From positions 8,050 to 72,049 of IMG/VR virus record IMGVR_UViG_3300048930_000528: a stretch of 64,000 nt of DNA. The stretch is one strand, 5' to 3'. Position numbers and translations under genes: made by a program. Origin of the DNA: a virus. The notes beneath the pieces were generated by a model. The model had not been told where the DNA came from. It saw only the letters and a list, made by a program, of their open reading frames with translations, and did no database searches. This document shows, in pieces, positions 1 through 64,000 of the stretch. Numbering within the stretch: the first letter of the stretch is position 1; the number at the start of each line of letters is the position of its first letter.

Positions 1-119
1 TTGGGCTTGCGCCACGAGATCTCCGCCCTCAGCGGACTCCACGAAAGGCGCACAGTCAGCCGCGGCGCCGCCATGACGGACGGGGCGATGAACTGCGGTT
101 CTCCGAGGACGACGCTCAT
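1..119 (-). CDS. Partial virion-module protein (5' end only)
   Basis: ATG at 119 preceded by a GAGGT RBS; frame open to the window edge (MSVVLGEPQFIAP...). Confidence 0.55.
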   Translation of the reverse strand, partial: MSVVLGEPQFIAPSVMAAPRLTVRLSWSPLRAEISWRKP

Positions 120-132
120 GGTGTAACCTCAA

Positions 133-549
133 TTACGGGGTGACCTCCGGGATGACAACGAAGAATCCGCGGTAGATCGTCTGGATGTAGCCGGTCGGCC
201 GCTGGACTTGGATGTCGAAGAAGTAGCGCCGGCCGGGCTCGAGCTTCCGGGTGTCGGCCTCCTCAAGCAGGATGTGGCCGATGCCGATGGCAGGCGCGGT
301 CAACTCGATGCCGTTCGCCGTGGAGAGTCGCTTCGCAATCAGCGCACCGCCGGAAAGGATTTCCTTCACTGTGAACCACACGTCATAGCCGGTGATGTCC
401 ACGGGATCACTGGCGTCGTCGAGGATCTGGAAAATGATTGGCTCGGTGTCGCCCATGCCCCACTCGATGGTGGGACCGAAGCCGCCGCCGTTGGCCGGGA
501 ACGTGGTGGCCCCAATGGGATTGCTGGTTGGTGCGGTGGGTGTGCTCAT
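133..549 (-). CDS. Virion structural protein, BppU-N-like Ig-fold domain
   Basis: Start MSTPTAP at 549 with GGAGGT RBS and ATGA overlap with upstream gene; PVDITGYDVWFTVK...YFFDIQV pattern typical of BppU N-terminal domains. Confidence 0.55.
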   Translation of the reverse strand: MSTPTAPTSNPIGATTFPANGGGFGPTIEWGMGDTEPIIFQILDDASDPVDITGYDVWFTVKEILSGGALIAKRLSTANGIELTAPAIGIGHILLEEADTRKLEPGRRYFFDIQVQRPTGYIQTIYRGFFVVIPEVTP

Positions 550-1178
550 CGGGTTACCTCCGTCATTTCCTTTGCGCCCAGGTACAGGCCTTGGCGCTTG
601 GTGAGCCAGTCGCGCTCGTACGTCTGCCACGACTGGAGATCGTTGTCAGAGCGGCGGGCCAACTCCGATTTCACGTACAGGGCGATCGCCTCGGCCTCGC
701 GCAGGCCAAACTTCGGCAAGCCGTCGCCGTCGGCGAAGGTGCTTTTGATTCCGTCCCACACGATGACCAAGCGGCGGTCGGCCTGCACGTAGGGCGACAC
801 GTAGAAGATCCCGCCCCATCCTGCGATGGCAATGGCGCCGTTCTCCCGCCCCCCGCGGATCAGGGAGTAGCGGTCGGCAAAAGACACTGAGGCGAGATCC
901 GTCCGTCCGGTCTCGTTTCCATCGGCGTCGAGCGAAGCGATGTAGGCCTCGCGCGGACGGGCGCGGTCGGGAAGCGTGCCGCGGGATGCCAGCCCTTCAA
1001 CCACGAGGTCGCTCTGCTGGTAGATCGCCTCCAGTCCCTCGCGGTAGTACGGCACAAGCTCCTGAATGCTCGTGAGCGCCGCCTCGATCAGCCGGTCGAT
1101 AAACGTCTGCGCGCCCTCCCGCTCCGCATCGACGGGCAGGAACTCACGGACGAGTGCCTTGAATTGGGACCAGGTCAT
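546..1178 (-). CDS. Probable head-tail adaptor / tail tubular protein
   Basis: 210 aa, MTWSQFKALVR N-terminus, position just downstream of the capsid gene. Confidence 0.5.
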   Translation of the reverse strand: MTWSQFKALVREFLPVDAEREGAQTFIDRLIEAALTSIQELVPYYREGLEAIYQQSDLVVEGLASRGTLPDRARPREAYIASLDADGNETGRTDLASVSFADRYSLIRGGRENGAIAIAGWGGIFYVSPYVQADRRLVIVWDGIKSTFADGDGLPKFGLREAEAIALYVKSELARRSDNDLQSWQTYERDWLTKRQGLYLGAKEMTEVTR

Positions 1179-1274
1179 CTGCGCTTCGGTGATTCTTCGG
1201 CCAGTTCAACAGGCGGAGCCTGTCGTGTGGTGCGGATTGCTACGGATTCAGGTGCCGCGGGCTCGGCCGGCTTC

Positions 1275-1607
1275 TTAGCGTCGGCGACTTGTTGCGGAGT
1301 AAGGGTGCGTCCCGCACGATCGGCAATTGCTGCCCGGGGCGGAGGAGACGGCTGGCTGTTGCGCGGCGAGGGTGCGAAGGAACTGACTTCCTTCCTCGGA
1401 TTTTTTTTTTGCCTCCTCGTACTCGGAGGAGGTGATCTCGCTGACCTGCGGGATGCCGGCCGCAGCCAGGGTGCTCGCAGCAGGTTCCCCCACTGCGAGC
1501 ACCCCAAGCCACGAGCCACCGACGTTAGCAACGGGCTCGAAAGTAAACACCAGCCCGCCAGTCTTGTACTGGCGGCTGGCGTTGGTGGTCTTGAAGTACC
1601 TCATCAC
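1275..1607 (-). CDS. Putative capsid decoration protein; longer form via slippage at A10 would end at 1175
   Basis: Directly after the major capsid gene; A10 run at 1401-1410; +1 frame stays open to a TGA overlapping the next ATG (1175-1178). Confidence 0.6.
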   Translation of the reverse strand: MMRYFKTTNASRQYKTGGLVFTFEPVANVGGSWLGVLAVGEPAASTLAAAGIPQVSEITSSEYEEAKKKSEEGSQFLRTLAAQQPAVSSAPGSNCRSCGTHPYSATSRRR

Positions 1608-1631
1608 GTCGGGATCAGGTAGCCCTCAAGC

Positions 1632-3347
1632 TTAGCTGGCCGGGTTCGGGACAGTGCAGCCCAGCGCGCTGATGTTCGGGCACTCGCCCGAGAAGTTGTA
1701 GATGATCAGGTGGCGGTGCGGCCGGTCGAGCATCGGCGTCCACTTCGTCGAGCGCAGGTTGTACTCCTGCACGTTCGGCGTGATGACGCACTTGTACTCG
1801 CTGCGGGTCTTGGCGTCCGGGTCCGTGCGCTTCACCGACTTCGTACCGGCCACGCCGATCTTCATGTCGGAGAAGTCGAGGAACCACAGCATGCGACCGC
1901 GGGAGCGGAAGTCTTCGCCGCCGACGGTCGTGTTGAATGCCGACACGTGATCGTCGAAGAACGAGTCGTGGAAGACCGCCCACTGCACGCCCGCATCCGG
2001 GATGTCGTACATGTTGTAGTTGAAGAGCACCACGCCGTCGTGGGTGATCTTCTCGCCGATCTTGGCGTAGCGGATGGTGTCCCAGCCCTTCCGATCCTTG
2101 TAGTACTTCGCCATGACGTCGTCGATCTTGCCGGCCGTCCAGCGGTCGGTCAGGGAGTCGATGACGGAGATCTTGTCGCCGTCGGCCTCGCGGTACCGCT
2201 TGAGGTAGTACAGCTGCTCGAAGATGTAGTCGAGGTCGAGCGGCGCACCGTTCATGTCGATGACGCGCTGGCAATCCGACAGGATGGTGAAGAAGCCGAG
2301 GGCGTTCGCCTTGTACTCGAGCGGGCAGTTCGGGGCGAGGACGTCGCCGATGGCGTCGAGGTCTTGGTAGCCTTCGACGGTCTGCTTGTCCGAGATCCGC
2401 TGGCCGTAGAACACCGAGTTCATCCAGGCGTTCTCCTCAAACATCGTCATTTGCTTGTTCTGCTCGGCGATGTTGTTGTACTGGAAGCCCTGCATGAACG
2501 CGTTGATCTTGCCGGTCATGATCGCGTCCAGGATCTTCTTGTACTGCTCGTCGATGCAGCGGGAGAACCGGGTCGTCTGGAGCCAGTTCACGATGATCTT
2601 CTTGCTCAGGTTGACCGGCGGGTTGTAGCACCACGACTCGCGGTCGGAGACTGAGTTGGCACCGGTCTGGGCCACGCCGAAGGTCGGCTGGTAGGCAGCC
2701 TTCTCGCCGGAGTTATAGCCGGCCCACGTGCTGGGCGCGACGTTGGGCTCGACGGTGACGATCGCCTTGGAGACGCCGCCGGAATCCGCGTTGATGGCAG
2801 TGACGATCTTGAAGACGAGGGTCTTCGCGTTCTTGGCGGAGCTGTCGTCCCACGTGAGGACGATCAGGGTGTTGCCCGGCAGGAAGTGCCGCTCGATGTT
2901 TTCGAGGTCTGTCTTCAGCCACGAGTTGCCTAGGTTGAGCGTCAGATCCCACGCGGACGCCGGGTAGGCGATGCCGCCGTTGGTCGTGCCCGCATAGGGA
3001 TTGACCGTGCCGGCCTCGATGCCGAAGTAGTTCGCATTCACGTGCGAACGCTGCGGACGCTGGATGTACGGCAGGATGATCGACTGCTCGCCGATCTTCT
3101 GCGTGCCGAGCGCGGACTTGATGTTGGTGATGTTCGAGCGGAGGAAAGTCGCGAAGCCGGATTCCTGAACGCCGAGCACCTTGGCTTCGGCAGCATTCAT
3201 GATGACGCGGGCCAGATCGATTTCCTTGTTGGAAAGCGCCTCCATCTCCCCAGGGGTAAGCCCCTTGATCGACGTGGCGGTGAGGGTGCATCCGCAGGAC
3301 GAGTCAACTTTGACTACGCGCGGGAGACAGTTAACAACGAGTGCCAT
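1632..3347 (-). CDS. Major capsid protein (probable)
   Basis: 571 aa, strongly biased high-expression codon usage, downstream of portal and scaffold, followed by adaptor genes. Confidence 0.75.
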   Translation of the reverse strand: MALVVNCLPRVVKVDSSCGCTLTATSIKGLTPGEMEALSNKEIDLARVIMNAAEAKVLGVQESGFATFLRSNITNIKSALGTQKIGEQSIILPYIQRPQRSHVNANYFGIEAGTVNPYAGTTNGGIAYPASAWDLTLNLGNSWLKTDLENIERHFLPGNTLIVLTWDDSSAKNAKTLVFKIVTAINADSGGVSKAIVTVEPNVAPSTWAGYNSGEKAAYQPTFGVAQTGANSVSDRESWCYNPPVNLSKKIIVNWLQTTRFSRCIDEQYKKILDAIMTGKINAFMQGFQYNNIAEQNKQMTMFEENAWMNSVFYGQRISDKQTVEGYQDLDAIGDVLAPNCPLEYKANALGFFTILSDCQRVIDMNGAPLDLDYIFEQLYYLKRYREADGDKISVIDSLTDRWTAGKIDDVMAKYYKDRKGWDTIRYAKIGEKITHDGVVLFNYNMYDIPDAGVQWAVFHDSFFDDHVSAFNTTVGGEDFRSRGRMLWFLDFSDMKIGVAGTKSVKRTDPDAKTRSEYKCVITPNVQEYNLRSTKWTPMLDRPHRHLIIYNFSGECPNISALGCTVPNPAS

Positions 3348-3392
3348 GGGTGTATTGGGTTGCAGTTACTTGCAACCCGAGGTTACACACCC
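3348..3392 (-). promoter_or_regulatory. Stem-loop abutting the capsid start codon
   Basis: GGGTGT(3348-53)/ACACCC(3387-92) and GGGTTGCA(3357-64)/TGCAACCC(3371-78) inverted repeats. Confidence 0.5.
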
Positions 3393-3478
3393 GGCTCCGC
3401 GCATTTCTCGCCAACCCCGAAAATGCCTAGGTTTTTTTCAAAATCGCCAAAAACGGCTTTGTTTTGACATTCCTCAAA

Positions 3479-4168
3479 TCACTTTCGCGCCGCTTCGGGC
3501 CGCTTGGCCACCACGAAAAGATCCTCGCCGCGCAGCGTAGTGGGGTAGCCTGATGCCTCAAGGAATCGCACGATGCGGGAGTGCTGGGTATCCGTGATGG
3601 CATTGCGCCACACGTCGAGCGTCTCGCGCCTATCGATCACGAATCCGGCCGAGCGCAGCAGGTCGTCCAGTTCGTACGGCGCATATTCCCGGACGTGCGG
3701 CCGGTAGAGCATGGGTGGGACAAGCCGCATGGCATGGTGCATGACGGTGATACTCACTGCATTCGGCGTCGTCAGGAACAGCTTCCCGCCGGGGCGGAGG
3801 AGATTGATCGTGGCCCGTAGCATGGAGTCCGCGCCCGTACCTCGCCACTCGGTGGCGATGAGGCCATTTGGCGGATCGACGTCATTGACGTGCTCCAGCA
3901 CCTCCATGCAGAGAACCAAGTCGAAGTGTTGCAGCCGACCCGCCTCGAACATGATCGCCTCGCCCCTGCGCAGGTCGCACGTCGTGGCATGCAGCTCGTC
4001 CTCCGGAAACCGGCTGCGGTAGAGCGGGGTGAATGCGCCGTGCCCGCCAAGCTCCAGCACGCGCAGCGGCTTGCTGCGGTCCAGCGTGGCCAGCCATTCG
4101 AGGCTGACGCGGAACCGCTCCATGTGGTCGCGGGTGTAGGAGTCAGCCGAGTAGTCGCAGGTACTCAT
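3479..4168 (-). CDS. Class I SAM-dependent methyltransferase (Methyltransf_11/23-like)
   Basis: VLELGGHG motif I, FDLVLCMEVLEHV, LRPGGKLFLTTPN. Confidence 0.85.
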   Translation of the reverse strand: MSTCDYSADSYTRDHMERFRVSLEWLATLDRSKPLRVLELGGHGAFTPLYRSRFPEDELHATTCDLRRGEAIMFEAGRLQHFDLVLCMEVLEHVNDVDPPNGLIATEWRGTGADSMLRATINLLRPGGKLFLTTPNAVSITVMHHAMRLVPPMLYRPHVREYAPYELDDLLRSAGFVIDRRETLDVWRNAITDTQHSRIVRFLEASGYPTTLRGEDLFVVAKRPEAARK

Positions 4169-5279
4169 CCTTGTGGATCTCCGTTACGCCAGGCCGGCTG
4201 GCGACAAGTTCAACGGTGGCCGGGTCCGTCACTTCGACGACGCCCGGAAGATTGCCCAGCAAGATCGATCGCGGGCCTTTGGTGTGCTGCCACTCAAGAT
4301 ACCTGCCGACACCCGTGCGGATAGGCCGCGTGGCGTTGGTTGTCTTGAAGTAGCGGGCGCGCGGCGTGGTGAACGCAGCCACGCCCTTGAACTCAAGCTC
4401 GCTGTCCTTGATGCGAACCAAGGCATCGTAGCTGTCGTTGATGCCCACGGTGACAAGGTGCGTGCCATCAAGCAGGACGTGGCCAACGGGGAACACCACG
4501 TAGGGCATCCAGTGTGGCACCGACGGGTTCGGCTGCTCCGGGTCGTTGCCGCTGGCTCGCGCGATCGGTTCGGTGATGCCCACTATGTCGAACGGCGGCT
4601 CGAGTGCGAAGGAGTAGGCCCCGAAGTTGTACCGGCGGATGCGCTCAGGGTGGGGAACGTGCGAGTGGAAGAAGCTGATGAAGGCATCGCTCATGGCCAT
4701 GGGCGGTGTGCCGCCACGCATCTCGCCCTCCGGCCAGTGAATTTGCTGCTTGCCCTTCCACTCATTCACCACGTTGCCATCGTCGTCGATCTCAACCACG
4801 ACATGCGGCGAGATGCGGTACACGAAGAACAGGCGGCCGTCCTTCGAGAAGAACTGCCAGTTCTTCTCGGACTTGTCGAAGTTGCGGCCGTAGCGGATGT
4901 CGATGACACGCTCCACGTCGAGTTCTTCGTCGAGTTGCACGAGCTTCTGCACGGAAACATAGGGCTGCCGGGTGTAGTGGCCTTCGGTGTAGGCCATCAT
5001 CACCTTGTCGCCGTGCATGAAGAGTCGTGCGTCCTCAAACTGCTCATGACCGAGTGGCGCAGGCAGGTTCATCACCTTGATCCGCTTCGAGTCGCGCCCG
5101 TTCAAGACACACAGGACGATCTCGCACCGGCCCTTTGTGGGGTTGAAGTGCCGGGTCGTTAGGATGGTGGATTCACCAAGGCGAATCATCCCGCTGTTGT
5201 AGGCCCTGCCCTTGGCCCACGAATGCCGGATGAAGTCCGCCCGCACCTGCTGGGTGATGGAGGGGATGCGGTCCATCAC
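4143..5279 (-). CDS. Five-bladed beta-propeller glycosyl hydrolase/transferase-like protein (GH130/GT91-like) with C-terminal decoration-like domain
   Basis: FEDARLF, EKNWQFF, RGGTPP, VVFPVG, GIND motifs; C-terminal ~70 aa similar to ORF 1275-1607. Confidence 0.65.
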   Translation of the reverse strand: MMDRIPSITQQVRADFIRHSWAKGRAYNSGMIRLGESTILTTRHFNPTKGRCEIVLCVLNGRDSKRIKVMNLPAPLGHEQFEDARLFMHGDKVMMAYTEGHYTRQPYVSVQKLVQLDEELDVERVIDIRYGRNFDKSEKNWQFFSKDGRLFFVYRISPHVVVEIDDDGNVVNEWKGKQQIHWPEGEMRGGTPPMAMSDAFISFFHSHVPHPERIRRYNFGAYSFALEPPFDIVGITEPIARASGNDPEQPNPSVPHWMPYVVFPVGHVLLDGTHLVTVGINDSYDALVRIKDSELEFKGVAAFTTPRARYFKTTNATRPIRTGVGRYLEWQHTKGPRSILLGNLPGVVEVTDPATVELVASRPGVTEIHKDEYLRLLG

Positions 5280-6712
5280 TCTTCGCCTAGGAGGAGCCGA
5301 CGTGCAAGGGACGGGCGCTCGGCGCCCTCGCTACCGCCGGAGGCCGGGATCGGCGACGGGCGGGGCGCGGGCGGAGCCGATGCGGCCGGCGGGGTCACGG
5401 GAGCCGCAGCCGGCGGGGTGGCCGCGGGAGTGACGGCTGGCGCCTTCGGCGTGCGCTTAAAGCCGGCCTTCTCCAGCCGGGCCTGCTCCTGCGCGATGTA
5501 GTCGCGGGTCGCCTTCACGGCAGTTTCCTTTGCCCGCTCGATGATCTCCTGATTCGTGAAGGTCCAGTACTTCGACCGCTCTGCAACCGGAAGGCGGAAG
5601 TACACGCTGCGAGTGGCGAACCGCTTCCCCTCCTTCATGCGAGCCGCGCCCCCGGACTGCTCGAACTCGTCGCAGGTCTGGTTGATGAACTGGCTGATCC
5701 GGCTGTGCGTCGGATTCTTCTCGTCGAAGGCGGCGATGGCCCGGCCGGTCTTGGGGTTGATGGTCGTCAGCCGCATGAACTCCTCCATGTCGTTTGCCGC
5801 CGTAGCGAACACCTTCTGCGACACCTCGACCTCGAAGGCGTAGTCCTCGCGGAGCTTCGCCATGCCGCTGCCGGGCTTGGCTTTCTCGGCCTCCGCGAAG
5901 GCAGCCTTCATGTCGTCGCTCAGGCCGGCATGCAGGAGTTCGCCAAAGAGCTTGTCGGCCTTCTGCTTGATGACGGGCTCCTCTTTGATGCGGTAGATCT
6001 CGTCGTGCGCTGACTTGATCTGCTCGTCGGTCTCGCGGCGAATCTCCTCGCGGATCTTGGCGGTCTTGAGTTCGTCGGCTTCGAGGGGGTTGAACCGCAC
6101 CGCGTTGGCCGCGAGCCAGTCCTGGTACTCCTCGTTCGTGTCGTCGAAGCGGACGTTCGGGTCTTTGCGCTTCGCCGCGGCGAGGTAGTCGTTGTGCTCC
6201 TTGAAGAACTTCAGGAGCTTGGCAGAGCGGCCGGCGTACTTCTCGGGGTTGGTGCGCTCGCCAATGCGGGCGAGTTCGAGCTGGGCCTTCTCCTCGGGGA
6301 GAAGCTCCGACTCGTCGATGGGCGCAGGGGGCGGCGTCGCAGCAGGTGCCGGGGCCGGCTTGGGCTCCTCCGCGGTTGGCGCGGGAGGGATCTCCTTCTT
6401 CTTCGCACGGATCGGCTTCACCGGCTCCGGTTCGGGAGTGGGCGCGGCCGGCGCGGGTGCCGGCTTCTCCTCGGTCGGCTTGGCCCCCTCGGCGGGCGGC
6501 GTGGCGGCGGGCTCCTCGGGCGCGTCGAGTGCCTCGTGGATCGACCGCGGGCGGTCGTTCTCGTCCACGGGCGGCGGAGTGTCCTCCGCGGGCGCGCCTT
6601 CTTCGACAATGCCGAAGAGGAGCTTGAGGCTGGGATCGAGCGCCGCGTCGCCCGTGGGCGGCGTGGCAGGAGTTGCCGGCGCGGCCGGCGGCGTGTCGGT
6701 GGGAGTACTCAT
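5276..6712 (-). CDS. Capsid scaffolding protein (probable)
   Basis: Pro/Ala/Glu-rich disordered ends, helical core, located between portal and capsid genes. Confidence 0.6.
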   Translation of the reverse strand: MSTPTDTPPAAPATPATPPTGDAALDPSLKLLFGIVEEGAPAEDTPPPVDENDRPRSIHEALDAPEEPAATPPAEGAKPTEEKPAPAPAAPTPEPEPVKPIRAKKKEIPPAPTAEEPKPAPAPAATPPPAPIDESELLPEEKAQLELARIGERTNPEKYAGRSAKLLKFFKEHNDYLAAAKRKDPNVRFDDTNEEYQDWLAANAVRFNPLEADELKTAKIREEIRRETDEQIKSAHDEIYRIKEEPVIKQKADKLFGELLHAGLSDDMKAAFAEAEKAKPGSGMAKLREDYAFEVEVSQKVFATAANDMEEFMRLTTINPKTGRAIAAFDEKNPTHSRISQFINQTCDEFEQSGGAARMKEGKRFATRSVYFRLPVAERSKYWTFTNQEIIERAKETAVKATRDYIAQEQARLEKAGFKRTPKAPAVTPAATPPAAAPVTPPAASAPPAPRPSPIPASGGSEGAERPSLARRLLLGEE

Positions 6713-6721
6713 GTCGAAAGG

Positions 6722-9034
6722 TTACGCGGCTTGCGGCTCGCCAAGTTCGGGCGGCGCAGCGCCAACGGGAAGTGCGGCCGGCGGCGGGCCGGGAGGCAGG
6801 GCCTCGCCTGGAACCGGGGGAGGCGGCTGGGCCTGACCCATCATCTGCGAAAGCGCGGCCTCGATCTGGGCAAGGCGCTGTTCCACGTCGCCCGCTCCCC
6901 CGATGGACTCCTCCTCGCCGTCCTCCAGTTCGAGATTCAGGTCCGTCGCACCGGCCATGCGGGCCAGTTCGTTGACCATGTCGAACAGGCGGCGGGCTCC
7001 GAGCTTCTTGGCCACCGGCTCGATTTGCAGGATCATGCCGAGCAGCTTCGATAGGGCCTCGGCGCCCTGCACGTTGGTCGCACGCTCCGAACCGTCGCGC
7101 GACTCAAAGGTGTAGTCGTACTGGAGCTGAGATACATCGCCAATGACGGTCGTCTTGATCGGGATGATGTCGCTGTCAGGCCGGTCGCGGTAGGCCTCCT
7201 CGTCGAGGAACTTGAAGCCAGCCTTGCGGATCGTGCCCTTCGTGTAGCGGTGGGTGACAGGTACGCGGAAGGCCTGAGTCGAACAGCAAATAAGCGACTC
7301 GTAGAGCAGTCGGCGCACCGCGGCGCGCTGTTCGTCGATGCCGTCGGAGACGAAGGACTGGATCGCATTGGTCGTCGTCGCAATCTCGGCCACCTCGCGG
7401 GCGGCGACGGTCTTCTCGATCGGCTGGCCCGCTTCGTTGGGGCTCATCGCAACGATGCGGTCGGCGAAGGAGACCACGCGCGCCATGGCATCGTAGATCT
7501 CCATGAGCTTCGCCCGCATGTCGGCCTGGATGAAAGTGATGACGGCGTTTGCCCCTTGGTTCGGCGAGTTCAGCCCAAGCTGGCGCATCTTGGCGCCTGA
7601 GTAGAGGAGCACCATGGGGTCGGTGTAGATGCTGCCGCGCTCCGCAGCCTTCTTGATCTCCGCCTGCATGCTCGGCTCAAGGGCATCCTTGTCCACTGCC
7701 CAAATCTGCATGAGGCCCGCCTTGAGGACCATCATCAACTGGGTCATGAGATTCGAGAGCTGGTCTTGGAACGGCATCAGCTCCATCGCCATCGAGGCGC
7801 TGACCTCGCGATCGTCGTTCTCGTTGTACCCACCGTAGCAGGCCGGCAGCGAAGGCATCACCTCGGCGCCAATGATTGTGTGGTCGCCGGCAATCGTGAG
7901 GCGGACCCACACGTCTTGATTCAACTCCGAGACCCCGAGCTTCTTGAAGTTGATCTTCTTGAAGACCTGACCCACCACACAGCCGTTGCTCCGGTTGCGT
8001 TCGTTGTAGATGCCGATCTGGTTGCGACGGTCGTTCTCGCCGGCCGGATTCTGAGAAAGCTCAGGCCAGCTGAGGATCTTCGGGTCGAAGTAGTAGTTGA
8101 AGTACGAGCCGTACTGCTCGAACAGACCGTGCATGCTGTCCCCCATGGAGACGGCATCGAGGTTGTAGTAGTCACCATCAAGGAGGTCGCCAAAGCGGAC
8201 GATGTCCCAGTAACCAATCCAGCGCGGGCCGGTGTCGGTGTTGATGTTGGGTAGGGGGGCGGAGTTATCCCAGAAGGTCCGGGTGGGGTGGGGCGCAACG
8301 AAGTCGATACCCTCGCGCACGATGTAGCTCTCGGTCTCGATCTCCTCGGATTCGAGGTTCACGCTCTTCGGGCGCCAGCCGGTCTGAACATCCCATCCGC
8401 ACCGCGGGAACACGATGCTCCGCGAGTACATGAACTGGTGCCGGTAGGTCTGCGCAAAGAAGTGCCGGTGGTTGTACTGGTTGGCCATCACGTCCACGCG
8501 CTGGGAGAGCGCATCGCCGCGGAGCTTTGCCACGTCGTCCGTACCGCGGGGGGCGTAGGAGAGGAACGGCCACAGGTTGGAGAATCGGGCGGTCTGCGCC
8601 GCCACGCGCCGCGTGACGTTGGCGCGAATCAGATTGATCGGCGTGTCTTGGAGCTTCGGCAGGTTGACCGACAGCCGGTTGTCGTCTCCAGGCTTTTCGC
8701 CCGGCTTTTGGACGACGTACTTCTCCAGTGCCTCCTTACCCATCCCGGTGAGCTGCTGGCAAAGCCCCTCGATCTTCAGCTTCCCCTCCGCCCACATCAA
8801 AAGCGGAATCGTCTCCGGCTGGATCGGTCGCCCATCCATCGCCATGTCCACCGCCTGATACTTCGCTGCGTGGCGCAGGCTGCGACGCATCCCGTCCTCC
8901 ACCAGGTCCATCACGCTGCACTGAATCGCCTTCCTCGCCTTCCCCTTCGGGTCGGTCTCGTCCTTGCACGTGAAGATCGCCCGGAGATCCTGGGGCTCGA
9001 GCTTGTACTTCTTGAGGAGAAGGCGATGGACCAT
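6722..9034 (-). CDS. Portal protein (P22/T7-like size)
   Basis: 770 aa downstream of the terminase; AAREV motif and Pro/Gln-rich tail typical of podoviral portals. Confidence 0.75.
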   Translation of the reverse strand: MVHRLLLKKYKLEPQDLRAIFTCKDETDPKGKARKAIQCSVMDLVEDGMRRSLRHAAKYQAVDMAMDGRPIQPETIPLLMWAEGKLKIEGLCQQLTGMGKEALEKYVVQKPGEKPGDDNRLSVNLPKLQDTPINLIRANVTRRVAAQTARFSNLWPFLSYAPRGTDDVAKLRGDALSQRVDVMANQYNHRHFFAQTYRHQFMYSRSIVFPRCGWDVQTGWRPKSVNLESEEIETESYIVREGIDFVAPHPTRTFWDNSAPLPNINTDTGPRWIGYWDIVRFGDLLDGDYYNLDAVSMGDSMHGLFEQYGSYFNYYFDPKILSWPELSQNPAGENDRRNQIGIYNERNRSNGCVVGQVFKKINFKKLGVSELNQDVWVRLTIAGDHTIIGAEVMPSLPACYGGYNENDDREVSASMAMELMPFQDQLSNLMTQLMMVLKAGLMQIWAVDKDALEPSMQAEIKKAAERGSIYTDPMVLLYSGAKMRQLGLNSPNQGANAVITFIQADMRAKLMEIYDAMARVVSFADRIVAMSPNEAGQPIEKTVAAREVAEIATTTNAIQSFVSDGIDEQRAAVRRLLYESLICCSTQAFRVPVTHRYTKGTIRKAGFKFLDEEAYRDRPDSDIIPIKTTVIGDVSQLQYDYTFESRDGSERATNVQGAEALSKLLGMILQIEPVAKKLGARRLFDMVNELARMAGATDLNLELEDGEEESIGGAGDVEQRLAQIEAALSQMMGQAQPPPPVPGEALPPGPPPAALPVGAAPPELGEPQAA

Positions 9035-9368
9035 GTTTGGGGATCGGGTTCGGAATGATGTCGTTCGTGAAGGGCCGCATTACCTCGGCCTCAAGGAGCG
9101 TCAGAAGCAGGCAGGCCGGTCCGGGGAGCCGGTTCGTCGTAGGGAATGACGACTGGTTGAGGTACGAGTGCGGCAGGCAGATGAGCGACGCCAACTCGGA
9201 GGACGTGAGATTGAGGAAGCGAGCGAGCCGGCAGTATCGGTCGTAGTCCCAGCGAGCGATGATACCGAGCTTCGCATAGTGTAGGTCGAACAGGACGGAA
9301 GCGGGCGTCTTGAACTTCGATGGCCTGTTCTGGAAGACCGGTTTCCAAACCTTATTCTTCGTCGTCAT
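8736..9368 (-). CDS. Hypothetical HTH-like protein with a disordered tail overlapping the portal gene
   Basis: LARFLNLTSSELASLICL HTH-like segment; start MTTKNK overlaps the upstream gene end. Confidence 0.5.
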   Translation of the reverse strand: MTTKNKVWKPVFQNRPSKFKTPASVLFDLHYAKLGIIARWDYDRYCRLARFLNLTSSELASLICLPHSYLNQSSFPTTNRLPGPACLLLTLLEAEVMRPFTNDIIPNPIPKHGPSPSPQEVQARAPGSPGDLHVQGRDRPEGEGEEGDSVQRDGPGGGRDASQPAPRSEVSGGGHGDGWATDPAGDDSAFDVGGGEAEDRGALPAAHRDG

Positions 9369-9594
9369 CGCCGCCGAGATTGGGCATCCCGTCGTCAGCG
9401 TTGTCGTCGTTCGATTCGAGGTCATCGGCGGCTTCGGTGCCGGCCTCGGCCTCTTCGAGTTCAAGGACCAGCGTCTGCTCGTCCTTCGAGTAGATCGCCG
9501 TCGTGAGGTTGACCTTGGCGCCGGGCTCCATGTCGGAGATCAGTTCGGCCACCTCGGGGTTTTTCTTCAGGTCGATGGAGAGTCGTTGGGACAT
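9352..9594 (-). CDS. Small acidic protein
   Basis: MSQRLSIDLKK start; strongly D/E-rich C-terminus. Confidence 0.6.
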   Translation of the reverse strand: MSQRLSIDLKKNPEVAELISDMEPGAKVNLTTAIYSKDEQTLVLELEEAEAGTEAADDLESNDDNADDGMPNLGGDDDEE

Positions 9595-9640
9595 TGGTGG
9601 GAAGCGTGTAAGCTCTGTTTTGAGGTAACAAAATAGAGTG

Positions 9641-11251
9641 TCAACCTCGGATGCGGATGAGTTCCTGCGTCCCCTCTTCAATGGGCGCGAGCAGGTGGGG
9701 CATCATCGCATTGGTGATGATCGGGTAGGTGAGCGCGTCGAAAACGTGCAGGTGGTCGCTGCGCACGGGAGTCAGCGCGAGGTCCGGGTCGAATGCCTCG
9801 CCGGGCTTTTGCTCCTTCGATTCGAGGAGGTTCAGCATCGCCTGGATCTTCGTGCATCCCGCCGACACCCAAAAGTCGCCGGCACTGATGGCATCCATGA
9901 GGAGCCGCGTGCGAAGCGGCACGGAGCCGGCAAACTTTGGCGCAGGCCTTACTTCAATGCGCGGGAGGCTCAGCGCGTCCACTACGGCGTTGCCAGCGGC
10001 CTCAAGCTCCGTCACGTCGAAGGAACCCGAGCCCGCCTTGAACTGGTTGAACGCCGAGTTGTCCGAGATCCATACGTTCTGAAAACGTCCGCCAACCTGC
10101 TGCTGCCACCACGCCAGCCGGCGGAGCACGACGGGCATGAGCACCTCGTACTTGATCCGGCGGCGGTTGATGACGACTTCGTCGAAGGCGACCCACTTCA
10201 TGCGCTGCTCGATGGGCAATCGCTGGAGCATGACGAAGGCGTTGTAGACGGCGCCAGGGTCCATCCCGATGATGATGGGGTAGCCCACGGTCGGCAGAAT
10301 CCATTCCGGGCTGTCGAGCGCCGGCTTCACGTAGCGCATCGCAATCCACACGTCCTTGAAGATCGACGTGCCGCTGGGCCTGTCCACCCACTCGCCGCGG
10401 AGCATGCGCGCCGCTTCGACGGGGTCATGCTTGTAGAGCTTCTCCAAGCCCTCGATGTAGCCCTTGGGCAAGTTGTGCCTGTTGCTGGAAACCGGAACGT
10501 GGACCCGGTGATAGTCGGGGTCCCATCGGTCAGCCTTCTCGTCGTAGGCCTCTACCATCCATACCTGATGAACCCAGTGCTTCGGGCTGTCTGGGTTGCA
10601 CGCGGCGGTGTACTGCTGAGGGCCTTCGATGCCGGGCCGGCGACCGACCTGAATGGCGACGGCGTTGAGATACTCGCGGCTGTCGCAGGAGGTCAGTTCG
10701 TCCCAAAGCACAAAAGACGGCTCGAAGCCGCGCATACGGTCGCGTAGCTGTGTCGCATGCGGGCAGGAAATTAGAACGACAAGCGACCAGCCGCCGTGCC
10801 TGTTGCCTATCCAGAGGTACTCGTTGTGCTGCGAGTCGTACTTCACGTCGGTGTACTCAAGGCCCATTCCATCATCGAGTAGGTTGCCGTCGGGGTCGCG
10901 ATTGCCATCCCTCCACGTCGGGAGGATTTGGTTCACGAGCTTGTCCCAAACACCGCCCTTCGTGGCCATTGATCGAACACGAACGCCGATCAAGCAAAGC
11001 GCGTTCGCATTCTCGTAAGCATGCCTAACTAGCTTATGGCCAAGGCTATGGGTTTTCCCGCTTCCCTTCTCGCCGTCTGCAAGAATGAATTTTGCAGGCG
11101 AATCGAATATCTCCTGCTGCTCAGGCCCCAGCATCGGGCTCCACCCGCCATCGTCGGACGTCTTGCGTGGTTTCTTCGGTGGCGGCGGCGGAGGTTCGAT
11201 GACCTCGTGAAGCGCATCCAGCGCCTCGGCGTCGATGGGTAGGCGCGGCAT
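9641..11251 (-). CDS. terL: Terminase large subunit
   Basis: Walker A GEKGSGKT, Walker B VLWDE, coupling motif ACNP, nuclease GMDPG and HVFDALTY; start MPRLP in TAATG overlap with upstream gene. Confidence 0.92.
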   Translation of the reverse strand: MPRLPIDAEALDALHEVIEPPPPPPKKPRKTSDDGGWSPMLGPEQQEIFDSPAKFILADGEKGSGKTHSLGHKLVRHAYENANALCLIGVRVRSMATKGGVWDKLVNQILPTWRDGNRDPDGNLLDDGMGLEYTDVKYDSQHNEYLWIGNRHGGWSLVVLISCPHATQLRDRMRGFEPSFVLWDELTSCDSREYLNAVAIQVGRRPGIEGPQQYTAACNPDSPKHWVHQVWMVEAYDEKADRWDPDYHRVHVPVSSNRHNLPKGYIEGLEKLYKHDPVEAARMLRGEWVDRPSGTSIFKDVWIAMRYVKPALDSPEWILPTVGYPIIIGMDPGAVYNAFVMLQRLPIEQRMKWVAFDEVVINRRRIKYEVLMPVVLRRLAWWQQQVGGRFQNVWISDNSAFNQFKAGSGSFDVTELEAAGNAVVDALSLPRIEVRPAPKFAGSVPLRTRLLMDAISAGDFWVSAGCTKIQAMLNLLESKEQKPGEAFDPDLALTPVRSDHLHVFDALTYPIITNAMMPHLLAPIEEGTQELIRIRG

Positions 11252-12204
11252 TATTTGGTGAGGGGCGTGAACCCGACCTTCTTCACTTCCTTGCCAGGCG
11301 CCGCCTTGGCCCTGGCCGCGGTGATCTTGGCCAGCATGCCGGCGCCGGACACAGTGCGATCGTAGCCCTTGCCTATGATCTCGACGATGTCGGTGTAGCA
11401 CTTCTGCCACTCGATGCGCAGCTCGTGGTCAAGCGTCTCGTCGCGCAGGTACACGGTGCGGATGTGCTCGGCCTCCTCCATCAGCGAGACGTTGAGGAGA
11501 ACCATCATCTTGTGGCTCATGTCCAGCGAGGCGGCAAGGAACCGGCCGGCATTGGGTGCGAACTCATCGAAGGCGCGGAGCCGCTCCGTAGTGGCCTTGC
11601 TGATACCGGCTTTCTCCAGCCCGCCCCGGATCAGCTCAACGTCCTGCTTGCGGATCTGGTCGGCGAGGGCGCGGTCTTCAGTCTCGTCCCCAACAGAGGC
11701 GAGCGGGCGGCGGGTGATGACCTCCGTCAATCCGGGCGGGCCTACGTCCACGCCGCGGGTCCACACGGCGCGCAGCTGGTCGTCCCTCGCAATGCGCATC
11801 CGCACGTGAGCGACGGTCGTGCCGAGCACTTCGGCTGTCAGTTTCAGGTCTCCGTCAGAGGCCTTCAGGGCTCGAATGAGATCGTTTCGGGTGATGGGCG
11901 GGAGCGTGGCTTCCGGCCCGGCCCGCCGACCGCGAGGCTTGGGTCCACCTGCCACTTCGCCCCCAGCTGCCTCCTGATCTCGTGAATCCTTCTCGCCCTC
12001 GCCATCCTCTCCACTTCCACCGCCCTCCGCTTCAACTGGCTCTGGAGCATCTCCAGCTTGAGGTCTCGGTGTACCCGCTGGTTGGCCATCGCCAAATAGC
12101 GCGCATAGCTCTTCGATGCCGCCTGAAACGCTTTCTTCACTTCCTCCGGTGTCGGCAGCTTCCTCGTCTCGGCCTCGGTGATTTCCCTTTGGATTCTCTT
12201 CCAT
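11251..12204 (-). CDS. Terminase small subunit (probable; true start uncertain)
   Basis: Immediately upstream of terL; Fis-like HTH (LIRALKASDGDLKLTAEVLG) followed by helical region. Confidence 0.55.
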   Translation of the reverse strand: MEENPKGNHRGRDEEAADTGGSEESVSGGIEELCALFGDGQPAGTPRPQAGDAPEPVEAEGGGSGEDGEGEKDSRDQEAAGGEVAGGPKPRGRRAGPEATLPPITRNDLIRALKASDGDLKLTAEVLGTTVAHVRMRIARDDQLRAVWTRGVDVGPPGLTEVITRRPLASVGDETEDRALADQIRKQDVELIRGGLEKAGISKATTERLRAFDEFAPNAGRFLAASLDMSHKMMVLLNVSLMEEAEHIRTVYLRDETLDHELRIEWQKCYTDIVEIIGKGYDRTVSGAGMLAKITAARAKAAPGKEVKKVGFTPLTK

Positions 12205-12380
12205 GTGCGATCGGTTTCGAGCAGGGCGGCAAGCTCCGCCTTGGTGATGGTGATGGGCCGCAGCCGCTCTAGGACGCTTTTGGCAAGGTTAGGAGTCGGA
12301 TCAGGGGGAGAAACTCCTTCTCCCACCACGGGCTCTTGCGCAGGTACATGAACCGTTTCTCCGGAGGTCTCTTCTGACAT
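11865..12380 (-). CDS. Hypothetical basic coiled-coil protein
   Basis: 171 aa with helical K/R/E composition; overlaps both neighbours. Confidence 0.45.
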   Translation of the reverse strand: MSEETSGETVHVPAQEPVVGEGVSPPDPTPNLAKSVLERLRPITITKAELAALLETDRTWKRIQREITEAETRKLPTPEEVKKAFQAASKSYARYLAMANQRVHRDLKLEMLQSQLKRRAVEVERMARARRIHEIRRQLGAKWQVDPSLAVGGPGRKPRSRPSPETISFEP

Positions 12381-12715
12381 ATCAGTTCGTAGGATTTCTT
12401 GCGGTTTCGGTCTTGTGGGTTGAGCGGGTCGAAGCCGCAGGCCGCAATGAATCGCTCAGCCTCCGGGATCGTGATGCCGTCCCAACTCGTGGACATGATG
12501 ATCTCGCGCAGGCGCGGCGGCGCGATGCCGCTGGCAATGGCAAGCTCCTCAAAGGAGACGGCACGCACGTGCTTCCCGCGGATGCGGCGGCGCGCCATCA
12601 GGCGAATCATCGCCGGGGGCGTGGACGCAAGAATGCGCCACGCACTTGGCGCAGTCGAAGGCGGGCGGGGCTGCTTGGGTTTCTTGGCGCGCATCAGAGG
12701 TTGCCCGAGGCCCAT
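12269..12715 (-). CDS. Hypothetical HTH-like protein
   Basis: SFEELAIASGIAPPRLREI HTH-like segment. Confidence 0.5.
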   Translation of the reverse strand: MGLGQPLMRAKKPKQPRPPSTAPSAWRILASTPPAMIRLMARRRIRGKHVRAVSFEELAIASGIAPPRLREIIMSTSWDGITIPEAERFIAACGFDPLNPQDRNRKKSYELICQKRPPEKRFMYLRKSPWWEKEFLPLIRLLTLPKAS

Positions 12716-12918
12716 ACCTTGCTGACGGTCGCCATCTTCTTCATGTCAGCGAGCTTGGCCTCGTCTTGGCAGGACGTGTCGAACAGCACCTGCCGCGTGA
12801 CCTCTCCGGTCTGTGGGTTGGTGGCGAGTCCGACGATGATGTAGGTGTCGAACACCTCCTGTAGGCGAGGGGCGACGGTCTTGGCGATCTGGATTGCTCC
12901 GGGGGATAGCTGGGACAT
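12694..12918 (-). CDS. Hypothetical protein, first gene of late - strand operon
   Basis: AAGGA RBS before ATG at 12918. Confidence 0.55.
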   Translation of the reverse strand: MSQLSPGAIQIAKTVAPRLQEVFDTYIIVGLATNPQTGEVTRQVLFDTSCQDEAKLADMKKMATVSKVWASGNL

Positions 12919-13159
12919 GGTCCTTGTTTTTACCTAATCAAATGCGCCGTCAAGGTTAACTGCTCTTTACTGTTCCTCGTTTTGCCTCGCCTCTCAAATT
13001 ATCCACAGGCGGGGTGTTACAGTCTTTTGCTCTAGTTCTTTCCTAAATCGCTGCTGCTACGAGGCTAGCTTAATAAGCGTGTCCTTCTTAGGTTGACAGA
13101 TTTGTACCATTTTGCACCCTTTTGCTTGTTCCTTCCTGTGCAGGGAACAGTTCCCGACG
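12919..13159. promoter_or_regulatory. AT-rich divergent intergenic region; candidate attP
   Basis: Adjacent to integrase; 10-bp-period repeats TTTGTACCAT/TTTGCACCCT/TTTGCTTGTT (13101-13130); TTATCCACA at 12999-13007; TTGACA at 13093. Confidence 0.45.
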
Positions 13160-14233
13160 ATGCCTCGCCAGCTGACACTCAAGCCGAAGTTCACTCCGTC
13201 CCACCCGTCGGCGCCGTGGCGCGTGTACTTCCGCGGCAAGAGCTACTGGTTCAAGAACGAGGCCGACGCTGTGGCGAAGGCGAAGGATCTGCGTGGCGGC
13301 AAGTCGGACCTGACGCTGCGCGAGAGCGACGAGTATCGCTACGCGCGCCAGCTCCTCGGCCGGGTGCCACTGCTTGAGGCGGTCCGGTTCTACCTCGAGC
13401 GGAACCCTACCACCGATCCTACCATGACCGTCGGTGAGGCGATCACGGCGCACCTGGCGCGGGCGACCGGCAGGCCGGACTACATGGAGAAAAAGCGATA
13501 CTTCCTCGGGATTGTCTCTGAGCGGCTGGGCAACGAGAAGCTGGCCGTTGTCGGACCGGCAAGCGTGCAGGCGCTGATCGACTCGATGACGTCGAAGTGG
13601 GGGGCCAACGACGTGCTGAGGCACGCGCGCATTTTCTTCCGCGACTGCATTCGCCTCAAACTCCTCCGCGAAGATCCGACCGCGGCGTTTCAGGAGCAGA
13701 AGGTTCTGCCGAGCAAAGTCATTCTCACCGTCGAAGACACGGCGCACATCCTGAAGGTCTGCAAGGCACAGTTCCCGGAGATCCTGCCGGCAGTGGCGCT
13801 GCAACTCTTCACAGGAATCCGCACGAGTGAAGTGACCCGGTTGGAGTGGAAGGACGTGCGACTCGGCTCGCTGGTGAACATCGAGCCCCAGGTGGCGAAG
13901 ACGAGCGAGCGGCGCGTGATAGACTGGTGGCCGGAGGCGCTGACGCACTGGATGCCGGCCAAGGCAGGCGAGGGGCCTGTGACGGTTCAGCCCAAGAGCT
14001 ACGAGGCGCACAAGTGGCAGCTCATCATGGTCTGCAAGGCGTCGAAGTCCGACTTCAAGTTTGGGCAGAACGCCTTCCGCCACAGCTTCGCCAGCTTCGG
14101 GTGTGCCTACTTCCAGAACGCCGGCAAGGTCGCGCTCCTCATGGGGCACCGCGACGTGAACATGCTGTTCCGCCACTACCGCGACTACCGCACGAAGGAA
14201 GAGGCCGACCGGTACTTTGGCCTACGGCCGTAG
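13160..14233 (+). CDS. int: Phage integrase (tyrosine recombinase)
   Basis: TGIRTSE (Arg), AKT (Lys), FRHSFAS, LMGH, catalytic Tyr in RHY. Confidence 0.9.
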   Translation: MPRQLTLKPKFTPSHPSAPWRVYFRGKSYWFKNEADAVAKAKDLRGGKSDLTLRESDEYRYARQLLGRVPLLEAVRFYLERNPTTDPTMTVGEAITAHLARATGRPDYMEKKRYFLGIVSERLGNEKLAVVGPASVQALIDSMTSKWGANDVLRHARIFFRDCIRLKLLREDPTAAFQEQKVLPSKVILTVEDTAHILKVCKAQFPEILPAVALQLFTGIRTSEVTRLEWKDVRLGSLVNIEPQVAKTSERRVIDWWPEALTHWMPAKAGEGPVTVQPKSYEAHKWQLIMVCKASKSDFKFGQNAFRHSFASFGCAYFQNAGKVALLMGHRDVNMLFRHYRDYRTKEEADRYFGLRP

Positions 14234-14236
14234 ATT

Positions 14237-14446
14237 TTAGCGCGCTGAGTTACGCCCACCGTCGTAGCCGCCGTCGCCCCAGCCGCCTGACTCGCCCATG
14301 AAAAGGGTGACAACCAAGGCGAGTGCCATTCCGCCGACTACTGCGTAGCCAACAGCCCGCCCTATGCGACTACCAATAGATGGCGCATCGAGTGCAAGGC
14401 CAACGATAGCAGGAATGATAACGAAGAGGATGATTAGGATCTTCAC
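14237..14446 (-). CDS. Small membrane protein (lysogeny-expressed?)
   Basis: Two hydrophobic helices, lower GC, downstream of the repressor-like gene. Confidence 0.5.
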   Translation of the reverse strand: MKILIILFVIIPAIVGLALDAPSIGSRIGRAVGYAVVGGMALALVVTLFMGESGGWGDGGYDGGRNSAR

Positions 14447-14590
14447 GGTTTTGTCTTAATTAGTCTGCTTTTGTGACGCAATACCGTGCGTGGATTCCGG
14501 CAAGGTAATTGACTTTCGGATACATCGGCGCGCGACAAAGTGCAATTCAGACGTGCTACGAATCGCGTTGGCGTGCATGTGCGACAAGTG

Positions 14591-14824
14591 CTACGCCGGC
14601 TTTTTACGCGAGCTCGTGCCGCTTCGACGCGAGTCCTCCTCCGAAAGAATCTGCTCTAGGTCTGAATCTGAAGACTCTTCGGCAAGGATAAGCCTTTCGA
14701 CCAAGTCGGAGAGGCTATCGTAGCCGCGGCGACGCGCCAATGCGCGGCCCATCGATTTGACCTCTGGATCGAGTGTCAGCGTGATTTTTTCACGGAGGTT
14801 TTCACCTTTTCTTGGGCGCCCCAT
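14591..14824 (-). CDS. Ribbon-helix-helix regulator (repressor-like)
   Basis: MGRPRK...KITLTLDPEV beta-ribbon, SLSDLVERLI helix. Confidence 0.75.
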   Translation of the reverse strand: MGRPRKGENLREKITLTLDPEVKSMGRALARRRGYDSLSDLVERLILAEESSDSDLEQILSEEDSRRSGTSSRKKPA

Positions 14825-14905
14825 CAGAGGTATTTTGTACGTACATAACCGAACGGGCTCAAGTTTTTTCTTTACGCCTTATTTTATCCGTGCGTAATTC
14901 CGCCC
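14825..14905. promoter_or_regulatory. Divergent promoter/operator region of the genetic switch
   Basis: Palindrome TGTACGTACA (14836-45) and TTACGC-N14-GCGTAA (14872-97) between divergent RHH genes. Confidence 0.6.
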
Positions 14906-15127
14906 ATGTCACGACCCCGTGTAAAAAAGGACGGCCGGAAGGTTACTTTGTACATGGCCTCTGGGATTATCGCCATGGGCCGAAACACTGCCAAGAAGCG
15001 AGGCACCATGTCTTTGTCGAACTTGGTCGAACGCCTGATCATTGACGCCGACGCAAAAGACAGGGCGAAGGCCGCCCGACGAATGGCAGCAGTAAGTAAG
15101 CCCGTTCAGGCCGTACATTCCGCCTAA
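14906..15127 (+). CDS. Ribbon-helix-helix regulator (Cro-equivalent), paralog of 14591-14824
   Basis: MSRPR...KVTLYM...MGR..A..RG..SLSNLVERLI. Confidence 0.75.
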   Translation: MSRPRVKKDGRKVTLYMASGIIAMGRNTAKKRGTMSLSNLVERLIIDADAKDRAKAARRMAAVSKPVQAVHSA

Positions 15128-15130
15128 GCC

Positions 15131-15352
15131 ATGACCCCCCGCGGCTACATCCACGGCGACACCGCCGCCGCGAAGTACCTCGGTCTTAAGGACCGCAAGG
15201 GCCTCCGCCGCTGGCAGGACGACCCGACGCTCCCTCTGCGCGAGCTGCTCACGCCCCGCATCATCAACGGCCACCGCTACTACAAGGTGGCCAACCTCGA
15301 CCGCTTTATGGACCCGGCGCTCAACACCCCGGCGTCCGCCACCCGCAACTAA
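15131..15352 (+). CDS. Excisionase-like winged HTH protein
   Basis: AAAKYLGL...RIINGHRYYKVANLDRF, typical Xis/HTH_17 pattern; near integrase. Confidence 0.65.
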   Translation: MTPRGYIHGDTAAAKYLGLKDRKGLRRWQDDPTLPLRELLTPRIINGHRYYKVANLDRFMDPALNTPASATRN

Positions 15353-15361
15353 ACCACCGAC

Positions 15362-16579
15362 ATGAGTACAGCCATAGTTCCCGTAGACGAAAATTCCGGC
15401 TCCTACTTCTCCAACCCGAGCAAGTTCGAGCTGATCCAGCGCGTCGCGAAGGTCTTCGCCGAAAGCCAGCTGGTTCCCGCCGCGTTCCAAAAGAACGTCC
15501 CCAACTGCATCATCGCCGTGGAGATGGCCGAGCGCATGAGCGCCAGCCCGCTCATGGTGATCCAGAACCTCAACATCATTCACGGAAAGCCATCCTTCGG
15601 CGCAGCGTTCCTGATCGGCTCGATCAATTCGTGCGGCCGGTTCACGCCCCTTCGCTTCGACGTGTCGGGCGAGGGCGACGACAAGACGTGCGTCGCGTGG
15701 GCGTTCCAGAAGTCCGCCGCCAATCGCTCCGAGGAAATCGCCGCCTGCGCCACCCTGGCCGAGGCGCGCAAGAAAAACCTTCCGGTGCTGGAGTCCGCTC
15801 CGGTCTCGATCAAGATCGCCAAGGACGAGGGCTGGTTCGGCAAGGCTGGCTCGAAGTGGAAGACCATGCCCGACCTGATGCTGCGCTACCGCGCGGCCAC
15901 GTGGTTCTCGCGCATGTACGCGCCGGACGTCGCGATGGGCATGCCGACGCAGGAAGAGGTCATCGACGTGGAGGCGCCGCCGGAGGTCATGCCGGATCCG
16001 GTTGTCCGCCAGCCGCCGACCAAGGGCATCGCAGCGGCCATCGCTGCCGCGAAGGACCCCGTCGTCGACGCCGAGCCGCCCGCACCTCCGGCAGAGGAAG
16101 CCAAGGCCGAGCCGCCGAAGGCCGAGGAGAAGCCCAGGCGCACACGCAGCAAGGCGGCAGAAAGCACGCCTGCGCCCGCACCCGAGAAGCCGGCTGAACC
16201 GACGCCAGCGAGTAACCCCGATTTGGAGGCTGCAACGCCCCCGCCCGCGCAGCCCCCGGCTGCTACGCCCGCCCCCGGCGAAAACCCCGCACCGGCGGCA
16301 CCCGCCAAGCCGGCGGCGGAGCCTGCGACGGACCTCGGCCTGGATGATCCGCCCGAATTGCCAACAAAGCGCGACGAGCTGATCGAAGTGCTTGAGCGGC
16401 CCACCGCCAACGGCGTGGTCTTTGAGATGACGTTCCAGTCGGGCTTCGTGGCGTTCTGGAACGGCAAGAAGACCGACATTCCCAGCACCGGGTCGCTGGT
16501 CGACGTCGCATACGAGGAGCGCGTCAGCCCCAAGGGCCGGAAGCTCAACCTCGCCACCAAGCTCACCGTCGTCGCCTGA
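15362..16579 (+). CDS. RecT-like ssDNA annealing protein with Pro/Ala-rich linker
   Basis: LMVIQNLNIIHGKPS, EGW..K.GSKWKTMPDLMLRYRAA motifs. Confidence 0.8.
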   Translation: MSTAIVPVDENSGSYFSNPSKFELIQRVAKVFAESQLVPAAFQKNVPNCIIAVEMAERMSASPLMVIQNLNIIHGKPSFGAAFLIGSINSCGRFTPLRFDVSGEGDDKTCVAWAFQKSAANRSEEIAACATLAEARKKNLPVLESAPVSIKIAKDEGWFGKAGSKWKTMPDLMLRYRAATWFSRMYAPDVAMGMPTQEEVIDVEAPPEVMPDPVVRQPPTKGIAAAIAAAKDPVVDAEPPAPPAEEAKAEPPKAEEKPRRTRSKAAESTPAPAPEKPAEPTPASNPDLEAATPPPAQPPAATPAPGENPAPAAPAKPAAEPATDLGLDDPPELPTKRDELIEVLERPTANGVVFEMTFQSGFVAFWNGKKTDIPSTGSLVDVAYEERVSPKGRKLNLATKLTVVA

Positions 16580-16584
16580 GCCCC

Positions 16585-16857
16585 ATGCCATTGCGACTTC
16601 CTATCGCGGCGGCCAAGAATGTGGCCACGAAGTATTCATGCCGTCAGGTCATACTGATGGCATGGGATGGCGAGCGAACGCACTGCGTCACCTACGGTAA
16701 GACCGCCGAAGACTGCGACCAAGCCGCGCAGGGCGGTAATCGGATCAAGGCCGCGCTTGGATGGCCAGAGTCGCTGATGGCCGAACCGAGCCGCGTAAAG
16801 AAGCTCAAGGCACGTATCGCTGAACTGGAGGCGTCTATCAAAATAGCCCATGAATAA
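16585..16857 (+). CDS. Hypothetical protein
   Basis: Fills operon gap, overlaps next start. Confidence 0.6.
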   Translation: MPLRLPIAAAKNVATKYSCRQVILMAWDGERTHCVTYGKTAEDCDQAAQGGNRIKAALGWPESLMAEPSRVKKLKARIAELEASIKIAHE

Positions 16858-18016
16858 GCCCCGTATCCGCTGCAGTGGCCTCGACCGGTTCCTGAACTGC
16901 CCAGGGTCGTACGCGTTGTCTGAACTTGTCGCCGAACGAGTGATCGATTTCGGCGACGAGGGCGGCGACGATATGACGTGGTCGGGAAACTGGATTCACT
17001 ACCAGTCGGCCAAGGCCAAGGTGGAGCGATACGGGGCTTTCGCACCGGAGGGCGGGCTCGAGCCGCCCGTCCTCCCGCGCGGATGGAAGCCGGCGAAGTG
17101 GGACGAGTCCCGCCTGCGGTGGTTCGTGTTCACGTCGGCGGAAATGACGCCACCGGATCACGTGATCTTCGTCGAGCATGCGTTCGAGTGGGAGTTTGAC
17201 CGCTTCATCCTGACCGGACACATCGACGAGTTCACGCTGAACCCGGCCGTCACCGAGTTCATCATCAACGACCAAAAGACCGGCCCCAACGAGGTCGATC
17301 CTGCCGACCAAAACTGGCAGCTGGCCGGGTACGCCACGCTTCTGTGGAAGAAGTACCCGTCTCTCAGGCGCGGCCTCGTGCGTATCTTCCAGAAGCTGTC
17401 TTCCAACCCCGTCACGGAGGGCGAAGTCGAAGACATCCCCGTCGTCGCGGACTATTTGGAGAAGAAGATCAACGAGGCGCTCGACCAACCCTATACCTTC
17501 GTCACGGGATACAAGCAGTGCCGCCTCTGCGAGCACGTGACGTACGCATGCCCGGCGTTCCGGGCGGAGATCCAACGCATGAAGATGGAATTGACCAAGG
17601 AAAAGCTGGAAGCCCTCAATGTCACGCCCTCGCTCAAGGAATTTGGCGAGTTCGCTGCGCAGTGCCGTGCCGTGCGCGGGCCTATCGACCGGATCATCGA
17701 CCTTCTGCGCTCCAGAATCGAGAAGGAGGGCACCGTGCAGCTGGCGGATGGCACGCTGATCGCCCTCGTTGACGCACTCGGCAACCGCGAGGTCACCAAC
17801 GTCCGCCTGGCCATCGAACTTCTGCGCGACGACCTCGGCGATGAGGTTTGGGAGACGCTCAAGATGAGCCTGAGTGAGGTGGAGGACCGCTTGCACGCAG
17901 CCGGTATGCAGAAAACCACGAAGAAGCCCGACGTCATGTCGGTGGAAAAGTACGTGAAGACAAAACTCGGCCACATCATTGACCGCCCTGTCCAGAAGCG
18001 CCTCAAATGGTCCTGA
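16850..18016 (+). CDS. PD-(D/E)XK (Cas4/RecB-like) exonuclease
   Basis: CPGS, GHID...DQKTG, QLAGY, C-x2-C-x6-C cluster; next to the annealase. Confidence 0.8.
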   Translation: MNKPRIRCSGLDRFLNCPGSYALSELVAERVIDFGDEGGDDMTWSGNWIHYQSAKAKVERYGAFAPEGGLEPPVLPRGWKPAKWDESRLRWFVFTSAEMTPPDHVIFVEHAFEWEFDRFILTGHIDEFTLNPAVTEFIINDQKTGPNEVDPADQNWQLAGYATLLWKKYPSLRRGLVRIFQKLSSNPVTEGEVEDIPVVADYLEKKINEALDQPYTFVTGYKQCRLCEHVTYACPAFRAEIQRMKMELTKEKLEALNVTPSLKEFGEFAAQCRAVRGPIDRIIDLLRSRIEKEGTVQLADGTLIALVDALGNREVTNVRLAIELLRDDLGDEVWETLKMSLSEVEDRLHAAGMQKTTKKPDVMSVEKYVKTKLGHIIDRPVQKRLKWS

Positions 18017-18017
18017 A

Positions 18018-18455
18018 ATGTCACCCCAAACCGTAGCTTTCACGATCCCAGGGGCGCCGGCAACGATCACAGCCCAGCAGAAGGGGGTGAACTTCAAGAG
18101 CCGGGCCTTCTACACGAAGGCAGACGTCAAGCGAGAGGCTCGAAGGCTGCGCGGCTACGCTCGGCCGCACCGCCCCAGTCAGCCAATGAGTGGTCCGGTG
18201 TATTGCCTGATTCGCTACGTGTACCCGATGACCCAAAATCTCGCCAAGAAGCACGCCGACAAGCTCTCAGTCGAAAATTTCACCCTTTTACACACTCAGA
18301 AACCCGATGCTGACAACTCTTCCAAGCTCCTCCTCGACGTCCTCACCGAATGCGGGTTCTGGATCGACGACAAGCAGGTCTGCGACCTCTGCCTACAGAA
18401 GCGTTACGGCTCCGAACCTCGGATCGACGTCATCATCACCGAGTTCGAGTCGTGA
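18018..18455 (+). CDS. rusA: RusA-family Holliday junction resolvase
   Basis: KPDADNSSKLLLDVL...WIDDKQV...KRYG. Confidence 0.9.
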   Translation: MSPQTVAFTIPGAPATITAQQKGVNFKSRAFYTKADVKREARRLRGYARPHRPSQPMSGPVYCLIRYVYPMTQNLAKKHADKLSVENFTLLHTQKPDADNSSKLLLDVLTECGFWIDDKQVCDLCLQKRYGSEPRIDVIITEFES

Positions 18456-18587
18456 ACCAAGCGATGTGACCACGGTTTGGGCTGATGGCACCGTGTTCCG
18501 GCGCATGTACGGCCGCAATTTCGACCGCCAGCTTGCCAGTATCCCGTCGATTCCCCCTGAACTGCTCGATCTTTCGGAGTTTGGCCT

Positions 18588-21344
18588 GTGAAACTGTGCG
18601 ATTTCGAGCTCCTCGACGACGTCACTGAGCCAGTGAAGGCGGCTACGGTGTCTCCATCCCGTGCATACGGGCTTCGTCCGTACCAAGCGGAGGCCTTCGA
18701 CGCGATTTACCGCGGCTGGGAAGACCCGGAGGTGCGCGTGCAGATGATTGTGAAAGCCACGGGATGCTTTCGGAAGGGAACGCCCGTGTTGATGTTTGAT
18801 GGAAGCGTTAAAGCTATCGAGGACGTCTCCGTAGGGGAGCGGTTGATGGGTCCAGACAGCCGTCCGCGGTGCGTGATCAGCTTGGCCCAAGGCCACGAGC
18901 AAATGTACGAGATTCGTCCGACCAAGGGGGCTTCTCATGTGGTCAACCGTAGCCATGTCCTGACACTTCTGCGCATCCCTCGCCGGCCTAGTGAGCAATC
19001 TAAGGTAGTCGACATGCCACTTGTTGAGTACCTAAACCAGAGCCGTACACAAAAGCACCTTCTAAAACTTTTCAGGCCCCAATGTGTAGAGTTTGAGGGC
19101 ACCAATCAGGCGCTTCCCGTGGATCCGTATTTCATGGGGGTTTATCTTGGCGACGGATCTTGCCTGCATCGCCATTACGGGCGCTGGTCATCCCTCAAAG
19201 CTGTCGCCATTACGACCGCAGACCCGGAGATTGTAGCCTCGATCAACGAGACTGCATCGAAGCATGGGCTCAATGTGCGTGCTGAGTCTCAAGAGGGCAA
19301 CAAATCCAAGACCTATCACCTATTCGGAAAGCAGGGGCGCGGCCAGCGGAACACGCTGTCACGCATCATGGATTCGCTGGGTGTGTGTTTGGATTCTGGA
19401 GCAAAATTCATTCCTCGCGAATACAAGACTGCCAGCATTGCTGAGCGCGCAGAACTTCTCGCTGGCCTGATTGATACTGATGGAAGTCTCCATGGGTGTG
19501 CGGGCTTTGATTTCGTATCCAAGTCGAAGCAGTTAGCCGAGGACGTCGCGTTCGTTTCTCGTTCCTTGGGGCTGGCTGCTTACGTTAGTCCATGCCGTAA
19601 GGGCTGTCAGACGGGTGCAGTTGGTGATTACTACCGGGTATCTATCTCTGGCGACTGCTCAATTGTTCCATGCCGGCTACCAAGGAAGAAAGCACCGGCA
19701 AGAAGGCAGCGGAAGAGCGTCTTGCGGACGGGCTTTTCCGTTCTACCACTTGGGGTTGAGGAATACTTTGGGTTTTCGCTCGCTGGGGAAGACGGAAGAT
19801 TCCTGCTAGGCGACTTCACCGTTACCCACAACACCGGCAAGACGGTGCTGTTCAGCGCAATCGCCAAACACGAGTCCGGACTCGGCCACAAGGTGCTGAT
19901 TCTGGCCCACACGGACGAGTTGGTTGACCAAGCGATCGACAAATACGCGAAGCTGATGGGCATGCGGGCCGAAAAAGAGAAGGCCGGCAGCTACGCGAGC
20001 CGCTTTGCGAAGACCGTTGTCGGCTCCGTGCAGACCATGGCCGGAAACATGCGCCTCTCAAGCTGGCCGAAGGGTCATTTTCACACGATCATCGTAGACG
20101 AGGCCCACCGTGTCCTGGCCGAGTCCTACCAAAAGGTGCTGAAGCACTTCATGGCGGGCGGCGCCCGCGTGATTTGCGTCACTGCAACCCCTGACCGAGG
20201 CGATAACCGGCCACTCGGGGAGTTTGTGGACCGTATTTCCTACGAGTACGGACTGCTTCATGCCGTCCGGGACGGCTGGCTGATTCGCCCTATCGTGAAA
20301 ACTATGCCCGTCACGATCGACCTGAACGGCGTTCGCACGAAAAGCCACGACTTTGACCAGTCTGAGGTCAGTCATCGACTCGTTCCGTTCATGGCTGCCA
20401 TCGCCGACGCCATCAAGAAGGCCGCTCCGAACGGCAAGATCATGATTTTCCTACCGTCGGTTGAGACCGCGCAGATCATGAGTCGCCACATGAACGAGGT
20501 CGGCATCACGTGCGACTGGGTGGCCGGCATTTCCGAAGACCGGAAGGCGAAGATTCAGGCCTACAAGGCGGGGAAAATCCAAGCCATCTGCAACATGGCT
20601 CTGCTGACCGAAGGATTCGACCACGACGCCATCGACACGATGGTCATTCTGCGCCCGACGAAGGTGCGTAGTCTCTACAGCCAAATGGTCGGCCGCGGTA
20701 CTCGTCCGCTGAATACGATTATCGGAGCCCTGTCGAAGGCGTCGAATGCACTGGAGCGCCACGCCATCATCAAGGCATCGGCCAAACCGGTGCTGACCAT
20801 CTTGGATTTCCTCTGGCTCTACAAGAAGCATGACCTCTGCAAGCCGGCGTCGCTCGTGTCTGACCGCGAGGACGTCGCCGAGCAGGTCGAAAAGAACATC
20901 GAGGCCACGGACGGCGACCTGATTGCAGCCGAGGAGCGCGCCGAGGTGGACCTGCTGGCCAAGCTGGAGGAGGCGGTGCGCAAAAACTCCGACCGGAAGG
21001 CCGAGGTTGTGGACCCGCTCGCCCTGGCCGCGGAGCTGGGCGACCTTGAAATTGCCAACTACACGCCGGACACCAAGCGCGACGCACAGATCCCGACCGT
21101 CGAGCAGCTGCGGCAGATCGCAGCCAATGGGGTCAGTGTGGCCAACATCAAGCACCGGGGACACGCCCGTCTGATTCTTGAGCGGTTGGTCAAGCGGCAC
21201 GAGCAAGGCCTTTGCCCTGCGCGCCAACTCAACTTCCTACGGACCCTCGGGATCGATGCAGCCCACATGAGCTTTCAGGAGGCCAACGACGCCATCAACA
21301 AGTGGACCGCCGAGCAGGGCGGAAGGAAGGACGTGATCGCATGA
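18588..21344 (+). CDS. SF2 DExH helicase (Res III/UvsW-like) containing an intein
   Basis: LRPYQ, KATG|TGKT split Walker A, IVDEAH, TATP, LTEGFD, QMVGRGTR. Confidence 0.9.
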   Translation: MKLCDFELLDDVTEPVKAATVSPSRAYGLRPYQAEAFDAIYRGWEDPEVRVQMIVKATGCFRKGTPVLMFDGSVKAIEDVSVGERLMGPDSRPRCVISLAQGHEQMYEIRPTKGASHVVNRSHVLTLLRIPRRPSEQSKVVDMPLVEYLNQSRTQKHLLKLFRPQCVEFEGTNQALPVDPYFMGVYLGDGSCLHRHYGRWSSLKAVAITTADPEIVASINETASKHGLNVRAESQEGNKSKTYHLFGKQGRGQRNTLSRIMDSLGVCLDSGAKFIPREYKTASIAERAELLAGLIDTDGSLHGCAGFDFVSKSKQLAEDVAFVSRSLGLAAYVSPCRKGCQTGAVGDYYRVSISGDCSIVPCRLPRKKAPARRQRKSVLRTGFSVLPLGVEEYFGFSLAGEDGRFLLGDFTVTHNTGKTVLFSAIAKHESGLGHKVLILAHTDELVDQAIDKYAKLMGMRAEKEKAGSYASRFAKTVVGSVQTMAGNMRLSSWPKGHFHTIIVDEAHRVLAESYQKVLKHFMAGGARVICVTATPDRGDNRPLGEFVDRISYEYGLLHAVRDGWLIRPIVKTMPVTIDLNGVRTKSHDFDQSEVSHRLVPFMAAIADAIKKAAPNGKIMIFLPSVETAQIMSRHMNEVGITCDWVAGISEDRKAKIQAYKAGKIQAICNMALLTEGFDHDAIDTMVILRPTKVRSLYSQMVGRGTRPLNTIIGALSKASNALERHAIIKASAKPVLTILDFLWLYKKHDLCKPASLVSDREDVAEQVEKNIEATDGDLIAAEERAEVDLLAKLEEAVRKNSDRKAEVVDPLALAAELGDLEIANYTPDTKRDAQIPTVEQLRQIAANGVSVANIKHRGHARLILERLVKRHEQGLCPARQLNFLRTLGIDAAHMSFQEANDAINKWTAEQGGRKDVIA
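18765..19832 (+). mobile_element. Intein with LAGLIDADG homing endonuclease (356 aa)
   Basis: Starts CFRKGT, ends VTHN before Thr+1; MGVYLGDG and LAGLIDTDG motifs; lower GC than flanks. Confidence 0.95.
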
Positions 21345-22993
21345 GCGCAGAAGCCCAGGCCTTTGCCGGCCGCACGATGCCGTTCAGCGCGGAGGCCGAG
21401 GAGTACCTGCTGTCCTGCTGCCTCATCGATGGAGCGGCCACGATCGCGCAGTGCGTTCGCATGGAGGTCGAGCCGTCGGACTTCTACGTCCCGGCCAACT
21501 TCATCCTGTTCGGCAAGATTCTGGAGGTGTACCAGTCCAAGCCCCCGGTCACGATCGAGGTGGTTGCGCAGGAATTGCAGGCCTCGCGGATGCTGGATGA
21601 GGTCGGCGGGTTCAACTACCTCATGCAGGTCACGAACCGCGTGCCAACGACGGCGAACGCGGACTACTTCATCGCAAAGGTGAAGGAGCTTTCCACCCTG
21701 CGTAAGGCGATCCGCAATTTCACGGCTGTCGTGGAGCGCGCCTACCAGTACGACGGCGACCTCGACGGCTTCCTAGACTTTGCCGGCGCGGCCACGAGTA
21801 AGATTGGCAATGCCGCATGGTCCAAGGACGAGATCCGCCGCGCCGCTGACATCACCGTCCCGCCCGATGGAGACGAGGACACGCTGATCGGCGACCGCTA
21901 CATTTGCCGAGGAGGCCAGTGCATCACGGTGTCAGGCGCCGGCATGGGCAAGAGCTCTTTTGCGATTCAGGAGGCATTCTCCTACGCGCTTGGGATGCCG
22001 CATCTTGGCATGCTGCCAAAGCGCCCGCTGACCTCGCTAATCATCCAGGCCGAGGACGACGATGGTGACATTGGCGAGGTCGTTGAGTCTGTGAAGCAGT
22101 CGCTCAAGCCGGACGGCCAGCCGCTGACAGAGGAGCACATCGAGCAGATCCGGCAGCGGGTGTTCATCGTCTCCGACAACCGCTCATGCGGCGATTCGTT
22201 CCTGCGCAAGCTGGCCGCACTCGTGGACCGAGTGAAGCCGGATCTCGTATTCATCAACCCACTTCACGCCTACATTGATGGCGACGTGAAGGAGTCCGAT
22301 GCGGTCAAGCAGTTCTGCCGGCGGGGCCTCAACTCGGTGAACAAGGACAACAAGTTCGCCTACATGGTCACGCATCACACGACCAAGCCACCGTCGGAGA
22401 AGGTGAAGGAGAAGGCGTGGAACGAGATGATGTACGACATGGCGGGATCGGCCGACCTGATCAACTGGGCGCGTGCCGTCCGTATCATCAAGGCCGAGCC
22501 TTCGCAGGAGGGGAGCTTTACGCTGTACCTCGCCAAGCGCGGGAAGCGAGCCGGCGTACTCACGGAATCGGAAAGCGGCGCGAGCTTCGAGGTAACCACC
22601 AAGGTTCCCATCAAGCACGCGACCGGGACCATCAAGGTCAAGGGCCGGCGGAAGCCGATTCAGCGAATCTACTGGGAACCACGGGAGCCGACGGAGGAGG
22701 AGCAGCGGAAGTCATCTTCGCCTGGCCGATCACGCGGCGACATGGGGCGCCCGAAGAAATCGAACCATGGCGAGCTGTGCTATTGCTTCCCGGCTTCTTC
22801 GGCTGAGCCAGAAGCACTAGCGGCGATTGGTCGCCAAGCCAAGAGCCTGACCGGAATTTCTGACCGCACGTTCTATCGTGTCCGCGAAGAACTCATGGAC
22901 GCCGGCCTCGTCACCGTCACCGACGACGGCGGCTACCGGAGGACGGCCCGCGGCGATGCCGCTGCCAACGACTATCTCAAATCTCGCCCATGA
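21341..22993 (+). CDS. Replicative helicase: DnaB N-terminal domain fused to RepA-like AAA_25 ATPase and C-terminal wHTH
   Basis: PFSAEAEEYLLSCCL DnaB-N; SGAGMGKS Walker A, QAEDD, HHTTKP, GSADL.NWAR. Confidence 0.8.
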   Translation: MSAEAQAFAGRTMPFSAEAEEYLLSCCLIDGAATIAQCVRMEVEPSDFYVPANFILFGKILEVYQSKPPVTIEVVAQELQASRMLDEVGGFNYLMQVTNRVPTTANADYFIAKVKELSTLRKAIRNFTAVVERAYQYDGDLDGFLDFAGAATSKIGNAAWSKDEIRRAADITVPPDGDEDTLIGDRYICRGGQCITVSGAGMGKSSFAIQEAFSYALGMPHLGMLPKRPLTSLIIQAEDDDGDIGEVVESVKQSLKPDGQPLTEEHIEQIRQRVFIVSDNRSCGDSFLRKLAALVDRVKPDLVFINPLHAYIDGDVKESDAVKQFCRRGLNSVNKDNKFAYMVTHHTTKPPSEKVKEKAWNEMMYDMAGSADLINWARAVRIIKAEPSQEGSFTLYLAKRGKRAGVLTESESGASFEVTTKVPIKHATGTIKVKGRRKPIQRIYWEPREPTEEEQRKSSSPGRSRGDMGRPKKSNHGELCYCFPASSAEPEALAAIGRQAKSLTGISDRTFYRVREELMDAGLVTVTDDGGYRRTARGDAAANDYLKSRP

Positions 22994-23214
22994 CCAACGC
23001 ACGCATCAACAAACTCCTCAACGACGGACGGCACCAGGCCATCGTCAAGGAAATCGGTGGCAACCGCTACCTGTTCGGATTCGAGCGGATCAGCAGAAAC
23101 AGCCGCAAGCGCAAGGTGAAGTACATGCTGCCCGCTCCGCTCAACCTCAGCCAGCTGACCTCCAAGAAGAAGGCCAATCCATGCACCGATACCGAGTCAC
23201 CCACTACCGAGTGA
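22990..23214 (+). CDS. Hypothetical basic protein
   Basis: ATGA coupling to the helicase gene. Confidence 0.5.
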   Translation: MTNARINKLLNDGRHQAIVKEIGGNRYLFGFERISRNSRKRKVKYMLPAPLNLSQLTSKKKANPCTDTESPTTE

Positions 23215-23510
23215 CGTTGAAGGGCAAGCCGTGCACCGTAATCAAGCACTTCGACGTGCGCGGAGTGCTCATGCCTGAAGGCGAAGGCGCCCTATTCGAG
23301 GTTAAGCGGGGACGAAGCACGCGTCCTCTTACTGCGACATACCTGACCCGCCTTTCCATTCGCAGAATGATCAACCGCACGGTCAAGCTCGGCGACTTCC
23401 TCTACCAGTGCCGCGGCATGACGAACGGCTGGAAGTACGCCTGCCTTATCGGCGTTGGATACAACGACTTCAAGATCGAGCCTCTCAATCTCCAAGCCAC
23501 CACCACATGA
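23181..23510 (+). CDS. Hypothetical protein
   Basis: Start MHRYRV; ATGA coupling to next gene. Confidence 0.5.
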   Translation: MHRYRVTHYRVTLKGKPCTVIKHFDVRGVLMPEGEGALFEVKRGRSTRPLTATYLTRLSIRRMINRTVKLGDFLYQCRGMTNGWKYACLIGVGYNDFKIEPLNLQATTT

Positions 23511-23890
23511 AAATGAACGACTACCAGATCGCGGCGCTGCGCACGGCGCCGGAGATCCAAATCAGCGAGTTCAACGAGAACGGACGTGTCCGTTCGACGC
23601 GTGACCTCCTCCACGGGGCCGCGGGCCTCTGCACCGAAGCCGGCGAACTGATGGACGTCTTCAAGAAGTACGAGTTCTACGACAAGCCCATCGACTGGAC
23701 CAACGTCGTTGAGGAGGCGGGGGATGCGCTGTGGTACATCGCGCAGATCGCCAGGGCCGCGGGCGTCACCATGGACGAGATCGCCCAGCGCAACATTGAC
23801 AAGCTTCGCGTCCGCTACCCCGAAAAGTTCGACCGCGAACTGGCCGTATCCCGCCGCCTCGACCGCGAGAGGAAGGCCCTTGAGGGATGA
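23507..23890 (+). CDS. MazG-like nucleotide pyrophosphohydrolase
   Basis: GLCTEAGEL, EEAGDALWY, NIDKLRVRYP. Confidence 0.88.
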   Translation: MKMNDYQIAALRTAPEIQISEFNENGRVRSTRDLLHGAAGLCTEAGELMDVFKKYEFYDKPIDWTNVVEEAGDALWYIAQIARAAGVTMDEIAQRNIDKLRVRYPEKFDRELAVSRRLDRERKALEG

Positions 23891-24069
23891 AGCCGCCCAC
23901 CTGCCACCGATGCGGCGTGCCGCTCGATAACGGAGTCAAGGCCTGCACGTGCCGCGTCTTCCGAACCATCACGGGTGAAGACTGGCGGGCATCACTGGTG
24001 CACGCGCGCAGGTGGCGGGAAAAGACTGCCGAGCGTATCGGAAAACAACTCAACCCACAAAAGCCATGA
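23887..24069 (+). CDS. Small Zn-ribbon protein
   Basis: CHRC...CTC; ATGA overlaps at both ends. Confidence 0.45.
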   Translation: MKPPTCHRCGVPLDNGVKACTCRVFRTITGEDWRASLVHARRWREKTAERIGKQLNPQKP

Positions 24070-24704
24070 TCAACGTCACCATCGTCAAGAAGGGCGCGGC
24101 CGAGACCTGCCCTGCCTGCAATGCCACAAAGGCCAGCATCCACCGCAACACGTACCGCGGCGTGGAAATCAACGGCGTGCGCGCCAGCCCGGTCTATACC
24201 TGCATGAACTGCAACTCGGTCTACGTGGAGGATCCGGCCCCGGCCGTCGCAATCCCCATTGTCCGGCAGGCCGTGGCGCCCGATGCGCCGGCACTGAAGC
24301 TGCCGGGGCGTGAGGAGCCGCTTGCGCCTGCGCAGGAACCCACTACGCCCTCGCTTTCCATCAAGGGGCCGGTGGTTACCGTGAAGGAGCCGGAGCCCGA
24401 GCCTGAGGCCCGCGCTTCTCGCCCAAAGGATGATATGAACGCCACCGCGCTCAGGCTCCGGGTTGCGCTCGAAGACCTCGAGCAGATCGCGGCCGAGTTG
24501 GGGCTGACCTGCGACAAGACCAGCATGGCCGCGGACATCATCGCCGAGATCCGCCACATCCGCAACGCCACGGGCCTGCGCGCCACGTACGCTACGGCCC
24601 GCGCCCTTGGTCTTCACCTGGCCAAGCATCAGACGCTCATCAATACAGACAAGCGCGGTCACAAGCTGATCGACAACCTGCGCGAAGCGCTCCGCCTCAA
24701 GTGA
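24066..24704 (+). CDS. Zn-ribbon hypothetical protein
   Basis: CPAC...CMNC, Pro-rich linker. Confidence 0.55.
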   Translation: MINVTIVKKGAAETCPACNATKASIHRNTYRGVEINGVRASPVYTCMNCNSVYVEDPAPAVAIPIVRQAVAPDAPALKLPGREEPLAPAQEPTTPSLSIKGPVVTVKEPEPEPEARASRPKDDMNATALRLRVALEDLEQIAAELGLTCDKTSMAADIIAEIRHIRNATGLRATYATARALGLHLAKHQTLINTDKRGHKLIDNLREALRLK

Positions 24705-24886
24705 AGATCGTCGCCGCCAGCGTCTGGCCCAAGGCCACCTTCAAGCCGCCCGAGGCACACCTGCCCGGCGGCTACACCCTGCCCGAAACCCGACCCGAGC
24801 CGCGCATCACGCTCGAGTTCGACAACGGAGAGAAGACCACCACCAAGCTCAGCCAGATGCTCAACTACCAACCACCCAAGCCATGA
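24701..24886 (+). CDS. Hypothetical protein
   Basis: Start/stop overlaps on both sides. Confidence 0.5.
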   Translation: MKIVAASVWPKATFKPPEAHLPGGYTLPETRPEPRITLEFDNGEKTTTKLSQMLNYQPPKP

Positions 24887-25251
24887 TCTCCGACGAACCC
24901 GAAGGCGGCGTGCCGCCTGACTTCAATGAAATGATAAAAGAGTTCGAGGCCCACATGTCTCAACTCAATGCGGCGGCCAACGCCAAAGTCGAAGCCGCCA
25001 TGGCTGCCATGATCCAGCGCGTTGATGGTGCCGTGCCAAACCGCGAGGAGATCGCCGCCAAGGGCGCCATCGTCCAGATCGAGGGCTGGCCCCGCGTGCG
25101 CTTCTTCGTCTGGAAGCGCAACCACGTCCTGGCGTGGGTCATTGACCTGACGCAGAACGGCGATGCGGCGGTCGTAATAAAAGAAGTGCCGAGGGAACAA
25201 TGGCCCTCGGCACTGGTGAAGTCAGAGTTCGTCGATCCTAGCGACGGCTGA
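24883..25251 (+). CDS. Hypothetical protein
   Basis: Last gene of + operon, converges with the - block. Confidence 0.55.
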   Translation: MISDEPEGGVPPDFNEMIKEFEAHMSQLNAAANAKVEAAMAAMIQRVDGAVPNREEIAAKGAIVQIEGWPRVRFFVWKRNHVLAWVIDLTQNGDAAVVIKEVPREQWPSALVKSEFVDPSDG

Positions 25252-25450
25252 CAGGTTCGCTCACCTCGTCCGTGTAGTCCTCAATCGGGGGAAGTGACTC
25301 AATCTCTTCCTCGTACTGCTCCCATAGTTCGGGCCAGTTCTTCTTGATATCCTCAAGGACGTGCTTTGGCGCCCGGACTTTGTATATAGACCCGCCCGTT
25401 CGCTCGTTCTTAACGAACATGAACGGCAGTGTTATGCTTTGTGTGCTCAT
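25238..25450 (-). CDS. Hypothetical acidic protein
   Basis: 70 aa ORF at end of - block, lower GC. Confidence 0.45.
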   Translation of the reverse strand: MSTQSITLPFMFVKNERTGGSIYKVRAPKHVLEDIKKNWPELWEQYEEEIESLPPIEDYTDEVSEPVSRR

Positions 25451-25504
25451 GGGCTTTTGACGCGCTCGCGCACCACAAGGTGCGGAAACCGCTTGCCGTA
25501 GGCC

Positions 25505-25825
25505 TCAGTGACGAATCTGCCCGTCACTGAGCTGCGGTAGCGGTGGGTTGGTTTGGGTTTCTTCATGGGTGGAAAGTCTCCGCGCGAGATCCTGCGCAAG
25601 CCGCGCCTCCTGCTCGTGAAGGCCGGCTAAGTCGGCAGGCGTCAGGCCGCGGATCGTGGCATGCGTCAGCGTGTTCTCGGACTTAGCCGACCAGATGCCC
25701 TTGATGATCTCATCTACATCGGCGGGAATGGGCGGCGCAGGCGCAACCCTCCCCGCCGCCACGGCTTTGACGGCGGCGGGCAGCGCAAACAGGCTGGCAA
25801 GGAATCCGCGGCGTGTGGGCTTCAT
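25505..25825 (-). CDS. Twin-arginine signal protein carrying a capsid N-terminal-like segment
   Basis: MKPTRRGFLASLFAL; residues 52-78 align with capsid residues 21-47. Confidence 0.65.
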   Translation of the reverse strand: MKPTRRGFLASLFALPAAVKAVAAGRVAPAPPIPADVDEIIKGIWSAKSENTLTHATIRGLTPADLAGLHEQEARLAQDLARRLSTHEETQTNPPLPQLSDGQIRH

Positions 25826-26028
25826 GCCTTCACCCCTTCCCGCGTCAGCCAGTTCGCCGCGTACCCAGACAGCCGATACAGATCCTTGGGCCTCAATACC
25901 ACGGTCGCCAGACCCGGTATCGCACGGTCCCGCTCCGTCACCGTCAGGCTGAATGTGCCGTCGCCGACGGGCGTCAGCCGCGCCTCAGCCGATCCACGGT
26001 CGATAACAAGAGAGTCTTTCGCGCTCAT
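25822..26028 (-). CDS. Hypothetical protein
   Basis: ATGA-coupled chain. Confidence 0.5.
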   Translation of the reverse strand: MSAKDSLVIDRGSAEARLTPVGDGTFSLTVTERDRAIPGLATVVLRPKDLYRLSGYAANWLTREGVKA

Positions 26029-26237
26029 GGCTTTTGGCGCCTCCAGTTCGCCCGGCGCGGCCGGATCACGACCCAGCTCCCCACACGCGCCCCAGTCGAA
26101 AGATCAACCCGCATCCACTGAAGCTCAGGCTCCCCCCCGCCAAACGGAGAGACCGACAGCACACGATCACCAGGCTGGCGAATCTCGTGCTTTGCCAGCC
26201 GGCGCCAGTTGGCGGGGATCCTCACGGAGGCGTTCAC
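26025..26237 (-). CDS. Hypothetical protein
   Basis: Start/stop-coupled chain. Confidence 0.5.
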   Translation of the reverse strand: MNASVRIPANWRRLAKHEIRQPGDRVLSVSPFGGGEPELQWMRVDLSTGARVGSWVVIRPRRANWRRQKP

Positions 26238-26716
26238 TCATCCACCTCCGTTCCGCAGGGCGCCCACGTCTTCCCGCCGTCGAGGGAGTACTCGAACTCC
26301 TTTTGAAGCCGGTCCCAATTCACGAACTTCCCCCCGTCTGAACATCCGCTTGGAACACTGACGCCCATGCTGGTCCACAACAGAATCATCCATACAGTAG
26401 ATACGTGCCTCCAGTGGCCGTCGCGCAGCAGCACGCACCCCTTCGGTGCCGTCTCGAGCGTCCACGGAATCAGCTTCTTCTTCGGCGCGGGGCGGCTTGC
26501 GGGGTCGATGCGGTAGTCATAAAGCGCCCAGTTCCACGCCGGTGCACCAAGTGAGGGATAGTACCAACCTTTAACAAATCCACGAATCGAACCCCCCTTC
26601 TCGCCCTGCTGCACGGGCTTGCCCTCCAGCGCCGCCTGCATCACCGCGATCTTGTATTCAAGCGGTGGATTCGCCGGGCAGGTGTAGATGTCGATGGGGG
26701 CTGGGTCGGTAGGCAT
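26234..26716 (-). CDS. Hypothetical phage protein
   Basis: KIAVMQA...P.WNW..YDYRI pattern seen in phage hypotheticals. Confidence 0.6.
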   Translation of the reverse strand: MPTDPAPIDIYTCPANPPLEYKIAVMQAALEGKPVQQGEKGGSIRGFVKGWYYPSLGAPAWNWALYDYRIDPASRPAPKKKLIPWTLETAPKGCVLLRDGHWRHVSTVWMILLWTSMGVSVPSGCSDGGKFVNWDRLQKEFEYSLDGGKTWAPCGTEVDE

Positions 26717-26725
26717 CTGATTCGG

Positions 26726-27022
26726 TTACCTCAAATCAGAACTGACATTGCAAGCAGAAACTGGACACCCAGGCGGCGACACCCGGCTTCCCTTCTCGTC
26801 CACCCACCACACCGCGCCGGCGGCGACGGCCTCAGCCAGCCCGGCACCCGAAAACATGATCGTGCCGGATGGGTCGAAGTAGAACGGCACCCCGCTCTTC
26901 ACCAGCGTGTCCACGTCGACGTAGGCCCGCGGCCACCCCGGGGACTCATCCACCTCGGCCTGCATCCGACGCAGATCGGCCAACTGCTGCTGCAGCCACT
27001 CCGGCGTGATGGGATCGGTCAT
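26726..27022 (-). CDS. Hypothetical protein
   Basis: GGAGG RBS, ATGA coupling. Confidence 0.5.
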   Translation of the reverse strand: MTDPITPEWLQQQLADLRRMQAEVDESPGWPRAYVDVDTLVKSGVPFYFDPSGTIMFSGAGLAEAVAAGAVWWVDEKGSRVSPPGCPVSACNVSSDLR

Positions 27023-27360
27023 GTTGCCTCCTTGGTCAGGTCCAAGAGCGGGACCGTCTTCCCGCGCAGATCGTGCGAGCAGTCGTCGAGGAACTGCGCC
27101 TGCCCATCGTTGATCCACGAGTGACAGCGCCACGTCTCCTCACTCCCGCCGATCGTGAGCACACTCGGCCGCAGGGTAGGCCGCTCGGTGTCGGCATTCC
27201 ATGTCCATGCGTTCTTCCCCTCGCGCGCTCCCTTGATGATCACGGGCAGCACCAGCTCGCCGCTCGGGCCGGGAAGATTGATCCGCAGGTGCGTAGCTTC
27301 GAACACGGTGCAGGGCTCGTAGCCCTGGCCATGGATCAGCTTCAGGGGCTGGGCCTTCAC
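27019..27360 (-). CDS. DUF6527-like metal-binding protein
   Basis: WTWN.D.ERPTLRPSVL...CHSWINDG..QFL.DCSH. Confidence 0.65.
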   Translation of the reverse strand: MKAQPLKLIHGQGYEPCTVFEATHLRINLPGPSGELVLPVIIKGAREGKNAWTWNADTERPTLRPSVLTIGGSEETWRCHSWINDGQAQFLDDCSHDLRGKTVPLLDLTKEAT

Positions 27361-27590
27361 TGCTCATCCTCCACGGCTTTGATCGTCCGGGCGACGGTTT
27401 GGGCCTGATCCCGCTCCACGAACTCCTGACACGCCGCCTTCCGCGCGTACCAGTCCCCCATCCCCGCGGCATGCCACCCCGTGCCTCCCTCAGGCAGCAG
27501 AAGCGTGCCGACAATCTGGATGCTCGAAAAGTGCTCGGACAGCTGTGCCGCGTGCCGCTCGAGAAGCTCCTGTGCCTCGTTGCGGGTCAT
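27357..27590 (-). CDS. Hypothetical protein
   Basis: Start MTRNEAQ, coupled on both sides. Confidence 0.55.
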   Translation of the reverse strand: MTRNEAQELLERHAAQLSEHFSSIQIVGTLLLPEGGTGWHAAGMGDWYARKAACQEFVERDQAQTVARTIKAVEDEQ

Positions 27591-28036
27591 GACCCCACCT
27601 CCCCCTCCAGCGCCTTCTCCGCCCGCTTCCTCAGCCGCCACGCGTACATCCGGCAGGTGGCAGAGCAGTACTTCGGCTTCCGGGCCATCTTCACGGACAG
27701 CGACCACGGGAACAGCGACCCGCAGTGCAGGCACGTGAACTTTGGCGCCGTCAAAGGCTGGCAGTGATGGTTCACCAACTGCCTCGCAGGCACAGAGATC
27801 GCCGTCGGCTTCCAGTCCGTCACCATCCCTTTCTGGACTTTCTGGACTTGGACCACCTCGTCCGCTCCCACTGCCAACGTCTCCCGCGCCACTGCCAAAG
27901 CCTCCTCCTTACTTTCGGCAGTGACCTCGAGGTCGATCAGGACTGGCACCCGCGCGTACCCTGCCACCCGCCATCTCGGCAGGTCCACCCTCACTCCCCG
28001 CGCCAAGCGCGCCGCTAAAGATTCGCCAGAAGGCAT
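27587..28036 (-). CDS. Zn-finger hypothetical protein
   Basis: CLHCG...KYCSATCR. Confidence 0.55.
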   Translation of the reverse strand: MPSGESLAARLARGVRVDLPRWRVAGYARVPVLIDLEVTAESKEEALAVARETLAVGADEVVQVQKVQKGMVTDWKPTAISVPARQLVNHHCQPLTAPKFTCLHCGSLFPWSLSVKMARKPKYCSATCRMYAWRLRKRAEKALEGEVGS

Positions 28037-28067
28037 AAGCCTTCTGTCACGCCAGCGGCGCCATGTG

Positions 28068-28490
28068 TCAATTCAAAACAGGGGTGACTTCCTGCGCAGC
28101 GACCAACTCGGCGTACTTCGCGTGCGCCTTCTCCAGCTGGGCCGGCGTGTAGTACCAGCCGGCAGTGCCAAACTGGCTGGCACCTGGATACTTCTCGCGC
28201 CATGGAGCATCTTCGCCATTCGGGTATTTCGATGGCGCGGCAACGCTCAGAATCATCACCTCAACCCCGGCCTTCTCTGTCTGGCCAAGTGCCACCATAA
28301 CTACTCGCCCTTCGCGCTTAATCTGACGGCAGCGCATGCCATCGCGGGTAAATTCGGCAGGAACTGGTCTCGGGCTCTCTTTGGTGTAGGCGTGCTCAAG
28401 AACCACTGGGCTGATTTCTGGCGTTTGATTGCTCATAGGTATGTCGGTATACCCTTTTTGATTTACGGCCAAAGGTTGGCCGTCAACCAC
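28068..28490 (-). CDS. Hypothetical protein (start uncertain)
   Basis: 140 aa ORF in the - block; EKYPGASQFGTAGWYY. Confidence 0.5.
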   Translation of the reverse strand: MVDGQPLAVNQKGYTDIPMSNQTPEISPVVLEHAYTKESPRPVPAEFTRDGMRCRQIKREGRVVMVALGQTEKAGVEVMILSVAAPSKYPNGEDAPWREKYPGASQFGTAGWYYTPAQLEKAHAKYAELVAAQEVTPVLN

Positions 28491-28505
28491 AAATCGAGGT
28501 GACCA

Positions 28506-28916
28506 TCAAATCACGGGGCCTCCGTATTCGCGTTTTAAGGCCTGCCGGGCGGCCAGCCTATACCCACGTACCAACCCACGCCAGATCTCGCGAAATCGGG
28601 CAGGTTCCCGGCGGCTGGCGGGCCATCCAATTCCGCGCATCCAACCCCAACACCCACCCGGGTACGGTTCGGCCGTCAGCGCCGTAAAGGGCGTGTAGCA
28701 CCCGCAGCCCAGAACCGCAGTGCCAATTCTCGCCTGGCACCGCCACATCTCCCGATCGTGCACCGGACACCGCAGGCACACCCGCATCCGCCTCCGCCAC
28801 GTCCGACGATCCACCCCCCCACTCGCCATCGCCCTCACCATCCCCCACCACGACACCTCCCGCCCTGCCTCTGCCACCACCGCCTGCCACTCCGCCATTC
28901 GCTTCGGCATGTTCAT
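28506..28916 (-). CDS. Cys-rich hypothetical protein
   Basis: RMRVCLRCP...C...GCGCY...C; first gene of the - block. Confidence 0.5.
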   Translation of the reverse strand: MNMPKRMAEWQAVVAEAGREVSWWGMVRAMASGGVDRRTWRRRMRVCLRCPVHDREMWRCQARIGTAVLGCGCYTPFTALTAEPYPGGCWGWMRGIGWPASRREPARFREIWRGLVRGYRLAARQALKREYGGPVI

Positions 28917-28940
28917 GTCGGTCAGGCTATCATCACCGTC

Positions 28941-29125
28941 AAGTCACTGCCATAAGTCACTGCCACGTCTCGCGGAGCGCACCGCCCGGAAAGACGGCAC
29001 TGCCAAAATCCCTATATATAAAAATACGTAGTATTTTTATAGGGAGTTTTGGCAGTACTGTCTTTCGGGTGCGCGGGTTGCACTTTTGGCAGTACCTTTT
29101 GGCAGTTTTGGCAGTATTGGCAGTA
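28941..29125. repeat. Iteron-like (TT)TTGGCAGT repeats and long inverted repeat; candidate replication origin
   Basis: AAGTCACTGCCA x2 (28941, 28954), CACTGCCAAAA (28998), TTTTGGCAGT at 29047, 29084, 29097, 29106, TTGGCAGTA at 29117; ~45-50 bp imperfect arms 28977-29074 around an AT-rich centre. Confidence 0.7.
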
Positions 29126-29396
29126 ACCACCCAAAACCTCACCAAAACCAAACCCCAAAACCCCGCGTACGGGAAACGCCAAAAAGTTTAGAGGGGGGAG
29201 ATATATAGATACGGGGGGCCTGGCTTGGAATTTTGAAAGGGGGGAGGGGCCTTTGCCTTGCAATAGCGATGTTACATAAGGGGCATTAACTACCGAAAAC
29301 CAGTAACTTGCTAAGGTGTCGGCGGTTGCGGAAACTGCCGATGCGAAGAGAGCGCCGAAAGCGCCGGTCGCCCTAGTCCGAGAGCCGATCGGGCAG

Positions 29397-29419
29397 GTTA
29401 GATTTTTGAAAAATCTAAC
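29397..29419. promoter_or_regulatory. Perfect palindrome (operator-like)
   Basis: GTTAGATTTTT-G-AAAAATCTAAC. Confidence 0.6.
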
Positions 29420-29486
29420 AGTTAGAAGTTAGTTAACCAAAGATCGGCGATGCTTAACAACTCTGAACAAGAGTTCGCAAGCCCTA

Positions 29487-29830
29487 GATCTTTAACAATT
29501 TACGTCATGGTTGGTCGGCGGGTTTACACCCTGCTTCCCAAATCCCAGTAGTGACACGAGCGAAAGCTGGCCAAGCGAATGAGGCGGAGTGTGCGTCTGG
29601 GTAACATGGGTGCCCGGGCTTAAGTGTACTGCGCACAGCACGTTGCGAGAAAAGCGCAGGGGTTGACCCTGTGGCGACGGAAGCCTCTGGACACGAGCGA
29701 ACAGTGAGTCGGCATTACGGTGCCGGAACAGCGCCCCTCCGATGCTTGGAAAATGGGTCCTAATGCGGCCACGTGCCTACAGTTGTGTGCGTGCCGGTTC
29801 CAAGCCCGGAAGACGACGCAGAGGAGACCC
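29487..29830 (+). ncRNA. Candidate structured RNA / early leader starting with a boxA-like element
   Basis: GATCTTTAACAA at 29487; several hairpins with GAAA and UACG loops; GACACGAGCGAA twice (29553, 29690); no convincing ORF. Confidence 0.35.
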
Positions 29831-29837
29831 AAAGACC

Positions 29838-30230
29838 ATGAGTGAGAAGATGTTGGTTGCATACGAAGTCAGCATTGCTGACCGGATTAAGGCTGCGCAG
29901 GCGCAGCTCAAGGCGCTCAAGGACGAGCGTTACGGCACTCTGCCGCGCATCAGTGCGGAGGAGTTGTCTGTCGTGGTGGCGAACGAGAAGCTGGTGTCCA
30001 CGACGCACGAGGTGGCGAAGCTGGCCGCGGAGTTGCGGTCGGAGCGCCGGTTCACGGAGGAGGACAAGGATCAGGTGGCGGCGGCGAAGATCGCGCACCG
30101 GATCGAGGTGAACACGGAGGCGGTGAAGGCTGAGGCCGTGCGCAGCGTGCGTGATGCGCGTCTGACGGGCTTCAAGCTGACCCTCCGGAAGGACGGTCGG
30201 ACCGCCGTGCGTGTGTCGGGAGTGATCTGA
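29838..30230 (+). CDS. Hypothetical early protein
   Basis: GAGGAG upstream; followed by a terminator. Confidence 0.65.
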   Translation: MSEKMLVAYEVSIADRIKAAQAQLKALKDERYGTLPRISAEELSVVVANEKLVSTTHEVAKLAAELRSERRFTEEDKDQVAAAKIAHRIEVNTEAVKAEAVRSVRDARLTGFKLTLRKDGRTAVRVSGVI

Positions 30231-30244
30231 TTCGTCGGCAAATC

Positions 30245-30282
30245 GGCCCCAAGCTGCAACGGTGTGGCGTGGGGCCTTTTTT
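30245..30282 (+). terminator. Rho-independent terminator
   Basis: GGCCCCA...TGGGGCC stem followed by TTTTTT. Confidence 0.75.
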
Positions 30283-30286
30283 GCTT

Positions 30287-30625
30287 ATGAAACTCGTGAA
30301 GATGGGGCAGCGCGTGCGTTCCGCGAAGCGCGGGGCGCATGGACCTACACCGGCCCGGAAGAATCGGCTGTGGGACAGTGCGGCGGCCCGGAAGGGGCGC
30401 CTGGTGGTGACAATCCCCGCGATGGGGGTGACGGTGAGCACGGACGCTGGCGAAAGCCAGGAGGCGCTTGGCCACTACGCGGACATTCGGCAGATTCAGG
30501 CCGAGGAGCGTGCGCGGGAGTTCGGGATCGACCTTGGCACGTCCCGCGGCCGGCGGTGGCTGGCGCGGTACCGTGCGGGAGTGCACGAGAAATGGGTGAA
30601 GGCAATGACGCCGGAGGTGCGTTGA
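30287..30625 (+). CDS. Hypothetical protein
   Basis: ORF in + early operon. Confidence 0.5.
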   Translation: MKLVKMGQRVRSAKRGAHGPTPARKNRLWDSAAARKGRLVVTIPAMGVTVSTDAGESQEALGHYADIRQIQAEERAREFGIDLGTSRGRRWLARYRAGVHEKWVKAMTPEVR

Positions 30626-30637
30626 GGAATTTTCCCT

Positions 30638-30829
30638 ATGAAGAAAATGAAGCTTGCGCTGGCGATCATCAGCGCGATTGACGAGATCTTGGTGGAGCCC
30701 TTGAGGGATTCCGCCGCGGCGGCCGAGTTGGTGTGCCTGAAGGTGGAGGTGATGACCCGGTGGCCTGGGGCTGCGGAGTCTGCGCTGGAACTGATGCTGG
30801 AGCACGTGTGCTCGCTGGAGGTGGCGTGA
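30638..30829 (+). CDS. Hypothetical protein
   Basis: GAGGA RBS. Confidence 0.45.
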   Translation: MKKMKLALAIISAIDEILVEPLRDSAAAAELVCLKVEVMTRWPGAAESALELMLEHVCSLEVA

Positions 30830-30950
30830 TGAAAGCGGACGACGAGATCGAGGTTCCGCCCATGGGGGCGGCGTCGCTGATCATCACGGCCGGCTTTGCC
30901 CTTGGGGGTGTGCTGGCCCTTGTGGTGTGCGCTGTGGTGGGGGTGGTGTC

Positions 30951-31301
30951 ATGAGTGCCGCGCACACGCCCGGCCCGTGGCGAGTGATGCCATGCCCGCA
31001 GCACGCTGAGAAGCACCCGTTCCACGATCATCGCTGGATCGCTACGCAAGACGCGGAGGTTGAGTTTGGTCACGATCCGAGATCATGGGGCCTGAGCAGT
31101 GGCTCGCTGATTTGCGAGATGCGTGACGGGCCGCCGGCCAACGCGCACCTCATCGCGAGTGCGCCTGCGCTGCTGGCTATTCTTGAGGAGCAGACGCGGC
31201 TGATCGAGGAGTACCTGAGTGGAGCGCTGGTGGTGTATCCGTCCGCGATCCGTGGGCAGGCTGTGGCAGTGATCAAGCAGGCGAGAGGAGAACAATCATG
31301 A
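30951..31301 (+). CDS. Phage hypothetical protein (HTPGPW...ANAHLIASAP family)
   Basis: Characteristic HTPGPW and NA.LIA.AP.LL motifs. Confidence 0.7.
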   Translation: MSAAHTPGPWRVMPCPQHAEKHPFHDHRWIATQDAEVEFGHDPRSWGLSSGSLICEMRDGPPANAHLIASAPALLAILEEQTRLIEEYLSGALVVYPSAIRGQAVAVIKQARGEQS

Positions 31302-31612
31302 GTGCCTTCGACGATTTGCATGCGGCGCACCTGAAAGAGGTGGCGGGTCTACACAAGGACATCAGCCGCTTGCAGGGCGAGCGGGACACGCTGCTGGCCC
31401 AGCTGCGTGAAGCGGCCCGGACGCTGCGGCTGTGCTCAGTGTCGCTTGATGCGTATGGTGCGCATGCGGAGTCCGGGCTTGCCGTTGCGGAGTACGCCGA
31501 TGCGGCGCGAGTGATTGGTGCCGTGACGGGCGAGGTCTGTGCGACGCCGAGCGCCAAAGAGAAGGCCGAGGCCGATCTGCGTGCGGCGTACCGTGCGCTG
31601 GACGAGAAGTGA
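31298..31612 (+). CDS. Hypothetical coiled-coil protein
   Basis: GAGGAG RBS, ATGA coupling. Confidence 0.55.
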   Translation: MSAFDDLHAAHLKEVAGLHKDISRLQGERDTLLAQLREAARTLRLCSVSLDAYGAHAESGLAVAEYADAARVIGAVTGEVCATPSAKEKAEADLRAAYRALDEK

Positions 31613-31655
31613 CCGGCGAATTTCCAACGTCAGAGAACCAAACCAAGGAGTGACC

Positions 31656-31874
31656 ATGAGCTATCGCAATTCAGGCAGGGGCCGCGATCCGTACTGGACG
31701 ACGGCAAAGTTCCCGGGTGTGTGTGCGAAGACGGGCGAGCCCATCAAGGTGGGGGAGCGGATCTTTTACTATCCGCGGACCCGGAAGGTGTTCGCTGGCG
31801 AGGCGGCGGAGGCAGCGGCTCGCGACTTCGAGGCGTGCCGCTTTGACGAGGCCCAGGCCGGGGGAGGGTGGTGA
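31656..31874 (+). CDS. Hypothetical protein
   Basis: AAGGAG RBS; DPYWTTAKF.G.C..TG..IK.GE motif. Confidence 0.6.
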   Translation: MSYRNSGRGRDPYWTTAKFPGVCAKTGEPIKVGERIFYYPRTRKVFAGEAAEAAARDFEACRFDEAQAGGGW

Positions 31875-31875
31875 T

Positions 31876-32283
31876 ATGAGCGTCACTCCCTACTTCTTTC
31901 ACTGCGAAGGTGTGTCCGCCATCGCAGCGATCCCCCGCAGCCTCACATGGCAGCAGTGGGCGTCGATTGAAAATGGCTTCCTGCACCTAGCCGTGCGCCG
32001 CGTGAAAGCGCGCAAGTGGGCCTACGTTTACAAGTTCCCGCTGTACCCAAGCCAGCAGCATGCCGGAGTATTCTGGCACGAAGAACTGGCTGGCCCAGGC
32101 GGCATGGGGTTCGTGCTCCTGCCTGGCGAAGCAAGCACTGCGGACGACATCGAGGCTTGCCAGCGAAAGCTGATGCGGGACCGCGATGTCGTCAGGCTTA
32201 CAGTGGTGCACACCAAGAAGTGGCGAGGTGCAGCCTTGGCAAAGTTGATTTCATCGGCGAGCGCGGCGGGACCGCGTGGATGA
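31876..32283 (+). CDS. Hypothetical protein
   Basis: ORF in + early operon. Confidence 0.5.
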   Translation: MSVTPYFFHCEGVSAIAAIPRSLTWQQWASIENGFLHLAVRRVKARKWAYVYKFPLYPSQQHAGVFWHEELAGPGGMGFVLLPGEASTADDIEACQRKLMRDRDVVRLTVVHTKKWRGAALAKLISSASAAGPRG

Positions 32284-32319
32284 TAGCCCATCAGGGTTCG
32301 AGCCCCTGGCCGCCGGCAA
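32254..32319 (+). other. Degenerate tRNA-like structure
   Basis: T-arm CAGGG-TTCGAGC-CCCTG, acceptor-like TCGGCG/CGCCGG, D-like CGCGG/CCGCG; anticodon arm poor. Confidence 0.3.
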
Positions 32320-32877
32320 TTCCCCATCAATCCCAACCAATCCAAAATTAGGATACCAATACCCATGATCTCAGCACTGATCTTCGTGGCCGGCTTCGCA
32401 GCCGGCGTGGTGTTCACGGTGGCGGCGGCGCTGTGCTTTTTGCACTACGCGTCGGACCTGCCCGACAACAATGAAGTGGACCGCGTGACGGCGGCGAGCG
32501 CGGAGTGGGAGGCCACCCGCAAGTAGAACCGGCACCCACAAGGTCCGGGGCTTTTTCATGCCATGAGAACGTGCAGCCAGTGGCCGACGATGAGCTGGCG
32601 CCAGAAGGCGCAGTACTTGGTGAACACGAGGCAGGCGCGCGACTGGTCGGAGGCCTGCCGGATGCTGGGTGCGTGCAGTCATCGCCGGCCGGTGAAGTCA
32701 CCTCAAAATGGAGGTTGCATCGCCGTCCGGCTTCCGTACAAAGACGACTGATTTGCCAATGCAAAATGTAACAATGGGCCACAAGTTGGCGCTGATGCTG
32801 GCGATCCAGCGGGCGCGAGAGAGCGGGTACCAGCACCTTGCGGCGGCGCTGTGCGAGCTGCTGCGGAGGGAGGCAGC

Positions 32878-33606
32878 ATGACCGAGCGCCCCATACTATT
32901 CTCCGCCCCGATGGTGCTGGCCCTGCTGGCCGACACGAAGATGCAAACCCGGCGGATTGTGAAGCCCCAGAGGCACCCCTATGGGGAGATGCTGACGTCG
33001 GACCAAGTTGCAGCCGAGTTCCTCGGTGAGACGTGCGCAATTCGCTGCCCCTACGGCGTGCCCGGCGACCGCCTCTGGGTCAAAGAGACCTGGTCCGCTG
33101 CCCGAGGCTGGGACCACGAGAAGCCGGTGCGCATCCCCGTAGGCGCGGCGATCCGGTACGTGGCGGACGGTGCGATGGCCGGCGACCTTGGCGACGAGAA
33201 GCTTGGCGCTGTGCAGTTTGGCCGCAATCGCCCGTCGATCTTCATGCGCCGGTGGATGAGCCGCATCACGCTTGAGATCACCGACGTTCGGGTCGAGCGG
33301 TTGCAGGACATCAGCGAGGCGGACGCCTTGGCCGAGGGCGTGAAGCCCTTGGATTCCTACGCCCACTACAACATCTCTTCCGACGACGGCACGTGCGTGG
33401 CCGTCTCCGAGGACTACATCCACGGCATACCCAAGGTCGGCGACACGTGGCACGGACGCAAGGTGGCGCACGTTCAGCACGTGCCGCAGCGAATGCTGCT
33501 CAGTGCCCGCGAGCAATACCGTGCGCTGTGGAACAGCATCAACGGGGCCGGATCGTGGAACGAGAATCCCTGGGTTTGGGCGATCACCTTCCGCAAACTG
33601 TCATGA
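32878..33606 (+). CDS. ASCH-domain-like phage protein
   Basis: ERPILFSAPMV, CPYG.PGDRLWVKET, PSIFM.RW.SRITLEITDVRVERLQDISE, SW..NPWVW. Confidence 0.75.
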   Translation: MTERPILFSAPMVLALLADTKMQTRRIVKPQRHPYGEMLTSDQVAAEFLGETCAIRCPYGVPGDRLWVKETWSAARGWDHEKPVRIPVGAAIRYVADGAMAGDLGDEKLGAVQFGRNRPSIFMRRWMSRITLEITDVRVERLQDISEADALAEGVKPLDSYAHYNISSDDGTCVAVSEDYIHGIPKVGDTWHGRKVAHVQHVPQRMLLSAREQYRALWNSINGAGSWNENPWVWAITFRKLS

Positions 33607-34526
33607 GCATCCGCACCAACAGCTACTTCAGCGGCGCCGGCCTGATGGACCTCGGCCTGCAACGTGGCGGGCTGCATGTCCAGGAGAGCTACGAGATCGA
33701 TGAGACCTGCTGCGAAACGTTGCGTCAGAACTTCGACCACAAGGTGGTGCAGATGGACGTATCCAAGAAGCTGGTCTTCGATGAATCCGAATGCGACGCC
33801 ATGGTGGCAACGTTCCCGTGCACCAAGTACTCGACCGCGGCCGACATCAACGGCGCGAGGACGGGTGACGAACTCTTCCTGCACTTCTTCCGGCATGTGG
33901 CTATCCGCCGGCCGGAAGTGTACGCCGTGGAGAACGTGCCCGGCATGCGAAAGTTTCCCGTGGTGATGGAGGCGCTGACCAGGCTGCCCGACTACTACGT
34001 CAACGTCTTCTGTCCGGTTAGCAGCACCAACTGGCTGCCGCAGAAGCGTGACCGACTGATCATCATCGGATCACGCAAGCGGTTCGGCTGGCGACCGCCC
34101 GAGGCGGGGCGCGTGCTGACGCTGGCTGAGATAATCGAAGAGAATCCGCAGGTCGAGATACCGGACTACGTGTACGCCAGGATCAACGGCAAGTACCGGG
34201 ACCAGCCGATCGTGAGCGACCCTGCCAAGGGTGACGTGGCGCCGACGTGTGTTGCACACTACGCCAAGGATCTCGGGACACGCCTCGTGGTGGATCGCCG
34301 GTATCCGCATGGCGTGCGTCCGTATTCGGTGAGGGAGTACGCCCGGCTGCAAGGCCTGCCAGACACGTTCACTTTCGCTGGCACGAGTCGAGACGCTTAC
34401 CGCATGATCGGCAACGGCGTATCCGTGCCCGTGGGTGAGTGGCTGGGCCGTGAGATTGTCCGCTACTTTGGGCGAGGCGCGAGGCCTCAGCCGCTCAGGC
34501 CGTTCCAGTTGGATCTTCTGTCATGA
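33603..34526 (+). CDS. DNA (cytosine-5) methyltransferase
   Basis: FSGAG, FPC, ENV, QKRDR, EYARLQG, IGNGV motifs. Confidence 0.92.
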   Translation: MSIRTNSYFSGAGLMDLGLQRGGLHVQESYEIDETCCETLRQNFDHKVVQMDVSKKLVFDESECDAMVATFPCTKYSTAADINGARTGDELFLHFFRHVAIRRPEVYAVENVPGMRKFPVVMEALTRLPDYYVNVFCPVSSTNWLPQKRDRLIIIGSRKRFGWRPPEAGRVLTLAEIIEENPQVEIPDYVYARINGKYRDQPIVSDPAKGDVAPTCVAHYAKDLGTRLVVDRRYPHGVRPYSVREYARLQGLPDTFTFAGTSRDAYRMIGNGVSVPVGEWLGREIVRYFGRGARPQPLRPFQLDLLS

Positions 34527-34823
34527 CCTTCCTCAAAATCAACATCCTGCCCGAGATGAACTGCGGCGAGCGCGTCTTCCGCTGGGAGGTGCACGGCCAT
34601 CGCCGGGGCAACGTCCTGGGCGGCGGCTACTGCGCCAAGGTGGAAGACGCGTGTGCGGACGCCATCGCGTGGGTGAAAAACCAGCCGTGGCACGTGCTGC
34701 TGGACCAGAACAAGAACCAATGAAAACCATCCTGCTTCGCGCCGTGCTGCACGGCCTGTTCTACATCGGCTTCGGCCTGTTCGCCACGCTCGTCTTCGGC
34801 GGGTGGTGGCTGGGGTTTTGACC

Positions 34824-35072
34824 ATGAAATACATCATCGAATACGTCCGGCCCTCTTGCATGGAGGGCTACGAGAACTACGACCAAGCCCCATGTGTATT
34901 CTTCCGGCACTACGAAGCCGTGGACGAGGAGGACGCAGTGTCTAAGGCCAAAGCCTTTGCCGAGAAGGATGGCGACGTGGTCATCTCGCATGTCAGCACC
35001 TACAATTCCTACAAGCAATTCCTCAGCACCGTCCTCGACGACCCGGACTGCGCGCTGGATCAGGTCAAGTAA
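34824..35072 (+). CDS. Hypothetical acidic protein, paralog of next gene
   Basis: MKYIIEYV...RHYEA..E.DA. Confidence 0.55.
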   Translation: MKYIIEYVRPSCMEGYENYDQAPCVFFRHYEAVDEEDAVSKAKAFAEKDGDVVISHVSTYNSYKQFLSTVLDDPDCALDQVK

Positions 35073-35083
35073 CCAAAGCCGCC

Positions 35084-35350
35084 ATGAAATACTTAATCGA
35101 ATACGTCTACATCGAAGACGTCATCAAGCACGGCGACTGCTCTGTGCATGTCCGCCACCACGAGGCCGAGTCAGAAGTCGATGCACGTGAGCGCGCCATC
35201 CAAGTGCTCGGCGACGACGTGTGCATCTGCTCCGTCACTACCGAGGAGCAGTACCGGCGGTTTACCGAAGAGTCACTGTCCAACCCAATGAACTCACTCG
35301 ATGCGCTCGCTGCCGAACGCGGCATTGACGAGGGGGAGGACGACCAATGA
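35084..35350 (+). CDS. Hypothetical acidic protein, paralog of previous gene
   Basis: MKYLIEYV...RHHEA..E.DA. Confidence 0.55.
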   Translation: MKYLIEYVYIEDVIKHGDCSVHVRHHEAESEVDARERAIQVLGDDVCICSVTTEEQYRRFTEESLSNPMNSLDALAAERGIDEGEDDQ

Positions 35351-35955
35351 AACCCACCACCCTCATCGGCCCAGCCGGCAAGCTCCAGCGCACGCTGTCC
35401 CTTGGCGCCGGCCCCATCAAGCTGCTCTTCCACGGCCCGCCCGGCGTCGGCAAGAGCGAGCTGGCCAAGTCTCTCGCCGGCCGGCTCGTCGCCTCCGCCC
35501 TCGAGATCGACCGCATCAACGGATGCGACCTCGGCGTTGATCGCATCCGCGAACTGGCCGGCACGCTGCGCCACCGCTCCATGTTCTCGGAGTGGAACGT
35601 CGTCATAATCGAGGAGATCGACAAGGTTCCCGCCGTTGCTCAGGCCCTCATCCTTACCATGCTGGACGAGGTGATGCCGCACGTTGCGGTGATCGCCACG
35701 ACCAACGAGGGGCAGGGCAAGATCCCGCCCCGCCTGTGGTCCCGCTTCGAGCGGTACGAGGTGGGCGCGCCGACGGAGAAGGAGATTCGCCAGCTCGTCA
35801 TGGATACCGGCGTGCCGGATGCGCAGGTTGACATGATCGTGGCGTCAGCCTCCGGCAACGTCAGGGCGGCCGTGCTCGATGCGCAGTCGTGGTTCCGCGT
35901 GAACAAGCCGGACCCTGCGGCGGCGACGCAGCAGCTCGCCATGCTCTTTGCCTGA
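35347..35955 (+). CDS. AAA+ ATPase (clamp-loader/RarA-like, short)
   Basis: GPPGVGKS, IIEEID, ATTN, SRF, GNVRAA. Confidence 0.8.
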   Translation: MKPTTLIGPAGKLQRTLSLGAGPIKLLFHGPPGVGKSELAKSLAGRLVASALEIDRINGCDLGVDRIRELAGTLRHRSMFSEWNVVIIEEIDKVPAVAQALILTMLDEVMPHVAVIATTNEGQGKIPPRLWSRFERYEVGAPTEKEIRQLVMDTGVPDAQVDMIVASASGNVRAAVLDAQSWFRVNKPDPAAATQQLAMLFA

Positions 35956-35968
35956 ACCCATCAATCCT

Positions 35969-36622
35969 ATGGAAACTAAACGATACGAATCCATGCCCGG
36001 AAATCACATCTCGACCGCCTGCAAAGAGGCCGTGGAGATGGCTCGTCGCGACTCCTGCAATGTGGAGTTCGACTTCAACGAGATCACACTCACCGCCAAG
36101 CCCGACACCGATCCCGCCGCGCTCGCGCAATCCTACTCCGACGAGTGCGAGCGCCGCCACCGCGCCTACACCGCATCGCCTGAATACAAGGCGCGGCAGG
36201 AGGAAGCCGAGCGGAAGGAGCGCGAACGCAAGGCCAAGGTGGATGCCGTGCTCGCCGACGCCCCCGCAAACATGACGCTGCGCGATCCCGAAGGATGGAA
36301 GAAGGCGTGCGACGCAAACCAAGACCCATACGGCGGCGCGGTGATGACCTACGCCGAACGCTGGGCGCGAATGATGGAAGCTCGCATGGCGAAGGGCGAA
36401 CGCATCGCGGACATCGCGGAGGAGTGCTCACACCTCGCCAATGAAGAGGGCATCACCGGCTTCATGTATGGCGCCGCCGTCATGACCCTGTCCTCAGTCT
36501 GGATCCACGGTGAGGCGCTGCGCTTGTGGCACAACCTCAAGTACCAACTCCGCGACGAAGGTAAGCGCGCCAACGACAACGGCGGCGTGCTCAATCCGGC
36601 TGTCCTGCGGATGGGTGAATAG
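35969..36622 (+). CDS. Conserved phage hypothetical protein
   Basis: DPYG...YAERWA..ME, EGITGFMYGAAV..L...W.HGE.LR.WHN. Confidence 0.65.
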   Translation: METKRYESMPGNHISTACKEAVEMARRDSCNVEFDFNEITLTAKPDTDPAALAQSYSDECERRHRAYTASPEYKARQEEAERKERERKAKVDAVLADAPANMTLRDPEGWKKACDANQDPYGGAVMTYAERWARMMEARMAKGERIADIAEECSHLANEEGITGFMYGAAVMTLSSVWIHGEALRLWHNLKYQLRDEGKRANDNGGVLNPAVLRMGE

Positions 36623-36631
36623 GCACCGGCC

Positions 36632-36841
36632 ATGCACCCAACCCTCGCCGACTACACCCGAGTGCGGGCGCACCTGCGCCGCCTCGTCGAAGCCAGCCAG
36701 TCGGTCAACGCCGTCGTCTCGCTGGACAAGAACGCCAACCCCGCCGTCATGGATGAGTTCGTTGAATCCATCGACGGCGGCGCTGACATCCTCAAGGACA
36801 CACCCGAGCCGCCGCCCGGCCCCGTGCCAGCCAGCTCATGA
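36632..36841 (+). CDS. Hypothetical protein
   Basis: ORF in + operon. Confidence 0.45.
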   Translation: MHPTLADYTRVRAHLRRLVEASQSVNAVVSLDKNANPAVMDEFVESIDGGADILKDTPEPPPGPVPASS

Positions 36842-36924
36842 AGCGCATGCGCCGTTGGGCGAGCCGAGCGCAACGAGGTATTACCCGCGGCGTTCGCCGC
36901 AACGTTTGGAAGGAACCACTGCCT

Positions 36925-37431
36925 ATGACCAACCCAACCAAGGCCCTCGCCGATCTGTTCGACGGCGTCGGCCTACCGTGGGACGAGGTGCAGAAGAACA
37001 AGGACGGACGGCTTGAACCGCCGGCCCCGGCCAGCACGGAAGAGGATCCCGTGGCCGGCGCACCTGTCCCGATCAATCAGAACGGCGTGAAGCCTGGCCC
37101 GCAGAAGCTGGCGCAGTTCATCAAGGCGATGGAGCTGGTCAACATGCCGACCCGCTCGCAGGGCGCCGACGACCCCGTCGTCCACATCAAACTCTTCAAT
37201 CCCCAAGGCGAAGCGACGTGGCTGCTCACCGACTGGCAGCCCGAAGACAAGACCGCCTTCGGCTGGTGCCATCTGCTCGGCCGCGACTGTGCCGAACTCG
37301 GCTACGTCAGCCTCGAAGAACTCGCTTACTCGCCGGGCGGACGCCTCGGCATCGGCATCGAAATCGACAACTGGTTCACGCCCAAGCTGCTCAGTCAGGC
37401 AAAGGCGGAACTCTACGGAGACGAAGAATGA
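36925..37431 (+). CDS. DUF2958-like protein
   Basis: KLFNPQGEATWLLT...AFG.C.L....ELGYVSLEEL...IEID.WF. Confidence 0.75.
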   Translation: MTNPTKALADLFDGVGLPWDEVQKNKDGRLEPPAPASTEEDPVAGAPVPINQNGVKPGPQKLAQFIKAMELVNMPTRSQGADDPVVHIKLFNPQGEATWLLTDWQPEDKTAFGWCHLLGRDCAELGYVSLEELAYSPGGRLGIGIEIDNWFTPKLLSQAKAELYGDEE

Positions 37432-37796
37432 ACACCACCACCCAACCACCCAAGACCAAGCCGACCCGCATGGATGCACAGGAGGTCATGGACAGCATCG
37501 CCACCCAGCTTCCCGAGATCCTTGGCCACATCCACGCCGACGGCGACTGGCTGTGGTACACAGGCCCGTCGCTCCAGTCCTCGCCAGCCACCCGTCTGGT
37601 GCTCAAGGACATCGGCTTCCGGTTCGCGCCCCGCGGCCACGTCATGCCTGAAGGCAACGGCATCGGATCGTGGGGCCACTCGTGCCTCCGGCCCACGCCG
37701 CGCCGCCGCAAAGGCGACCGCCGTGCGGCCACTGCCGACACGCCCGAAGCCCATGCCGTCGATCCCACGGCGGCACTCGCTGCCCTCTTTGCGTAA
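37428..37796 (+). CDS. Hypothetical protein
   Basis: GDWLWYTG...LKDIGFRFA; ATGA coupling. Confidence 0.55.
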   Translation: MNTTTQPPKTKPTRMDAQEVMDSIATQLPEILGHIHADGDWLWYTGPSLQSSPATRLVLKDIGFRFAPRGHVMPEGNGIGSWGHSCLRPTPRRRKGDRRAATADTPEAHAVDPTAALAALFA

Positions 37797-37835
37797 CCCA
37801 CGAAACGAACTGACAGCCTCAACCTTTCCATCATC

Positions 37836-38429
37836 ATGAGTACCATGCCCGCACCCGACATTGCCGCGGTCTTTACCGCCGCCCAAGCCAAGCTCCTCCA
37901 CCTCGCCGTCGGCCTGCGTGACCGCGAGCCGCTCGCCATGCAGCGTATAAACGCTTTCGTCCTCAACAAGACCGGCGCCAAGTTCAACGAGTACCTCACC
38001 GGCCCGACGCCCGTCGTCGAGAAGCTCGCCGTCGTGCAGGAAATCACCGCCATCGTTGAGTCCGGCGACCTAAGCAAGCTGCCCTCGGCGCCCAACGGCC
38101 AAGCCTCGGCCCCGCCGACTGCGCCTCGCACCACCCCGCCGCCGGCCCCGCCCAAGGTCGAGCAGCCCAAGCAGCCCGAGGTCAAGCAGCCCGAGCCGCC
38201 TCCGGCCCCGCCCGCCCCGCCTGCCGTCGACGTGGACGACCTCGCTGACGACGACATCGACGCCGACGAACTGGCCGGCGCCATCCAGACCATCGTCAAG
38301 GTGGCGGCCAAGCGCAAGGAACCCGCCGCCCCGCCGGCCCCGGCCTTCACCGAAGCTGACGTGCGCCGCATCATCCGGCACGAACTGGCCGATGCCATGG
38401 AGAAGATCGCCAAGGCGCTGCGTGCGTAA
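37836..38429 (+). CDS. Pro-rich hypothetical protein; its stop codon forms the left core of cassette array 1
   Basis: 197 aa; ends GCG-TAA-C. Confidence 0.6.
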   Translation: MSTMPAPDIAAVFTAAQAKLLHLAVGLRDREPLAMQRINAFVLNKTGAKFNEYLTGPTPVVEKLAVVQEITAIVESGDLSKLPSAPNGQASAPPTAPRTTPPPAPPKVEQPKQPEVKQPEPPPAPPAPPAVDVDDLADDDIDADELAGAIQTIVKVAAKRKEPAAPPAPAFTEADVRRIIRHELADAMEKIAKALRA

Positions 38430-38492
38430 CACCGGCAGTCTGCCACCGGAGGGGCGAAGCCCCGCAGGTTGGCAGTGATGCCTTGGTTCGAC
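38424..38492 (-). repeat. attC-like site Z
   Basis: - strand: GTCGAAC CAAGG CATCACTG ... CAGACTG CCGGT GTTACGC. Confidence 0.75.
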
Positions 38493-38804
38493 CTTCTTTT
38501 TATGAGCTTCGAATACCTGACAACATCCCTCGAAAAAACTCACGCGGCAGCCCGTGACATGGTCTATCGCGCGACCTTCTTACTCGCGAAACGCGATGAC
38601 GGAGTGACGGCCTGCGCTCGCCTGCCGCGCCGAAACTCCCGCAAGCTGGAAATAGGCTACTGCCTCGGCACGGGTCGAATGACTCATTGGGTCGAAACCG
38701 GCATCCTACCGACCGAACATCCCGGCGCGCTCGAATACTGGGTGAAGAAGGCGTTCTTCTACGCGGACGGACACATAGCGTGTGAGAAAAGGAAAAGCGC
38801 ATGA
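38478..38804 (+). CDS. Cassette ORF, hypothetical
   Basis: ATG 38478 in TGATG inside site Z (alternative ATG 38502). Confidence 0.5.
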   Translation: MPWFDLLFMSFEYLTTSLEKTHAAARDMVYRATFLLAKRDDGVTACARLPRRNSRKLEIGYCLGTGRMTHWVETGILPTEHPGALEYWVKKAFFYADGHIACEKRKSA

Positions 38805-39019
38805 GCTACGAAAACACTCAGTGCGTCTGCGGTGGGCGAAAGCTGACCGACACCATGCTGTGCGCCGACTGCGAGAAAGCAGTCGAAGGTACCTTCGACC
38901 GCCGCGAGATGGAAAATCCCGCAGCGACATGGGAGCAGCGGCGCAATGCGGCGATTCGCTGCCTCGCGGTCGCCCGCCGTCGCAACCCAAGCCTACCGCT
39001 TACCTATGCGTGCCGATAG
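38801..39019 (+). CDS. Cassette ORF, small Zn-binding protein
   Basis: C.CGG.K....LC..C; ATGA coupling. Confidence 0.55.
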   Translation: MSYENTQCVCGGRKLTDTMLCADCEKAVEGTFDRREMENPAATWEQRRNAAIRCLAVARRRNPSLPLTYACR

Positions 39020-39118
39020 GTCGAACGCACAAGCTGACCTATGACCACCGCGCCCATGACTACCGAATCCACAACAGACGCCGACGCGGTGGGCATTAAG
39101 TCCAGCGCCTTGTTCGGC
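39020..39118 (-). repeat. attC-like site A
   Basis: - strand: GCCGAAC AAGGC GCTGGACT ... GGTCAGC TTGTGC GTTCGAC. Confidence 0.88.
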
Positions 39119-39676
39119 GTGATTTACGCGGACCCGCCGTGGCGGTATGGCTTCTCTCAATCGGACTCACGCGCCATCGAGTCGCAATATCCGACAATGA
39201 CCGACGAGGAAATCTGTGCTATCAAGGTGCCTGCTGCCAAGGATGCCGTGCTCTACCTGTGGGCGGTGGCTCCACGGCTCGCCGCAGGGCTGCGCGTCAT
39301 GGAAGCGTGGGGATTCGACTACAAGACTTGTGCTGTGTGGGACAAAGAAAAGGTGGGCATGGGCTACTGGTGGCGCGGACAGCATGAAATCCTCATGGTC
39401 GGAACTCGCGGGAAGTTCTCGCCGCCTCCGCAAGCACTCCGCAAGTCGAGCGTGATTCGCTGCCCGCGTGGACGGCACAGCGCGAAGCCTGACCAAGTGC
39501 GCGACTGGATCGGGGAATGGTATCCCGACGTGCCCAAGCTGGAAATGTTCTCTCGGCTAAAACGACCGGGCTGGGAGGTCTTTGGAAATCAGGTCGAGTA
39601 TGACCTGCTAAGCGGGGATTTTTCTTCGCCGAACGTCGCGGGTCAGACACGACCCGCCGAAAACTCCAACCTGTAA
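39041..39676 (+). CDS. MT-A70-family adenine methyltransferase (cassette-borne)
   Basis: IYADPPW, YPTM, LYLW, AWGF.YKT..VW.K, HSAKP, LEMFSR..GW.VFGNQ. Confidence 0.9.
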   Translation: MTTAPMTTESTTDADAVGIKSSALFGVIYADPPWRYGFSQSDSRAIESQYPTMTDEEICAIKVPAAKDAVLYLWAVAPRLAAGLRVMEAWGFDYKTCAVWDKEKVGMGYWWRGQHEILMVGTRGKFSPPPQALRKSSVIRCPRGRHSAKPDQVRDWIGEWYPDVPKLEMFSRLKRPGWEVFGNQVEYDLLSGDFSSPNVAGQTRPAENSNL

Positions 39677-39758
39677 CTCCCATGAAAAACCAAAATCCAA
39701 CTGTAGTCTCTAGCCCGCAGGATCAGTGCGGGTCGTTGTCTGGGAACGCTGGTTCGGC
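39628..39758 (-). repeat. attC-like site B
   Basis: - strand: GCCGAAC CAGCG TTCCCAGA CAACGACCCGC ... GCGGGTCGTG TCTGACC CGCGAC GTTCGGC. Confidence 0.88.
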
Positions 39759-39966
39759 TGCCTTTGCTTTTCCAGTGGGCTCCCGCGTGAAGATCATAGC
39801 CGCCGACCCAGAGTGCCCCGCCGACTTTATCGGCTCCGAAGGGACAGTGGTGAGAATCGCCCCAGCGGATGAAAACTGCTCAGACGATATGTATTCGGTG
39901 CGCACGGATAGCGGTAAGCAAGACGGATTCTTTTCAGATGAGCTGATTTCTTTGCCGAACCAGTGA
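39682..39966 (+). CDS. Cassette ORF, SH3/KOW-like small protein
   Basis: FPVGSRVKI...G.EGTV....Y.V..D.G...F..DEL; starts inside site B. Confidence 0.6.
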   Translation: MKNQNPTVVSSPQDQCGSLSGNAGSAAFAFPVGSRVKIIAADPECPADFIGSEGTVVRIAPADENCSDDMYSVRTDSGKQDGFFSDELISLPNQ

Positions 39967-39980
39967 TTGTGCCACGTGCG
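39954..39980 (-). other. Terminal simple site C (attI/attG-like)
   Basis: Core GCCGAAC without a partner arm, followed by CAGTGATTGTGCCACGTGC. Confidence 0.6.
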
Positions 39981-40039
39981 TCCGCATGGACTTGCGTAAC
40001 TCAATATAAACCAACTCAAACCCAAACCACCCGTGCGAC

Positions 40040-43000
40040 ATGATTAAAGACCAACGATCCGGCATCTCTGCGGAGAACCTCCAAGAGATCATCGAGGCCG
40101 GCGTCAGCGCAGCGCACTCGCTCCAGGGCGGAGCGCAGCAGTACAGCACGCCTCAGTGGCTGGCCAACGCCTGCCGCCAGCTGATCACGGACGCCCGGCC
40201 TTCGTGCGTCCTTGATCCCCAAGGTGCGGCAGGCAACCTCGTCAATGCCCTGCCCGATGGCGTCACCCGCTACGTCACGGACATCGACAACCGCATGGGC
40301 GAGGACGATGCCTCGCACCTCATCAAGCGCATCAAGGGCAACTGCGTCTACATCTTCGAGCTGTTCGATGAACTGTACCCGCACGTTCAGTTCCCGTGCA
40401 TCGTCGCCAATCCACCCTTCGGCATCCGCTGGAAGCAGGCCGACGGCACCACAATCGACAGCACTCAGTGGACGTGGGACCTCATCAAGAAACGCCTGAC
40501 CATTGGCGGCTGCGGTTTCCTGATCTCCAACGCCAACACTCTTGAGCGCCTCGGCATCACCGCGGACCCGTGGGTCTACATCGTGCAGCGCTTCCCGGCC
40601 GGCGGCATCTGGCCCGACTGCAACGTTGAGCTTGGCATCGTGCACTTTGCCAACAGCGCGTCCAATATCCTGCCGCGAAAGCAGGTTGTGACCTGGGACC
40701 GTGTACCCACGGCGAGCGACATCATCCGCCGCCTGTCTGGCGACGTTGCCAATGCGCCGTACCGTCGGGCGACGTACGCCAACCCATTCACCGAGTTTGA
40801 GGTGGTGTCCAAAATCATTTCCGAGGAGGCGAAGAACCGGCCCCAGTTCAACATCTACCTCGACAAGAATGGCATGCTGCGGACCTACCTCAGCCTGCGC
40901 CATCACCACAAGTTCAAGGAGGACGACGTCAAGAAGCTGTTCCGCGTGAACAACTGCCACCCACTATCCCTCACCACGGAGCGCGACACGCGGAAGCTCA
41001 TGTTCGAGCTGGCCAACGCCGGCATCTACACTATCCAGCCCGAGGCCAAGGCCGCCATCGAGCAGGCGCTTGCCGAAGTCGCCAGCCTTGCCTGCCCAAT
41101 CCGCCCGGTCACCGACTTCGAACTGGTCGCCTACGCCGACGAAGAGGACACGCTTGTCGCCATCTCCGGCACGGTTGACGGCATCCACCTCACGCCCGGC
41201 AAGCGGTACGAAGTTGGCACTGGCACGTACACCTTCACGGATCGCTTCACCCGCAAGAAGATCCACTTCAACGAGGAGACCGAGGAGACCACGATCGACG
41301 AGCACGACTGCGAACTCTCCGGGCAAGATCGCTACGTGCAGATCACGGACGACCGAGGCATGCAGCACCGCTTCATGGAGCGACCCGAGACCGGCATCAA
41401 ATGGATGCACCCGGAGTCCATGCTTTGGACTTTGTTCAAGCGTCCCTTCGTTCCCACCGTTGGCGAAGTCATGGCTGATTGCGTGGCGACCAACCTCCAG
41501 AAGATGGCGTTCTCTGAGCTAGTCGCTGGCTTCACCTATTTCCCCGGCCAGCGTGACTACTATTCCCGCATGGCGTGCAAGGATTATGGGCTGGTGGCTG
41601 CGAGTACCGGATGCCATGCGAAAGGGACGCTAATCATGATGAGCGATGGCCGAAATAAAATCGTGGAAGACATCATTGTTGGTGATTGCGTGATGGGTTG
41701 GGACTCGACGCCGAGGCGGGTCACTCGCTTGGCTCAAGGGCGTCAGCAGATGGCCAAGATAATCCCCACTAAAGGAGATCCGTTCGTCGTCAACTTGGAC
41801 CATATTTTAACGCTGGTTAAGACCGGAACAAGTTCGTCGGTCGGCGGGGACGTAATTGACGTGAAGGTCAGAGATTACCTCGGATGGAAGCCATCGCAAA
41901 AGCATATTTATAAACTCTTCCGCAAGGAGATTAGCCTACAAGCAAAACCAATCGACTCCCTTTCGCCGTACTTCATGGGGGTTTACATTGGCGACGGGAC
42001 ATCGACGTCGTGGCAGGTTGCAATTACAAAGCCCGACAAGGAGGTTGAGGATGCTGTTGCCGATGAGTGCTCAAAGTGGGGATGGCGATACAGGACCGCG
42101 TTGCGGTCTGGGTCGGAAACGAATAAGACACACTTCATCCCAGGTCACGGCATAAAGCGAGAGCTTTATCAACATGGGCTTCTTGGAATACACTCAAGCA
42201 ATAGGTTTATTCCAGACGCTTACAAGTACAACAGCCGTGATGTGAGGCTTGAGGTTCTTGCTGGCATCATTGATAGCGACGGCCACCTTTGTGATGCCGG
42301 AACATTTGACTACATAAGCCAATCGCAATCTCTTGCCGATGATGTTGTGTGGTTGGCTAGATCAGTCGGGCTTGCCGCTTACGTGAAGCCATGCCAGAAG
42401 TATTGCCAGACCGGAGGCGGAGGCACGTATCATAGGGTTTCCATATCAGGCGAACTCTCTATCATTCCAACAAGAATCAAGCGCAAGCAAGCCGCGCAAC
42501 GCAGGCAGAAGAAAAGCGTCCTGCGAACAGGATTCAAAGTTGAGCTTCTGCCAGAGGATGACTACTACGGGTTCAGTATTGAAGGCGACGGGCGGTTCTT
42601 GCTTGGCGACTTTACAGTGACCCACAACACCGGCAAAACCCTGGGGGCTTTGACACTCATCAGCCTCAAGGCGCCGCGCCGTTCGCTCATCATCGCTCCG
42701 CAGGGAACGATGCGCTCGTCCGGCTCGGAGGAGGAGGTTGATTATCAGGCATCGCAGTGGGTGCAGGAGATCACGCGCTTCGCCCCGCTCGAGCCCGTGT
42801 TCCAGTTGTTCAGCATGCAGGATTACCTGTCCGTCCTGCACGCCAACGGCGGCGTGCTTCCGCCCGGCATCTACGTCACCTACCCGCAGGCTTACTTCTC
42901 CAACAGCGCCTTCGAGTCCTTGCCTGCCACATGGGAAAACCTCGACGCCTTCGAGACAGAGGAAAAGTTCTGCCGGCGCATGGGCCTGCCGTTCAGCAAG

Positions 43001-44371
43001 GATACTCCCGTGGAGCGCCACTACCACACTGGCGTTGGCTCGGCCAAGAACGGTATCCGGTGCGTGGCGACGCCGTCGCTGTCCACCGTCATCGCAACCA
43101 ACCATGGCGAGTGGGACATGGTTGTCTTGGACGAGGCGCACCTTTACCAGAGCCTTGAATCTTGCATCACGAACAACATGATCCGGCTTCAACCGCGGTT
43201 CAGGTTCGCACTCACTGCCACACCAATCAGCAACATCATCACGAACATATTCAGCCTCATGGGTTGGCTGTGCGTGAAGGACTGGTACAGGGGTGGGATG
43301 CGTAACGCCGCATGGCCCTATGCCGTGGACGAGGGGCATCGGTTTTCGACGACATTCCTTGCCACCGAGATCGACCGCACGGCGCAGCTCAAAGCCAAGA
43401 TGAAAGGCAAGAAGGGGTGGGGCAAGATCGGCATCAGGCCGTCGCCCGTCATCAGTTCCCCGGCTCGCCTGCTCAAGCTCCTCAAGCCGACGATGGCGTA
43501 CATCTCCAAAGAGGACTGCAACCCCAACCTCCAGCCGTGCACCGTGTCCGATGTCCGCGTGCCAATGGGTCGCGAGCAGGCCAAGCTCTATGCGTACTGG
43601 CTGGAGCGGGCCAACTACGTTCCCGAGTTCAAGAACCCGCTGACGATCGCCCAGGTTCAGATGTCCCGGCTGCGTGGCGTCTGTGCCTCGCCGGCCAGCC
43701 TCGACTACACCCGCGGCATGGCCCGGTCCAACTTCAACCCGAAGACCGTCACCATCCTTCAACTCATCCGTGACTGCCTCCGCAAGGGCGAGCAGGTGGT
43801 TGTCGTCTCGGCTCGTGTTGGCCAGTCAAACGAGTTGGCGCGTCGCCTTTCCGAGGCCGGAGTCCAGATCGCACGCATCGACTCGACCGTGCCGGCGGAG
43901 ATGCACACGGCTGAGGCCAACAGGTTCAAGCGTGGCGACGCCCGCGTCATGCTCATGGGCATCAAGTGCGCACAGGGTCACTCGTTTGACCGATGCCCCA
44001 ACCTCATCGTTGGCTCGCTCGAGTGGTCCTACGGCACGCTCGACCAGGCGAAGGGCCGGGTGTGGCGCCTGACCTCGCCTCAGCCCGTCAAGGTGTGGAT
44101 CGTCCTTCACCAGAACACGATTGAGGAGCTCCTGTTCGACCGGGTTGCGCTCAAGCAGGACGCCGCCACGCTGTGCCTTCACGGCAAGCGGGTGCCGCGT
44201 GACTTCAAGACGCTTGACCCGAGCGAGGTGCTGGCCGAGCACATCGTTGACTTCGACCACGAAGGCGAGACGCGGTCCGAATCCGAGTGCGAAACGCAGT
44301 GGCCCGACCTGCGCAAGCAGCTCGTCCTCGCCAACAACAGCGGCATCCCGGCCGGCTTCGCCGCGGCCTGA
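40040..44371 (+). CDS. DarB-like N6-methyltransferase/SNF2 helicase fusion containing an intein
   Basis: STPQWLA, VLDPQGAAGNL, IVANPPFG; ASTG|TGKT, VLDEAH, LTATP, QAKGRVWR. Confidence 0.85.
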   Translation: MIKDQRSGISAENLQEIIEAGVSAAHSLQGGAQQYSTPQWLANACRQLITDARPSCVLDPQGAAGNLVNALPDGVTRYVTDIDNRMGEDDASHLIKRIKGNCVYIFELFDELYPHVQFPCIVANPPFGIRWKQADGTTIDSTQWTWDLIKKRLTIGGCGFLISNANTLERLGITADPWVYIVQRFPAGGIWPDCNVELGIVHFANSASNILPRKQVVTWDRVPTASDIIRRLSGDVANAPYRRATYANPFTEFEVVSKIISEEAKNRPQFNIYLDKNGMLRTYLSLRHHHKFKEDDVKKLFRVNNCHPLSLTTERDTRKLMFELANAGIYTIQPEAKAAIEQALAEVASLACPIRPVTDFELVAYADEEDTLVAISGTVDGIHLTPGKRYEVGTGTYTFTDRFTRKKIHFNEETEETTIDEHDCELSGQDRYVQITDDRGMQHRFMERPETGIKWMHPESMLWTLFKRPFVPTVGEVMADCVATNLQKMAFSELVAGFTYFPGQRDYYSRMACKDYGLVAASTGCHAKGTLIMMSDGRNKIVEDIIVGDCVMGWDSTPRRVTRLAQGRQQMAKIIPTKGDPFVVNLDHILTLVKTGTSSSVGGDVIDVKVRDYLGWKPSQKHIYKLFRKEISLQAKPIDSLSPYFMGVYIGDGTSTSWQVAITKPDKEVEDAVADECSKWGWRYRTALRSGSETNKTHFIPGHGIKRELYQHGLLGIHSSNRFIPDAYKYNSRDVRLEVLAGIIDSDGHLCDAGTFDYISQSQSLADDVVWLARSVGLAAYVKPCQKYCQTGGGGTYHRVSISGELSIIPTRIKRKQAAQRRQKKSVLRTGFKVELLPEDDYYGFSIEGDGRFLLGDFTVTHNTGKTLGALTLISLKAPRRSLIIAPQGTMRSSGSEEEVDYQASQWVQEITRFAPLEPVFQLFSMQDYLSVLHANGGVLPPGIYVTYPQAYFSNSAFESLPATWENLDAFETEEKFCRRMGLPFSKDTPVERHYHTGVGSAKNGIRCVATPSLSTVIATNHGEWDMVVLDEAHLYQSLESCITNNMIRLQPRFRFALTATPISNIITNIFSLMGWLCVKDWYRGGMRNAAWPYAVDEGHRFSTTFLATEIDRTAQLKAKMKGKKGWGKIGIRPSPVISSPARLLKLLKPTMAYISKEDCNPNLQPCTVSDVRVPMGREQAKLYAYWLERANYVPEFKNPLTIAQVQMSRLRGVCASPASLDYTRGMARSNFNPKTVTILQLIRDCLRKGEQVVVVSARVGQSNELARRLSEAGVQIARIDSTVPAEMHTAEANRFKRGDARVMLMGIKCAQGHSFDRCPNLIVGSLEWSYGTLDQAKGRVWRLTSPQPVKVWIVLHQNTIEELLFDRVALKQDAATLCLHGKRVPRDFKTLDPSEVLAEHIVDFDHEGETRSESECETQWPDLRKQLVLANNSGIPAGFAAA
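41612..42628 (+). mobile_element. Intein with LAGLIDADG homing endonuclease (339 aa)
   Basis: Starts CHAKGT, ends VTHN before Thr+1; MGVYIGDG and LAGIIDSDG; lower GC than flanks. Confidence 0.95.
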
Positions 44372-44375
44372 CACC

Positions 44376-44576
44376 ATGAGCAACGACTTCGAGAAGGTGG
44401 AGCTTCACGGCGGTCCGCTTGACGGGCTTGAGTTGTTTGCCAGCGAATCGTTCAAGCTGGAGGAACTCGATCCCGAGACTGGGCTCATCCACGTCTACGT
44501 GAGACGCGGCAGTGGCGTCTTCCAGTACGCCGGCCACCAGCCATCCGGCCTGCCTCCGGCGCTGGGCGGAAGCTGA
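44376..44576 (+). CDS. Small hypothetical protein (GGPLDG motif)
   Basis: VELHGGPLDG...HVY. Confidence 0.55.
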   Translation: MSNDFEKVELHGGPLDGLELFASESFKLEELDPETGLIHVYVRRGSGVFQYAGHQPSGLPPALGGS

Positions 44577-44577
44577 T

Positions 44578-44607
44578 TTGACATTGCCAAATCGCCGGAT
44601 GTAACCT
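44578..44607 (+). promoter_or_regulatory. Sigma70-type promoter for the recombinase and cassette array 2
   Basis: TTGACA (44578-83), 18-bp spacer, TAACCT (44602-07), 11 bp before ATG 44619. Confidence 0.65.
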
Positions 44608-44618
44608 CGGATTCCAGC

Positions 44619-45620
44619 ATGCCCACGACAAAGAAAGCCGCAGGACTCAAGATCAAGGCGATGGACTCCACCAAGGTGACGCCGGCGGCGATCCGCGCAG
44701 CCAAGAAGATCCTTCGGGCCGCCGAAGAGTCGGGCATGCAGGATGCAATCCTCGCTGCGCTCATGCAGCGGAAGACCGTACCCGTGAAGCAGGCCTTGGC
44801 CGAGTGGCACCTATGGCGGAAGGCGAACTCGTCAGCGTCCACGCTCCGCACCAACCGGCTGGCACTAGATCAGTTCTTCGATGGGCTCGAGGCCGCAAAC
44901 TGGCCGGTGTCAAAAATCACGATCCAGCACATTGACGCATGGGTTAACAAAGACGACGCCTGCAAGCGGGCCACCCGCGAGGCAAAGCTCGCCGCCATCC
45001 GATCGTTCTACAAGTTCGTCACCGCGAATGCCTATTGCCAGACCAACCCGGCGCAGCTGGTGCATGTTCGCATTCGCGACATGACGCACGCTCAGCTGGA
45101 GCGCACCGTGCGCGAGCCCATCACCGAGCACGAGTACCGGCATATCATGGCCAACACCGAAGGCTTTTGGAAATGGGCAACGGCGATCAGCTACTGGGCG
45201 GGGCTGCGCATGAGCGACGTGTTCGCACTCCAGTGGGCTCAGATCATGCCCACCGAGATCGTAGCCTGGGCGAAAAAAGACGGCGACCGGCTAGTGCTTC
45301 CACTCAACCACCCGCTCATCGGCGGAGGGGAGTTGGTGCCTGTGCTGTTCGAGGTATTGAGTAATCGCCAAGACGATACATACTGCTTCCCCGATCAGCA
45401 TCGCGAGATGGCCGACATCGAGAAGCGTTCCAAGTTCTCGGTCTACTATACACGCCTGCTTGCCGGGCTAGGCATTGAAGGCAAGAGCTTCCATTCGCTG
45501 CGGCATGCGTTTGCCACCCGGCTCGCCAACGCAGGGGTGACACCTGAGCAGATCGGGCGGTGGATGGGGCACAGTTCGACGCGCATCACCGAGGGGTACA
45601 TCCACCGCGGCAAGCGATGA
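44619..45620 (+). CDS. Second tyrosine recombinase (XerC/D-like architecture, no IntI insertion)
   Basis: SAM-like N-domain (AAIRSFYKF...NP), AGLRMSD, HSLRHAFAT, MGHSS, catalytic Tyr in EGY. Confidence 0.9.
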   Translation: MPTTKKAAGLKIKAMDSTKVTPAAIRAAKKILRAAEESGMQDAILAALMQRKTVPVKQALAEWHLWRKANSSASTLRTNRLALDQFFDGLEAANWPVSKITIQHIDAWVNKDDACKRATREAKLAAIRSFYKFVTANAYCQTNPAQLVHVRIRDMTHAQLERTVREPITEHEYRHIMANTEGFWKWATAISYWAGLRMSDVFALQWAQIMPTEIVAWAKKDGDRLVLPLNHPLIGGGELVPVLFEVLSNRQDDTYCFPDQHREMADIEKRSKFSVYYTRLLAGLGIEGKSFHSLRHAFATRLANAGVTPEQIGRWMGHSSTRITEGYIHRGKR

Positions 45621-45660
45621 TCGGTAAACCATCATCAATCATCGAATCCCTGATCGTCCA

Positions 45661-45882
45661 ATGAGTAACCCACAGAACGAACTGACGCCGTCCGCTGGCC
45701 CGAATTGCGCTGTGGCGTCTGGTTCGCCTCCGGGGCTCTACAACCTATACGTCCGCCACACCGATGGGCGCACAAAGAAACTGACGGGCTACGCGATGAC
45801 ACATCACGAGTGCTGCGTGATGAAGAGCAAACTAAGCGAATGGACGCAGGCTCGCACACTGCTCGTAAAGGAGACGAAATGA
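45661..45882 (+). CDS. Cassette ORF, hypothetical
   Basis: Reads through half-site D. Confidence 0.5.
   Translation: MSNPQNELTPSAGPNCAVASGSPPGLYNLYVRHTDGRTKKLTGYAMTHHECCVMKSKLSEWTQARTLLVKETK
45690..45728 (-). repeat. attC-like half-site D (partner arm missing)
   Basis: - strand GGCGAAC CAGAC GCCACAGC GCAA; core GTTCGCC matches GGCGAAC at 46064. Confidence 0.65.
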
Positions 45883-46139
45883 AACACGACCCAGACCACT
45901 ACCTCACGCAGCCGATGGACAATCAGGAGGCGGCGCACAATCGCCGCGTGGCCGTGACGGCCGAGAACGTCGCCGCGTGTGCGCAAGCCATCCGCGACCT
46001 CGACCGCATCACGCCGCGCCCGCTCACCGCCGAAGACCAAGCGCGTGCCGTGCTCACGTTCTTGGCGAACACCAAGGTGACCGATGCGCAGCCCAAGGCG
46101 AACGACGCCGGACCGGGTAGCAATGCGCATTCGGTCTAG
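45879..46139 (+). CDS. Cassette ORF, hypothetical
   Basis: AAGGAG RBS; stop inside site E. Confidence 0.55.
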   Translation: MKHDPDHYLTQPMDNQEAAHNRRVAVTAENVAACAQAIRDLDRITPRPLTAEDQARAVLTFLANTKVTDAQPKANDAGPGSNAHSV

Positions 46140-46152
46140 CGAATGGTTCAGC
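46064..46152 (-). repeat. attC-like site E
   Basis: - strand: GCTGAAC CATTC GCTAGACC GAATGCGCA ... TGCGCATC GGTCACC TTGGT GTTCGCC. Confidence 0.88.
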
Positions 46153-46160
46153 CCTCTTTT

Positions 46161-46433
46161 ATGCCCTCACCAATCGAAAGAATGATCGACGCCGCGACCG
46201 GCTACACGCCGCCGCCAGCGCCGAAGAAACGCACGCTCCCGACTGCCGAAGAAAAGCAGATAGCGACCGATGCCGGAAACGACGTCATCTGGTATATCGA
46301 CGCGCAGTATCCCGCGATGTGGGACGGCGTGCCGAAGTCAGCGCGGACCAGCGTGAAAAACGCCGTCTACAACCGCGTGATCTTAATCTTGCTGAACGCC
46401 AAGATCAGCAACGCGGGGACGAAAACAGAATGA
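46161..46433 (+). CDS. Cassette ORF, hypothetical
   Basis: MPSPIERMIDAA (alternative ATG 46143); stop inside site F. Confidence 0.55.
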   Translation: MPSPIERMIDAATGYTPPPAPKKRTLPTAEEKQIATDAGNDVIWYIDAQYPAMWDGVPKSARTSVKNAVYNRVILILLNAKISNAGTKTE

Positions 46434-46520
46434 CTCTATGAGCACGAAAATCGAAGACAAACCCATAGCGAGCGCCGGAGCGGACAGCTCCCCGCGTTGC
46501 GCTGTATCGCCTGGTTCGAC
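46391..46520 (-). repeat. attC-like site F
   Basis: - strand: GTCGAAC CAGGC GATACAGC GCAACGCGGGGA ... TCCCCGCGTT GCTGATC TTGGC GTTCAGC. Confidence 0.92.
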
Positions 46521-46722
46521 GATTGAAACGACCGAACGCAAGGTGATGGTCGCGCTCTGCGGACTGTGCATCGCCGTCTTCTGCGCGGCTCTTCTCGGCA
46601 TCGCTTTCTACGTGCATGTCGTCGCCGGGCTATTCGCTCTCGCGCTCATCGCGTGGTGGCTCGGCTCATCGATGGCCGAAGTGCTCAAGGAAACTCGCGA
46701 GCGTGATTCGTCGAACGACTAG
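46438..46722 (+). CDS. Cassette ORF, two-TM membrane protein
   Basis: Two hydrophobic helices; starts in site F, stops in site G. Confidence 0.6.
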   Translation: MSTKIEDKPIASAGADSSPRCAVSPGSTIETTERKVMVALCGLCIAVFCAALLGIAFYVHVVAGLFALALIAWWLGSSMAEVLKETRERDSSND

Positions 46723-46805
46723 GTATGCCAGCCCTACCCGCCATCGATGTTGATTCGCCAGTAACTGCCCGCCGGGTAGGGATTGGCATGACCGACTTGT
46801 TCGGG
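46710..46805 (-). repeat. attC-like site G
   Basis: - strand: CCCGAAC AAGTC GGTCATGC CAATCCCTACCCG ... CGGGTAGGGCTG GCATACC TAGTC GTTCGAC. Confidence 0.92.
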
Positions 46806-47282
46806 GTTGTGGACGTGGTGCCGAGTGACATCGTGCTGACCCCGGAACCAATCGCGCAAGCCGTGGTGGAACGCTTCAAACCATCTGGCCGCGTGCTCGA
46901 TCCGTGCAAGGGAGATGGTGCCTTCCTGAAGTTCATGCCTGGTGCTGAGTGGTGCGAGATTCGCGAAGGCCGATGCTTCTACGACTGGAAAGAGCCGGTG
47001 GACTGGATCGTCTCGAATCCACCTTACAGCGTCTTCTCGGACTTCCTTCGGCACAGCTTCACGGTGGCGGAAAACATCGTCTATCTGATCCCCGTCAACA
47101 AGGCGTTCAACTCTGACAAGATGATGCGCGAAATCTGGTCATGGGGAGGCGTGAAAACCATCTTCGTGATTGGCTCCGGTGGATCGCTGAACTTCCCAAT
47201 CGGCTTCTGCATAGGAGCTGTTCACTTCGTGCGCGGCTATCGGGGCGGCGCGAATGTGGAATTTTATACCCCGAACACCTAG
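46725..47282 (+). CDS. Small DNA adenine methyltransferase (cassette-borne)
   Basis: LTPE.IA, VLDPCKGDGAF, WIVSNPPYS. Confidence 0.85.
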   Translation: MPALPAIDVDSPVTARRVGIGMTDLFGVVDVVPSDIVLTPEPIAQAVVERFKPSGRVLDPCKGDGAFLKFMPGAEWCEIREGRCFYDWKEPVDWIVSNPPYSVFSDFLRHSFTVAENIVYLIPVNKAFNSDKMMREIWSWGGVKTIFVIGSGGSLNFPIGFCIGAVHFVRGYRGGANVEFYTPNT

Positions 47283-47363
47283 CTCAGACATGGCTGGCTC
47301 TCCCTCAACTCTCGAACACTTGGCGGCCCCGCGCCAGCCATTGTCTGTGGCGTCTGGTTCGCT
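47270..47363 (-). repeat. attC-like site H
   Basis: - strand: AGCGAAC CAGAC GCCACAGA CAATGGCTGGC ... GCCAGCCATG TCTGAGC TAGGT GTTCGGG. Confidence 0.92.
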
Positions 47364-48081
47364 GCTTCTTTGGAACGCGGACTGCATAGAAGTGCTGCCA
47401 CAAATCACGGCGGCGGCGGTTATCACCGATCCGCCCTATGGCATCAACGATGCAGCTTTCGATTCGGGGCCACGCGAAGGAAAACGCAAGGGAGGCGATA
47501 ATACTTGGCATCCGGCAAGCGATTGGGATGCGGAGATAAAGCCGGAATGGTGCGCTGCGGTATGCGCTGCCGCGCCGGTGGTCGCATGGATGGGCCACTG
47601 GAGAAAACGCGGCATGGTAGAGGCAGCGATGCCCCACAAACTGCGCGCGGAAATAGTGTGGGCAAAAGACTGCCATGTAGGCCCGCCATGTCCGGTGGCA
47701 ATGCAGGATGAGCGCGTGTGGCTATTCTCGCGCGAAGGCATCACGGCTAAGCGATTTGACACGACCGTGTGGAGCGTTCCGATAATCCCGACGTGGGCAC
47801 ATAAGCACCACAAAAACGAGAAGCCGGTCGCGCTGATGGCGCGAGCGATCTACCTGCTGACATCCGAAGGTGATACCGTGCTCGATCCATTCATGGGGAG
47901 CGGCACGACGGCAATCGCGTGCATCCGGACGGGCCGCAAATTCATCGGGGTGGAGCGCGACCCCGCGCACTTCCAAACGGCAGTCGAGCGCATCCGCCGA
48001 GAACTGGCACAGGGCGACCTGTTTTTGCCAGCGAACACTGAGGTCAGAGAATCGCGCCCTGACCCGACCAAACAACCCTGA
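47290..48081 (+). CDS. Beta-class N4/N6 DNA methyltransferase (cassette-borne)
   Basis: ITDPPYG, HKNEKPV.LM, VLDPFMGSGTT. Confidence 0.9.
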   Translation: MAGSPSTLEHLAAPRQPLSVASGSLLLWNADCIEVLPQITAAAVITDPPYGINDAAFDSGPREGKRKGGDNTWHPASDWDAEIKPEWCAAVCAAAPVVAWMGHWRKRGMVEAAMPHKLRAEIVWAKDCHVGPPCPVAMQDERVWLFSREGITAKRFDTTVWSVPIIPTWAHKHHKNEKPVALMARAIYLLTSEGDTVLDPFMGSGTTAIACIRTGRKFIGVERDPAHFQTAVERIRRELAQGDLFLPANTEVRESRPDPTKQP

Positions 48082-48138
48082 ACCTTCAACGAACAATCAG
48101 AGCGGCTGCACGCGATTCTCTGCACCGTCTGGTTGGGA
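48030..48138 (-). repeat. attC-like site I
   Basis: - strand: TCCCAAC CAGAC GGTGCAGA GAATCGCG ... CGCGATTC TCTGACC TCAGT GTTCGCT. Confidence 0.92.
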
Positions 48139-48147
48139 ATTTCCATC

Positions 48148-48408
48148 ATGGACCAAATACTAAAAGCACGATCTGCAATCGTCGCGGAACTCAAACGCCG
48201 CGCTCTGGAAAAAGACCCGAACGTAAGGCCACTGAATCCGGATGCCGCCCTTCGCTGGCACAAGCCGCAGGACAACTACTATTCGGGCGCTGGCGAAATG
48301 GCGTGCCCGATCTGCGAGGCAGGGAAACTGCGCTACAGCCGAAGCGGCTACAATGGGCATGTCCACGCGGGCTGCACAACGGAAGGGTGTGTGTCATGGA
48401 TGGAGTGA
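48148..48408 (+). CDS. Cassette ORF, Zn-ribbon protein
   Basis: CPIC..G.LRYS...NGHVHA.C.T.GC..WME. Confidence 0.65.
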   Translation: MDQILKARSAIVAELKRRALEKDPNVRPLNPDAALRWHKPQDNYYSGAGEMACPICEAGKLRYSRSGYNGHVHAGCTTEGCVSWME

Positions 48409-48418
48409 CCGCGACACT

Positions 48419-48531
48419 TCCCAACGAAAAAGGTGAGCCGCGCTCGCCGAAGAAAGGACAATGACATGAGCGGAGAAAAGACATCCGAAGACGTGACGGC
48501 TGCGAGCGTTGGCTCTACCGACGGGTTCGGC
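48419..48531 (-). repeat. attC-like site J
   Basis: - strand: GCCGAAC CCGTC GGTAGAGC CAACGCTCGC ... GCGAGCGCG GCTCACC TTTTTC GTTGGGA. Confidence 0.92.
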
Positions 48532-48789
48532 GATGGCTGCGACCACTGTGACACCTTCGGAGGGCAGAAGACCTACGCGAACCAAGCGTGCCTGCCGCTC
48601 AACGGTCGCGTCGTGTGCGTGGACTGGTGCATCCATCAAATCGTGGCGGCGCTCAACGCCGGCGGCGTGCGCACGACTGCGTGCTGCTGCGGTCATGGGC
48701 GAATGCCGGGCCGCATCGACCTTGAGGACGGCCGCATACTCACGATCTCTTCGCCGAACAAGGCGGATATGCCGACGTGCAGCAAATAA
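48466..48789 (+). CDS. Cassette ORF, Cys-rich protein
   Basis: VD.CI..IV.ALN.GG..T..CCCGHG; AAGGA RBS and ATG lie inside site J. Confidence 0.65.
   Translation: MSGEKTSEDVTAASVGSTDGFGDGCDHCDTFGGQKTYANQACLPLNGRVVCVDWCIHQIVAALNAGGVRTTACCCGHGRMPGRIDLEDGRILTISSPNKADMPTCSK
48753..48781 (-). other. Terminal simple site K (attI/attG-like)
   Basis: Core GCCGAAC without a partner arm, followed by AAGGCGGATATGCCGACGTGC, similar to site C. Confidence 0.6.
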
Positions 48790-48798
48790 GCGGAACTC

Positions 48799-49161
48799 AT
48801 GCAGGCCTTACTTCGTTACCCCAAACGTCAGCGCAGCGCCAAAGCCAGGGAGTGGGGTGCTCGTGGCAATGCGTCCCAAGCCGTCGCCAGGCTCACGCGA
48901 GACCTGCCATGGGAGACCATCGTAGCTCGCGCACGCGACGACGAACGCGGAAAGCTGACTCGCCATGGATGCACCTACTTCGGCGACGGCCGCATTGTGC
49001 ATTGGGAAATTCGCCGATCCATCGCCGGCCGCCACAACCAGTTCGATGTGATTGCCGACGGCATTCTCGTCCGAACCTATGGCCAGCGTCGTCTTCAGTC
49101 GTGGCTTAGGATGGTGCCACCTATCAAAGCCCCATCGCCTGCAGCGCAGCGCGCCGCCTGA
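48799..49161 (+). CDS. Hypothetical basic protein
   Basis: Last + ORF, converging with the giant - gene. Confidence 0.4.
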   Translation: MQALLRYPKRQRSAKAREWGARGNASQAVARLTRDLPWETIVARARDDERGKLTRHGCTYFGDGRIVHWEIRRSIAGRHNQFDVIADGILVRTYGQRRLQSWLRMVPPIKAPSPAAQRAA

Positions 49162-52100
49162 CGTCTTCGAGGTTGGGCACGCGTGAAGCCCGCGGGCGCA
49201 TGGCCGATCCCATCCGGCGAGCGATGGCCTCCTGCAAATCGCTCGGCGCGATCATGTCCGTGTAGCGGTCGAAGAGACTCAGCGCCTCGTTGACGGCCAT
49301 GCGCCCGTCTTCACCTAAGGCTGACATCAGCCGCCCCATCTCAGCCTCGCTTGGCTTGGTGCGGAACGTGGTCGTCAGTGGGTTGCGCGACTTCCAGTTG
49401 GTAAGGACGTACGACTCTGGCGACTCTTCGCCGCGTGCACGCGCGGCCGAGACCGCGTTCCGGTACGCCTCAAGGAATCCGATCCTGTCATTCGACAGGG
49501 CCTTCAGTTGCATCTGGCGAATCCAGACCGACACTGGCGTTGGTGAACTGCGGCCGGCGCCCATGCGAAGTTCAAGCCCCGCCTCGCGTCCGGCGGCGCG
49601 CAGGTAGTTGTTGACGTTGATCCGGTTCGTGACCTGCGCCTCGGAGTTTGAGAGGCCAAAGGCGTTATTTAAGATCTGCGTTGCCTGAATTTGCCCGCCA
49701 AATCCAAAGGCATTAAGCGCCGGCCGGATGGTGGACGCATAGGTCACAGCGCCCTCGGTGTGGATCAGGTCGCGCACGATGTCGCGCATGTTGGCAAACT
49801 GGGAGAAGATCAGAATGCGCGAGTTTAGGTCGAAGTCGCGCTGGCCTGCCTGCGGATCGACGATGTTGAATACCGACGACACGGCATCGCCCGCTAGGCC
49901 GAACGTGCCGGCACGAGCAGCGCGCTCGAGGATTGCCAGTGCGCCTACCCGGTCGCCCTGCAAGGACTCAGCCGCAGCATTCGCTACACCAACCACTGGT
50001 ACCATGTCGATCGGGCGCAGCTTCCGCAGATTAGGCTCCTTGGCCAGCAACTCGCGGTCGTACGCGTCCATGAGTAGGGAGTATGCGAGGCCAGCAGGCA
50101 GAGACCAAAGTGCCATGATGCCGATGCCCTTAACAATGGACGCCACTTGGAATCGGCCGTCCGTCGTCTTGAGCGCCTCGTTGATCTGGTTCACTTTGGA
50201 GATTGGCCAGCCGAGAAGCAGGCCGCCGAATCGCCACACCGGATTATTGAACCACTCCACCGGGCGGGTGTTGATCGACGACTCCAGCGACACCTCGTTG
50301 ACGGCCATCATTGCAACGCCAAGTGCTTGGTCCCGGGTGAGAAGCGTTTCGCCCTTTGCCGCGCGCCGCATGGCGCCGCGCACGACGTCCTCAAGGTTGC
50401 CGATCTGGTACTCGCCAAGCCTGTCTCGGTAAAACCGGAACGCACCTTCATCAGAGAAGTATGCACCTCCCTTCATGCCCAGCATATCCGGCGTAAACCG
50501 GAACGCGGGGTCCGCCTCTGCGTTGGGATTGCGGCGGAAGTAATCGATCCCGCGGGCAACCATCTGGTCGAAGACCTGCACGTTGGCCGTGGCGATCGAG
50601 GTGATACTCTTTTCGGACAGGTAGCGGAAGGGTGCCCACAATGCGTTGAACACACCAAACCTACCAGTGGGCTTCGGCAGCGATTCAAGCGCCTTGCTTA
50701 GTGCTGGAACATTCTTGACCACCGGAGCCCTTGATAACGCAGACAGGTCTAGGCCGCCGCGCATCGCTTGGTTTACACCTCGGACAATCTGGACTACACG
50801 GTTTGATCCGCCTTCCTGGAAGCTGGCATTCCTACCAATGTCAGCCATGCGCTGCCCCATCTGGAGGCTGCTGGTTGCGCGCCCCTCAAATGCTTCGCCG
50901 ATCCATATCTGGTAGTCCGAAGCCTGGAGGAAATTAAGGCCGAAGTTGTCGAGTGCGCTTCCGAGAACCTCAGTCCCGAACGTCTTCCACGCCTTGCCCG
51001 TAACCACAAGCCCGGTGGGACCAAGGCCCTTGTATGCCAGCGGGAAATCGAACAGCGACATCAAGTTCCACAGACCCGACTTTGGCTGGTTGAGAACCAT
51101 CATCACGTTGAGTTGGGCAAGCTCAAGCGCCCAGCGTGCATCCCCCACGGCGCCAGTCGTGTTACCGTAGGAGAAGTACTCGTTCATCTGGTTCTCCCAG
51201 CGCTCGACGTTTGCCATGTCCTTTGCCGCGCGCTCAAGGTCGTCGAAGTTCCATCCGCGGTCAGTGGCCGCGCGTCGCTTCACGGAGGCTGGCCCCGGTG
51301 GCAGCTGCTGGTAGAGGCGATACCGGCCGGCGAGATCCGCACGAAGGTCAGTCAGGTCTTGCTGCACGCCTGAACCGTCACGCCCGAACGCAGCATGAAA
51401 CGCAATCTCGGCGAGGAAGTTCTGTGCCGACTTGGCCTCGAACACTTCGTACTGTAACCACTCAGGCGGAATGAGATCGTTGGTTCGACCATCCATCAGC
51501 CGGTGCTGCTTCGACGTGCGCCCGCCATTCAGGTTTGGCGCCTTGTCCACCTTGGCGACCAGCTTGGAGCCCATCTTGTAGAGCCCGGCAAATCGCTTGA
51601 GCATAGCCGCTCGGTACGCCGGAAGGTCGGCGTCGGTGTCGAGCTCGTTCGTTCGCGCGAAGAGGTTGTCGATCCACGCCGCGACGTCGCCACCAGATTC
51701 TTCCCATGCCTCAAGCGCAATCTCCTGCGGAACGTAGGCCCGCTCGCCGGGCGTGTTCGACGCGCCCATGAATACCGACCGCCCAGGCTTGCGGACGAAT
51801 GGAGCAACGAAGTCACGCACTATCTCCGGCGTGAAGTAGGTCCCAATCGCTTCCGCAAAGGCCGCATCTTCGTAGGCCTCCTCGGCAAACAAGTCATCCT
51901 TCCAGCCTGCCTTGGCCATGGTGTCGGTGACAGCCTCGATCGCAGAGGCACGCAGGCGCCGCGGCATGGTGAGCCAGCCGTACTTGATCGCATGGCGGAG
52001 CATGTTCTGGTCCGAGGTGAGCGGGTCCTTGATACGCGGGTCTTCCACGTACACGCCGTGCTTCTCTGCGACCGCCTTCATGTGCTCGGACATCTCTTTG

Positions 52101-55100
52101 CTTGCGCGAAGGAAGGCGATGAACCGCTCGCCAAAGTTGTCAGCCACCTTCTGGCCGGCGGGGATGCGTGCCTTGGCGGAGCGCACGGCATCACGCAGCG
52201 CGGCACCTTCGTCGCGCCCAGGCTCGGACTCGATCTTGAACACGACCTGATCGTAAACCTGTGTGAAGAAGTCGCGGTAGTAGGCGAAGCCTGCCGCATC
52301 GGAGGCGTCCTGCATGGCCTTGGTCCACACACGCGCGCGCCGCTCAACGCCGTCCTGCTCTGTCTTTGTGATGATCTGCCACCGGGTCAGGCGGCTGCGA
52401 ATGCGTTGGCCTGCCGGCGTACCCGTTGAAGCGAAGTTCTTTCCAAGCGGAGAGAGGAGCTTGTCCACCAGCCACCGGCTTGCGGCGTGGTACTTCTTCT
52501 CGAAGTCCACCTTTCCAAGCTCCGTCGTAACTCGGTCGATCTCGTTGTAGAGTCGGCTGCGCGGCTGCCCGGAGTTGGCCTCAAGCCACAGCTGATTCAT
52601 GCGCACGTCCTCGCGCACTTGCTGCGCTTGGTCGCCAAAGTCTTCACCTACCATGCGGAGCGTGCGGGTGATTGCGTACCAAGTGCCGTCCGGCTTCTGG
52701 CGCATAGTTTGGTACTGCGCTCCGTTGCCAACCTCGAATCGGGAGAACGCACCGACCGCGCCTTCCAGTCGCTTCGCCTCGTCCTCAAGACGGCGGGCAA
52801 CTTCTTCAAGCATGAGCGCCTTCTGCTCACGCTTGGTCACGGTCTGGCGGCGGTTGCGCAGCTGGCGGCGGACGGACAGGTACTCGCGCTTGAGCCTTTC
52901 CTCCAGCCGGGCGGCCGGACCCTGCTCCTTCTGCACCTCAATCATGGCGTCAATCGTGGCGTCGTCGGCAGTGCGGATGGCTTCGAGCTCGGCGCGGATC
53001 GCGAGGTAGCGCGTCGTGTCCTGCATCGCGCGGAGCTGGATCATGTCCATCTCCTTCGCGCTCGATTTGGCGAGCGAGGTCAACGCGACCAGCATCGGCC
53101 GGTTGCGCACGAGGGCCTCAAGGCGGGCGTCCTTCGGTGCGTTGTCGCGCACGGCCTGCATGATCTCGGACTGAGTCATCTTTGCCAAGGGCAGGTCGAG
53201 TGCCGCAATGGCCGAGAGCTTGTCGAACAGGCTGACTTGTCCGTCTGCATCCAGTGCCTGCTTGAAGACGCGCGTGTACGCATCCGGGATCGGGTCGCCC
53301 TCCGCCAGTCCCTCGGCTTCCTTGATGGCCTGGTACAGCCTGCCGCCGGCAAACGCCGTGTCCTGGCCTCGGTCAATGTCGCGGGCCAGCGTCTTGATGA
53401 GGCTGCGGAACTTGGTGTTCAGTTCGGCATTCATCGCCGAGGCATCACGCAGCTTCGCCTCAAGCGAGGCCTCGCGCTGGGTCACGCTCAGGATGTCCTC
53501 CGCCGCCTTGTCTGCCTGCTCGATTGCCGTGGCTGCGCGCTTGCGTGCAGTCCCCGCCATGCCGCGCATGATGGAAAGCGCGTCACGCTGCGCACGCTGG
53601 TTCATGGCATCCGTCATCTGCTCTCCGCCCACGCGCGCGGTGATGGCGTTCGGGAACTTGCCGTCGATCCATGCCATGATCTTCGAGGGCATGTCGCCCT
53701 TGCCGATCACGGACCAGAATTGTTCGTCCTTGGCCTGCGGCGCCAGCCGCTGCTTGAGGTCAGCCAGCACCGGGATGATCTCGTTCCACGTGGCCGCCGT
53801 CGTTCGGGCAACAGCTGTCTCGCGGTCTAGGTCGATCTCTTGGCCTGGGTTGGCTGACTGCTTGCTGAAGCGGATGTTCGAGTCCACCGCGCCCACGGTA
53901 TCGGGCATGTTATCCGGCTGGCGGATCGCCCGGATCAGCGGGTCGAAGTAGTCAGCCACGGGTGCGCCGCCTACGCGGTCAAACCGCTGCTGGTACTTCG
54001 GCATCGGGCGCGGCAAGAGCGAGTCGAACGCATCGATGAAGCGGTAGTCGAAGTCTCCGCCGAGCATGCGGCGCAGGTTGTTCTCGTACCACGCAAGCGA
54101 GATCTGATCGGCGCGGTCCTGGAATCCGAGCGCCCGCACCATAGCCTTCGCCACGGTCAGGTACATATCCTTGACCGTCCGCCAAATCGCAGCGGCCATG
54201 CTTGGAGCCTCGGAACCAAAACCTTCGGCGGCCAACTTCTGTGCCGTGGATTCGACGAGCCGCTCCTCGGCGTTGGCGTTGGCGTTGATCGCCGTGGACT
54301 GCACCTCGCGCACGGCTGCGTTGATCGCGCGCGTGATCTGCTGCTGGGCCACCGGATCGGCCACGGCGTAGAGCGCATGGCCTGCCTCGTGGATCAGAGC
54401 CGTCAGGTTGCGCGTGTTGGCGTTCGCCAAGTCCTGCATCACGAGAACGACCTGCCCCGTCTTGATGTTGATCGCGGCCGATTCGATGTCGCCCTGAATG
54501 AGCTTCACGTTGAAGCCACGGGCCTTGAGGCGATCCAAGATTCGGTCGAATGCCTGCTGCTCCTGCGCCTGCGTCGCCGTGCGCTCGGCGCGTGCGGCCT
54601 CCATGCGGGTGCGGATCTGGTCGGTGTTGATGCCGGCCAGCACGTCCCGGAAGATTGATGCGTCTCCGTAGGTCGAGTCGAACGCGCCTTGCACGTAGGC
54701 CTGCACCGCCTCAAACGGCACGCCGGCCCGCTCGATCAGGCCGTCAAAGAACTCCAGCCACGACTCGGGCAGCGTGTCGTACAGGTTGCGGTCGAAGATT
54801 CCGGCGCCATCCACGTCGATCGTCTTGTAGAGACGTGCGGCCAACTTCGGCGTCAGCTTTGAGAAAAGGTCAGGGAGGGGCGTCTGCTTCTTGGCCTTGG
54901 GCTTCGCAGCCTTCTTGGCTGCTGGCTTCTTGGCGAGAGGTGTTGCAGCTGTTGGCGCAGGTGCCGGAGGCGCAGCGAGGGCAGGCGCCGTGGCGGGAGC
55001 GGAGGGCAATGCCTCGGCGGCGGGCGTGGGCGGCGCACTGGCTGGCATGCGGCCGGCAGCCAGTTCGGCAAAGGCATCCTCCGATCCGTTGGCAGCGGCG

Positions 55101-57946
55101 TAGGCTTCGGCCAAGACGCGCCGGCCGTCTTCGGGCGAAACGTCATTGTCCGCGAACGCTGCTTCGATCCAGCCCTTGGCCGTGCGCGGGAGCGAAGCGA
55201 CAGCGGCTGCGACGTTGCCTTCGTTCTTGGCGATGCGCTTGAACAGCGCGCGCACGTTGGCCGGTTCCGCACCGAACTCGACGGCCAGCTTCTGCGCAGG
55301 CGTCTGCTCAGGCGGGGCGGTCTGCGCGGCCAGCGCGGCGTTGTTCGCCTCCGCTGTCTCGATGGCGTCGCGGACCGTGCCGTCCTCGGCGGTAGACGTG
55401 CCGGCCACGTACTGATTCTCCCCGCCGGCAGTGCGGACACTCGTGCCTTGCATGCGAGGCGTAGCATCACGCGCTGCGTAGTAGGCAGCCCGGTTTGGAA
55501 ACTCCTGATACGGCCGCCCCGGCTCGCCGTCGAAGCGGATCGTGTCGATGGGAAATGCGCCCGACTTGAGCACGTCGGAAAGCAAAGCCGGCTGGCTTTC
55601 GCCTGGGCGAACAACCTTCCCATCCTTCCTATTGTTCTTCGCCATGCGTAGAAGGGCAGGCCCGGTCTTTACCTTGCCCGATGTTCCTGCGACCTGCGTA
55701 CTCTTTGCAGGCAGGAGCCCTGTCTGAACCACCCTGCCGTCGGGCATCTCAAGCGCCACAGCTACGCGCGTCGTGCTCTTGTTACCCGTGTCGCTGAAGA
55801 AGTCGCCCCGCTTGCCACCTGTCCTTAGCTTTGCCAGTGCGTTGATAGCCGCGTCCCAGTCGAAGTTGCGCAGGGCGGTACGGTCGGCTTCGGTCGCGGT
55901 GCCATCTTTAAGCCGGTCTGTGATTCCTACTGCGAGGCTCTCGAAGTCGATAATGCCTTCGCCCTGCATGATCTCCTGCCCGTAGCTGAAAGGCTTGGCC
56001 GGCTCGGGCGGGAATGCCTCGCTGAGGCTGCGCTCAAGGGGGTCGATCGTGGCTGGAGACTCGGGCGCCGGGGTAGCCTCGATGTCGATGGCGCCTTCCG
56101 TCGTTGCAGCGGGAGTCTGCGGCGCAGGCAGCGCCAGCGGGGCGGCAGGCTTGATCTTCTTCGCCTCGCGCAGCGCACGCGCGGCGGCGCGCTTTGCCTC
56201 CGCCTCGGCCTTGGCTGCGGCCTTGCGCTCCTTCTCGGCCTGGCGCTTGGCTGCCACGGTCTGCCGTTGCTCGGCGAGCTTCACCGCCCGCGCCGATCCC
56301 TCGATGATGGCGGAGGCTTCGAGCCCGCGCACGGCCTCCTCAATGGCGACCACGTTCTCCAGCGTGATGTCGCCGACGGCCTTGATCTTGGCAAACGCCT
56401 GAGTCGCAGCGGACGGGTCGCTGACCTTGGGCGCATTGGCCGTCAGCATGCGGCTCGCCGCCTCAAGCCGGCGGCGGAGTTCGGGCAGGGTGGGTGCGGC
56501 GGCGGGTGCCGGAGCGGTAGGCGGCGCAGGCGGCGTTGCCTCCGCTTGCGGAGGAGGAAAGCCCGCGCCGGCAGGCGGGGGTGTCGCCACCTTCCCGATA
56601 TCCTGATTTAAGGCAGGCGTTCCCGCAGTTTCAGCCGGCGCGGAAGTGATGGGCGCCACTGGTGTGGGCGCAGGTGCCGGCTGTACGGCGAGCCGGCTGA
56701 GAACCTCGATCTCCTGTTGCTCCGTACGGCTCGGCTTCGCCAGCTTCTGGAGCACGTCAAGCCGGCTCCGGCGCTGATCGTCCGTCATGCGCAGGGCGTT
56801 GCGCAGGATCTCACCTCGGGTCGCCTCGCGGGCCGGCTGCTCGGCAGGGGCAGTGGCTGCTGCCCGGCGGCGGGCCTCGGCAGCGGCGTCAGGCGGGGCG
56901 GCATCGGGCTTCGGATCGGGTGCGGCCTGCCGGGTACCGAGCGCACTCACACCGCCGCCCACGCCCGCACCGAGCACGGCACCTGCCGCGCCGGCATTGA
57001 GGAGGCGAGACTGGTATTCATCCGGGTCGATGGTGCGTCCGGCAGACTCTTCGCCCGCCATGTTGATCGCCTCTTGGATCACCTCCGTCACGCCTTCGGA
57101 GGCACCACCCAAGGCGAAGCCGCGCAGGGCCTGCATGCCGCGGTTGCCGCCCTTGCTGATGATGTCGTCCACCGCCTTTGCGGCCAGCCCGAGGCGACCG
57201 CCCTTTGACGCCGCGCGCGCCAAGAGGCCGACAGGGACGAGTGAAGCAATGCCATCCACCAGACCGGCCGCGGTGCCGTAGGTCAGTGCCGTCCCGAGGG
57301 CCTTGTCCTTGGTCTGCTCGTCGCTGGCCAGGTCAACGTAGCTCTGGCCCACCTCCATGCCTGCACCCACAGCGCCCGCGGCGGCGGCAGCGCCAAGCGG
57401 TCCGCCCGTCAACCCGCCGACCACGCCCGCGCCCAGGGTAGCACCGAGTTGCGGAGCGTTTTCGCCGGTTGAGGTTGCGGCCCAGCGCAGGAAGTTGCCG
57501 ATGCGATCCAGCGTGCCGCTCGTGGCAATGTCCTCGATCCGGTCCGTCGAGCGGCGCCCGCGGGCTTCCTGCGCCTCGCGTAGCTGCTCCTCCGCCTTGC
57601 CGCGGTAGAAGTCGCCACCGCCTTCGACACCCATCACCCGGCCGATCGCTTCCGATCCCGCGGCAAGCCCACCAAGCACGGCAGCCTGCGCCCGGTCGAT
57701 ACCGGAGGAGAAGGCGCGGCCGGTCTCTTCGATTACGCTGCCCGCTGAGCGTCGCTTTACCTCAAGGTACTGCTCCCGGAAGTCGGGGAACTTAGCCTCC
57801 GTGTCGAAGTCACCACGCGCACGCAGCTTGTCACCGAGTTCGAGCGTGAGCTGAAGGTCTGTGCGCAGGTCGCGCTTGCCCTTCGCCTCAAGGCTTTTCC
57901 GGTACTCCTGGACAAGCGAGTTGGTGGTGAAGAATGGGGTGGCCAT
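49124..57946 (-). CDS. Giant internal virion/ejection protein (2940 aa, polyvalent-like) with HExxH zincin motif
   Basis: Gly/Ala hydrophobic N-region, LIHEAGH, C-terminal hydrophobic helices; last gene of the virion operon. Confidence 0.7.
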   Translation of the reverse strand: MATPFFTTNSLVQEYRKSLEAKGKRDLRTDLQLTLELGDKLRARGDFDTEAKFPDFREQYLEVKRRSAGSVIEETGRAFSSGIDRAQAAVLGGLAAGSEAIGRVMGVEGGGDFYRGKAEEQLREAQEARGRRSTDRIEDIATSGTLDRIGNFLRWAATSTGENAPQLGATLGAGVVGGLTGGPLGAAAAAGAVGAGMEVGQSYVDLASDEQTKDKALGTALTYGTAAGLVDGIASLVPVGLLARAASKGGRLGLAAKAVDDIISKGGNRGMQALRGFALGGASEGVTEVIQEAINMAGEESAGRTIDPDEYQSRLLNAGAAGAVLGAGVGGGVSALGTRQAAPDPKPDAAPPDAAAEARRRAAATAPAEQPAREATRGEILRNALRMTDDQRRSRLDVLQKLAKPSRTEQQEIEVLSRLAVQPAPAPTPVAPITSAPAETAGTPALNQDIGKVATPPPAGAGFPPPQAEATPPAPPTAPAPAAAPTLPELRRRLEAASRMLTANAPKVSDPSAATQAFAKIKAVGDITLENVVAIEEAVRGLEASAIIEGSARAVKLAEQRQTVAAKRQAEKERKAAAKAEAEAKRAAARALREAKKIKPAAPLALPAPQTPAATTEGAIDIEATPAPESPATIDPLERSLSEAFPPEPAKPFSYGQEIMQGEGIIDFESLAVGITDRLKDGTATEADRTALRNFDWDAAINALAKLRTGGKRGDFFSDTGNKSTTRVAVALEMPDGRVVQTGLLPAKSTQVAGTSGKVKTGPALLRMAKNNRKDGKVVRPGESQPALLSDVLKSGAFPIDTIRFDGEPGRPYQEFPNRAAYYAARDATPRMQGTSVRTAGGENQYVAGTSTAEDGTVRDAIETAEANNAALAAQTAPPEQTPAQKLAVEFGAEPANVRALFKRIAKNEGNVAAAVASLPRTAKGWIEAAFADNDVSPEDGRRVLAEAYAAANGSEDAFAELAAGRMPASAPPTPAAEALPSAPATAPALAAPPAPAPTAATPLAKKPAAKKAAKPKAKKQTPLPDLFSKLTPKLAARLYKTIDVDGAGIFDRNLYDTLPESWLEFFDGLIERAGVPFEAVQAYVQGAFDSTYGDASIFRDVLAGINTDQIRTRMEAARAERTATQAQEQQAFDRILDRLKARGFNVKLIQGDIESAAINIKTGQVVLVMQDLANANTRNLTALIHEAGHALYAVADPVAQQQITRAINAAVREVQSTAINANANAEERLVESTAQKLAAEGFGSEAPSMAAAIWRTVKDMYLTVAKAMVRALGFQDRADQISLAWYENNLRRMLGGDFDYRFIDAFDSLLPRPMPKYQQRFDRVGGAPVADYFDPLIRAIRQPDNMPDTVGAVDSNIRFSKQSANPGQEIDLDRETAVARTTAATWNEIIPVLADLKQRLAPQAKDEQFWSVIGKGDMPSKIMAWIDGKFPNAITARVGGEQMTDAMNQRAQRDALSIMRGMAGTARKRAATAIEQADKAAEDILSVTQREASLEAKLRDASAMNAELNTKFRSLIKTLARDIDRGQDTAFAGGRLYQAIKEAEGLAEGDPIPDAYTRVFKQALDADGQVSLFDKLSAIAALDLPLAKMTQSEIMQAVRDNAPKDARLEALVRNRPMLVALTSLAKSSAKEMDMIQLRAMQDTTRYLAIRAELEAIRTADDATIDAMIEVQKEQGPAARLEERLKREYLSVRRQLRNRRQTVTKREQKALMLEEVARRLEDEAKRLEGAVGAFSRFEVGNGAQYQTMRQKPDGTWYAITRTLRMVGEDFGDQAQQVREDVRMNQLWLEANSGQPRSRLYNEIDRVTTELGKVDFEKKYHAASRWLVDKLLSPLGKNFASTGTPAGQRIRSRLTRWQIITKTEQDGVERRARVWTKAMQDASDAAGFAYYRDFFTQVYDQVVFKIESEPGRDEGAALRDAVRSAKARIPAGQKVADNFGERFIAFLRASKEMSEHMKAVAEKHGVYVEDPRIKDPLTSDQNMLRHAIKYGWLTMPRRLRASAIEAVTDTMAKAGWKDDLFAEEAYEDAAFAEAIGTYFTPEIVRDFVAPFVRKPGRSVFMGASNTPGERAYVPQEIALEAWEESGGDVAAWIDNLFARTNELDTDADLPAYRAAMLKRFAGLYKMGSKLVAKVDKAPNLNGGRTSKQHRLMDGRTNDLIPPEWLQYEVFEAKSAQNFLAEIAFHAAFGRDGSGVQQDLTDLRADLAGRYRLYQQLPPGPASVKRRAATDRGWNFDDLERAAKDMANVERWENQMNEYFSYGNTTGAVGDARWALELAQLNVMMVLNQPKSGLWNLMSLFDFPLAYKGLGPTGLVVTGKAWKTFGTEVLGSALDNFGLNFLQASDYQIWIGEAFEGRATSSLQMGQRMADIGRNASFQEGGSNRVVQIVRGVNQAMRGGLDLSALSRAPVVKNVPALSKALESLPKPTGRFGVFNALWAPFRYLSEKSITSIATANVQVFDQMVARGIDYFRRNPNAEADPAFRFTPDMLGMKGGAYFSDEGAFRFYRDRLGEYQIGNLEDVVRGAMRRAAKGETLLTRDQALGVAMMAVNEVSLESSINTRPVEWFNNPVWRFGGLLLGWPISKVNQINEALKTTDGRFQVASIVKGIGIMALWSLPAGLAYSLLMDAYDRELLAKEPNLRKLRPIDMVPVVGVANAAAESLQGDRVGALAILERAARAGTFGLAGDAVSSVFNIVDPQAGQRDFDLNSRILIFSQFANMRDIVRDLIHTEGAVTYASTIRPALNAFGFGGQIQATQILNNAFGLSNSEAQVTNRINVNNYLRAAGREAGLELRMGAGRSSPTPVSVWIRQMQLKALSNDRIGFLEAYRNAVSAARARGEESPESYVLTNWKSRNPLTTTFRTKPSEAEMGRLMSALGEDGRMAVNEALSLFDRYTDMIAPSDLQEAIARRMGSAMRPRASRVPNLEDVRRRAALQAMGL

Positions 57947-58404
57947 TAAAAGGGCACGTCGGATTCGTCGAAGGTGGTGTCAGGCTGAACGCCGGGAAGT
58001 GAACTCTGCTTGGGCTGAGGCGGTGCGGCTGCGGCCGGGGCATGGGCTGGTGCCGGCTGCGTGTCGTCACGCGGCCCGCCGAGGAACTGGAACGACTCCA
58101 GCACAACCTTCATCCGCGTCCGCTTCTGGCCGCTCTGCTTGTCCTCCCACTGGTCCTGCTTGAGCCGCCCCTCCACGTAGAGGGGCCTGCCCTTGGTCAG
58201 GTACTTGGCGATGACCTCGGCCTGCTTGCCCCACGCTTCGATGTCCACGAAGGTGACTTCGGTCTGCTTCTCGCCGGACTCGGATTTCCAGTCGCGGTTG
58301 ATGGCCAGCGCGAAGCTGGCGATTGAGGTTCCCTTGGGCGTGACACGGAGTTCCGGGTCGCGCGTCAGGTTGCCCATGAGGGTGACGCGGTTTAGGTTTG
58401 GCAT
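57946..58404 (-). CDS. ssb: Single-stranded DNA-binding protein
   Basis: NRVTLMGNLTRDPELR, KGRPLYVEGRL, acidic tail DESDVPF. Confidence 0.97.
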   Translation of the reverse strand: MPNLNRVTLMGNLTRDPELRVTPKGTSIASFALAINRDWKSESGEKQTEVTFVDIEAWGKQAEVIAKYLTKGRPLYVEGRLKQDQWEDKQSGQKRTRMKVVLESFQFLGGPRDDTQPAPAHAPAAAAPPQPKQSSLPGVQPDTTFDESDVPF

Positions 58405-58421
58405 GGTGTCGGTGGTGAAAG

Positions 58422-59927
58422 CTACGGGCCGACACCGAGCGCGGCCTGGGCCTCGCGAGTACGGCGTTGGGCAAGGCTGCGCTCGATCTGGTTGGCGCGA
58501 TCAAGCAGGCGTCGGCTGAAGCTCGTGCCCTGCGGAAAGTATGCAGCCCGCTCACGCAGGCGAGCCACGTACTCAGGAGTCTGACCGAATACGCTGATCT
58601 CCCTTCCGTCGTCGGTCTCTACCGTCTCCCAGTTACTGGGCTGGATTACGCCAAGGGCGGCGCGTGCCGAGTCCATTGGTGCAGCGAAGGCAGCGCGGCC
58701 CGCGTCGATCACACGCTGACGATTCGCCGCGTTGTCGCGGACACCGGGTGGCCCAAAGAAAGGCGGAGGCGCTTCCTCGCGTCGAGGGTCTCGGATGTTC
58801 TCGAGTGGTTGGATCTGAGGCACAACCGACGCAGGCGGCGGCGAAGGAAGGTCGCCAACCACGGCAGCCGGAGAGGCCGGCCGAGGCATGCCGCCAGAAA
58901 GGCCAGACAGGAACTCATCCGTGTCCGATTCGCCGGCGATGGCGGGAGGCGTGCGGCCGGGGGTGGCAGGTGCCGCGGTCGCAGTCGTCACCTTTTGTGC
59001 AGCCTCCGGGGCAAAGGCAAACGCACCGGCACGCGAAAGCTCGGCGATGTAGCCGACACCGCGCTGCGCGGTTTGCAGCTGGCGAACTCGATTTTGGTAG
59101 CGCGACTGAATCGGCGCCATGCGCAAGAAGCGGGCGTCCGCAAGCCCCTCCATGGCGACTCGCTCAACTTCAGCCAGTTCATCGGGGCGCAGATCGATCT
59201 CTGACTTGCCAGGAAACCGGGTCGCCGCTGCCTTTTGGCGCTCGGCCATAAGCATCTCCGCATCGTACGCCCCGTTCTGGATGCGATCGATTTCCTGCTC
59301 GTCGCCTTCCATTGCGAGTTCGATCTCGGTCTGCTTGGAAAGCTGCGCCACGTACGCAGCGGCAGCGAACTTGGCATTGTTCTGCGCCCGCTCCCGGTCC
59401 GACTCGGCGATCTGGCCAAGGCGAGAGTACGCCGCGTTCATCACATTGCGTGCAGCCTGCACGCTGGCAGCGTCCATCGGGTTTGCGCCAAGCACGGCAG
59501 CAGCATTCGGCACCTCGCCCACGGCTTCGATGATCCGTGGCAGCGCGGCCTTGTACGTGGCAAGCTCCTCGATGGCGCGCCGCTGCTCGGGCGTCTCGAT
59601 CTTCGCCATGGCTGCATTCACTGCGTCCGGCTTGTCGATGTCTTCCGGCGAAAGGTATCCGCGCTCGACCAACGAATCCACCAGCCGGTCGAAACGGCGG
59701 CGCTTATATAGGGCTTCCTCCTGCTTCTGCGCCTCGGTAATGTCCGCGCGGCGATCGTCGCGCTGCATCCGGTAGTCCTGCAACGCATCCTGCCGGCGGC
59801 GGTTGTAGTCCTCCTGTTCCTCCGCGCGGCGGCGCTCGCGCTCGCGTTCACTGATTGCAATGGCAGCCATCTGACCCGTGCCACGGGCCAGCGCATCGCC
59901 GAGTAGGGAGAGGGGTCCGGTTGCCAT
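58422..59927 (-). CDS. Internal virion/ejection protein (probable)
   Basis: Coiled-coil R/E/Q-rich 501 aa in the ejection cluster. Confidence 0.5.
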   Translation of the reverse strand: MATGPLSLLGDALARGTGQMAAIAISERERERRRAEEQEDYNRRRQDALQDYRMQRDDRRADITEAQKQEEALYKRRRFDRLVDSLVERGYLSPEDIDKPDAVNAAMAKIETPEQRRAIEELATYKAALPRIIEAVGEVPNAAAVLGANPMDAASVQAARNVMNAAYSRLGQIAESDRERAQNNAKFAAAAYVAQLSKQTEIELAMEGDEQEIDRIQNGAYDAEMLMAERQKAAATRFPGKSEIDLRPDELAEVERVAMEGLADARFLRMAPIQSRYQNRVRQLQTAQRGVGYIAELSRAGAFAFAPEAAQKVTTATAAPATPGRTPPAIAGESDTDEFLSGLSGGMPRPASPAAVVGDLPSPPPASVVPQIQPLENIRDPRREEAPPPFFGPPGVRDNAANRQRVIDAGRAAFAAPMDSARAALGVIQPSNWETVETDDGREISVFGQTPEYVARLRERAAYFPQGTSFSRRLLDRANQIERSLAQRRTREAQAALGVGP

Positions 59928-59931
59928 AGTG

Positions 59932-61419
59932 TCAAACGTAGCTCAGGCCGGTGTCGATGTCGGCGTTGCTTGAAGGCGTCTTCGCCTTCGGCTTGAACCA
60001 CGAGCCGTTCGAGGCGGCCAGGTTGAATCCGCTGCTCACAAGGCCAGCGCCGAGGCCAGCGAGGTCTGCGCCCTCCGTCGAAGGCTGGCGGTAGAACGGC
60101 TGAGACGAAGGCATGGAGCCCTCGGCCGAGAACCAGTTGAGCGTGTCGAGCCCGCGGCGGAGGCCTTGGTAGCCAGCCTCGTCCGCCGCTCCGACCATCG
60201 CCAGCCGCTCGCGCCCAATCGTCAGCGGCAGCAGGGTCGCCGCTTGGCGCCGGGTGAAGTCATTGTCGAAGTAGGTCTGGCGCAGGCCGGTCGCCGTGTT
60301 CTCGGCCTCCCGGCGAAGGCGGGCCGCGTCGCTCGCGTTCGTGAAGCGGAGCCCCGCGTCCTGCCCGGTGATGCCATAGCCGGCCAGCGCCGACTCGTCG
60401 CCCACCCGGCGGCGTTCGTTCGCCAGCATGGTCGCCAAGTCGAAGCGGGAAGACGCATCCTCGTCCGCGATCCCACGCCGGCCAGCGGCGTCGCGCGAAG
60501 TCAGGTCAAATGTTAGACCGGAGATTTCATCCCGCACCCCGCGGCGGTCATTGGCGTTGGCGAGCAGAGCCTCCGCGCCGATCTCGGCTGAACGCTGGCG
60601 GGCCTCCACGGTCGCGCGGGTGGCGGCAGCCACGTCGCCCGAAGAGCGGCCCACGTAGCCCTGCAAGGCGCGCTCCGCGTCGAGGTCGTCCAGCGTCCGC
60701 TCCAGCCCTTGGTTCACGCCGGCCGCGACGGTGGACGCCGCTTGCTGCCGGGCGGCGGCAAGCTCCTCCAGCGAGGCCATGCGCTGCACCTCAAGGTCAG
60801 TGATGCCCTGTCGCAGCTGGGCGGTCTCCGCGTCGATGGCTGCGATGCGGGCCTGATTGCGGGCGGTGATGGCGGCGTCCGTCGTGGTCTGCGCCTCGTC
60901 AAGCAGGCGTTGCCGCTCGGTGGTCAGGGCATCGAGCCCTTGGCGAAGCTGCGCGGTCTGCGCGTCGATCGCGGCGGCGCGCTCGGCGGCCTCCGCATCG
61001 ATCGCCGCCAGCATCTCCTCGCGGCTGCGGCCCACCTGGGCAAGCTCTTCGGCGTACCGGCTGCCGTCAAGGGCACTGCGGTTGTTCGCCAGCGCCGCAT
61101 CGTAGTCGCGGTTGAGCTGGTCGATGATGGCCTGCGCCTCCGCACGCCGGGCCGGGTCGCGCGACATATCCTCAAGCGCACGGCGAAGAGCCTCCTCGCC
61201 AAGGAACTGCTCGGCCGGCTGGCTGGTCGGGCCGACGTACTCGTAGTTGTCGAGTTCCTGTATAGGGACTTCCTCCCATGAGGACACCCCGAGGTCGGCC
61301 ATGATCTCGCCGATCCACTGGTTGAACCGGTCGTTCCACTCCGGCTCGTACGGGTTCACGTTCCCGCCCGGAACATTGGTCTGGAAGTAGGAGGTGAGCT
61401 GTTCGTAGGAGGCCATCAC
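59932..61419 (-). CDS. Internal virion/DNA pilot-like protein (probable)
   Basis: Ala/Arg/Gln coiled coil with Gly-rich C-terminus. Confidence 0.5.
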   Translation of the reverse strand: MMASYEQLTSYFQTNVPGGNVNPYEPEWNDRFNQWIGEIMADLGVSSWEEVPIQELDNYEYVGPTSQPAEQFLGEEALRRALEDMSRDPARRAEAQAIIDQLNRDYDAALANNRSALDGSRYAEELAQVGRSREEMLAAIDAEAAERAAAIDAQTAQLRQGLDALTTERQRLLDEAQTTTDAAITARNQARIAAIDAETAQLRQGITDLEVQRMASLEELAAARQQAASTVAAGVNQGLERTLDDLDAERALQGYVGRSSGDVAAATRATVEARQRSAEIGAEALLANANDRRGVRDEISGLTFDLTSRDAAGRRGIADEDASSRFDLATMLANERRRVGDESALAGYGITGQDAGLRFTNASDAARLRREAENTATGLRQTYFDNDFTRRQAATLLPLTIGRERLAMVGAADEAGYQGLRRGLDTLNWFSAEGSMPSSQPFYRQPSTEGADLAGLGAGLVSSGFNLAASNGSWFKPKAKTPSSNADIDTGLSYV

Positions 61420-61763
61420 ACACCTGCCTTCCTGCGGACGACGCCCGTGGCGCGCATCGGGATTGCGGAGCCGGAAGGCACGGGCATCGCGCCGGGGCCG
61501 GCGCGGCTGACGTTCATCCAGAGAGGAAGGCGTGTGTTGATCGCACGGGCGTTCATCGGCAGGGCGCCGGTCTCAACGCCTTGGCCCGGATCGATGCCGC
61601 GCTGCATGAGGTAGCGCGCCCAGTTCTGGCGCTGCGCCTCGGCGTCCGCGGCCGCGTTGGCGTCCTGCGTGCGGCGGTTTTCCTTGGCCTGCTTGCGAGC
61701 GCCCATGTAGCTCAGGCCGGCGCCTGCAACAGAGGTTCCGATAGCGATTGCGGCGAAACTCAT
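61416..61763 (-). CDS. Small internal virion protein
   Basis: MSFAAIAIGTSVAGAGLSYMGA..QAK N-terminus typical of podoviral ejection proteins. Confidence 0.6.
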   Translation of the reverse strand: MSFAAIAIGTSVAGAGLSYMGARKQAKENRRTQDANAAADAEAQRQNWARYLMQRGIDPGQGVETGALPMNARAINTRLPLWMNVSRAGPGAMPVPSGSAIPMRATGVVRRKAGV

Positions 61764-62239
61764 AGTGCGTCTCCTTCAGCCAGCAGTTGCTTGAGGGCTT
61801 TCTGCCCTTCGAGTGCGAGCTGGTGCGCCTCGAAGGTTTCGCTTTTCACGATCAGCTTGTCCTCAAGCGTGGGGATGTCGGTTTCGTCGGTAGGGTGAAT
61901 GGTGGACCAGCGCGTGTCCTCGTGGATGAAGAGGACCTTGCGGACGCCGGGCTTGGAAACGAAAGTGCACGGGGCCTTGATCTGATGCACCACGCCGTCC
62001 ATCAGCACAGAGGCGCGGCCCTCGCTGACGATGTTCAAGTGCTCGGTCTTGTGCTCGTGCCCGATGATGAACGCGCCAGCAGGCATGACGACCTCGCGCA
62101 TGTAGACGCCGGGCGCGAACCGATGAGTCAGCGGAACCTCGACCTGCTCAAGATGGAGAAGCGCACCCTCCAGCCGCTCGATTTCACGGTTGGTGATTCG
62201 AGCTTCCGGCTCCGCCAATGCCTGAAGGGTGTCGCCCAT
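61760..62239 (-). CDS. Cupin-like phage protein
   Basis: HRFAPGVYMRE...G.EHKTEHLNI...APCTFVSKPG.RK...HEDT.W.TIH. Confidence 0.7.
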   Translation of the reverse strand: MGDTLQALAEPEARITNREIERLEGALLHLEQVEVPLTHRFAPGVYMREVVMPAGAFIIGHEHKTEHLNIVSEGRASVLMDGVVHQIKAPCTFVSKPGVRKVLFIHEDTRWSTIHPTDETDIPTLEDKLIVKSETFEAHQLALEGQKALKQLLAEGDAL

Positions 62240-62287
62240 TTGTTACCTCGGGAAATAGGTTGCAGAAGGTTTCCTGTCGAGAGCGTT

Positions 62288-64000
62288 TTACGCGGCGATG
62301 AGGCCGTGGCCGGCGGTGGGGCGTAGGCGGGTCAGCAGGGTGTTAAAGCTGGTACCGTTGCCGTTGACATTGCCGCCCATTGCGTTGATCGCGGCCGCAA
62401 GGGCATTCAGGGCGCTTTCGAGCCCGAAGAGGTCCACGGTATCCGAGCCGGACAGGCTGTGCGATTCGTCGGCCGTAGTCGGTGCGTCCGTCGCGGCGTC
62501 ACTCACTGCGGCGCCGCGCCCGCCGAGAATCTGCAGCCCGTCGTTATAGACGAGCCGACCGCCCGTGCCGAGCAGGTACAGGTCGCCATTGAAATGAATC
62601 TGCTCGGCGGACATGACGAGCCATGCCCCCAACTCTTGGCAGGTCAGATTAAAAGACCCCGTCCCGCGGTGCAGCAGGTTCGTGTCGGCGTTGGCACCTG
62701 CGCCGCCACGCTCGATGCGCAGGCCGTAGTCGGTGAAGGTAGTGTCGCCGATGAGGTCGATGCGGACGGCTCCGGCGCCAGACCTGCCCATGCCGATCTC
62801 AAGGACGTAGTCCTCAGTTGATCGCCCAAAGCGGTAGCTCTGCCGGCCACCTAGGGCGAAGCTCAGTTCCGCCGCGCCGCTACTGTAGAGCCCGTCGTCA
62901 GTGCGGGCGGCAAAGCTGTAGGTCGGGGCGCTTGCGCTGGCGTTGCCGCCTCGCGCAACCTCGGCAAACTGCACGCGGCCGGTGTCCCCGTTTAGAGTCA
63001 GGGTCTCCACGCCGGCCGCAGTGTGTAGGCGAAGCTGACCGTGGCCACCTGCCAGCTCCGTGCCGATCAGGGCAACAAGTTCGTTCGCGCTGTTGTAGCT
63101 GCGCAGCGTGGTGTACCCGTCTGTGCTGTCTGCGTAAACCTCCGTGCGATTGCCGGTGGGCGCACCGCGGCGGAATGTCGTGCCGTCGATCACCGTGCGC
63201 TCAATAGCCGTGCCAACGTCGAGCGTCCCGTTGACGGTCACATTGGCGTTCAGCGTCAGGTCGGAGCCAACGAGGGAGAACGGAGCCACGCCCGACGTGC
63301 CGTTGTAGATCTGGAACTTGTCGGCTTGGAACTTGATCTCGCTTACGGTGCCACCGTCCGGTGCGCTGGCTGACGTGATCGTCAGGCCGGTCACGACGTT
63401 GCCAGCGATGACGGTTAGCGCATACTTGCCGGCGAGGTAGCCGTCGGCCGTGGCGCGGGCCGTTGCCTCCGACTGCACGGCTGCGAAAATTGTGCCGCTA
63501 GGCCCAGTCAGTGCCGCCGTGATCGCGCTGTTGGCAATTGCCGTGGCACCGGTCGAGTCAACGTAGGCAGACTCAATGACTCCGACTCGTGCGAGAAGCC
63601 CGGTTGTCGGCGTGTCAACGCTCGCCTCAAGGGCCGTTGCCCGAGACGCCAACGCAGAGTCTGCCGTCGCCCGCGCCGTGGACTCCACGGCGATTGCCGC
63701 GAAGATGCTGCCCGAAGGTCCGGTCAGCGCCGCTGACACGACGGAGCTGGCGATAGCTGTGGCCCCAGCCGAATCCACGTAGGCAGACTCAATGACTCCG
63801 ACTCGTGCGAGAAGCCCGGTTGTCGGCGTGTCAACGCTCGCCTCAAGGGCCGTTGCCCGAGACGCCAACGCAGAGTCTGCCGTCGCCCGCGCCGTGGACT
63901 CCACGGCGATTGCCGCGAAGATGCTGCCCGAAGGTCCGGTCAGCGCCGCTGACACGACGGAGCTGGCGATAGCTGTGGCCCCAGCCGAATCCACGTAGGC
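62288..64000 (-). CDS. Tail fibre / host-specificity protein (5' truncated)
   Basis: E.TARATADSALA repeats, IKFQADKF (DUF1983/J-like) motif, beta-rich C-terminus. Confidence 0.75.
   Translation of the reverse strand, partial: AYVDSAGATAIASSVVSAALTGPSGSIFAAIAVESTARATADSALASRATALEASVDTPTTGLLARVGVIESAYVDSAGATAIASSVVSAALTGPSGSIFAAIAVESTARATADSALASRATALEASVDTPTTGLLARVGVIESAYVDSTGATAIANSAITAALTGPSGTIFAAVQSEATARATADGYLAGKYALTVIAGNVVTGLTITSASAPDGGTVSEIKFQADKFQIYNGTSGVAPFSLVGSDLTLNANVTVNGTLDVGTAIERTVIDGTTFRRGAPTGNRTEVYADSTDGYTTLRSYNSANELVALIGTELAGGHGQLRLHTAAGVETLTLNGDTGRVQFAEVARGGNASASAPTYSFAARTDDGLYSSGAAELSFALGGRQSYRFGRSTEDYVLEIGMGRSGAGAVRIDLIGDTTFTDYGLRIERGGAGANADTNLLHRGTGSFNLTCQELGAWLVMSAEQIHFNGDLYLLGTGGRLVYNDGLQILGGRGAAVSDAATDAPTTADESHSLSGSDTVDLFGLESALNALAAAINAMGGNVNGNGTSFNTLLTRLRPTAGHGLIAA
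63561..64000. repeat. Exact 216-bp tandem repeat (72 aa) in the tail fibre gene
   Basis: ACGTAGGC recurs at 63561, 63777, 63993; ORF track shows identical peptides 216 bp apart. Confidence 0.92.

Follow-up and report, generated by a model that had tools for sequence, protein, structure and literature searches.

Reversed integron-type cassette arrays in a phage genome without an integron integrase

Introduction

How are integron-type gene cassettes maintained and moved in a phage that encodes no integron integrase? This question is raised by a complete, terminally redundant phage genome of 72 kb, in which we analyzed a stretch of 64,000 nt (hereafter the window) carrying two arrays of attC-type sites with about ten small accessory genes, including three for DNA methyltransferases. 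Clusters of attC sites lacking integron integrase (CALINs) have already been published for bacteriophage genomes by Qi, Rajabal, Ghaly, Tetu and Gillings (2023, Front Microbiol, PMC9892861), whose main account gives 17 CALINs with a minimum of two attC sites per CALIN, counts three sites in phage TJE1 and terms the build found there "the typical structure". A preliminary description had considered the locus possibly undescribed; this does not hold for phage attC clusters as such, but the literature covered, with the main account of Qi et al. 2023, contained no description of the build reported below, in which cassettes are reversed and start codons lie within attC.

Results

Layout of the arrays

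Nine imperfect hairpins and three partial sites delimit ten units in the window (Table 1). All nine hairpins of the preliminary description were recovered in place with the 7-nt cores it had read, and its ten units hold with one correction, the right end of the third lying at 39954–39960. Its "half-site" ending at 45728 does comprise a 3' stem arm and a right core but no 5' arm, and besides the nine complete sites a further partial one follows the last unit (48753). Both arrays terminate in partial sites, which counts against the reading favoured here. At the right end of array 1 (39954–40000) there was no covariance-model match on the + strand; a second copy of GCGTAAC is found here at 39994–40000, directly upstream of a helicase gene, while the first, the left core of site 1, overlaps the stop of the backbone gene 37836–38429. 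A partial site similar to that at the head of array 2 is located downstream of the recombinase gene in the viral contig L047.

Site 2 contains the start codon of the MT-A70 gene (39041) and its first 24 codons, and the last 14 codons of this gene fall within site 3. The cargo matches phage families, in line with the phage-type genes described before; searches of Pfam and PHROGs gave no family match for the ORFs of cassette 1 (38469–38804, 38801–39019) or of unit 4.

Table 1 Features of the two cassette arrays (window coordinates; R1 and R2, covariance models; cassettes run from AA|C to AA|C).
Feature	Position	Strand	Details
attC-type site 1	38424–38492	+	weakest of nine; left core GCGTAAC, right core GTTCGAC; recognized by fold
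Cassette 1	38430–39025	+	attC 1 and small ORFs 38469–38804, 38801–39019; ends GTTCGAC/GTCGAAC
attC-type site 2	39020–39118	+	R1 89.1 bits, R2 81 bits
Cassette 2	39026–39633	+	attC 2 and MT-A70 adenine methyltransferase gene 39041–39676; Pfam MT-A70 2.2e-17
attC-type site 3	39628–39758	+	R1 68.4 bits
Cassette 3	39634–39959	+	attC 3 and ORF 39682–39966 (phrog_20295, unknown function)
Right end, array 1	39954–40000	+	left-type core GCCGAAC, then non-hairpin stretch
Tyrosine recombinase (333 aa)	44619–45620	+	PF00589 9.6e-20, PF02899; lambda Int/Xer-like, not IntI; between arrays, beside array 2
Partial site, head of array 2	45700–45728	+	3' stem arm, 5-nt spacer, right core GTTCGCC; without 5' arm; 8.3 bits
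Unit 4	45722–46069	+	ORFs 45661–45882, 45879–46139; ends GTTCGCC/GGCGAAC
attC-type site 4	46064–46152	+	R1 67.6 bits
Cassette 5	46070–46396	+	attC 4 and ORF 46143–46433; ends GTTCAGC/GCTGAAC
attC-type site 5	46391–46520	+	R1 74.8 bits
Cassette 6	46397–46715	+	attC 5 and ORF 46438–46722 (small hydrophobic protein)
attC-type site 6	46710–46805	+	R1 71.6 bits
Cassette 7	46716–47275	+	attC 6 and DNA methyltransferase-like gene 46725–47282; phrog_799 DNA methyltransferase 5.1e-22
attC-type site 7	47270–47363	+	R1 83.1 bits
Cassette 8	47276–48035	+	attC 7 and N6/N4 DNA methyltransferase gene 47290–48081; Pfam N6_N4_Mtase 6.3e-25
attC-type site 8	48030–48138	+	right core GTTGGGA; R1 67.9 bits
Cassette 9	48036–48424	+	attC 8 and zinc-ribbon-like ORF 48148–48408 (phrog_31210); ends GTTGGGA/TCCCAAC
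attC-type site 9	48419–48531	+	R1 68.7 bits
Cassette 10	48425–48758	+	attC 9 and ORF 48466–48789 (phrog_12958)
Right end, array 2	48753–48821	+	left-type core GCCGAAC without proper hairpin behind; 9.4 bits only, on − strand

Hairpin structure and unit ends

Folded as DNA, each hairpin shows R-box pairing (the CGAAC/GTTCG part), an unpaired internal loop of 5/5 nt and a long, bulged stem, with fold energies of -15 to -24 kcal/mol for the nine hairpins on either strand. Their L stem has a conserved T, six paired bases and a second bulge, and the sites thereby share the T-N6-G geometry given for attC bottom strands by Larouche and Roy (2011). In an alignment of eight hairpins, 85.1% of the cells are paired compared with 64.5 +/- 2.6 in 500 shuffles (0/500 reach the observed value), pairing falls to 29–43% when the partners are slid by 1–3 columns, and 13 of the 16 stem pairs have changes on both sides.

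As described before, the two ends of a unit match, whereas the two cores of one hairpin usually do not: the former are perfect reverse complements in 10/10 units (70/70 positions), the latter in 1/9 hairpins (46/63 positions), and permuted right-hand cores reached the observed sum in 1/200,000 cases (p ~5e-6). Textbook attC cores read RYYYAAC/GTTRRRY, and the cores of the window deviate from this at the fourth position in most sites, which counts against the assignment. The complementarity, put forward earlier as the mark of circular cassettes, recurs in other viral sequences (G003, 11/11; L043, 1/1; L046, 1/1), with contig L082 as the opposing case (0/2 perfect, each 6/7 positions).

Recovery of bona fide attC sites

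The training set of covariance model R2 consisted solely of 17 phage hairpins, and hairpin 38424–38492 was held out of all training. This hairpin scored 15.2 bits with model R1 (E 0.065 over 64 kb) and 19.9 bits with R2 (E 0.0011 over 13 kb). Across the entire 72-kb genome, eight strong sites and no others were found at E <= 0.01.

The model trained on phage hairpins also recovers bona fide attC sites in bacteria and in phage TJE1, which upholds the attC architecture claimed at the outset. On plasmid R46, whose class 1 integron has four attC sites, R2 identified every one of them (35999–36068, 36865–36924, 37731–37800 and 38061–38120; E 3e-9 to 4e-7). Each of the four cassette genes carries one of these sites at its 3' end, and the next match has an E of 0.17. 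Three sites were found in the published TJE1 CALIN (E 3e-6, 0.01 and 0.11) and 14 in a Verrucomicrobiota MAG (G006). This MAG encodes two IntI, which score 384 and 366 bits and exceed the curated cut-off, and both have R2 sites at a distance of 1–2 kb on their own contig, an array of five on C90 and a single one on C159. The sites of this MAG share the GTTCGNC/GNCGAAC cores of the phage, and those adjoining IntI carry the same unusual version (GTTCGCC/GGCGAAC). We therefore consider it very probable that the phage hairpins are genuine integron-type attC sites and that their arrays, in a phage without integron integrase, represent a phage CALIN. With the R46 integron In1 and the chromosomal integrons of the MAG they have in common the attC architecture, including T-N6-N bulges, the circular-cassette signature and the crossover position on the folding strand. 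Unlike these bacterial integrons, the phage arrays lack IntI, a recognizable attI and Pc, the genes lie on the attC bottom strand with translation starting in the attC loop, and the replicon is a virus.

Reversed orientation of the cassettes

The R2 matches in R46 and TJE1 are always on the strand opposite to the genes, and those in the MAG are opposite to the longest ORF in 6/7 intervals. In the phage family, by contrast, the longest ORF lies on the modelled (bottom) strand in 22/26 intervals (26 cassettes or intervals in eight contigs, namely the window phage and seven other viral contigs), confirming that the ORFs run antisense to the classical attC orientation. TJE1 follows the classical order, with the gene first and then an attC on the opposite strand, whereas every site of the window is on the coding strand and before its gene. 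The start codon falls within the upstream attC in 24/26 intervals, and AAC is in frame in 18/18 of the ORFs extending past the left core.

The cassette build is reversed: the genes are encoded on the strand whose fold resembles an attC bottom strand. With its boundaries between AA and C of successive left cores (..AA|C), a cassette begins at the C, ends with the AA of the following core and therefore consists of an attC followed by a gene. Within this attC lie the 3' end of the gene upstream, including the stop codon, and, in the loop, the start codon of the cassette's own gene, whose first 15–25 codons are provided by the 3' arm. As the AAC at the crossover point is in frame as Asn, any cassette order leaves every gene terminated.

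Exchange between related phages

A comparison with related phages had been suggested in the preliminary description, and near-identical relatives part exactly at the left AAC. In L082 and L043 the limit is set by the attC preceding the recombinase gene: rightward from its GAAC they are 93% identical over 808 nt, leftward they are unrelated, and their left cores differ, each matching its left-hand unit. L046 and L047 match at 100% identity for 2,180 nt until directly after GCTGAA, 20 nt beyond the recombinase stop, where they diverge. The MT-A70 cassette has the same ends (GTTCGGC/GCCGAAC) in the window, L143 and L144, with similarity stopping at AAC on both sides, and attC sites also flank the relative of the N6/N4 methyltransferase gene in L139. 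Such arrays, with cassettes in common with the window, were further found in G003, G004 and G005 (MT-A70 in the first two, N6/N4 methyltransferase in all three), none of which has a relative of the window's terminase. Relative to the CALINs as presented in the article of Qi et al. 2023, this adds comparative evidence of phage–phage exchange at the crossover point.

These data bear on the idea that the arrays are passive relics, picked up once from a bacterial integron and now fixed, with no ongoing recombination in phages. The missing integrase and the partial sites at the array ends would fit such an origin, and illegitimate capture is discussed as one route by Qi et al. 2023 (section 3.4, PMC9892861). 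However, near-identical phages vary by whole cassettes at AAC, the same cassette occurs among different neighbours in unrelated phages, the orientation is opposite to that of bacterial arrays with the same attC flavour, the cargo belongs to phage families, and 26 cassettes in eight contigs are consistent in having their start codons within attC and AAC in a fixed frame. We regard this explanation as quite improbable.

PeSL elements of T4-type phages are reportedly promoter-terminator motifs that are exchanged by homologous recombination. Repeat-mediated exchange of this kind, instead of a site-specific reaction, could draw on the RecT and exonuclease encoded by the phage and on common stretches of up to ~15 nt in the 3' arms, but explains neither the complementary unit ends nor breakpoints at one trinucleotide. 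Moreover, the longest common stretch belongs to the right side of the hairpin, yet the observed breakpoints fall on its left side, and neither promoter-like (3 versus 2.9 expected) nor terminator-like sites (12 versus 10.4 expected) are enriched; we give this explanation very little chance. As far as the PeSL reports cited here go (Arbiol et al. 2010, PMC2839356; Comeau et al. 2014, PMC4122927), both systems place stem-loops between small accessory genes in variable phage regions, and PeSLs are proposed to shuffle gene modules. The window differs in its attC-type sites, in junctions at one fixed trinucleotide and in the lack of a promoter or terminator signal.

The neighbouring tyrosine recombinase

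No integron integrase was found in the whole genome (best TIGR02249 score 21 bits as DNA, cut-off 265). The earlier statement that intI is missing is thus correct, although it overlooked the tyrosine recombinase between the arrays. Like IntI (TIGR02249; VchIntIA structure 2A3V), this protein is of the tyrosine type with N-terminal SAM-like and catalytic domains. Its identification as IntI is ruled out by a TIGR02249 score of 31.9 bits against the cut-off of 265, covering model positions 261–299 only, by the lack of the inserted IntI helix between strands 213–228 and helix 239 of its AF2 model (pLDDT 84.9), and by Foldseek, which favours lambda Int (top, 1.3e-10) over IntI 2a3v (rank 13, 7.3e-9), with Tn1549 Int and XerA also scoring above the latter. 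The protein is a candidate cassette recombinase.

In that role it would make the locus a self-contained phage integron analogue, with a non-IntI enzyme cutting and joining attC-type sites and, as its primary insertion site, the partial site just after its gene or, in relatives, a short hairpin just before it. In 6/6 hairpin-bearing contigs found through the recombinase, an array begins within ~100 nt of its gene, on the downstream side in the window, L046 and L047 and on the upstream side in L082, L081 and L043; the recombinase had, however, itself served as bait for these contigs. When cassette proteins were used as bait instead, 3/3 hairpin-bearing records had no tyrosine recombinase at all, one being a complete genome. 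Two near-identical contig pairs differ precisely at the junction adjoining the recombinase gene, L046 and L047 keep the arrangement although their backbone differs and their recombinase shares just 35% identity, and the array-then-recombinase order of L082 on the folding strand resembles the array-attI-intI order of MAG contig C90. The apparent association is nonetheless inflated by the tendency of short metagenome contigs to end at variable junctions, and there was no hairpin at ~100 other loci with recombinase relatives or at nine with helicase relatives. G003, a complete and unrelated phage of 44.65 kb with 12 arrayed sites, yielded neither an IntI nor, at E <= 0.001, any PF00589 match, in favour of an enzyme acting in trans. 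Considering also the missing IntI features, a self-contained analogue appears rather unlikely to us.

Discussion

The interpretation as a phage cassette system proposed in the preliminary description is supported, each of its elements having held in the tests. We regard it as reasonably probable that the locus is a CALIN of reversed cassettes in a phage and that these are recombined in trans, probably by the integron integrase of a host. The coding strand would fold as single-stranded DNA, a tyrosine recombinase would cut the 5' core between A and C, and cassettes, as in integrons, would be excised as circles and reinserted at another attC. We infer that the enzyme is supplied in trans, and the integron integrase of the host is its most likely, still tentative, identity, with the neighbouring non-IntI recombinase as the main alternative. 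R2 matches at E <= 1e-6 occurred in 16/151 sampled genomes of Verrucomicrobiota, the only phylum sampled, and the tentative link of the phage to hosts of this phylum consists of one distant recombinase match (31% identity). The host of TJE1 is an actinobacterium, a group in which integrons are not known, and this cautions that a host IntI may not account for phage CALINs in general.

Like the CALINs in the article of Qi et al. 2023 (PMC9892861), the arrays combine attC sites without IntI, small cassettes and DNA methyltransferase cargo, with nine complete sites in the window and 12 in G003 compared with three in TJE1. Swappable, back-to-front cassettes without the usual integrase suggest that phages run their own version of integron gene swapping. 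With three DNA methyltransferases besides small phage proteins, the cargo fits accessory functions in anti-restriction that would be expressed from transcripts of the phage's own early or replication genes.

Hairpin sites of the window

The preliminary description had reported nine hairpins with 7-nt cores, and all of them were found in place. The AAC and GTT triplets are invariant in 9/9 hairpins, and in the DNA folds of each hairpin the outer cores pair, a 5/5-nt unpaired internal loop follows and a long bulged stem closes the structure. This is the folded form of an attC site, with an R-box duplex, an unpaired spacer of approximately 5 nt per side and an L-box duplex. In an alignment of eight hairpins, 85.1% of the cells are paired under the written-down structure, compared with 64.5 ± 2.6% in 500 shuffles, none of which (0/500) reached the observed value; when the partners were slid, only 29–43% of the cells remained paired. 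Changes on both sides occur in 13/16 stem pairs, and the covariation score amounts to 0.515 (0.159 in shuffles). The structure is kept while the sequence varies, as expected of attC. On the + strand, the 3′ arm consists of a conserved unpaired T, six pairs, a second bulge whose base is variable (C, G or T), 2–3 pairs, the 5-nt spacer and GTT. The extrahelical bases thereby show the geometry that Larouche and Roy (2011) give for the folded attC bottom strand, namely a T-N6-G/C spacing of two extrahelical bases in the same arm.

With a first covariance model, built from eight of the window hairpins, the held-out ninth reached 15.2 bits (E 0.065 over 64 kb); with a second model, likewise untrained on it, the score was 19.9 bits (E 0.0011 over 13 kb). 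The − strand of these sites does not exceed 17.9 bits when searched with the first model, and the sites are therefore asymmetric. Model searches of the whole genome revealed no further strong sites beyond the known ones. In the majority of window cores the fourth position is G/C (GNCGAAC/GTTCGNC), a departure from the consensus RYYYAAC/GTTRRRY at this position. Textbook cores, for example GCCTAAC/GTTAGGC, are found in the array of another phage (G003), and the GTTCGNC/GNCGAAC deviation recurs in a Verrucomicrobiota MAG (G006), in sites beside true IntI genes.

Regarding other functions, Rfam contains no family matching the hairpins, neither at gathering threshold nor at E ≤ 5, and a tRNA scan of the sequence found no tRNA. 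The hairpins were also considered as terminators or promoters, but such signals are not enriched. An AT-rich palindromic hairpin (GC 0.41) elsewhere in the window, which the first model scores at about 12 bits on either strand, is no attC site but perhaps an origin or operator. In phage and bacterial arrays alike (the window and locus L238 on contig C90 of G006), pyrimidine-rich, TTCTT-like tracts are found ahead of the left core and behind the right core. On the bacterial top strand these tracts would read as purine-rich, ribosome-binding-like stretches.

attC identity and reversed gene orientation

The second model, trained on 17 phage hairpins and nothing else, was then run on known integrons. 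On plasmid R46, it found 4/4 attC sites of In1, one at the 3′ end of each cassette gene (E 3e-9 to 4e-7), with no other match below E 0.17; 4/4 matches lie opposite the gene strand. Similarly, three sites were found at the ends of orf1–orf3 in Tetrasphaera phage TJE1, a published phage CALIN (cluster of attC sites lacking integron integrase), again opposite the genes. G006 contains 14 sites and two IntI genes over the NCBIfam cut-off (384 and 366 bits), and sites are located 1–2 kb from each IntI on the same contig, as a five-site array on C90 and a single site on C159. Here, the longest ORF runs opposite the modelled strand in 6/7 intervals, the seventh being represented by a transposase-like ORF. 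This 369-aa ORF (L238; C90 27664–28773), probably an insertion sequence, lies on the attC bottom strand within the bacterial integron array.

By their architecture and by this model the window sites belong to the attC kind, with the coding strand in the role of the bottom strand. Database matches (MT-A70 and N6_N4_Mtase in Pfam; phrog_799 and three further PHROGs) together with third-position GC establish the direction of the genes, which lie on the modelled strand. The reversed orientation that had been noted for these genes is therefore correct, as judged with one and the same model in the window and in known integrons: its matches fall opposite the genes in R46, TJE1 and G006 (6/7), but on the gene strand in the window. 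Overall, these analyses support the first reading of the arrays as a phage-borne, integron-like cassette system.

Unit ends and classification of the arrays

Each unit comprises an attC site followed by a gene, from AA|C to AA|C. The complementarity claimed for the unit ends is complete, with exact reverse complements in 10/10 units (70/70 positions). Perfect agreement between a hairpin's own two cores is seen in 1/9 cases, and in a permutation test of the unit ends 1/200,000 reached the observed sum.

As already stated in the preliminary description, intI is absent: no TIGR02249 (IntI model) match above cut-off was obtained in the 72-kb genome. The arrays are consequently no complete integron, in which intI adjoins the array. 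With three sites within 1.3 kb, another six within 2.5 kb and no IntI in the genome, they are CALINs, defined by at least two close attC sites and no integron integrase nearby. A complete integron is also headed by an attI site and a Pc promoter, and the array ends were considered as candidate attI sites: three partial sites there lack a hairpin, and no promoter-like site was found at the head of either array. The 7-mer GCGTAAC occurs as a direct repeat at both outer ends of array 1 and may mark the site where this array was built. Short AAC-ending boxes also follow the recombinase stop in the window and in two related loci, L082 and L081, but the core preceding the gene has no complement among these boxes.

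Relatives of the arrays in other viral contigs

Used as a single-protein query, the recombinase beside array 2 gave no match in viral contigs, and an alignment of 23 homologues yielded 114 loci (80 metagenome and 34 viral). Hairpins were found in 5/114 of these loci (L043, L046 and L047 among L001–L080; L081 and L082 among L081–L114), always at a distance of no more than about 1 kb from the recombinase gene and on its strand; L038 showed one marginal match (18.7 bits, E 0.12). A further 88 loci were collected with cassette proteins as bait. Among these, the closest relatives of the MT-A70 cassette, L143 (69%) and L144 (66%), are flanked by attC-type sites, as is L139, a relative of the N6/N4 methyltransferase (40%), while the other 85 have no site at E ≤ 0.01. 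No hairpin accompanies the helicase relatives (L126–L134). The whole records behind these three loci contain 14, 4 and 4 model matches. One such record, G003, is a complete 44.65-kb phage with 12 sites in one array spanning its 99-bp terminal overlap. An isolated attC-type match of G003 (11612–11701, +; 37.3 bits) is located far from the array on the other strand. Among GenBank phages, we found no near-identical phage (megablast) and no terminase relative (tblastn), and recombinase relatives reach 26–30% identity at most.

The build of the genes was counted in 26 cassette intervals from eight contigs. In 22/26 intervals the modelled strand carries the longest ORF, and in 24/26 the start codon of the longest ORF falls within the upstream attC. 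All ORFs extending beyond the next left core (18/18) read AAC in frame and stop 6–66 nt later.

Probable site of cassette exchange

Several pairs of loci allowed us to place the junctions. For example, L082 and L043 share 93% identity over 808 nt, beginning with the GAAC of a short attC in front of the recombinase gene, and are unrelated leftward of it; the left core at this junction is GCCGAAC in L082 versus GCTGAAC in L043, the latter agreeing with the beginning of its left-hand unit. The ends of the MT-A70 cassette are the same in the window, L143 and L144, and similarity is lost at AAC on both sides; the window and L143 can still be aligned in the attC that precedes the gene. Similarly, a stretch of 2,180 nt is identical in L046 and L047 and ends immediately behind GCTGAA, 20 nt downstream of the recombinase stop codon. 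It follows from these junctions that the stem travels with the downstream gene and that crossover takes place at the coding strand's 5′ core, which is where IntI cuts the attC bottom strand. A mark of circular origin, i.e. a cassette start complementary to the inner core of its attC, is present in 10/10 units of the window, 11/11 of G003 and 1/1 each of L043 and L046. Counter to the evidence for exchange, 0/2 units of L082 are perfect, both matching at only 6/7 positions. The comparison of related phages at the AA|C junction, proposed earlier as a check, showed that whole cassettes differ between near-identical phages and are common to unrelated ones. Altogether, a site-specific exchange mechanism is well supported.

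Genome setting

The virus record is a single sequence of 72,049 bp with direct terminal repeats and is rated complete; the window covers its bases 8050–72049. The arrays are surrounded by co-oriented replication and accessory genes on the + strand, and the array region extends up to a 2,940-aa gene on the − strand. The second tyrosine integrase suggests a temperate life style.

Features of the virus genome at and around the arrays (window positions)
Feature	Position	Strand	Evidence or remark
Large terminase	9641-11410	-	PHROGs + Pfam
Integrase (second tyrosine integrase)	13112-14233		phrog_1, 4.5e-24
RecT, exonuclease, helicase-primase, methyltransferases	in window		PHROGs + Pfam
AT-rich palindromic hairpin	28985-29070		first model, both strands
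GCGTAAC repeat, array 1	38424-38430, 39994-40000		direct repeat
Partial site	39954-40000
SNF2 helicase with intein	40040-44371		PHROGs + Pfam
Intein	41612-42628		Pfam Hom_end_hint 5.7e-19, Hom_end 1e-4
Tyrosine recombinase (besides the integrase)	44619-45620		PHROGs + Pfam
Partial site	45700-45728
Partial site	48753-48821
2,940-aa ORF	49124-57946	-	no PHROG match

The 2,940-aa ORF is kept in L082 (3,064 aa) and L081, there directly after the recombinase gene. The tblastx alignments of the SNF2 helicase to the same two relatives skip exactly the intein interval, and both relatives therefore lack the intein.

Comparison with published phage CALINs

Integrons are regarded as a bacterial device. 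The window cassettes are built for a phage, with genes on the other strand, translation signals within the recombination site and a fixed crossover frame, and their cargo is of phage type, including three methyltransferases.

The phage CALIN as such is already known, since Qi et al. 2023 (PMC9892861) report three complete integrons, one In0 and 17 CALINs from 10,705 phage genomes. According to the same paper, IntI1 recombined attI1 with 5/6 attC sites taken from virulent phages, five methyltransferase cassettes are noted, and phage attC clusters are seen as pieces of bacterial arrays that are possibly ferried between hosts. Compared with the CALINs described there, the window attC doubles as a stop/start joint, the array size differs, and comparative evidence is available here for exchange at AAC between and within phage lineages. 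TJE1 lacks the reversal of the window build. No description of reversed phage cassettes was found in the literature searched, which takes in few subscription journals and the main text of Qi et al. 2023, the single paper there to deal with phage attC sites.

Should this reading be right, the well-known mosaicism of phage accessory regions would in part go back to a defined site-specific mechanism. Flanking attC sites could then be used to mine phages for anti-restriction and anti-defence genes, and the enzyme acting on attC in an IntI-free genome would become directly testable. A reversed cassette caught by a bacterial integron is predicted to sit antisense to Pc and would thus be silent.

Candidate enzymes

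One possible explanation is that the phage's own recombinase beside array 2 acts on the cassettes. The closeness of recombinase and arrays is suggestive, in six contigs that were fished with the recombinase itself as bait. As an IntI, this protein is ruled out: it scores 31.9 bits with TIGR02249 versus a cut-off of 265 and about 60 bits with XerC/XerD models, its AF2 model (pLDDT 84.9) has no inserted helix at the position of IntI, and Foldseek ranks lambda Int best and IntI 13th, with 2a3v not singled out. It is an ordinary tyrosine recombinase. Furthermore, 3/3 cassette-baited records, one of them complete, contain no match to tyrosine recombinases (PF00589). These records have no relative of the window's terminase and hence represent other phages. 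A self-contained system is downgraded, because arrays exist there without any tyrosine recombinase. Considering also that about 100 further loci with recombinase relatives contain no hairpin, we think that the cassette enzyme is usually supplied in trans.

The host integron integrase of a G006-like bacterium would be a concrete candidate for such an enzyme, based on the likeness of the G006 cores to those of the window, on second-model matches at E ≤ 1e-6 in 16/151 sampled Verrucomicrobiota genomes (sampling being confined to this phylum), and on the only recombinase relative in bacterial genomes, a distant one, being located in G006. GC content and attC flavour fit Verrucomicrobiota as host, which, with a single phylum sampled, is a lead.

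A more far-reaching scenario, which we consider rather improbable, is that phages keep their own 'reversed' cassette pool, which circulates across unrelated lineages and in which attC serves as a standard joint, providing one gene's stop together with ribosome entry, start and first codons for the gene after it, and that in part of this pool a lambda/Xer-like, non-IntI phage recombinase carries out the recombination. If true, a lambda/Xer-like phage recombinase would be the first non-IntI enzyme working on attC sites.

Inverted GTTAC...GTAAC repeats, about 8–12 nt apart, are located just before the recombinase start in three marine relatives (L011 6400–6440, L012 4490–4525 and L014 4770–4805), and GTAAC also precedes the recombinase gene in the window, L081, L082 and others. 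These repeats are possibly the recombinase's own core site or an operator.

What the first reader, a model, noticed from the sequence alone, without database searches (positions are those of the whole stretch)
38424..48789. Recombination sites double as standardised translational stop/start modules (fixed Asn frame)
Seen: all 8 ORFs that run across a left core read the AAC as an in-frame Asn (SPN|VAG.., LPN|Q*, LAN|TKV.., LLN|AKI.., SSN|D*, TPN|T*, PAN|TEV.., SPN|KAD..) and stop shortly after, inside the neighbouring site. Chance agreement would be about (1/3)^7. The three sites not currently entered by an ORF still hold a stop in that frame, right next to the next start (TGATG 38476, ATGA 39041, TGACATG 48462 with an AAGGA RBS). 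Frames across the other, non-crossover GTT core vary. Inference: a cassette gene borrows its stop codon and C-terminal residues from whichever cassette follows, so any shuffle yields a terminated, translationally coupled operon. In classical integrons ORFs normally lie largely outside attC and in the opposite orientation.
Basis: partly seen in the sequence, partly recalled or inferred. Interest (0 to 1): 0.82.

Follow-up and report, generated by a model that had tools for sequence, protein, structure and literature searches.

The report
Frame-locked backwards integron cassettes in phage
A complete 72-kb phage carries ten swappable integron-type gene cassettes written on the opposite strand to normal ones, so most genes cross the DNA swap point as an in-frame asparagine codon and take their last residues and stop codon from the next cassette.

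Summary

- **Sites:** The window holds 10 full attC-type hairpins and 2 half sites, in two arrays.
- **Frame in the window:** The last ORF of 8 of 10 cassettes crosses the left AAC core, always as an Asn codon.
(1/3)^7 is too optimistic. GC3-rich coding puts AAC in that frame 44-66% of the time.
- **Wider sample:** The rule holds among 56 model-defined sites on 19 contigs plus the window. The Asn frame is open for at least 60 codons upstream at 41 sites, against 6 and 8 for the other frames. These 41 ORFs fall into 36 protein families. Frames at the right GTT core are uniform, 12/17/15.
- **Decisive test:** Near-identical copies of two window cassettes keep the hairpin-encoded N-terminus, are identical up to Asn, then carry unrelated tails.
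- **Polarity:** The bulged bases, the array ends and the position relative to true intI genes all make the coding strand the attC bottom strand.
- **No IntI:** The phage encodes no integron integrase.
- **Not shown:** Translational coupling is inferred, not demonstrated.
- **Prior reports:** This scan noted the same rule before in at least 19 other genomes. I found phage attC arrays in print, but not this frame rule.

The parts
38424..38492 (+). Site J1, first site of array 1. The left core GCGTAAC comes from the backbone. The TAA of the conserved upstream gene (37836-38429) lies inside this core. Asn-frame stop TGA at 38476, overlapping ATG 38478.
   Evidence: the upstream gene has homologues in 2 related loci (L030, L064)
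38478..39019 (+). Cassette 1 genes: two small ORFs, 38478-38804 and 38801-39019. The second ends with its own TAG at 39017, directly abutting the next left core and not in the Asn frame.
   Evidence: no Pfam match
39020..39118 (+). Site J2. Left core GTCGAAC, right core GTTCGGC. Not entered by an ORF. Asn-frame stop TGA at 39042 overlaps ATG 39041 (ATGA).
   Evidence: model R1 81.6 bits
39041..39676 (+). Cassette 2 gene, an MT-A70 adenine methyltransferase. It crosses left core J3 with AAC 39632 read as Asn. Tail VAGQTRPAENSNL, stop at 39674.
   Evidence: Pfam PF05063 E 2.2e-17; cluster alignment A8 shows variable tails after ..SPN
39628..39758 (+). Site J3. GCCGAAC ... GTTCGGC. Holds the stop of the MT-A70 gene and ATG 39682 of the next gene.
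   Evidence: 59 bits
39682..39966 (+). Cassette 3 gene (94 aa). It crosses the half site J4 with AAC 39958 read as Asn, tail Q, then stop.
39954..40039 (+). Half site J4, the right end of array 1. It has left core GCCGAAC followed by non-palindromic DNA up to the start of the large methylase-helicase gene. It resembles an attI.
   Evidence: no right core found
44619..45620 (+). Tyrosine recombinase between the two arrays. It is not an integron integrase. It is conserved in relatives that lack the cassettes.
   Evidence: PF00589 and PF02899; TIGR02249 31.9 bits against a cut-off of 265; 110 related loci, none with a cassette homologue
45676..45728 (+). Site J7, first site of array 2. It is short. 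The left core AACGAAC comes from the backbone and the right core is GTTCGCC.
   Evidence: not found by model R1 at E <= 0.05
45661..46139 (+). Cassette 4 genes, 45661-45882 and 45879-46139. The second crosses J8 with AAC 46068 read as Asn. Tail of 22 residues, stop at 46137.
46064..46152 (+). Site J8. GGCGAAC ... GTTCAGC. ATG 46143 abuts the right core.
   Evidence: 60 bits
46143..46433 (+). Cassette 5 gene (96 aa). AAC 46395 read as Asn, tail AKISNAGTKTE, stop at 46431.
46391..46520 (+). Site J9. GCTGAAC ... GTTCGAC. Holds ATG 46438.
   Evidence: 61.6 bits
46438..46722 (+). Cassette 6 gene (94 aa; a long hydrophobic stretch in the translation suggests a membrane protein, not tested). AAC 46714 read as Asn, tail D, stop at 46720.
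46710..46805 (+). Site J10. GTCGAAC ... GTTCGGG. Holds ATG 46725.
   Evidence: 48 bits
46725..47282 (+). Cassette 7 gene, a 185-aa methyltransferase with an NPPY motif. AAC 47274 read as Asn, tail T, stop at 47280.
   Evidence: weak PF02384 match; 379 homologues; alignments A2 and A7
47270..47363 (+). Site J11. CCCGAAC ... GTTCGCT. Holds ATG 47290.
   Evidence: 70.9 bits
47290..48081 (+). Cassette 8 gene, an N6/N4 DNA methyltransferase. AAC 48034 read as Asn, tail TEVRESRPDPTKQP, stop at 48079.
   Evidence: PF01555 E 6.2e-25
48030..48138 (+). Site J12. AGCGAAC ... GTTGGGA.
   Evidence: 66.6 bits
48148..48408 (+). Cassette 9 gene (86 aa). It ends with its own TGA at 48406, 14 nt before the next core and in another frame.
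48419..48531 (+). Site J13. TCCCAAC ... GTTCGGC. Not entered by a gene. Asn-frame stop TGA at 48462 lies in TGACATG, with AAGGA upstream.
   Evidence: 61.4 bits
48466..48789 (+). Cassette 10 gene (107 aa, Cys-rich). AAC 48757 read as Asn, tail KADMPTCSK, stop at 48787.
48753..48798 (+). Half site J14, the right end of array 2. Left core GCCGAAC followed by non-palindromic DNA.

Best explanation
**What it is (shown).** The region holds two arrays of integron-type gene cassettes (3 and 7 cassettes) in a complete phage genome. The arrays flank a conserved methylase-helicase plus recombinase module. The sites are attC-type imperfect hairpins.

**Polarity (shown).** The phage coding strand is the attC bottom strand. 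The conserved AAC lies on the 5' arm and two bulged bases lie on the opposite arm.

**Cassette layout (crossover point inferred from integron biochemistry; boundary confirmed by comparison).** The crossover A|C lies at the left core. On the coding strand a cassette therefore reads: C, hairpin, GTT core, gene body, RYYYAA. The hairpin is a 5' leader that travels with its gene.

**Borrowed tail (shown).** Most genes have no stop of their own. They read the 7-nt R' box as x-(Pro/Ser/Ala/Leu)-Asn in one fixed frame. They end 1-23 codons later at a stop that belongs to the next cassette's hairpin, usually within a few bases of that cassette's start codon.

**Function (inferred).** Because every cassette exits in the same frame and nearly every hairpin holds a stop in that frame, any reshuffle yields short tails and no fusion or run-on. 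A ribosome terminating inside the hairpin would melt it and hand over to the next start. The arrays would then behave as reshuffle-proof, coupled operons driven by phage promoters.

**Recombinase (inferred).** It is probably a host integron integrase, not the phage's own Xer-like enzyme.
For: **Sites are attC-like**
- Single-strand folds pair the left and right arms at 10 of 10 full sites.
- On 14 aligned sites, 89.6% of cells pair, against 70.2% in shuffles and 21-41% when slid. Of 18 pairs, 12 show compensatory changes, and 0 of 500 shuffles reach the observed score.

**Cassette signature**
- The reverse complement of the right core of site n equals the left core of site n+1 at all 4 variable positions in 10 of 10 window pairs. 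It equals the site's own left core in 1 of 10.
- In other arrays the figures are 22 of 29 against 4 of 29, with a random pairing rate of 0.07.

**Polarity**
- Both bulged bases lie on the 3' arm of the coding strand (alignments).
- PMC5027507 (passages read) places the extrahelical bases opposite the AAC on the bottom strand and the cleavage between A and C.
- All 56 model hits lie on the strand of the methyltransferase gene.
- The 4 model hits beside true intI genes in two genomes all point towards intI.
- Both window arrays start with a full hairpin and end in a left-core-only site.

**Boundary at Asn**
- Cluster alignments A7 and A8 show a conserved N-terminal extension, identity up to N and unrelated tails.
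- DNA homology to L139 stops 2-3 nt after AAC.
- Many homologues end naturally at ..VTFR, while this cassette type adds xPN, which is the R box translated, plus a tail.

**Frame rule**
- 8 of 8 crossing ORFs in the window use the Asn frame.
- Over 56 sites the Asn frame is open for at least 60 codons upstream at 41, against 6 and 8 for the other frames. The 41 fall into 36 families, of which 29 have no window member. P is about 6e-6 even with a null of 0.66 per site.
- The right-core control is uniform, 12/17/15.

**Stop and start**
- An Asn-frame stop lies inside the site at 49 of 56 sites, against 26 and 31 for the other frames. Among sites not entered by an ORF it is 12 of 15, against 8 and 6.
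- The first ATG of the next ORF lies within -4 to +10 nt of that stop at 21 of 43 sites. Ten of these are ATGA overlaps.

**Accessory nature**
- The methylase-helicase matches 51 related loci and the recombinase 110. The 14 array-region ORFs that I searched (12 in cassettes, plus 44376-44576 and 48799-49161) match none. In the relative that I examined (L030) the recombinase abuts the giant gene.
Against: - No expression, proteomic or recombination data exist. No sequencing run could be listed, so the start codons, the coupling and the activity of the sites in the phage are all inferred.
- Two of the ten window cassettes keep their own stop. The rule is therefore a strong tendency, not an absolute.
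- Tails are not always short: 47 aa in P0193 and 35 aa in P0213/P0218. One of the 56 sites (L219 6483) has no Asn-frame stop for 228 codons.
- The wider sample was recruited through homologues of a single cassette gene, and its ORFs were called crudely by open length. About 7 of the 41 may be spurious open frames, as at window J13.
- Distant homologues share neither flanking hairpin. Only the cluster-level comparison tells which hairpin travels with the gene, and that comparison is at the protein level.
- The four intI-adjacent model hits are weak (29-33 bits).
- No IntI is encoded by the phage and the host is unknown.
Confidence: 0.78

Rival explanations
1. The frame agreement is a compositional artefact. 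In GC3-rich genes AAC falls mostly in codon phase, so eight agreeing cores need no special explanation.
For: In 50 phage genes outside the cassette arrays, AAC is in phase in 66% of cases, GAAC in 57%, CGAAC in 44% and [CG][CGT]GAAC in 49%, with mean GC3 of 0.78. For the window alone, P(8 of 8) rises to 0.001-0.04.
Against: - In the wider sample 41 sites use the Asn frame against 6 and 8 for the others. At 12 of those 14 the Asn frame is open as well.
- The 41 fall into 36 families, giving P of about 3e-7 at a null of 0.66 per site.
- The same sites show uniform frames at the GTT core.
- Cores of the form xxxTAAC are read CCT-AAC rather than used as a TAA stop.
Confidence: 0.03
2. Classical polarity applies. 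The crossover is at the right GTT core, each gene owns the hairpin downstream of it together with its tail and stop, and it borrows only its N-terminus from the previous cassette.
For: - The complementarity between the right core of site n and the left core of site n+1 fits this model equally well.
- Homologues of the same methyltransferase sit in classical-looking low-GC arrays, with the ORF first and the site after it.
- At about 80% identity neither flanking hairpin is conserved.
Against: - Cluster members with identical N-terminal hairpin-encoded extensions carry six different tails. The same is seen for MT-A70.
- The bulged bases lie on the arm opposite the left AAC (with the rule from PMC5027507).
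- Both arrays end in left-core-only sites, and there are no right-core-only sites.
- Model hits next to true intI genes point towards intI in 4 of 4 cases.
Confidence: 0.05
3. The tails are indeed swapped at the Asn codon, but the fixed frame is a by-product of how this cassette type arises, or of descent. It is not maintained for safe termination or coupling.
For: - The R box is appended directly after the natural C-terminus of the methyltransferase family..VTFR against ..VTFR-TPN.
- Stop positions within the hairpins are scattered from 1 to 44 codons, so nothing but the frame is standardised.
- Some tails are long, at 35-47 aa.
Against: - The Asn-frame stop is enriched within sites (49 of 56, against 26 and 31), including sites not currently entered (12 of 15, against 8 and 6).
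- Half of the sites place the next ATG within -4 to +10 nt of that stop, with 10 ATGA overlaps.
- 36 unrelated families share the frame, which is hard to hold without selection once cassettes move.
Confidence: 0.12
4. The hairpins are primarily RNA elements of the phage transcript, such as processing or translational control sites between genes. They resemble attC only by convergence.
For: - They lie on the transcribed strand at every gene junction and contain the start codons.
- G-T pairs occur in the coding-strand fold.
Against: - The end-complementarity rule of 10 of 10 and 22 of 29 has no RNA rationale.
- Neighbours differ beside the same gene.
- The same site model hits next to true intI genes.
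- Close relatives of the phage lack the hairpins and the genes together.
- An added RNA-level role is not excluded and is in fact part of the best explanation.
Confidence: 0.02

Closest known systems
Integron gene cassettes and attC sites (IntI-recombined, folded bottom strand); Nivina et al. 2016, PMC5027507 (passages read)
   Same: - Imperfect hairpin with an R box (xxxxAAC / GTTxxxx), an unpaired central spacer of 5 by 5 nt and two bulged bases on the arm opposite the AAC.
- Sequence varies while structure is kept.
- Cassette ends are complementary.
- Counted from the outer end of the GTT core, the bulges sit at positions 16 and 23. That paper names G16 and T23 for attCaadA7, but I did not verify its numbering convention.
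   Different: - The genes lie on the bottom strand, so the attC is a 5' leader instead of a 3' trailer.
- Genes start inside one hairpin, read through the crossover triplet in a fixed frame and stop in the next cassette.
- There is no IntI, no recognisable Pc and no proven attI in the phage.
CALINs (clusters of attC sites lacking an integrase) in virulent and temperate phages; Qi et al. 2023, PMC9892861 (abstract and section 3.4 read)
   Same: - Phage-borne attC clusters without an integrase.
- Methyltransferase cassettes, which that paper also notes (five predicted MTases).
- That paper shows host IntI1 can recombine phage attC sites, with bottom strands more active than top strands.
   Different: The section I read describes cassettes oriented as in bacterial arrays. 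It does not mention genes on the bottom strand, in-frame reading of the core or borrowed tails.
ORF-11 / ORF-18 of attI1 in class 1 integrons (Hanau-Bercot 2002, as described in the review PMC8876359; passages read)
   Same: A reading frame spans the crossover point, takes its in-phase stop from the core or 5' UTR of whichever cassette follows, and promotes translation of that cassette by termination-reinitiation.
   Different: ORF-11 is one short leader peptide at the attI site of the platform. Here the full-length cargo genes of most cassettes behave this way at attC x attC joints, on the other strand, with the stop inside the hairpin rather than in the GTT core.
Classical resistance cassettes whose attC overlaps the stop codon; Nat Commun 2024, PMC11511950 (passages read)
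   Same: The end of the gene and the recombination site overlap. Translation up to the attC raises expression of the downstream cassette.
   Different: In those cassettes the stop belongs to the gene's own cassette and lies at the R'' end of its own attC. Here the stop belongs to the neighbour.
   Same: Site-specific recombination inside a reading frame exchanges C-terminal protein segments.
   Different: Shufflons invert segments between short inverted sfx repeats within one gene to vary a functional C-terminal domain. Here whole genes are the mobile units and the swapped tails are short by-products.

Membership tests
attC recombination sites / integron cassette array | Imperfect palindrome whose outer 7-nt boxes carry AAC on one arm and GTT on the other | tested here: met
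   10 full sites of 53-131 nt (R-box start to R-box end) have xxxxAAC ... GTTxxxx. The AAC/GTT pairs are invariant in 14 of 14 aligned sites.
attC recombination sites / integron cassette array | Structure conserved while sequence varies (covariation in the stem) | tested here: met
   89.6% of cells pair, against 70.2% shuffled. 12 of 18 pairs change on both sides. 0 of 500 shuffles reach the observed score. Slid controls give 21-41%.
attC recombination sites / integron cassette array | Unpaired central spacer, and extrahelical bases on the arm opposite the AAC of the recombined strand | tested here: met
   A 5-nt by 5-nt spacer and two single-base bulges lie on the 3' arm of the coding strand. 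The rule comes from PMC5027507. All 56 model hits are on one strand.
attC recombination sites / integron cassette array | Each cassette's two ends are complementary, so that they form the R box of the excised circle | tested here: met
   10 of 10 window pairs and 22 of 29 pairs in other arrays, against 4 of 29 for the site's own core and 0.07 for random pairing.
attC recombination sites / integron cassette array | The same cassette occurs next to different neighbours | tested here: met
   Six different tails follow an otherwise 97-100% identical methyltransferase with an identical N-terminal extension. The same pattern is seen for MT-A70. This evidence is at the protein level only.
attC recombination sites / integron cassette array | Coding sequence on the top strand, with the attC 3' of its gene | tested here: not met
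   Genes are on the strand that carries the bulges opposite the AAC. The upstream hairpin is co-inherited with the gene.
attC recombination sites / integron cassette array | Recombination by an integron integrase at A|C | not testable with these tools
   No reads could be laid. The boundary is narrowed to the AAC codon or the next residue.
Complete integron (intI + attI + Pc + cassettes) | An integron integrase gene beside the array | tested here: not met
   The recombinase at 44619-45620 scores 31.9 bits on TIGR02249, against a cut-off of 265. The whole-genome search gives best scores of 21.2 and 19.9 bits. It is therefore a CALIN-type array.
Complete integron (intI + attI + Pc + cassettes) | An attI site at the insertion end | tested here: inconclusive
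   Both arrays end in a left core followed by non-palindromic DNA (39954-40039 and 48753-48798). No binding-site analysis was possible.
ORF-11-type translational coupling across a crossover point | The reading frame spans the crossover and its stop is supplied in phase by the following cassette | tested here: met
   8 of 10 window cassettes do this, and tails are exchanged. This is a functional analogy only. It is not the attI1 leader peptide.
ORF-11-type translational coupling across a crossover point | Termination promotes initiation of the next gene | not testable with these tools
   Only spacing is available. The next ATG lies within -4 to +10 nt of the stop at 21 of 43 sites, with 10 ATGA overlaps.

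The most novel reading that the evidence does not exclude
Phages, and some bacterial arrays, maintain a separate cassette grammar. Genes are written on the attC bottom strand. Each cassette is a self-contained unit of 'stop for the previous gene, start for my gene, then an ORF without a stop'. A universal exit frame (R' box read as x-Pro-Asn) makes any order of cassettes a correctly terminated, translationally coupled operon. Host integron integrases would shuffle this pool during infection. That would give phages an integron-like, plug-and-play store of methyltransferases and other early genes, expressed from phage promoters rather than from Pc.
Probability: 0.5. Interest if true: 0.8.

Novelty: new variant of a known kind. 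Interest (0 to 1): 0.72.

Why it matters
Integron cassettes are thought of as a complete promoterless gene followed by its own attC, inserted so that the gene lies on the top strand. Here the recombination site is instead a 5' leader, and the gene is deliberately incomplete at its 3' end. One shared reading frame across the crossover keeps every rearrangement translatable.

This is a concrete example of a recombination system and the translation apparatus sharing one sequence code. It has several consequences:

- It explains the odd short C-terminal extensions (xPN plus a variable tail) seen on many metagenomic proteins.
- It matters for annotation. The ends of cassette proteins depend on their context, and integron-finding tools that expect an ORF followed by an attC would mis-orient such arrays.
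- It gives directly testable predictions about strand choice by integron integrases on phage DNA and about termination-reinitiation through attC hairpins.
- It extends the known phage CALINs to a complete 72-kb phage with ten cassettes, three of them DNA methyltransferases. That fits a role in evading host restriction.

Tried and rejected
- **Exact 16-mer scan.** A scan of viral contigs with the right-arm consensus gave 28 loci. None is related by tblastx. The one locus with two matches (L009) is unrelated: the 16-mer lies in a stretch repeated at both ends of a 1.3-kb contig. The scan was dropped as chance.
- **Phage GenBank records.** A megablast of the region found no match.
- **Recombinase as a route to more arrays.** The single-protein scan found nothing. 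The profile scans gave 110 loci. These hold only 3 GAAC...GTTC hairpins in 1.19 Mb and no cassette homologues. The recombinase family is therefore not linked to the arrays.
- **Contigs of near-identical cassettes.** I could not fetch the contigs of the near-identical cassette copies (P0070, P0195, P0200, P0202), so the boundary is shown at the protein level only.
- **Sequencing runs.** None was listed for 39000-48900, and no RNA holder was listed.
- **Crude AAC...GTT arm scanner.** It served only to pick out arrays. Core positions for the statistics come from the covariance model.
- **Automatic count of unpaired bases per arm.** For the low-GC L168 sites this count was confounded by branched folds. 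I read four of those sites by eye instead, so that point carries low weight.
- **Distant DNA comparison.** The window against L139 cannot tell which hairpin travels with the gene, because neither is conserved at about 80% identity.
- **Literature.** Searches for the frame rule, borrowed tails or bottom-strand genes found phage CALINs, ORF-11 and attC-stop overlap, but not this rule. Supplementary files of the papers were closed and may hold orientation data.
- **Shufflon and RNA-processing readings.** Both were considered and set aside; see the rivals and closest known systems.

Full report
**Context**

The window lies in a 72,049-bp contig with a 127-bp terminal direct repeat. The collection rates it 100% complete, with direct terminal repeats. 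It is therefore a complete phage genome, with GC of about 0.62.

Region 38.4-48.8 kb carries, all on the + strand:
- small ORFs;
- an MT-A70 methyltransferase (39041-39676);
- a 1443-aa methylase/SNF2-helicase with an intein (40040-44371);
- a tyrosine recombinase (44619-45620);
- two more methyltransferases (46725-47282 and 47290-48081).

**The sites**

Between the small genes lie imperfect palindromes of 53-131 nt (measured from R-box start to R-box end). Each runs from a left core xxxxAAC to a right core GTTxxxx. I count 10 full sites (J1-J3 and J7-J13) and two left-core-only sites (J4 and J14).

As single strands, the arms pair at all 10 full sites. I aligned 8 window sites with 6 sites from an unrelated contig (L219), and they share one architecture:
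- a 7-nt R box;
- a 5 x 5-nt unpaired spacer;
- a 3-bp helix;
- a one-base bulge;
- a 6-bp helix;
- a bulged T;
- a variable stem.

Both bulges are on the 3' arm of the + strand.

The covariation is strong. 89.6% of cells pair, against 70.2% in shuffles and 21-41% when the partners are slid. 12 of 18 pairs change on both sides, and 0 of 500 shuffles reach the observed score.

**Cassette signature**

The reverse complement of the right core of site n matches the left core of site n+1 at all four variable positions in 10 of 10 consecutive window pairs. It matches its own site's left core perfectly in only 1 of 10.

In other arrays the figures are 22 of 29 against 4 of 29, with a random pairing rate of 0.07.

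Each unit thus carries ends that would form an R box when circularised. That is the hallmark of integron cassettes.

**The cassettes are accessory DNA**

The methylase-helicase matches 51 related loci and the recombinase 110. The 14 array-region ORFs that I searched (12 in cassettes, plus 44376-44576 and 48799-49161) match none. In the relative that I examined, L030, the recombinase directly abuts the giant gene. A single C5-methylase-like ORF (no family search was run) occupies the place of array 1.

**The observation**

- The last ORF of 8 of 10 cassettes reads the left-core AAC as Asn.
- The other two cassettes end with their own stop 2-14 nt before the core, in another frame.
- All 12 left cores have a stop in the Asn frame within 1-23 codons. 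In the 10 full sites that stop lies before the right core.
- The quoted TGATG, ATGA and TGACATG overlaps are present.

**Statistics**

With GC3 of 0.78, AAC lies in phase in 66% of cases, GAAC in 57%, CGAAC in 44% and [CG][CGT]GAAC in 49%, over 50 phage genes outside the cassette arrays (the large 40040-44371 gene was kept in). The window alone therefore gives P of about 0.001-0.04.

I enlarged the sample in three steps:
- Homologues of the 185-aa methyltransferase (379 found) led to 80 viral and 23 genome loci.
- I built a covariance model from 14 sites.
- The model found 56 sites at E <= 0.05 in 1.02 Mb, all on the strand of the methyltransferase gene. Of these, 48 lie outside the window, on 19 contigs.

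Core positions were taken from the model alignment, without regard to frame. The results:

| Measure | Asn frame | Frame +1 | Frame +2 |
|---|---|---|---|
| Open for at least 60 codons upstream of the left core (of 56 sites) | 41 | 6 | 8 |
| Downstream ORF frame at the right GTT core (of 44 sites) | 12 | 17 | 15 |

- At 12 of the 14 non-Asn cases the Asn frame is open as well. The rest look like upstream extensions of the next gene's frame, or have non-coding composition.
- The 41 ORFs form 36 sequence families, 29 of them without a window member. P is 6e-6 (n = 29) even with a null of 0.66 per site.
- The right-core frames in the table serve as an internal control, and they are uniform.

The caveat is that open length is a crude gene call. 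About one in eight such frames may be spurious, as at J13.

**Where homology ends**

- In the family alignment (50 of the 379 homologues aligned), the bodies are conserved up to ..F(Y/R)(T)PN. They then carry unrelated tails of 0-20 residues.
- Many family members end naturally at ..VTFR. The added xPN is therefore the R box itself, translated.
- The 90%-identity clusters are decisive.
  - For the methyltransferase, six members (P0190 = window, P0070, P0191, P0195, P0200, P0202) share the identical 28-residue hairpin-encoded N-terminal extension and 97-100% identical bodies. After ..YTPN they continue T, TSSRDSGSL, S, D, AEPIHGEKDA and VERWRS... A second subgroup with another shared N-terminus has four different tails (14 of the 15 listed members were aligned, out of 54 in the cluster).
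  - For MT-A70, P0210 and P0216 share N-terminus and body variants but end DQAHP and NKVSDGADRKD. A ..YGQN subgroup behaves likewise (14 of 18 members aligned).
- At the DNA level, homology between the window cassette and L139 stops 2-3 nt after AAC.
- Four further family pairs in the model-defined set also meet at N and then diverge.

So the upstream hairpin travels with the gene, and the tail and stop come from the neighbour.

**Polarity**

According to Nivina et al. [quoted passage not shown] The extrahelical bases lie on the arm opposite that triplet.

Here the bulges are opposite the left AAC on the coding strand. Three further observations agree:
- Both arrays begin with a full hairpin and end in a left-core-only, attI-like site.
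- All 56 model hits are co-oriented with the genes.
- In two genomes with bona fide intI (489 and 492 bits against a cut-off of 265), the 4 model hits next to intI all point towards it. These hits are weak, at 29-33 bits.

By contrast, low-GC arrays (L168, L172) carry homologues of the same methyltransferase. They have xxxTAAC cores and ORFs that end before the site. In the four L168 sites that I parsed by eye, the extra bases lie on the AAC arm of the coding strand.

**Stop and start module**

- A stop in the Asn frame lies between the two cores at 49 of 56 sites, against 26 and 31 for the other frames.
- Among the 15 sites not entered in that frame the figures are 12, against 8 and 6.
- With crude ORF calling, the first ATG of the downstream open frame lies within -4 to +10 nt of that stop at 21 of 43 sites, 10 of them as ATGA. 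It lies between the two cores at 24 of 44 sites.

Exceptions exist. Tails of 35-47 residues occur, and one site has no Asn-frame stop for 228 codons.

Translational coupling, and melting of the hairpin by the terminating ribosome, are inferences. They lean on what the review PMC8876359 reports for attC and attI1 and what PMC11511950 reports on cassette translation (passages read in both).

**Who recombines**

The recombinase between the arrays is Xer-like. It scores 31.9 bits on the integron-integrase model. The whole genome has nothing above 21.2 bits. The recombinase family is conserved in relatives without cassettes.

Three of the five MAG genomes that hold arrays of this site type encode a true IntI, though on other contigs. 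A host integrase is therefore the likelier agent. This is inferred, not shown.

**Comparison with what is known**

- Phage CALINs with methyltransferase cassettes that IntI1 can recombine are in print (Qi et al. 2023, PMC9892861; abstract and section 3.4 read).
- A frame that spans a crossover and borrows its stop from the next cassette is known for ORF-11 of attI1 (PMC8876359).
- attC commonly overlaps the stop codon of classical resistance cassettes (PMC11511950).
- My six literature searches found no description of cargo genes on the bottom strand. Nor did they find a fixed Asn frame at the crossover or exchanged C-terminal tails at attC joints.
- This scan itself has noted the same rule in at least 19 other genomes. 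These are AI notes, and they agree with what I tested here.

**Verdict**

I rate it a new variant of a known kind.

Noticed in passing
window 41612-42628 (residues about 525-863 of the ORF 40040-44371): An intein with a homing-endonuclease domain interrupts the helicase part of the methylase/SNF2-helicase gene. Pfam finds Hom_end_hint and Hom_end. In relatives L029 and L030 the two flanks match as two pieces of the locus (in L030 they abut), so those relatives lack the insert.
   Followed up: partly
window 13601-13915 (G000 21650-21964): A second tyrosine recombinase gene lies elsewhere in the phage. It is also far below the integron-integrase cut-off (19.9 bits).
   Followed up: no
window 49124-57946, minus strand: A giant 2940-aa ORF converges on the end of array 2. 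Its counterpart in relative L030 (3064 aa) directly abuts the recombinase gene.
   Followed up: no
window, left flanks of the cores (e.g. 39620-39631, 39946-39957, 48022-48033) and right flanks (e.g. 38493-38503, 46153-46160): T-rich tracts on the coding strand lie just upstream of many left cores and just downstream of several right cores. They are not complementary to each other and remain unexplained.
   Followed up: no
alignment A5 / model R1 (window sites and L219): Counted from the outer end of the GTT core, the two bulged bases sit at positions 16 and 23. Nivina et al. 2016 use the same numbers for the extrahelical bases of attCaadA7 (G16, T23). I did not verify that paper's numbering convention.
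   Followed up: partly
L168, L172, L141 (viral contigs, GC 0.31-0.49): Homologues of the same 185-aa methyltransferase also sit in classical-looking arrays with xxxTAAC cores. There the ORF ends before the site. One gene family thus occurs in cassettes of both polarities.
   Followed up: partly
L250 (G004:C1) and L251 (G003:C4): Next to true intI genes, several ORFs with coding-like composition lie on the same strand as the bottom-strand model hits, that is, pointing towards intI. Backwards cassettes may therefore also exist in bacterial integrons.
   Followed up: no
window 44582-44612 and 39990-40015: Promoter-like elements precede the recombinase (TTGACA, then a spacer, then TAACCT) and, in a similar form, the methylase-helicase gene. 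The latter lies just right of the array-1 end site. A similar motif precedes the homologous gene in L030.
   Followed up: no
window 38100-38350: A Pro/Ala-rich repeated stretch (PPAP and KQPE units) lies in the conserved gene 37836-38429, whose TAA stop sits inside the first left core.
   Followed up: no
window 48799-49161: A 120-aa ORF follows the end site of array 2. It has no hairpin of its own, no homologue in related loci, and a 38-nt overlap with the end of the convergent giant gene. Whether it is cassette or backbone is unclear.
   Followed up: no
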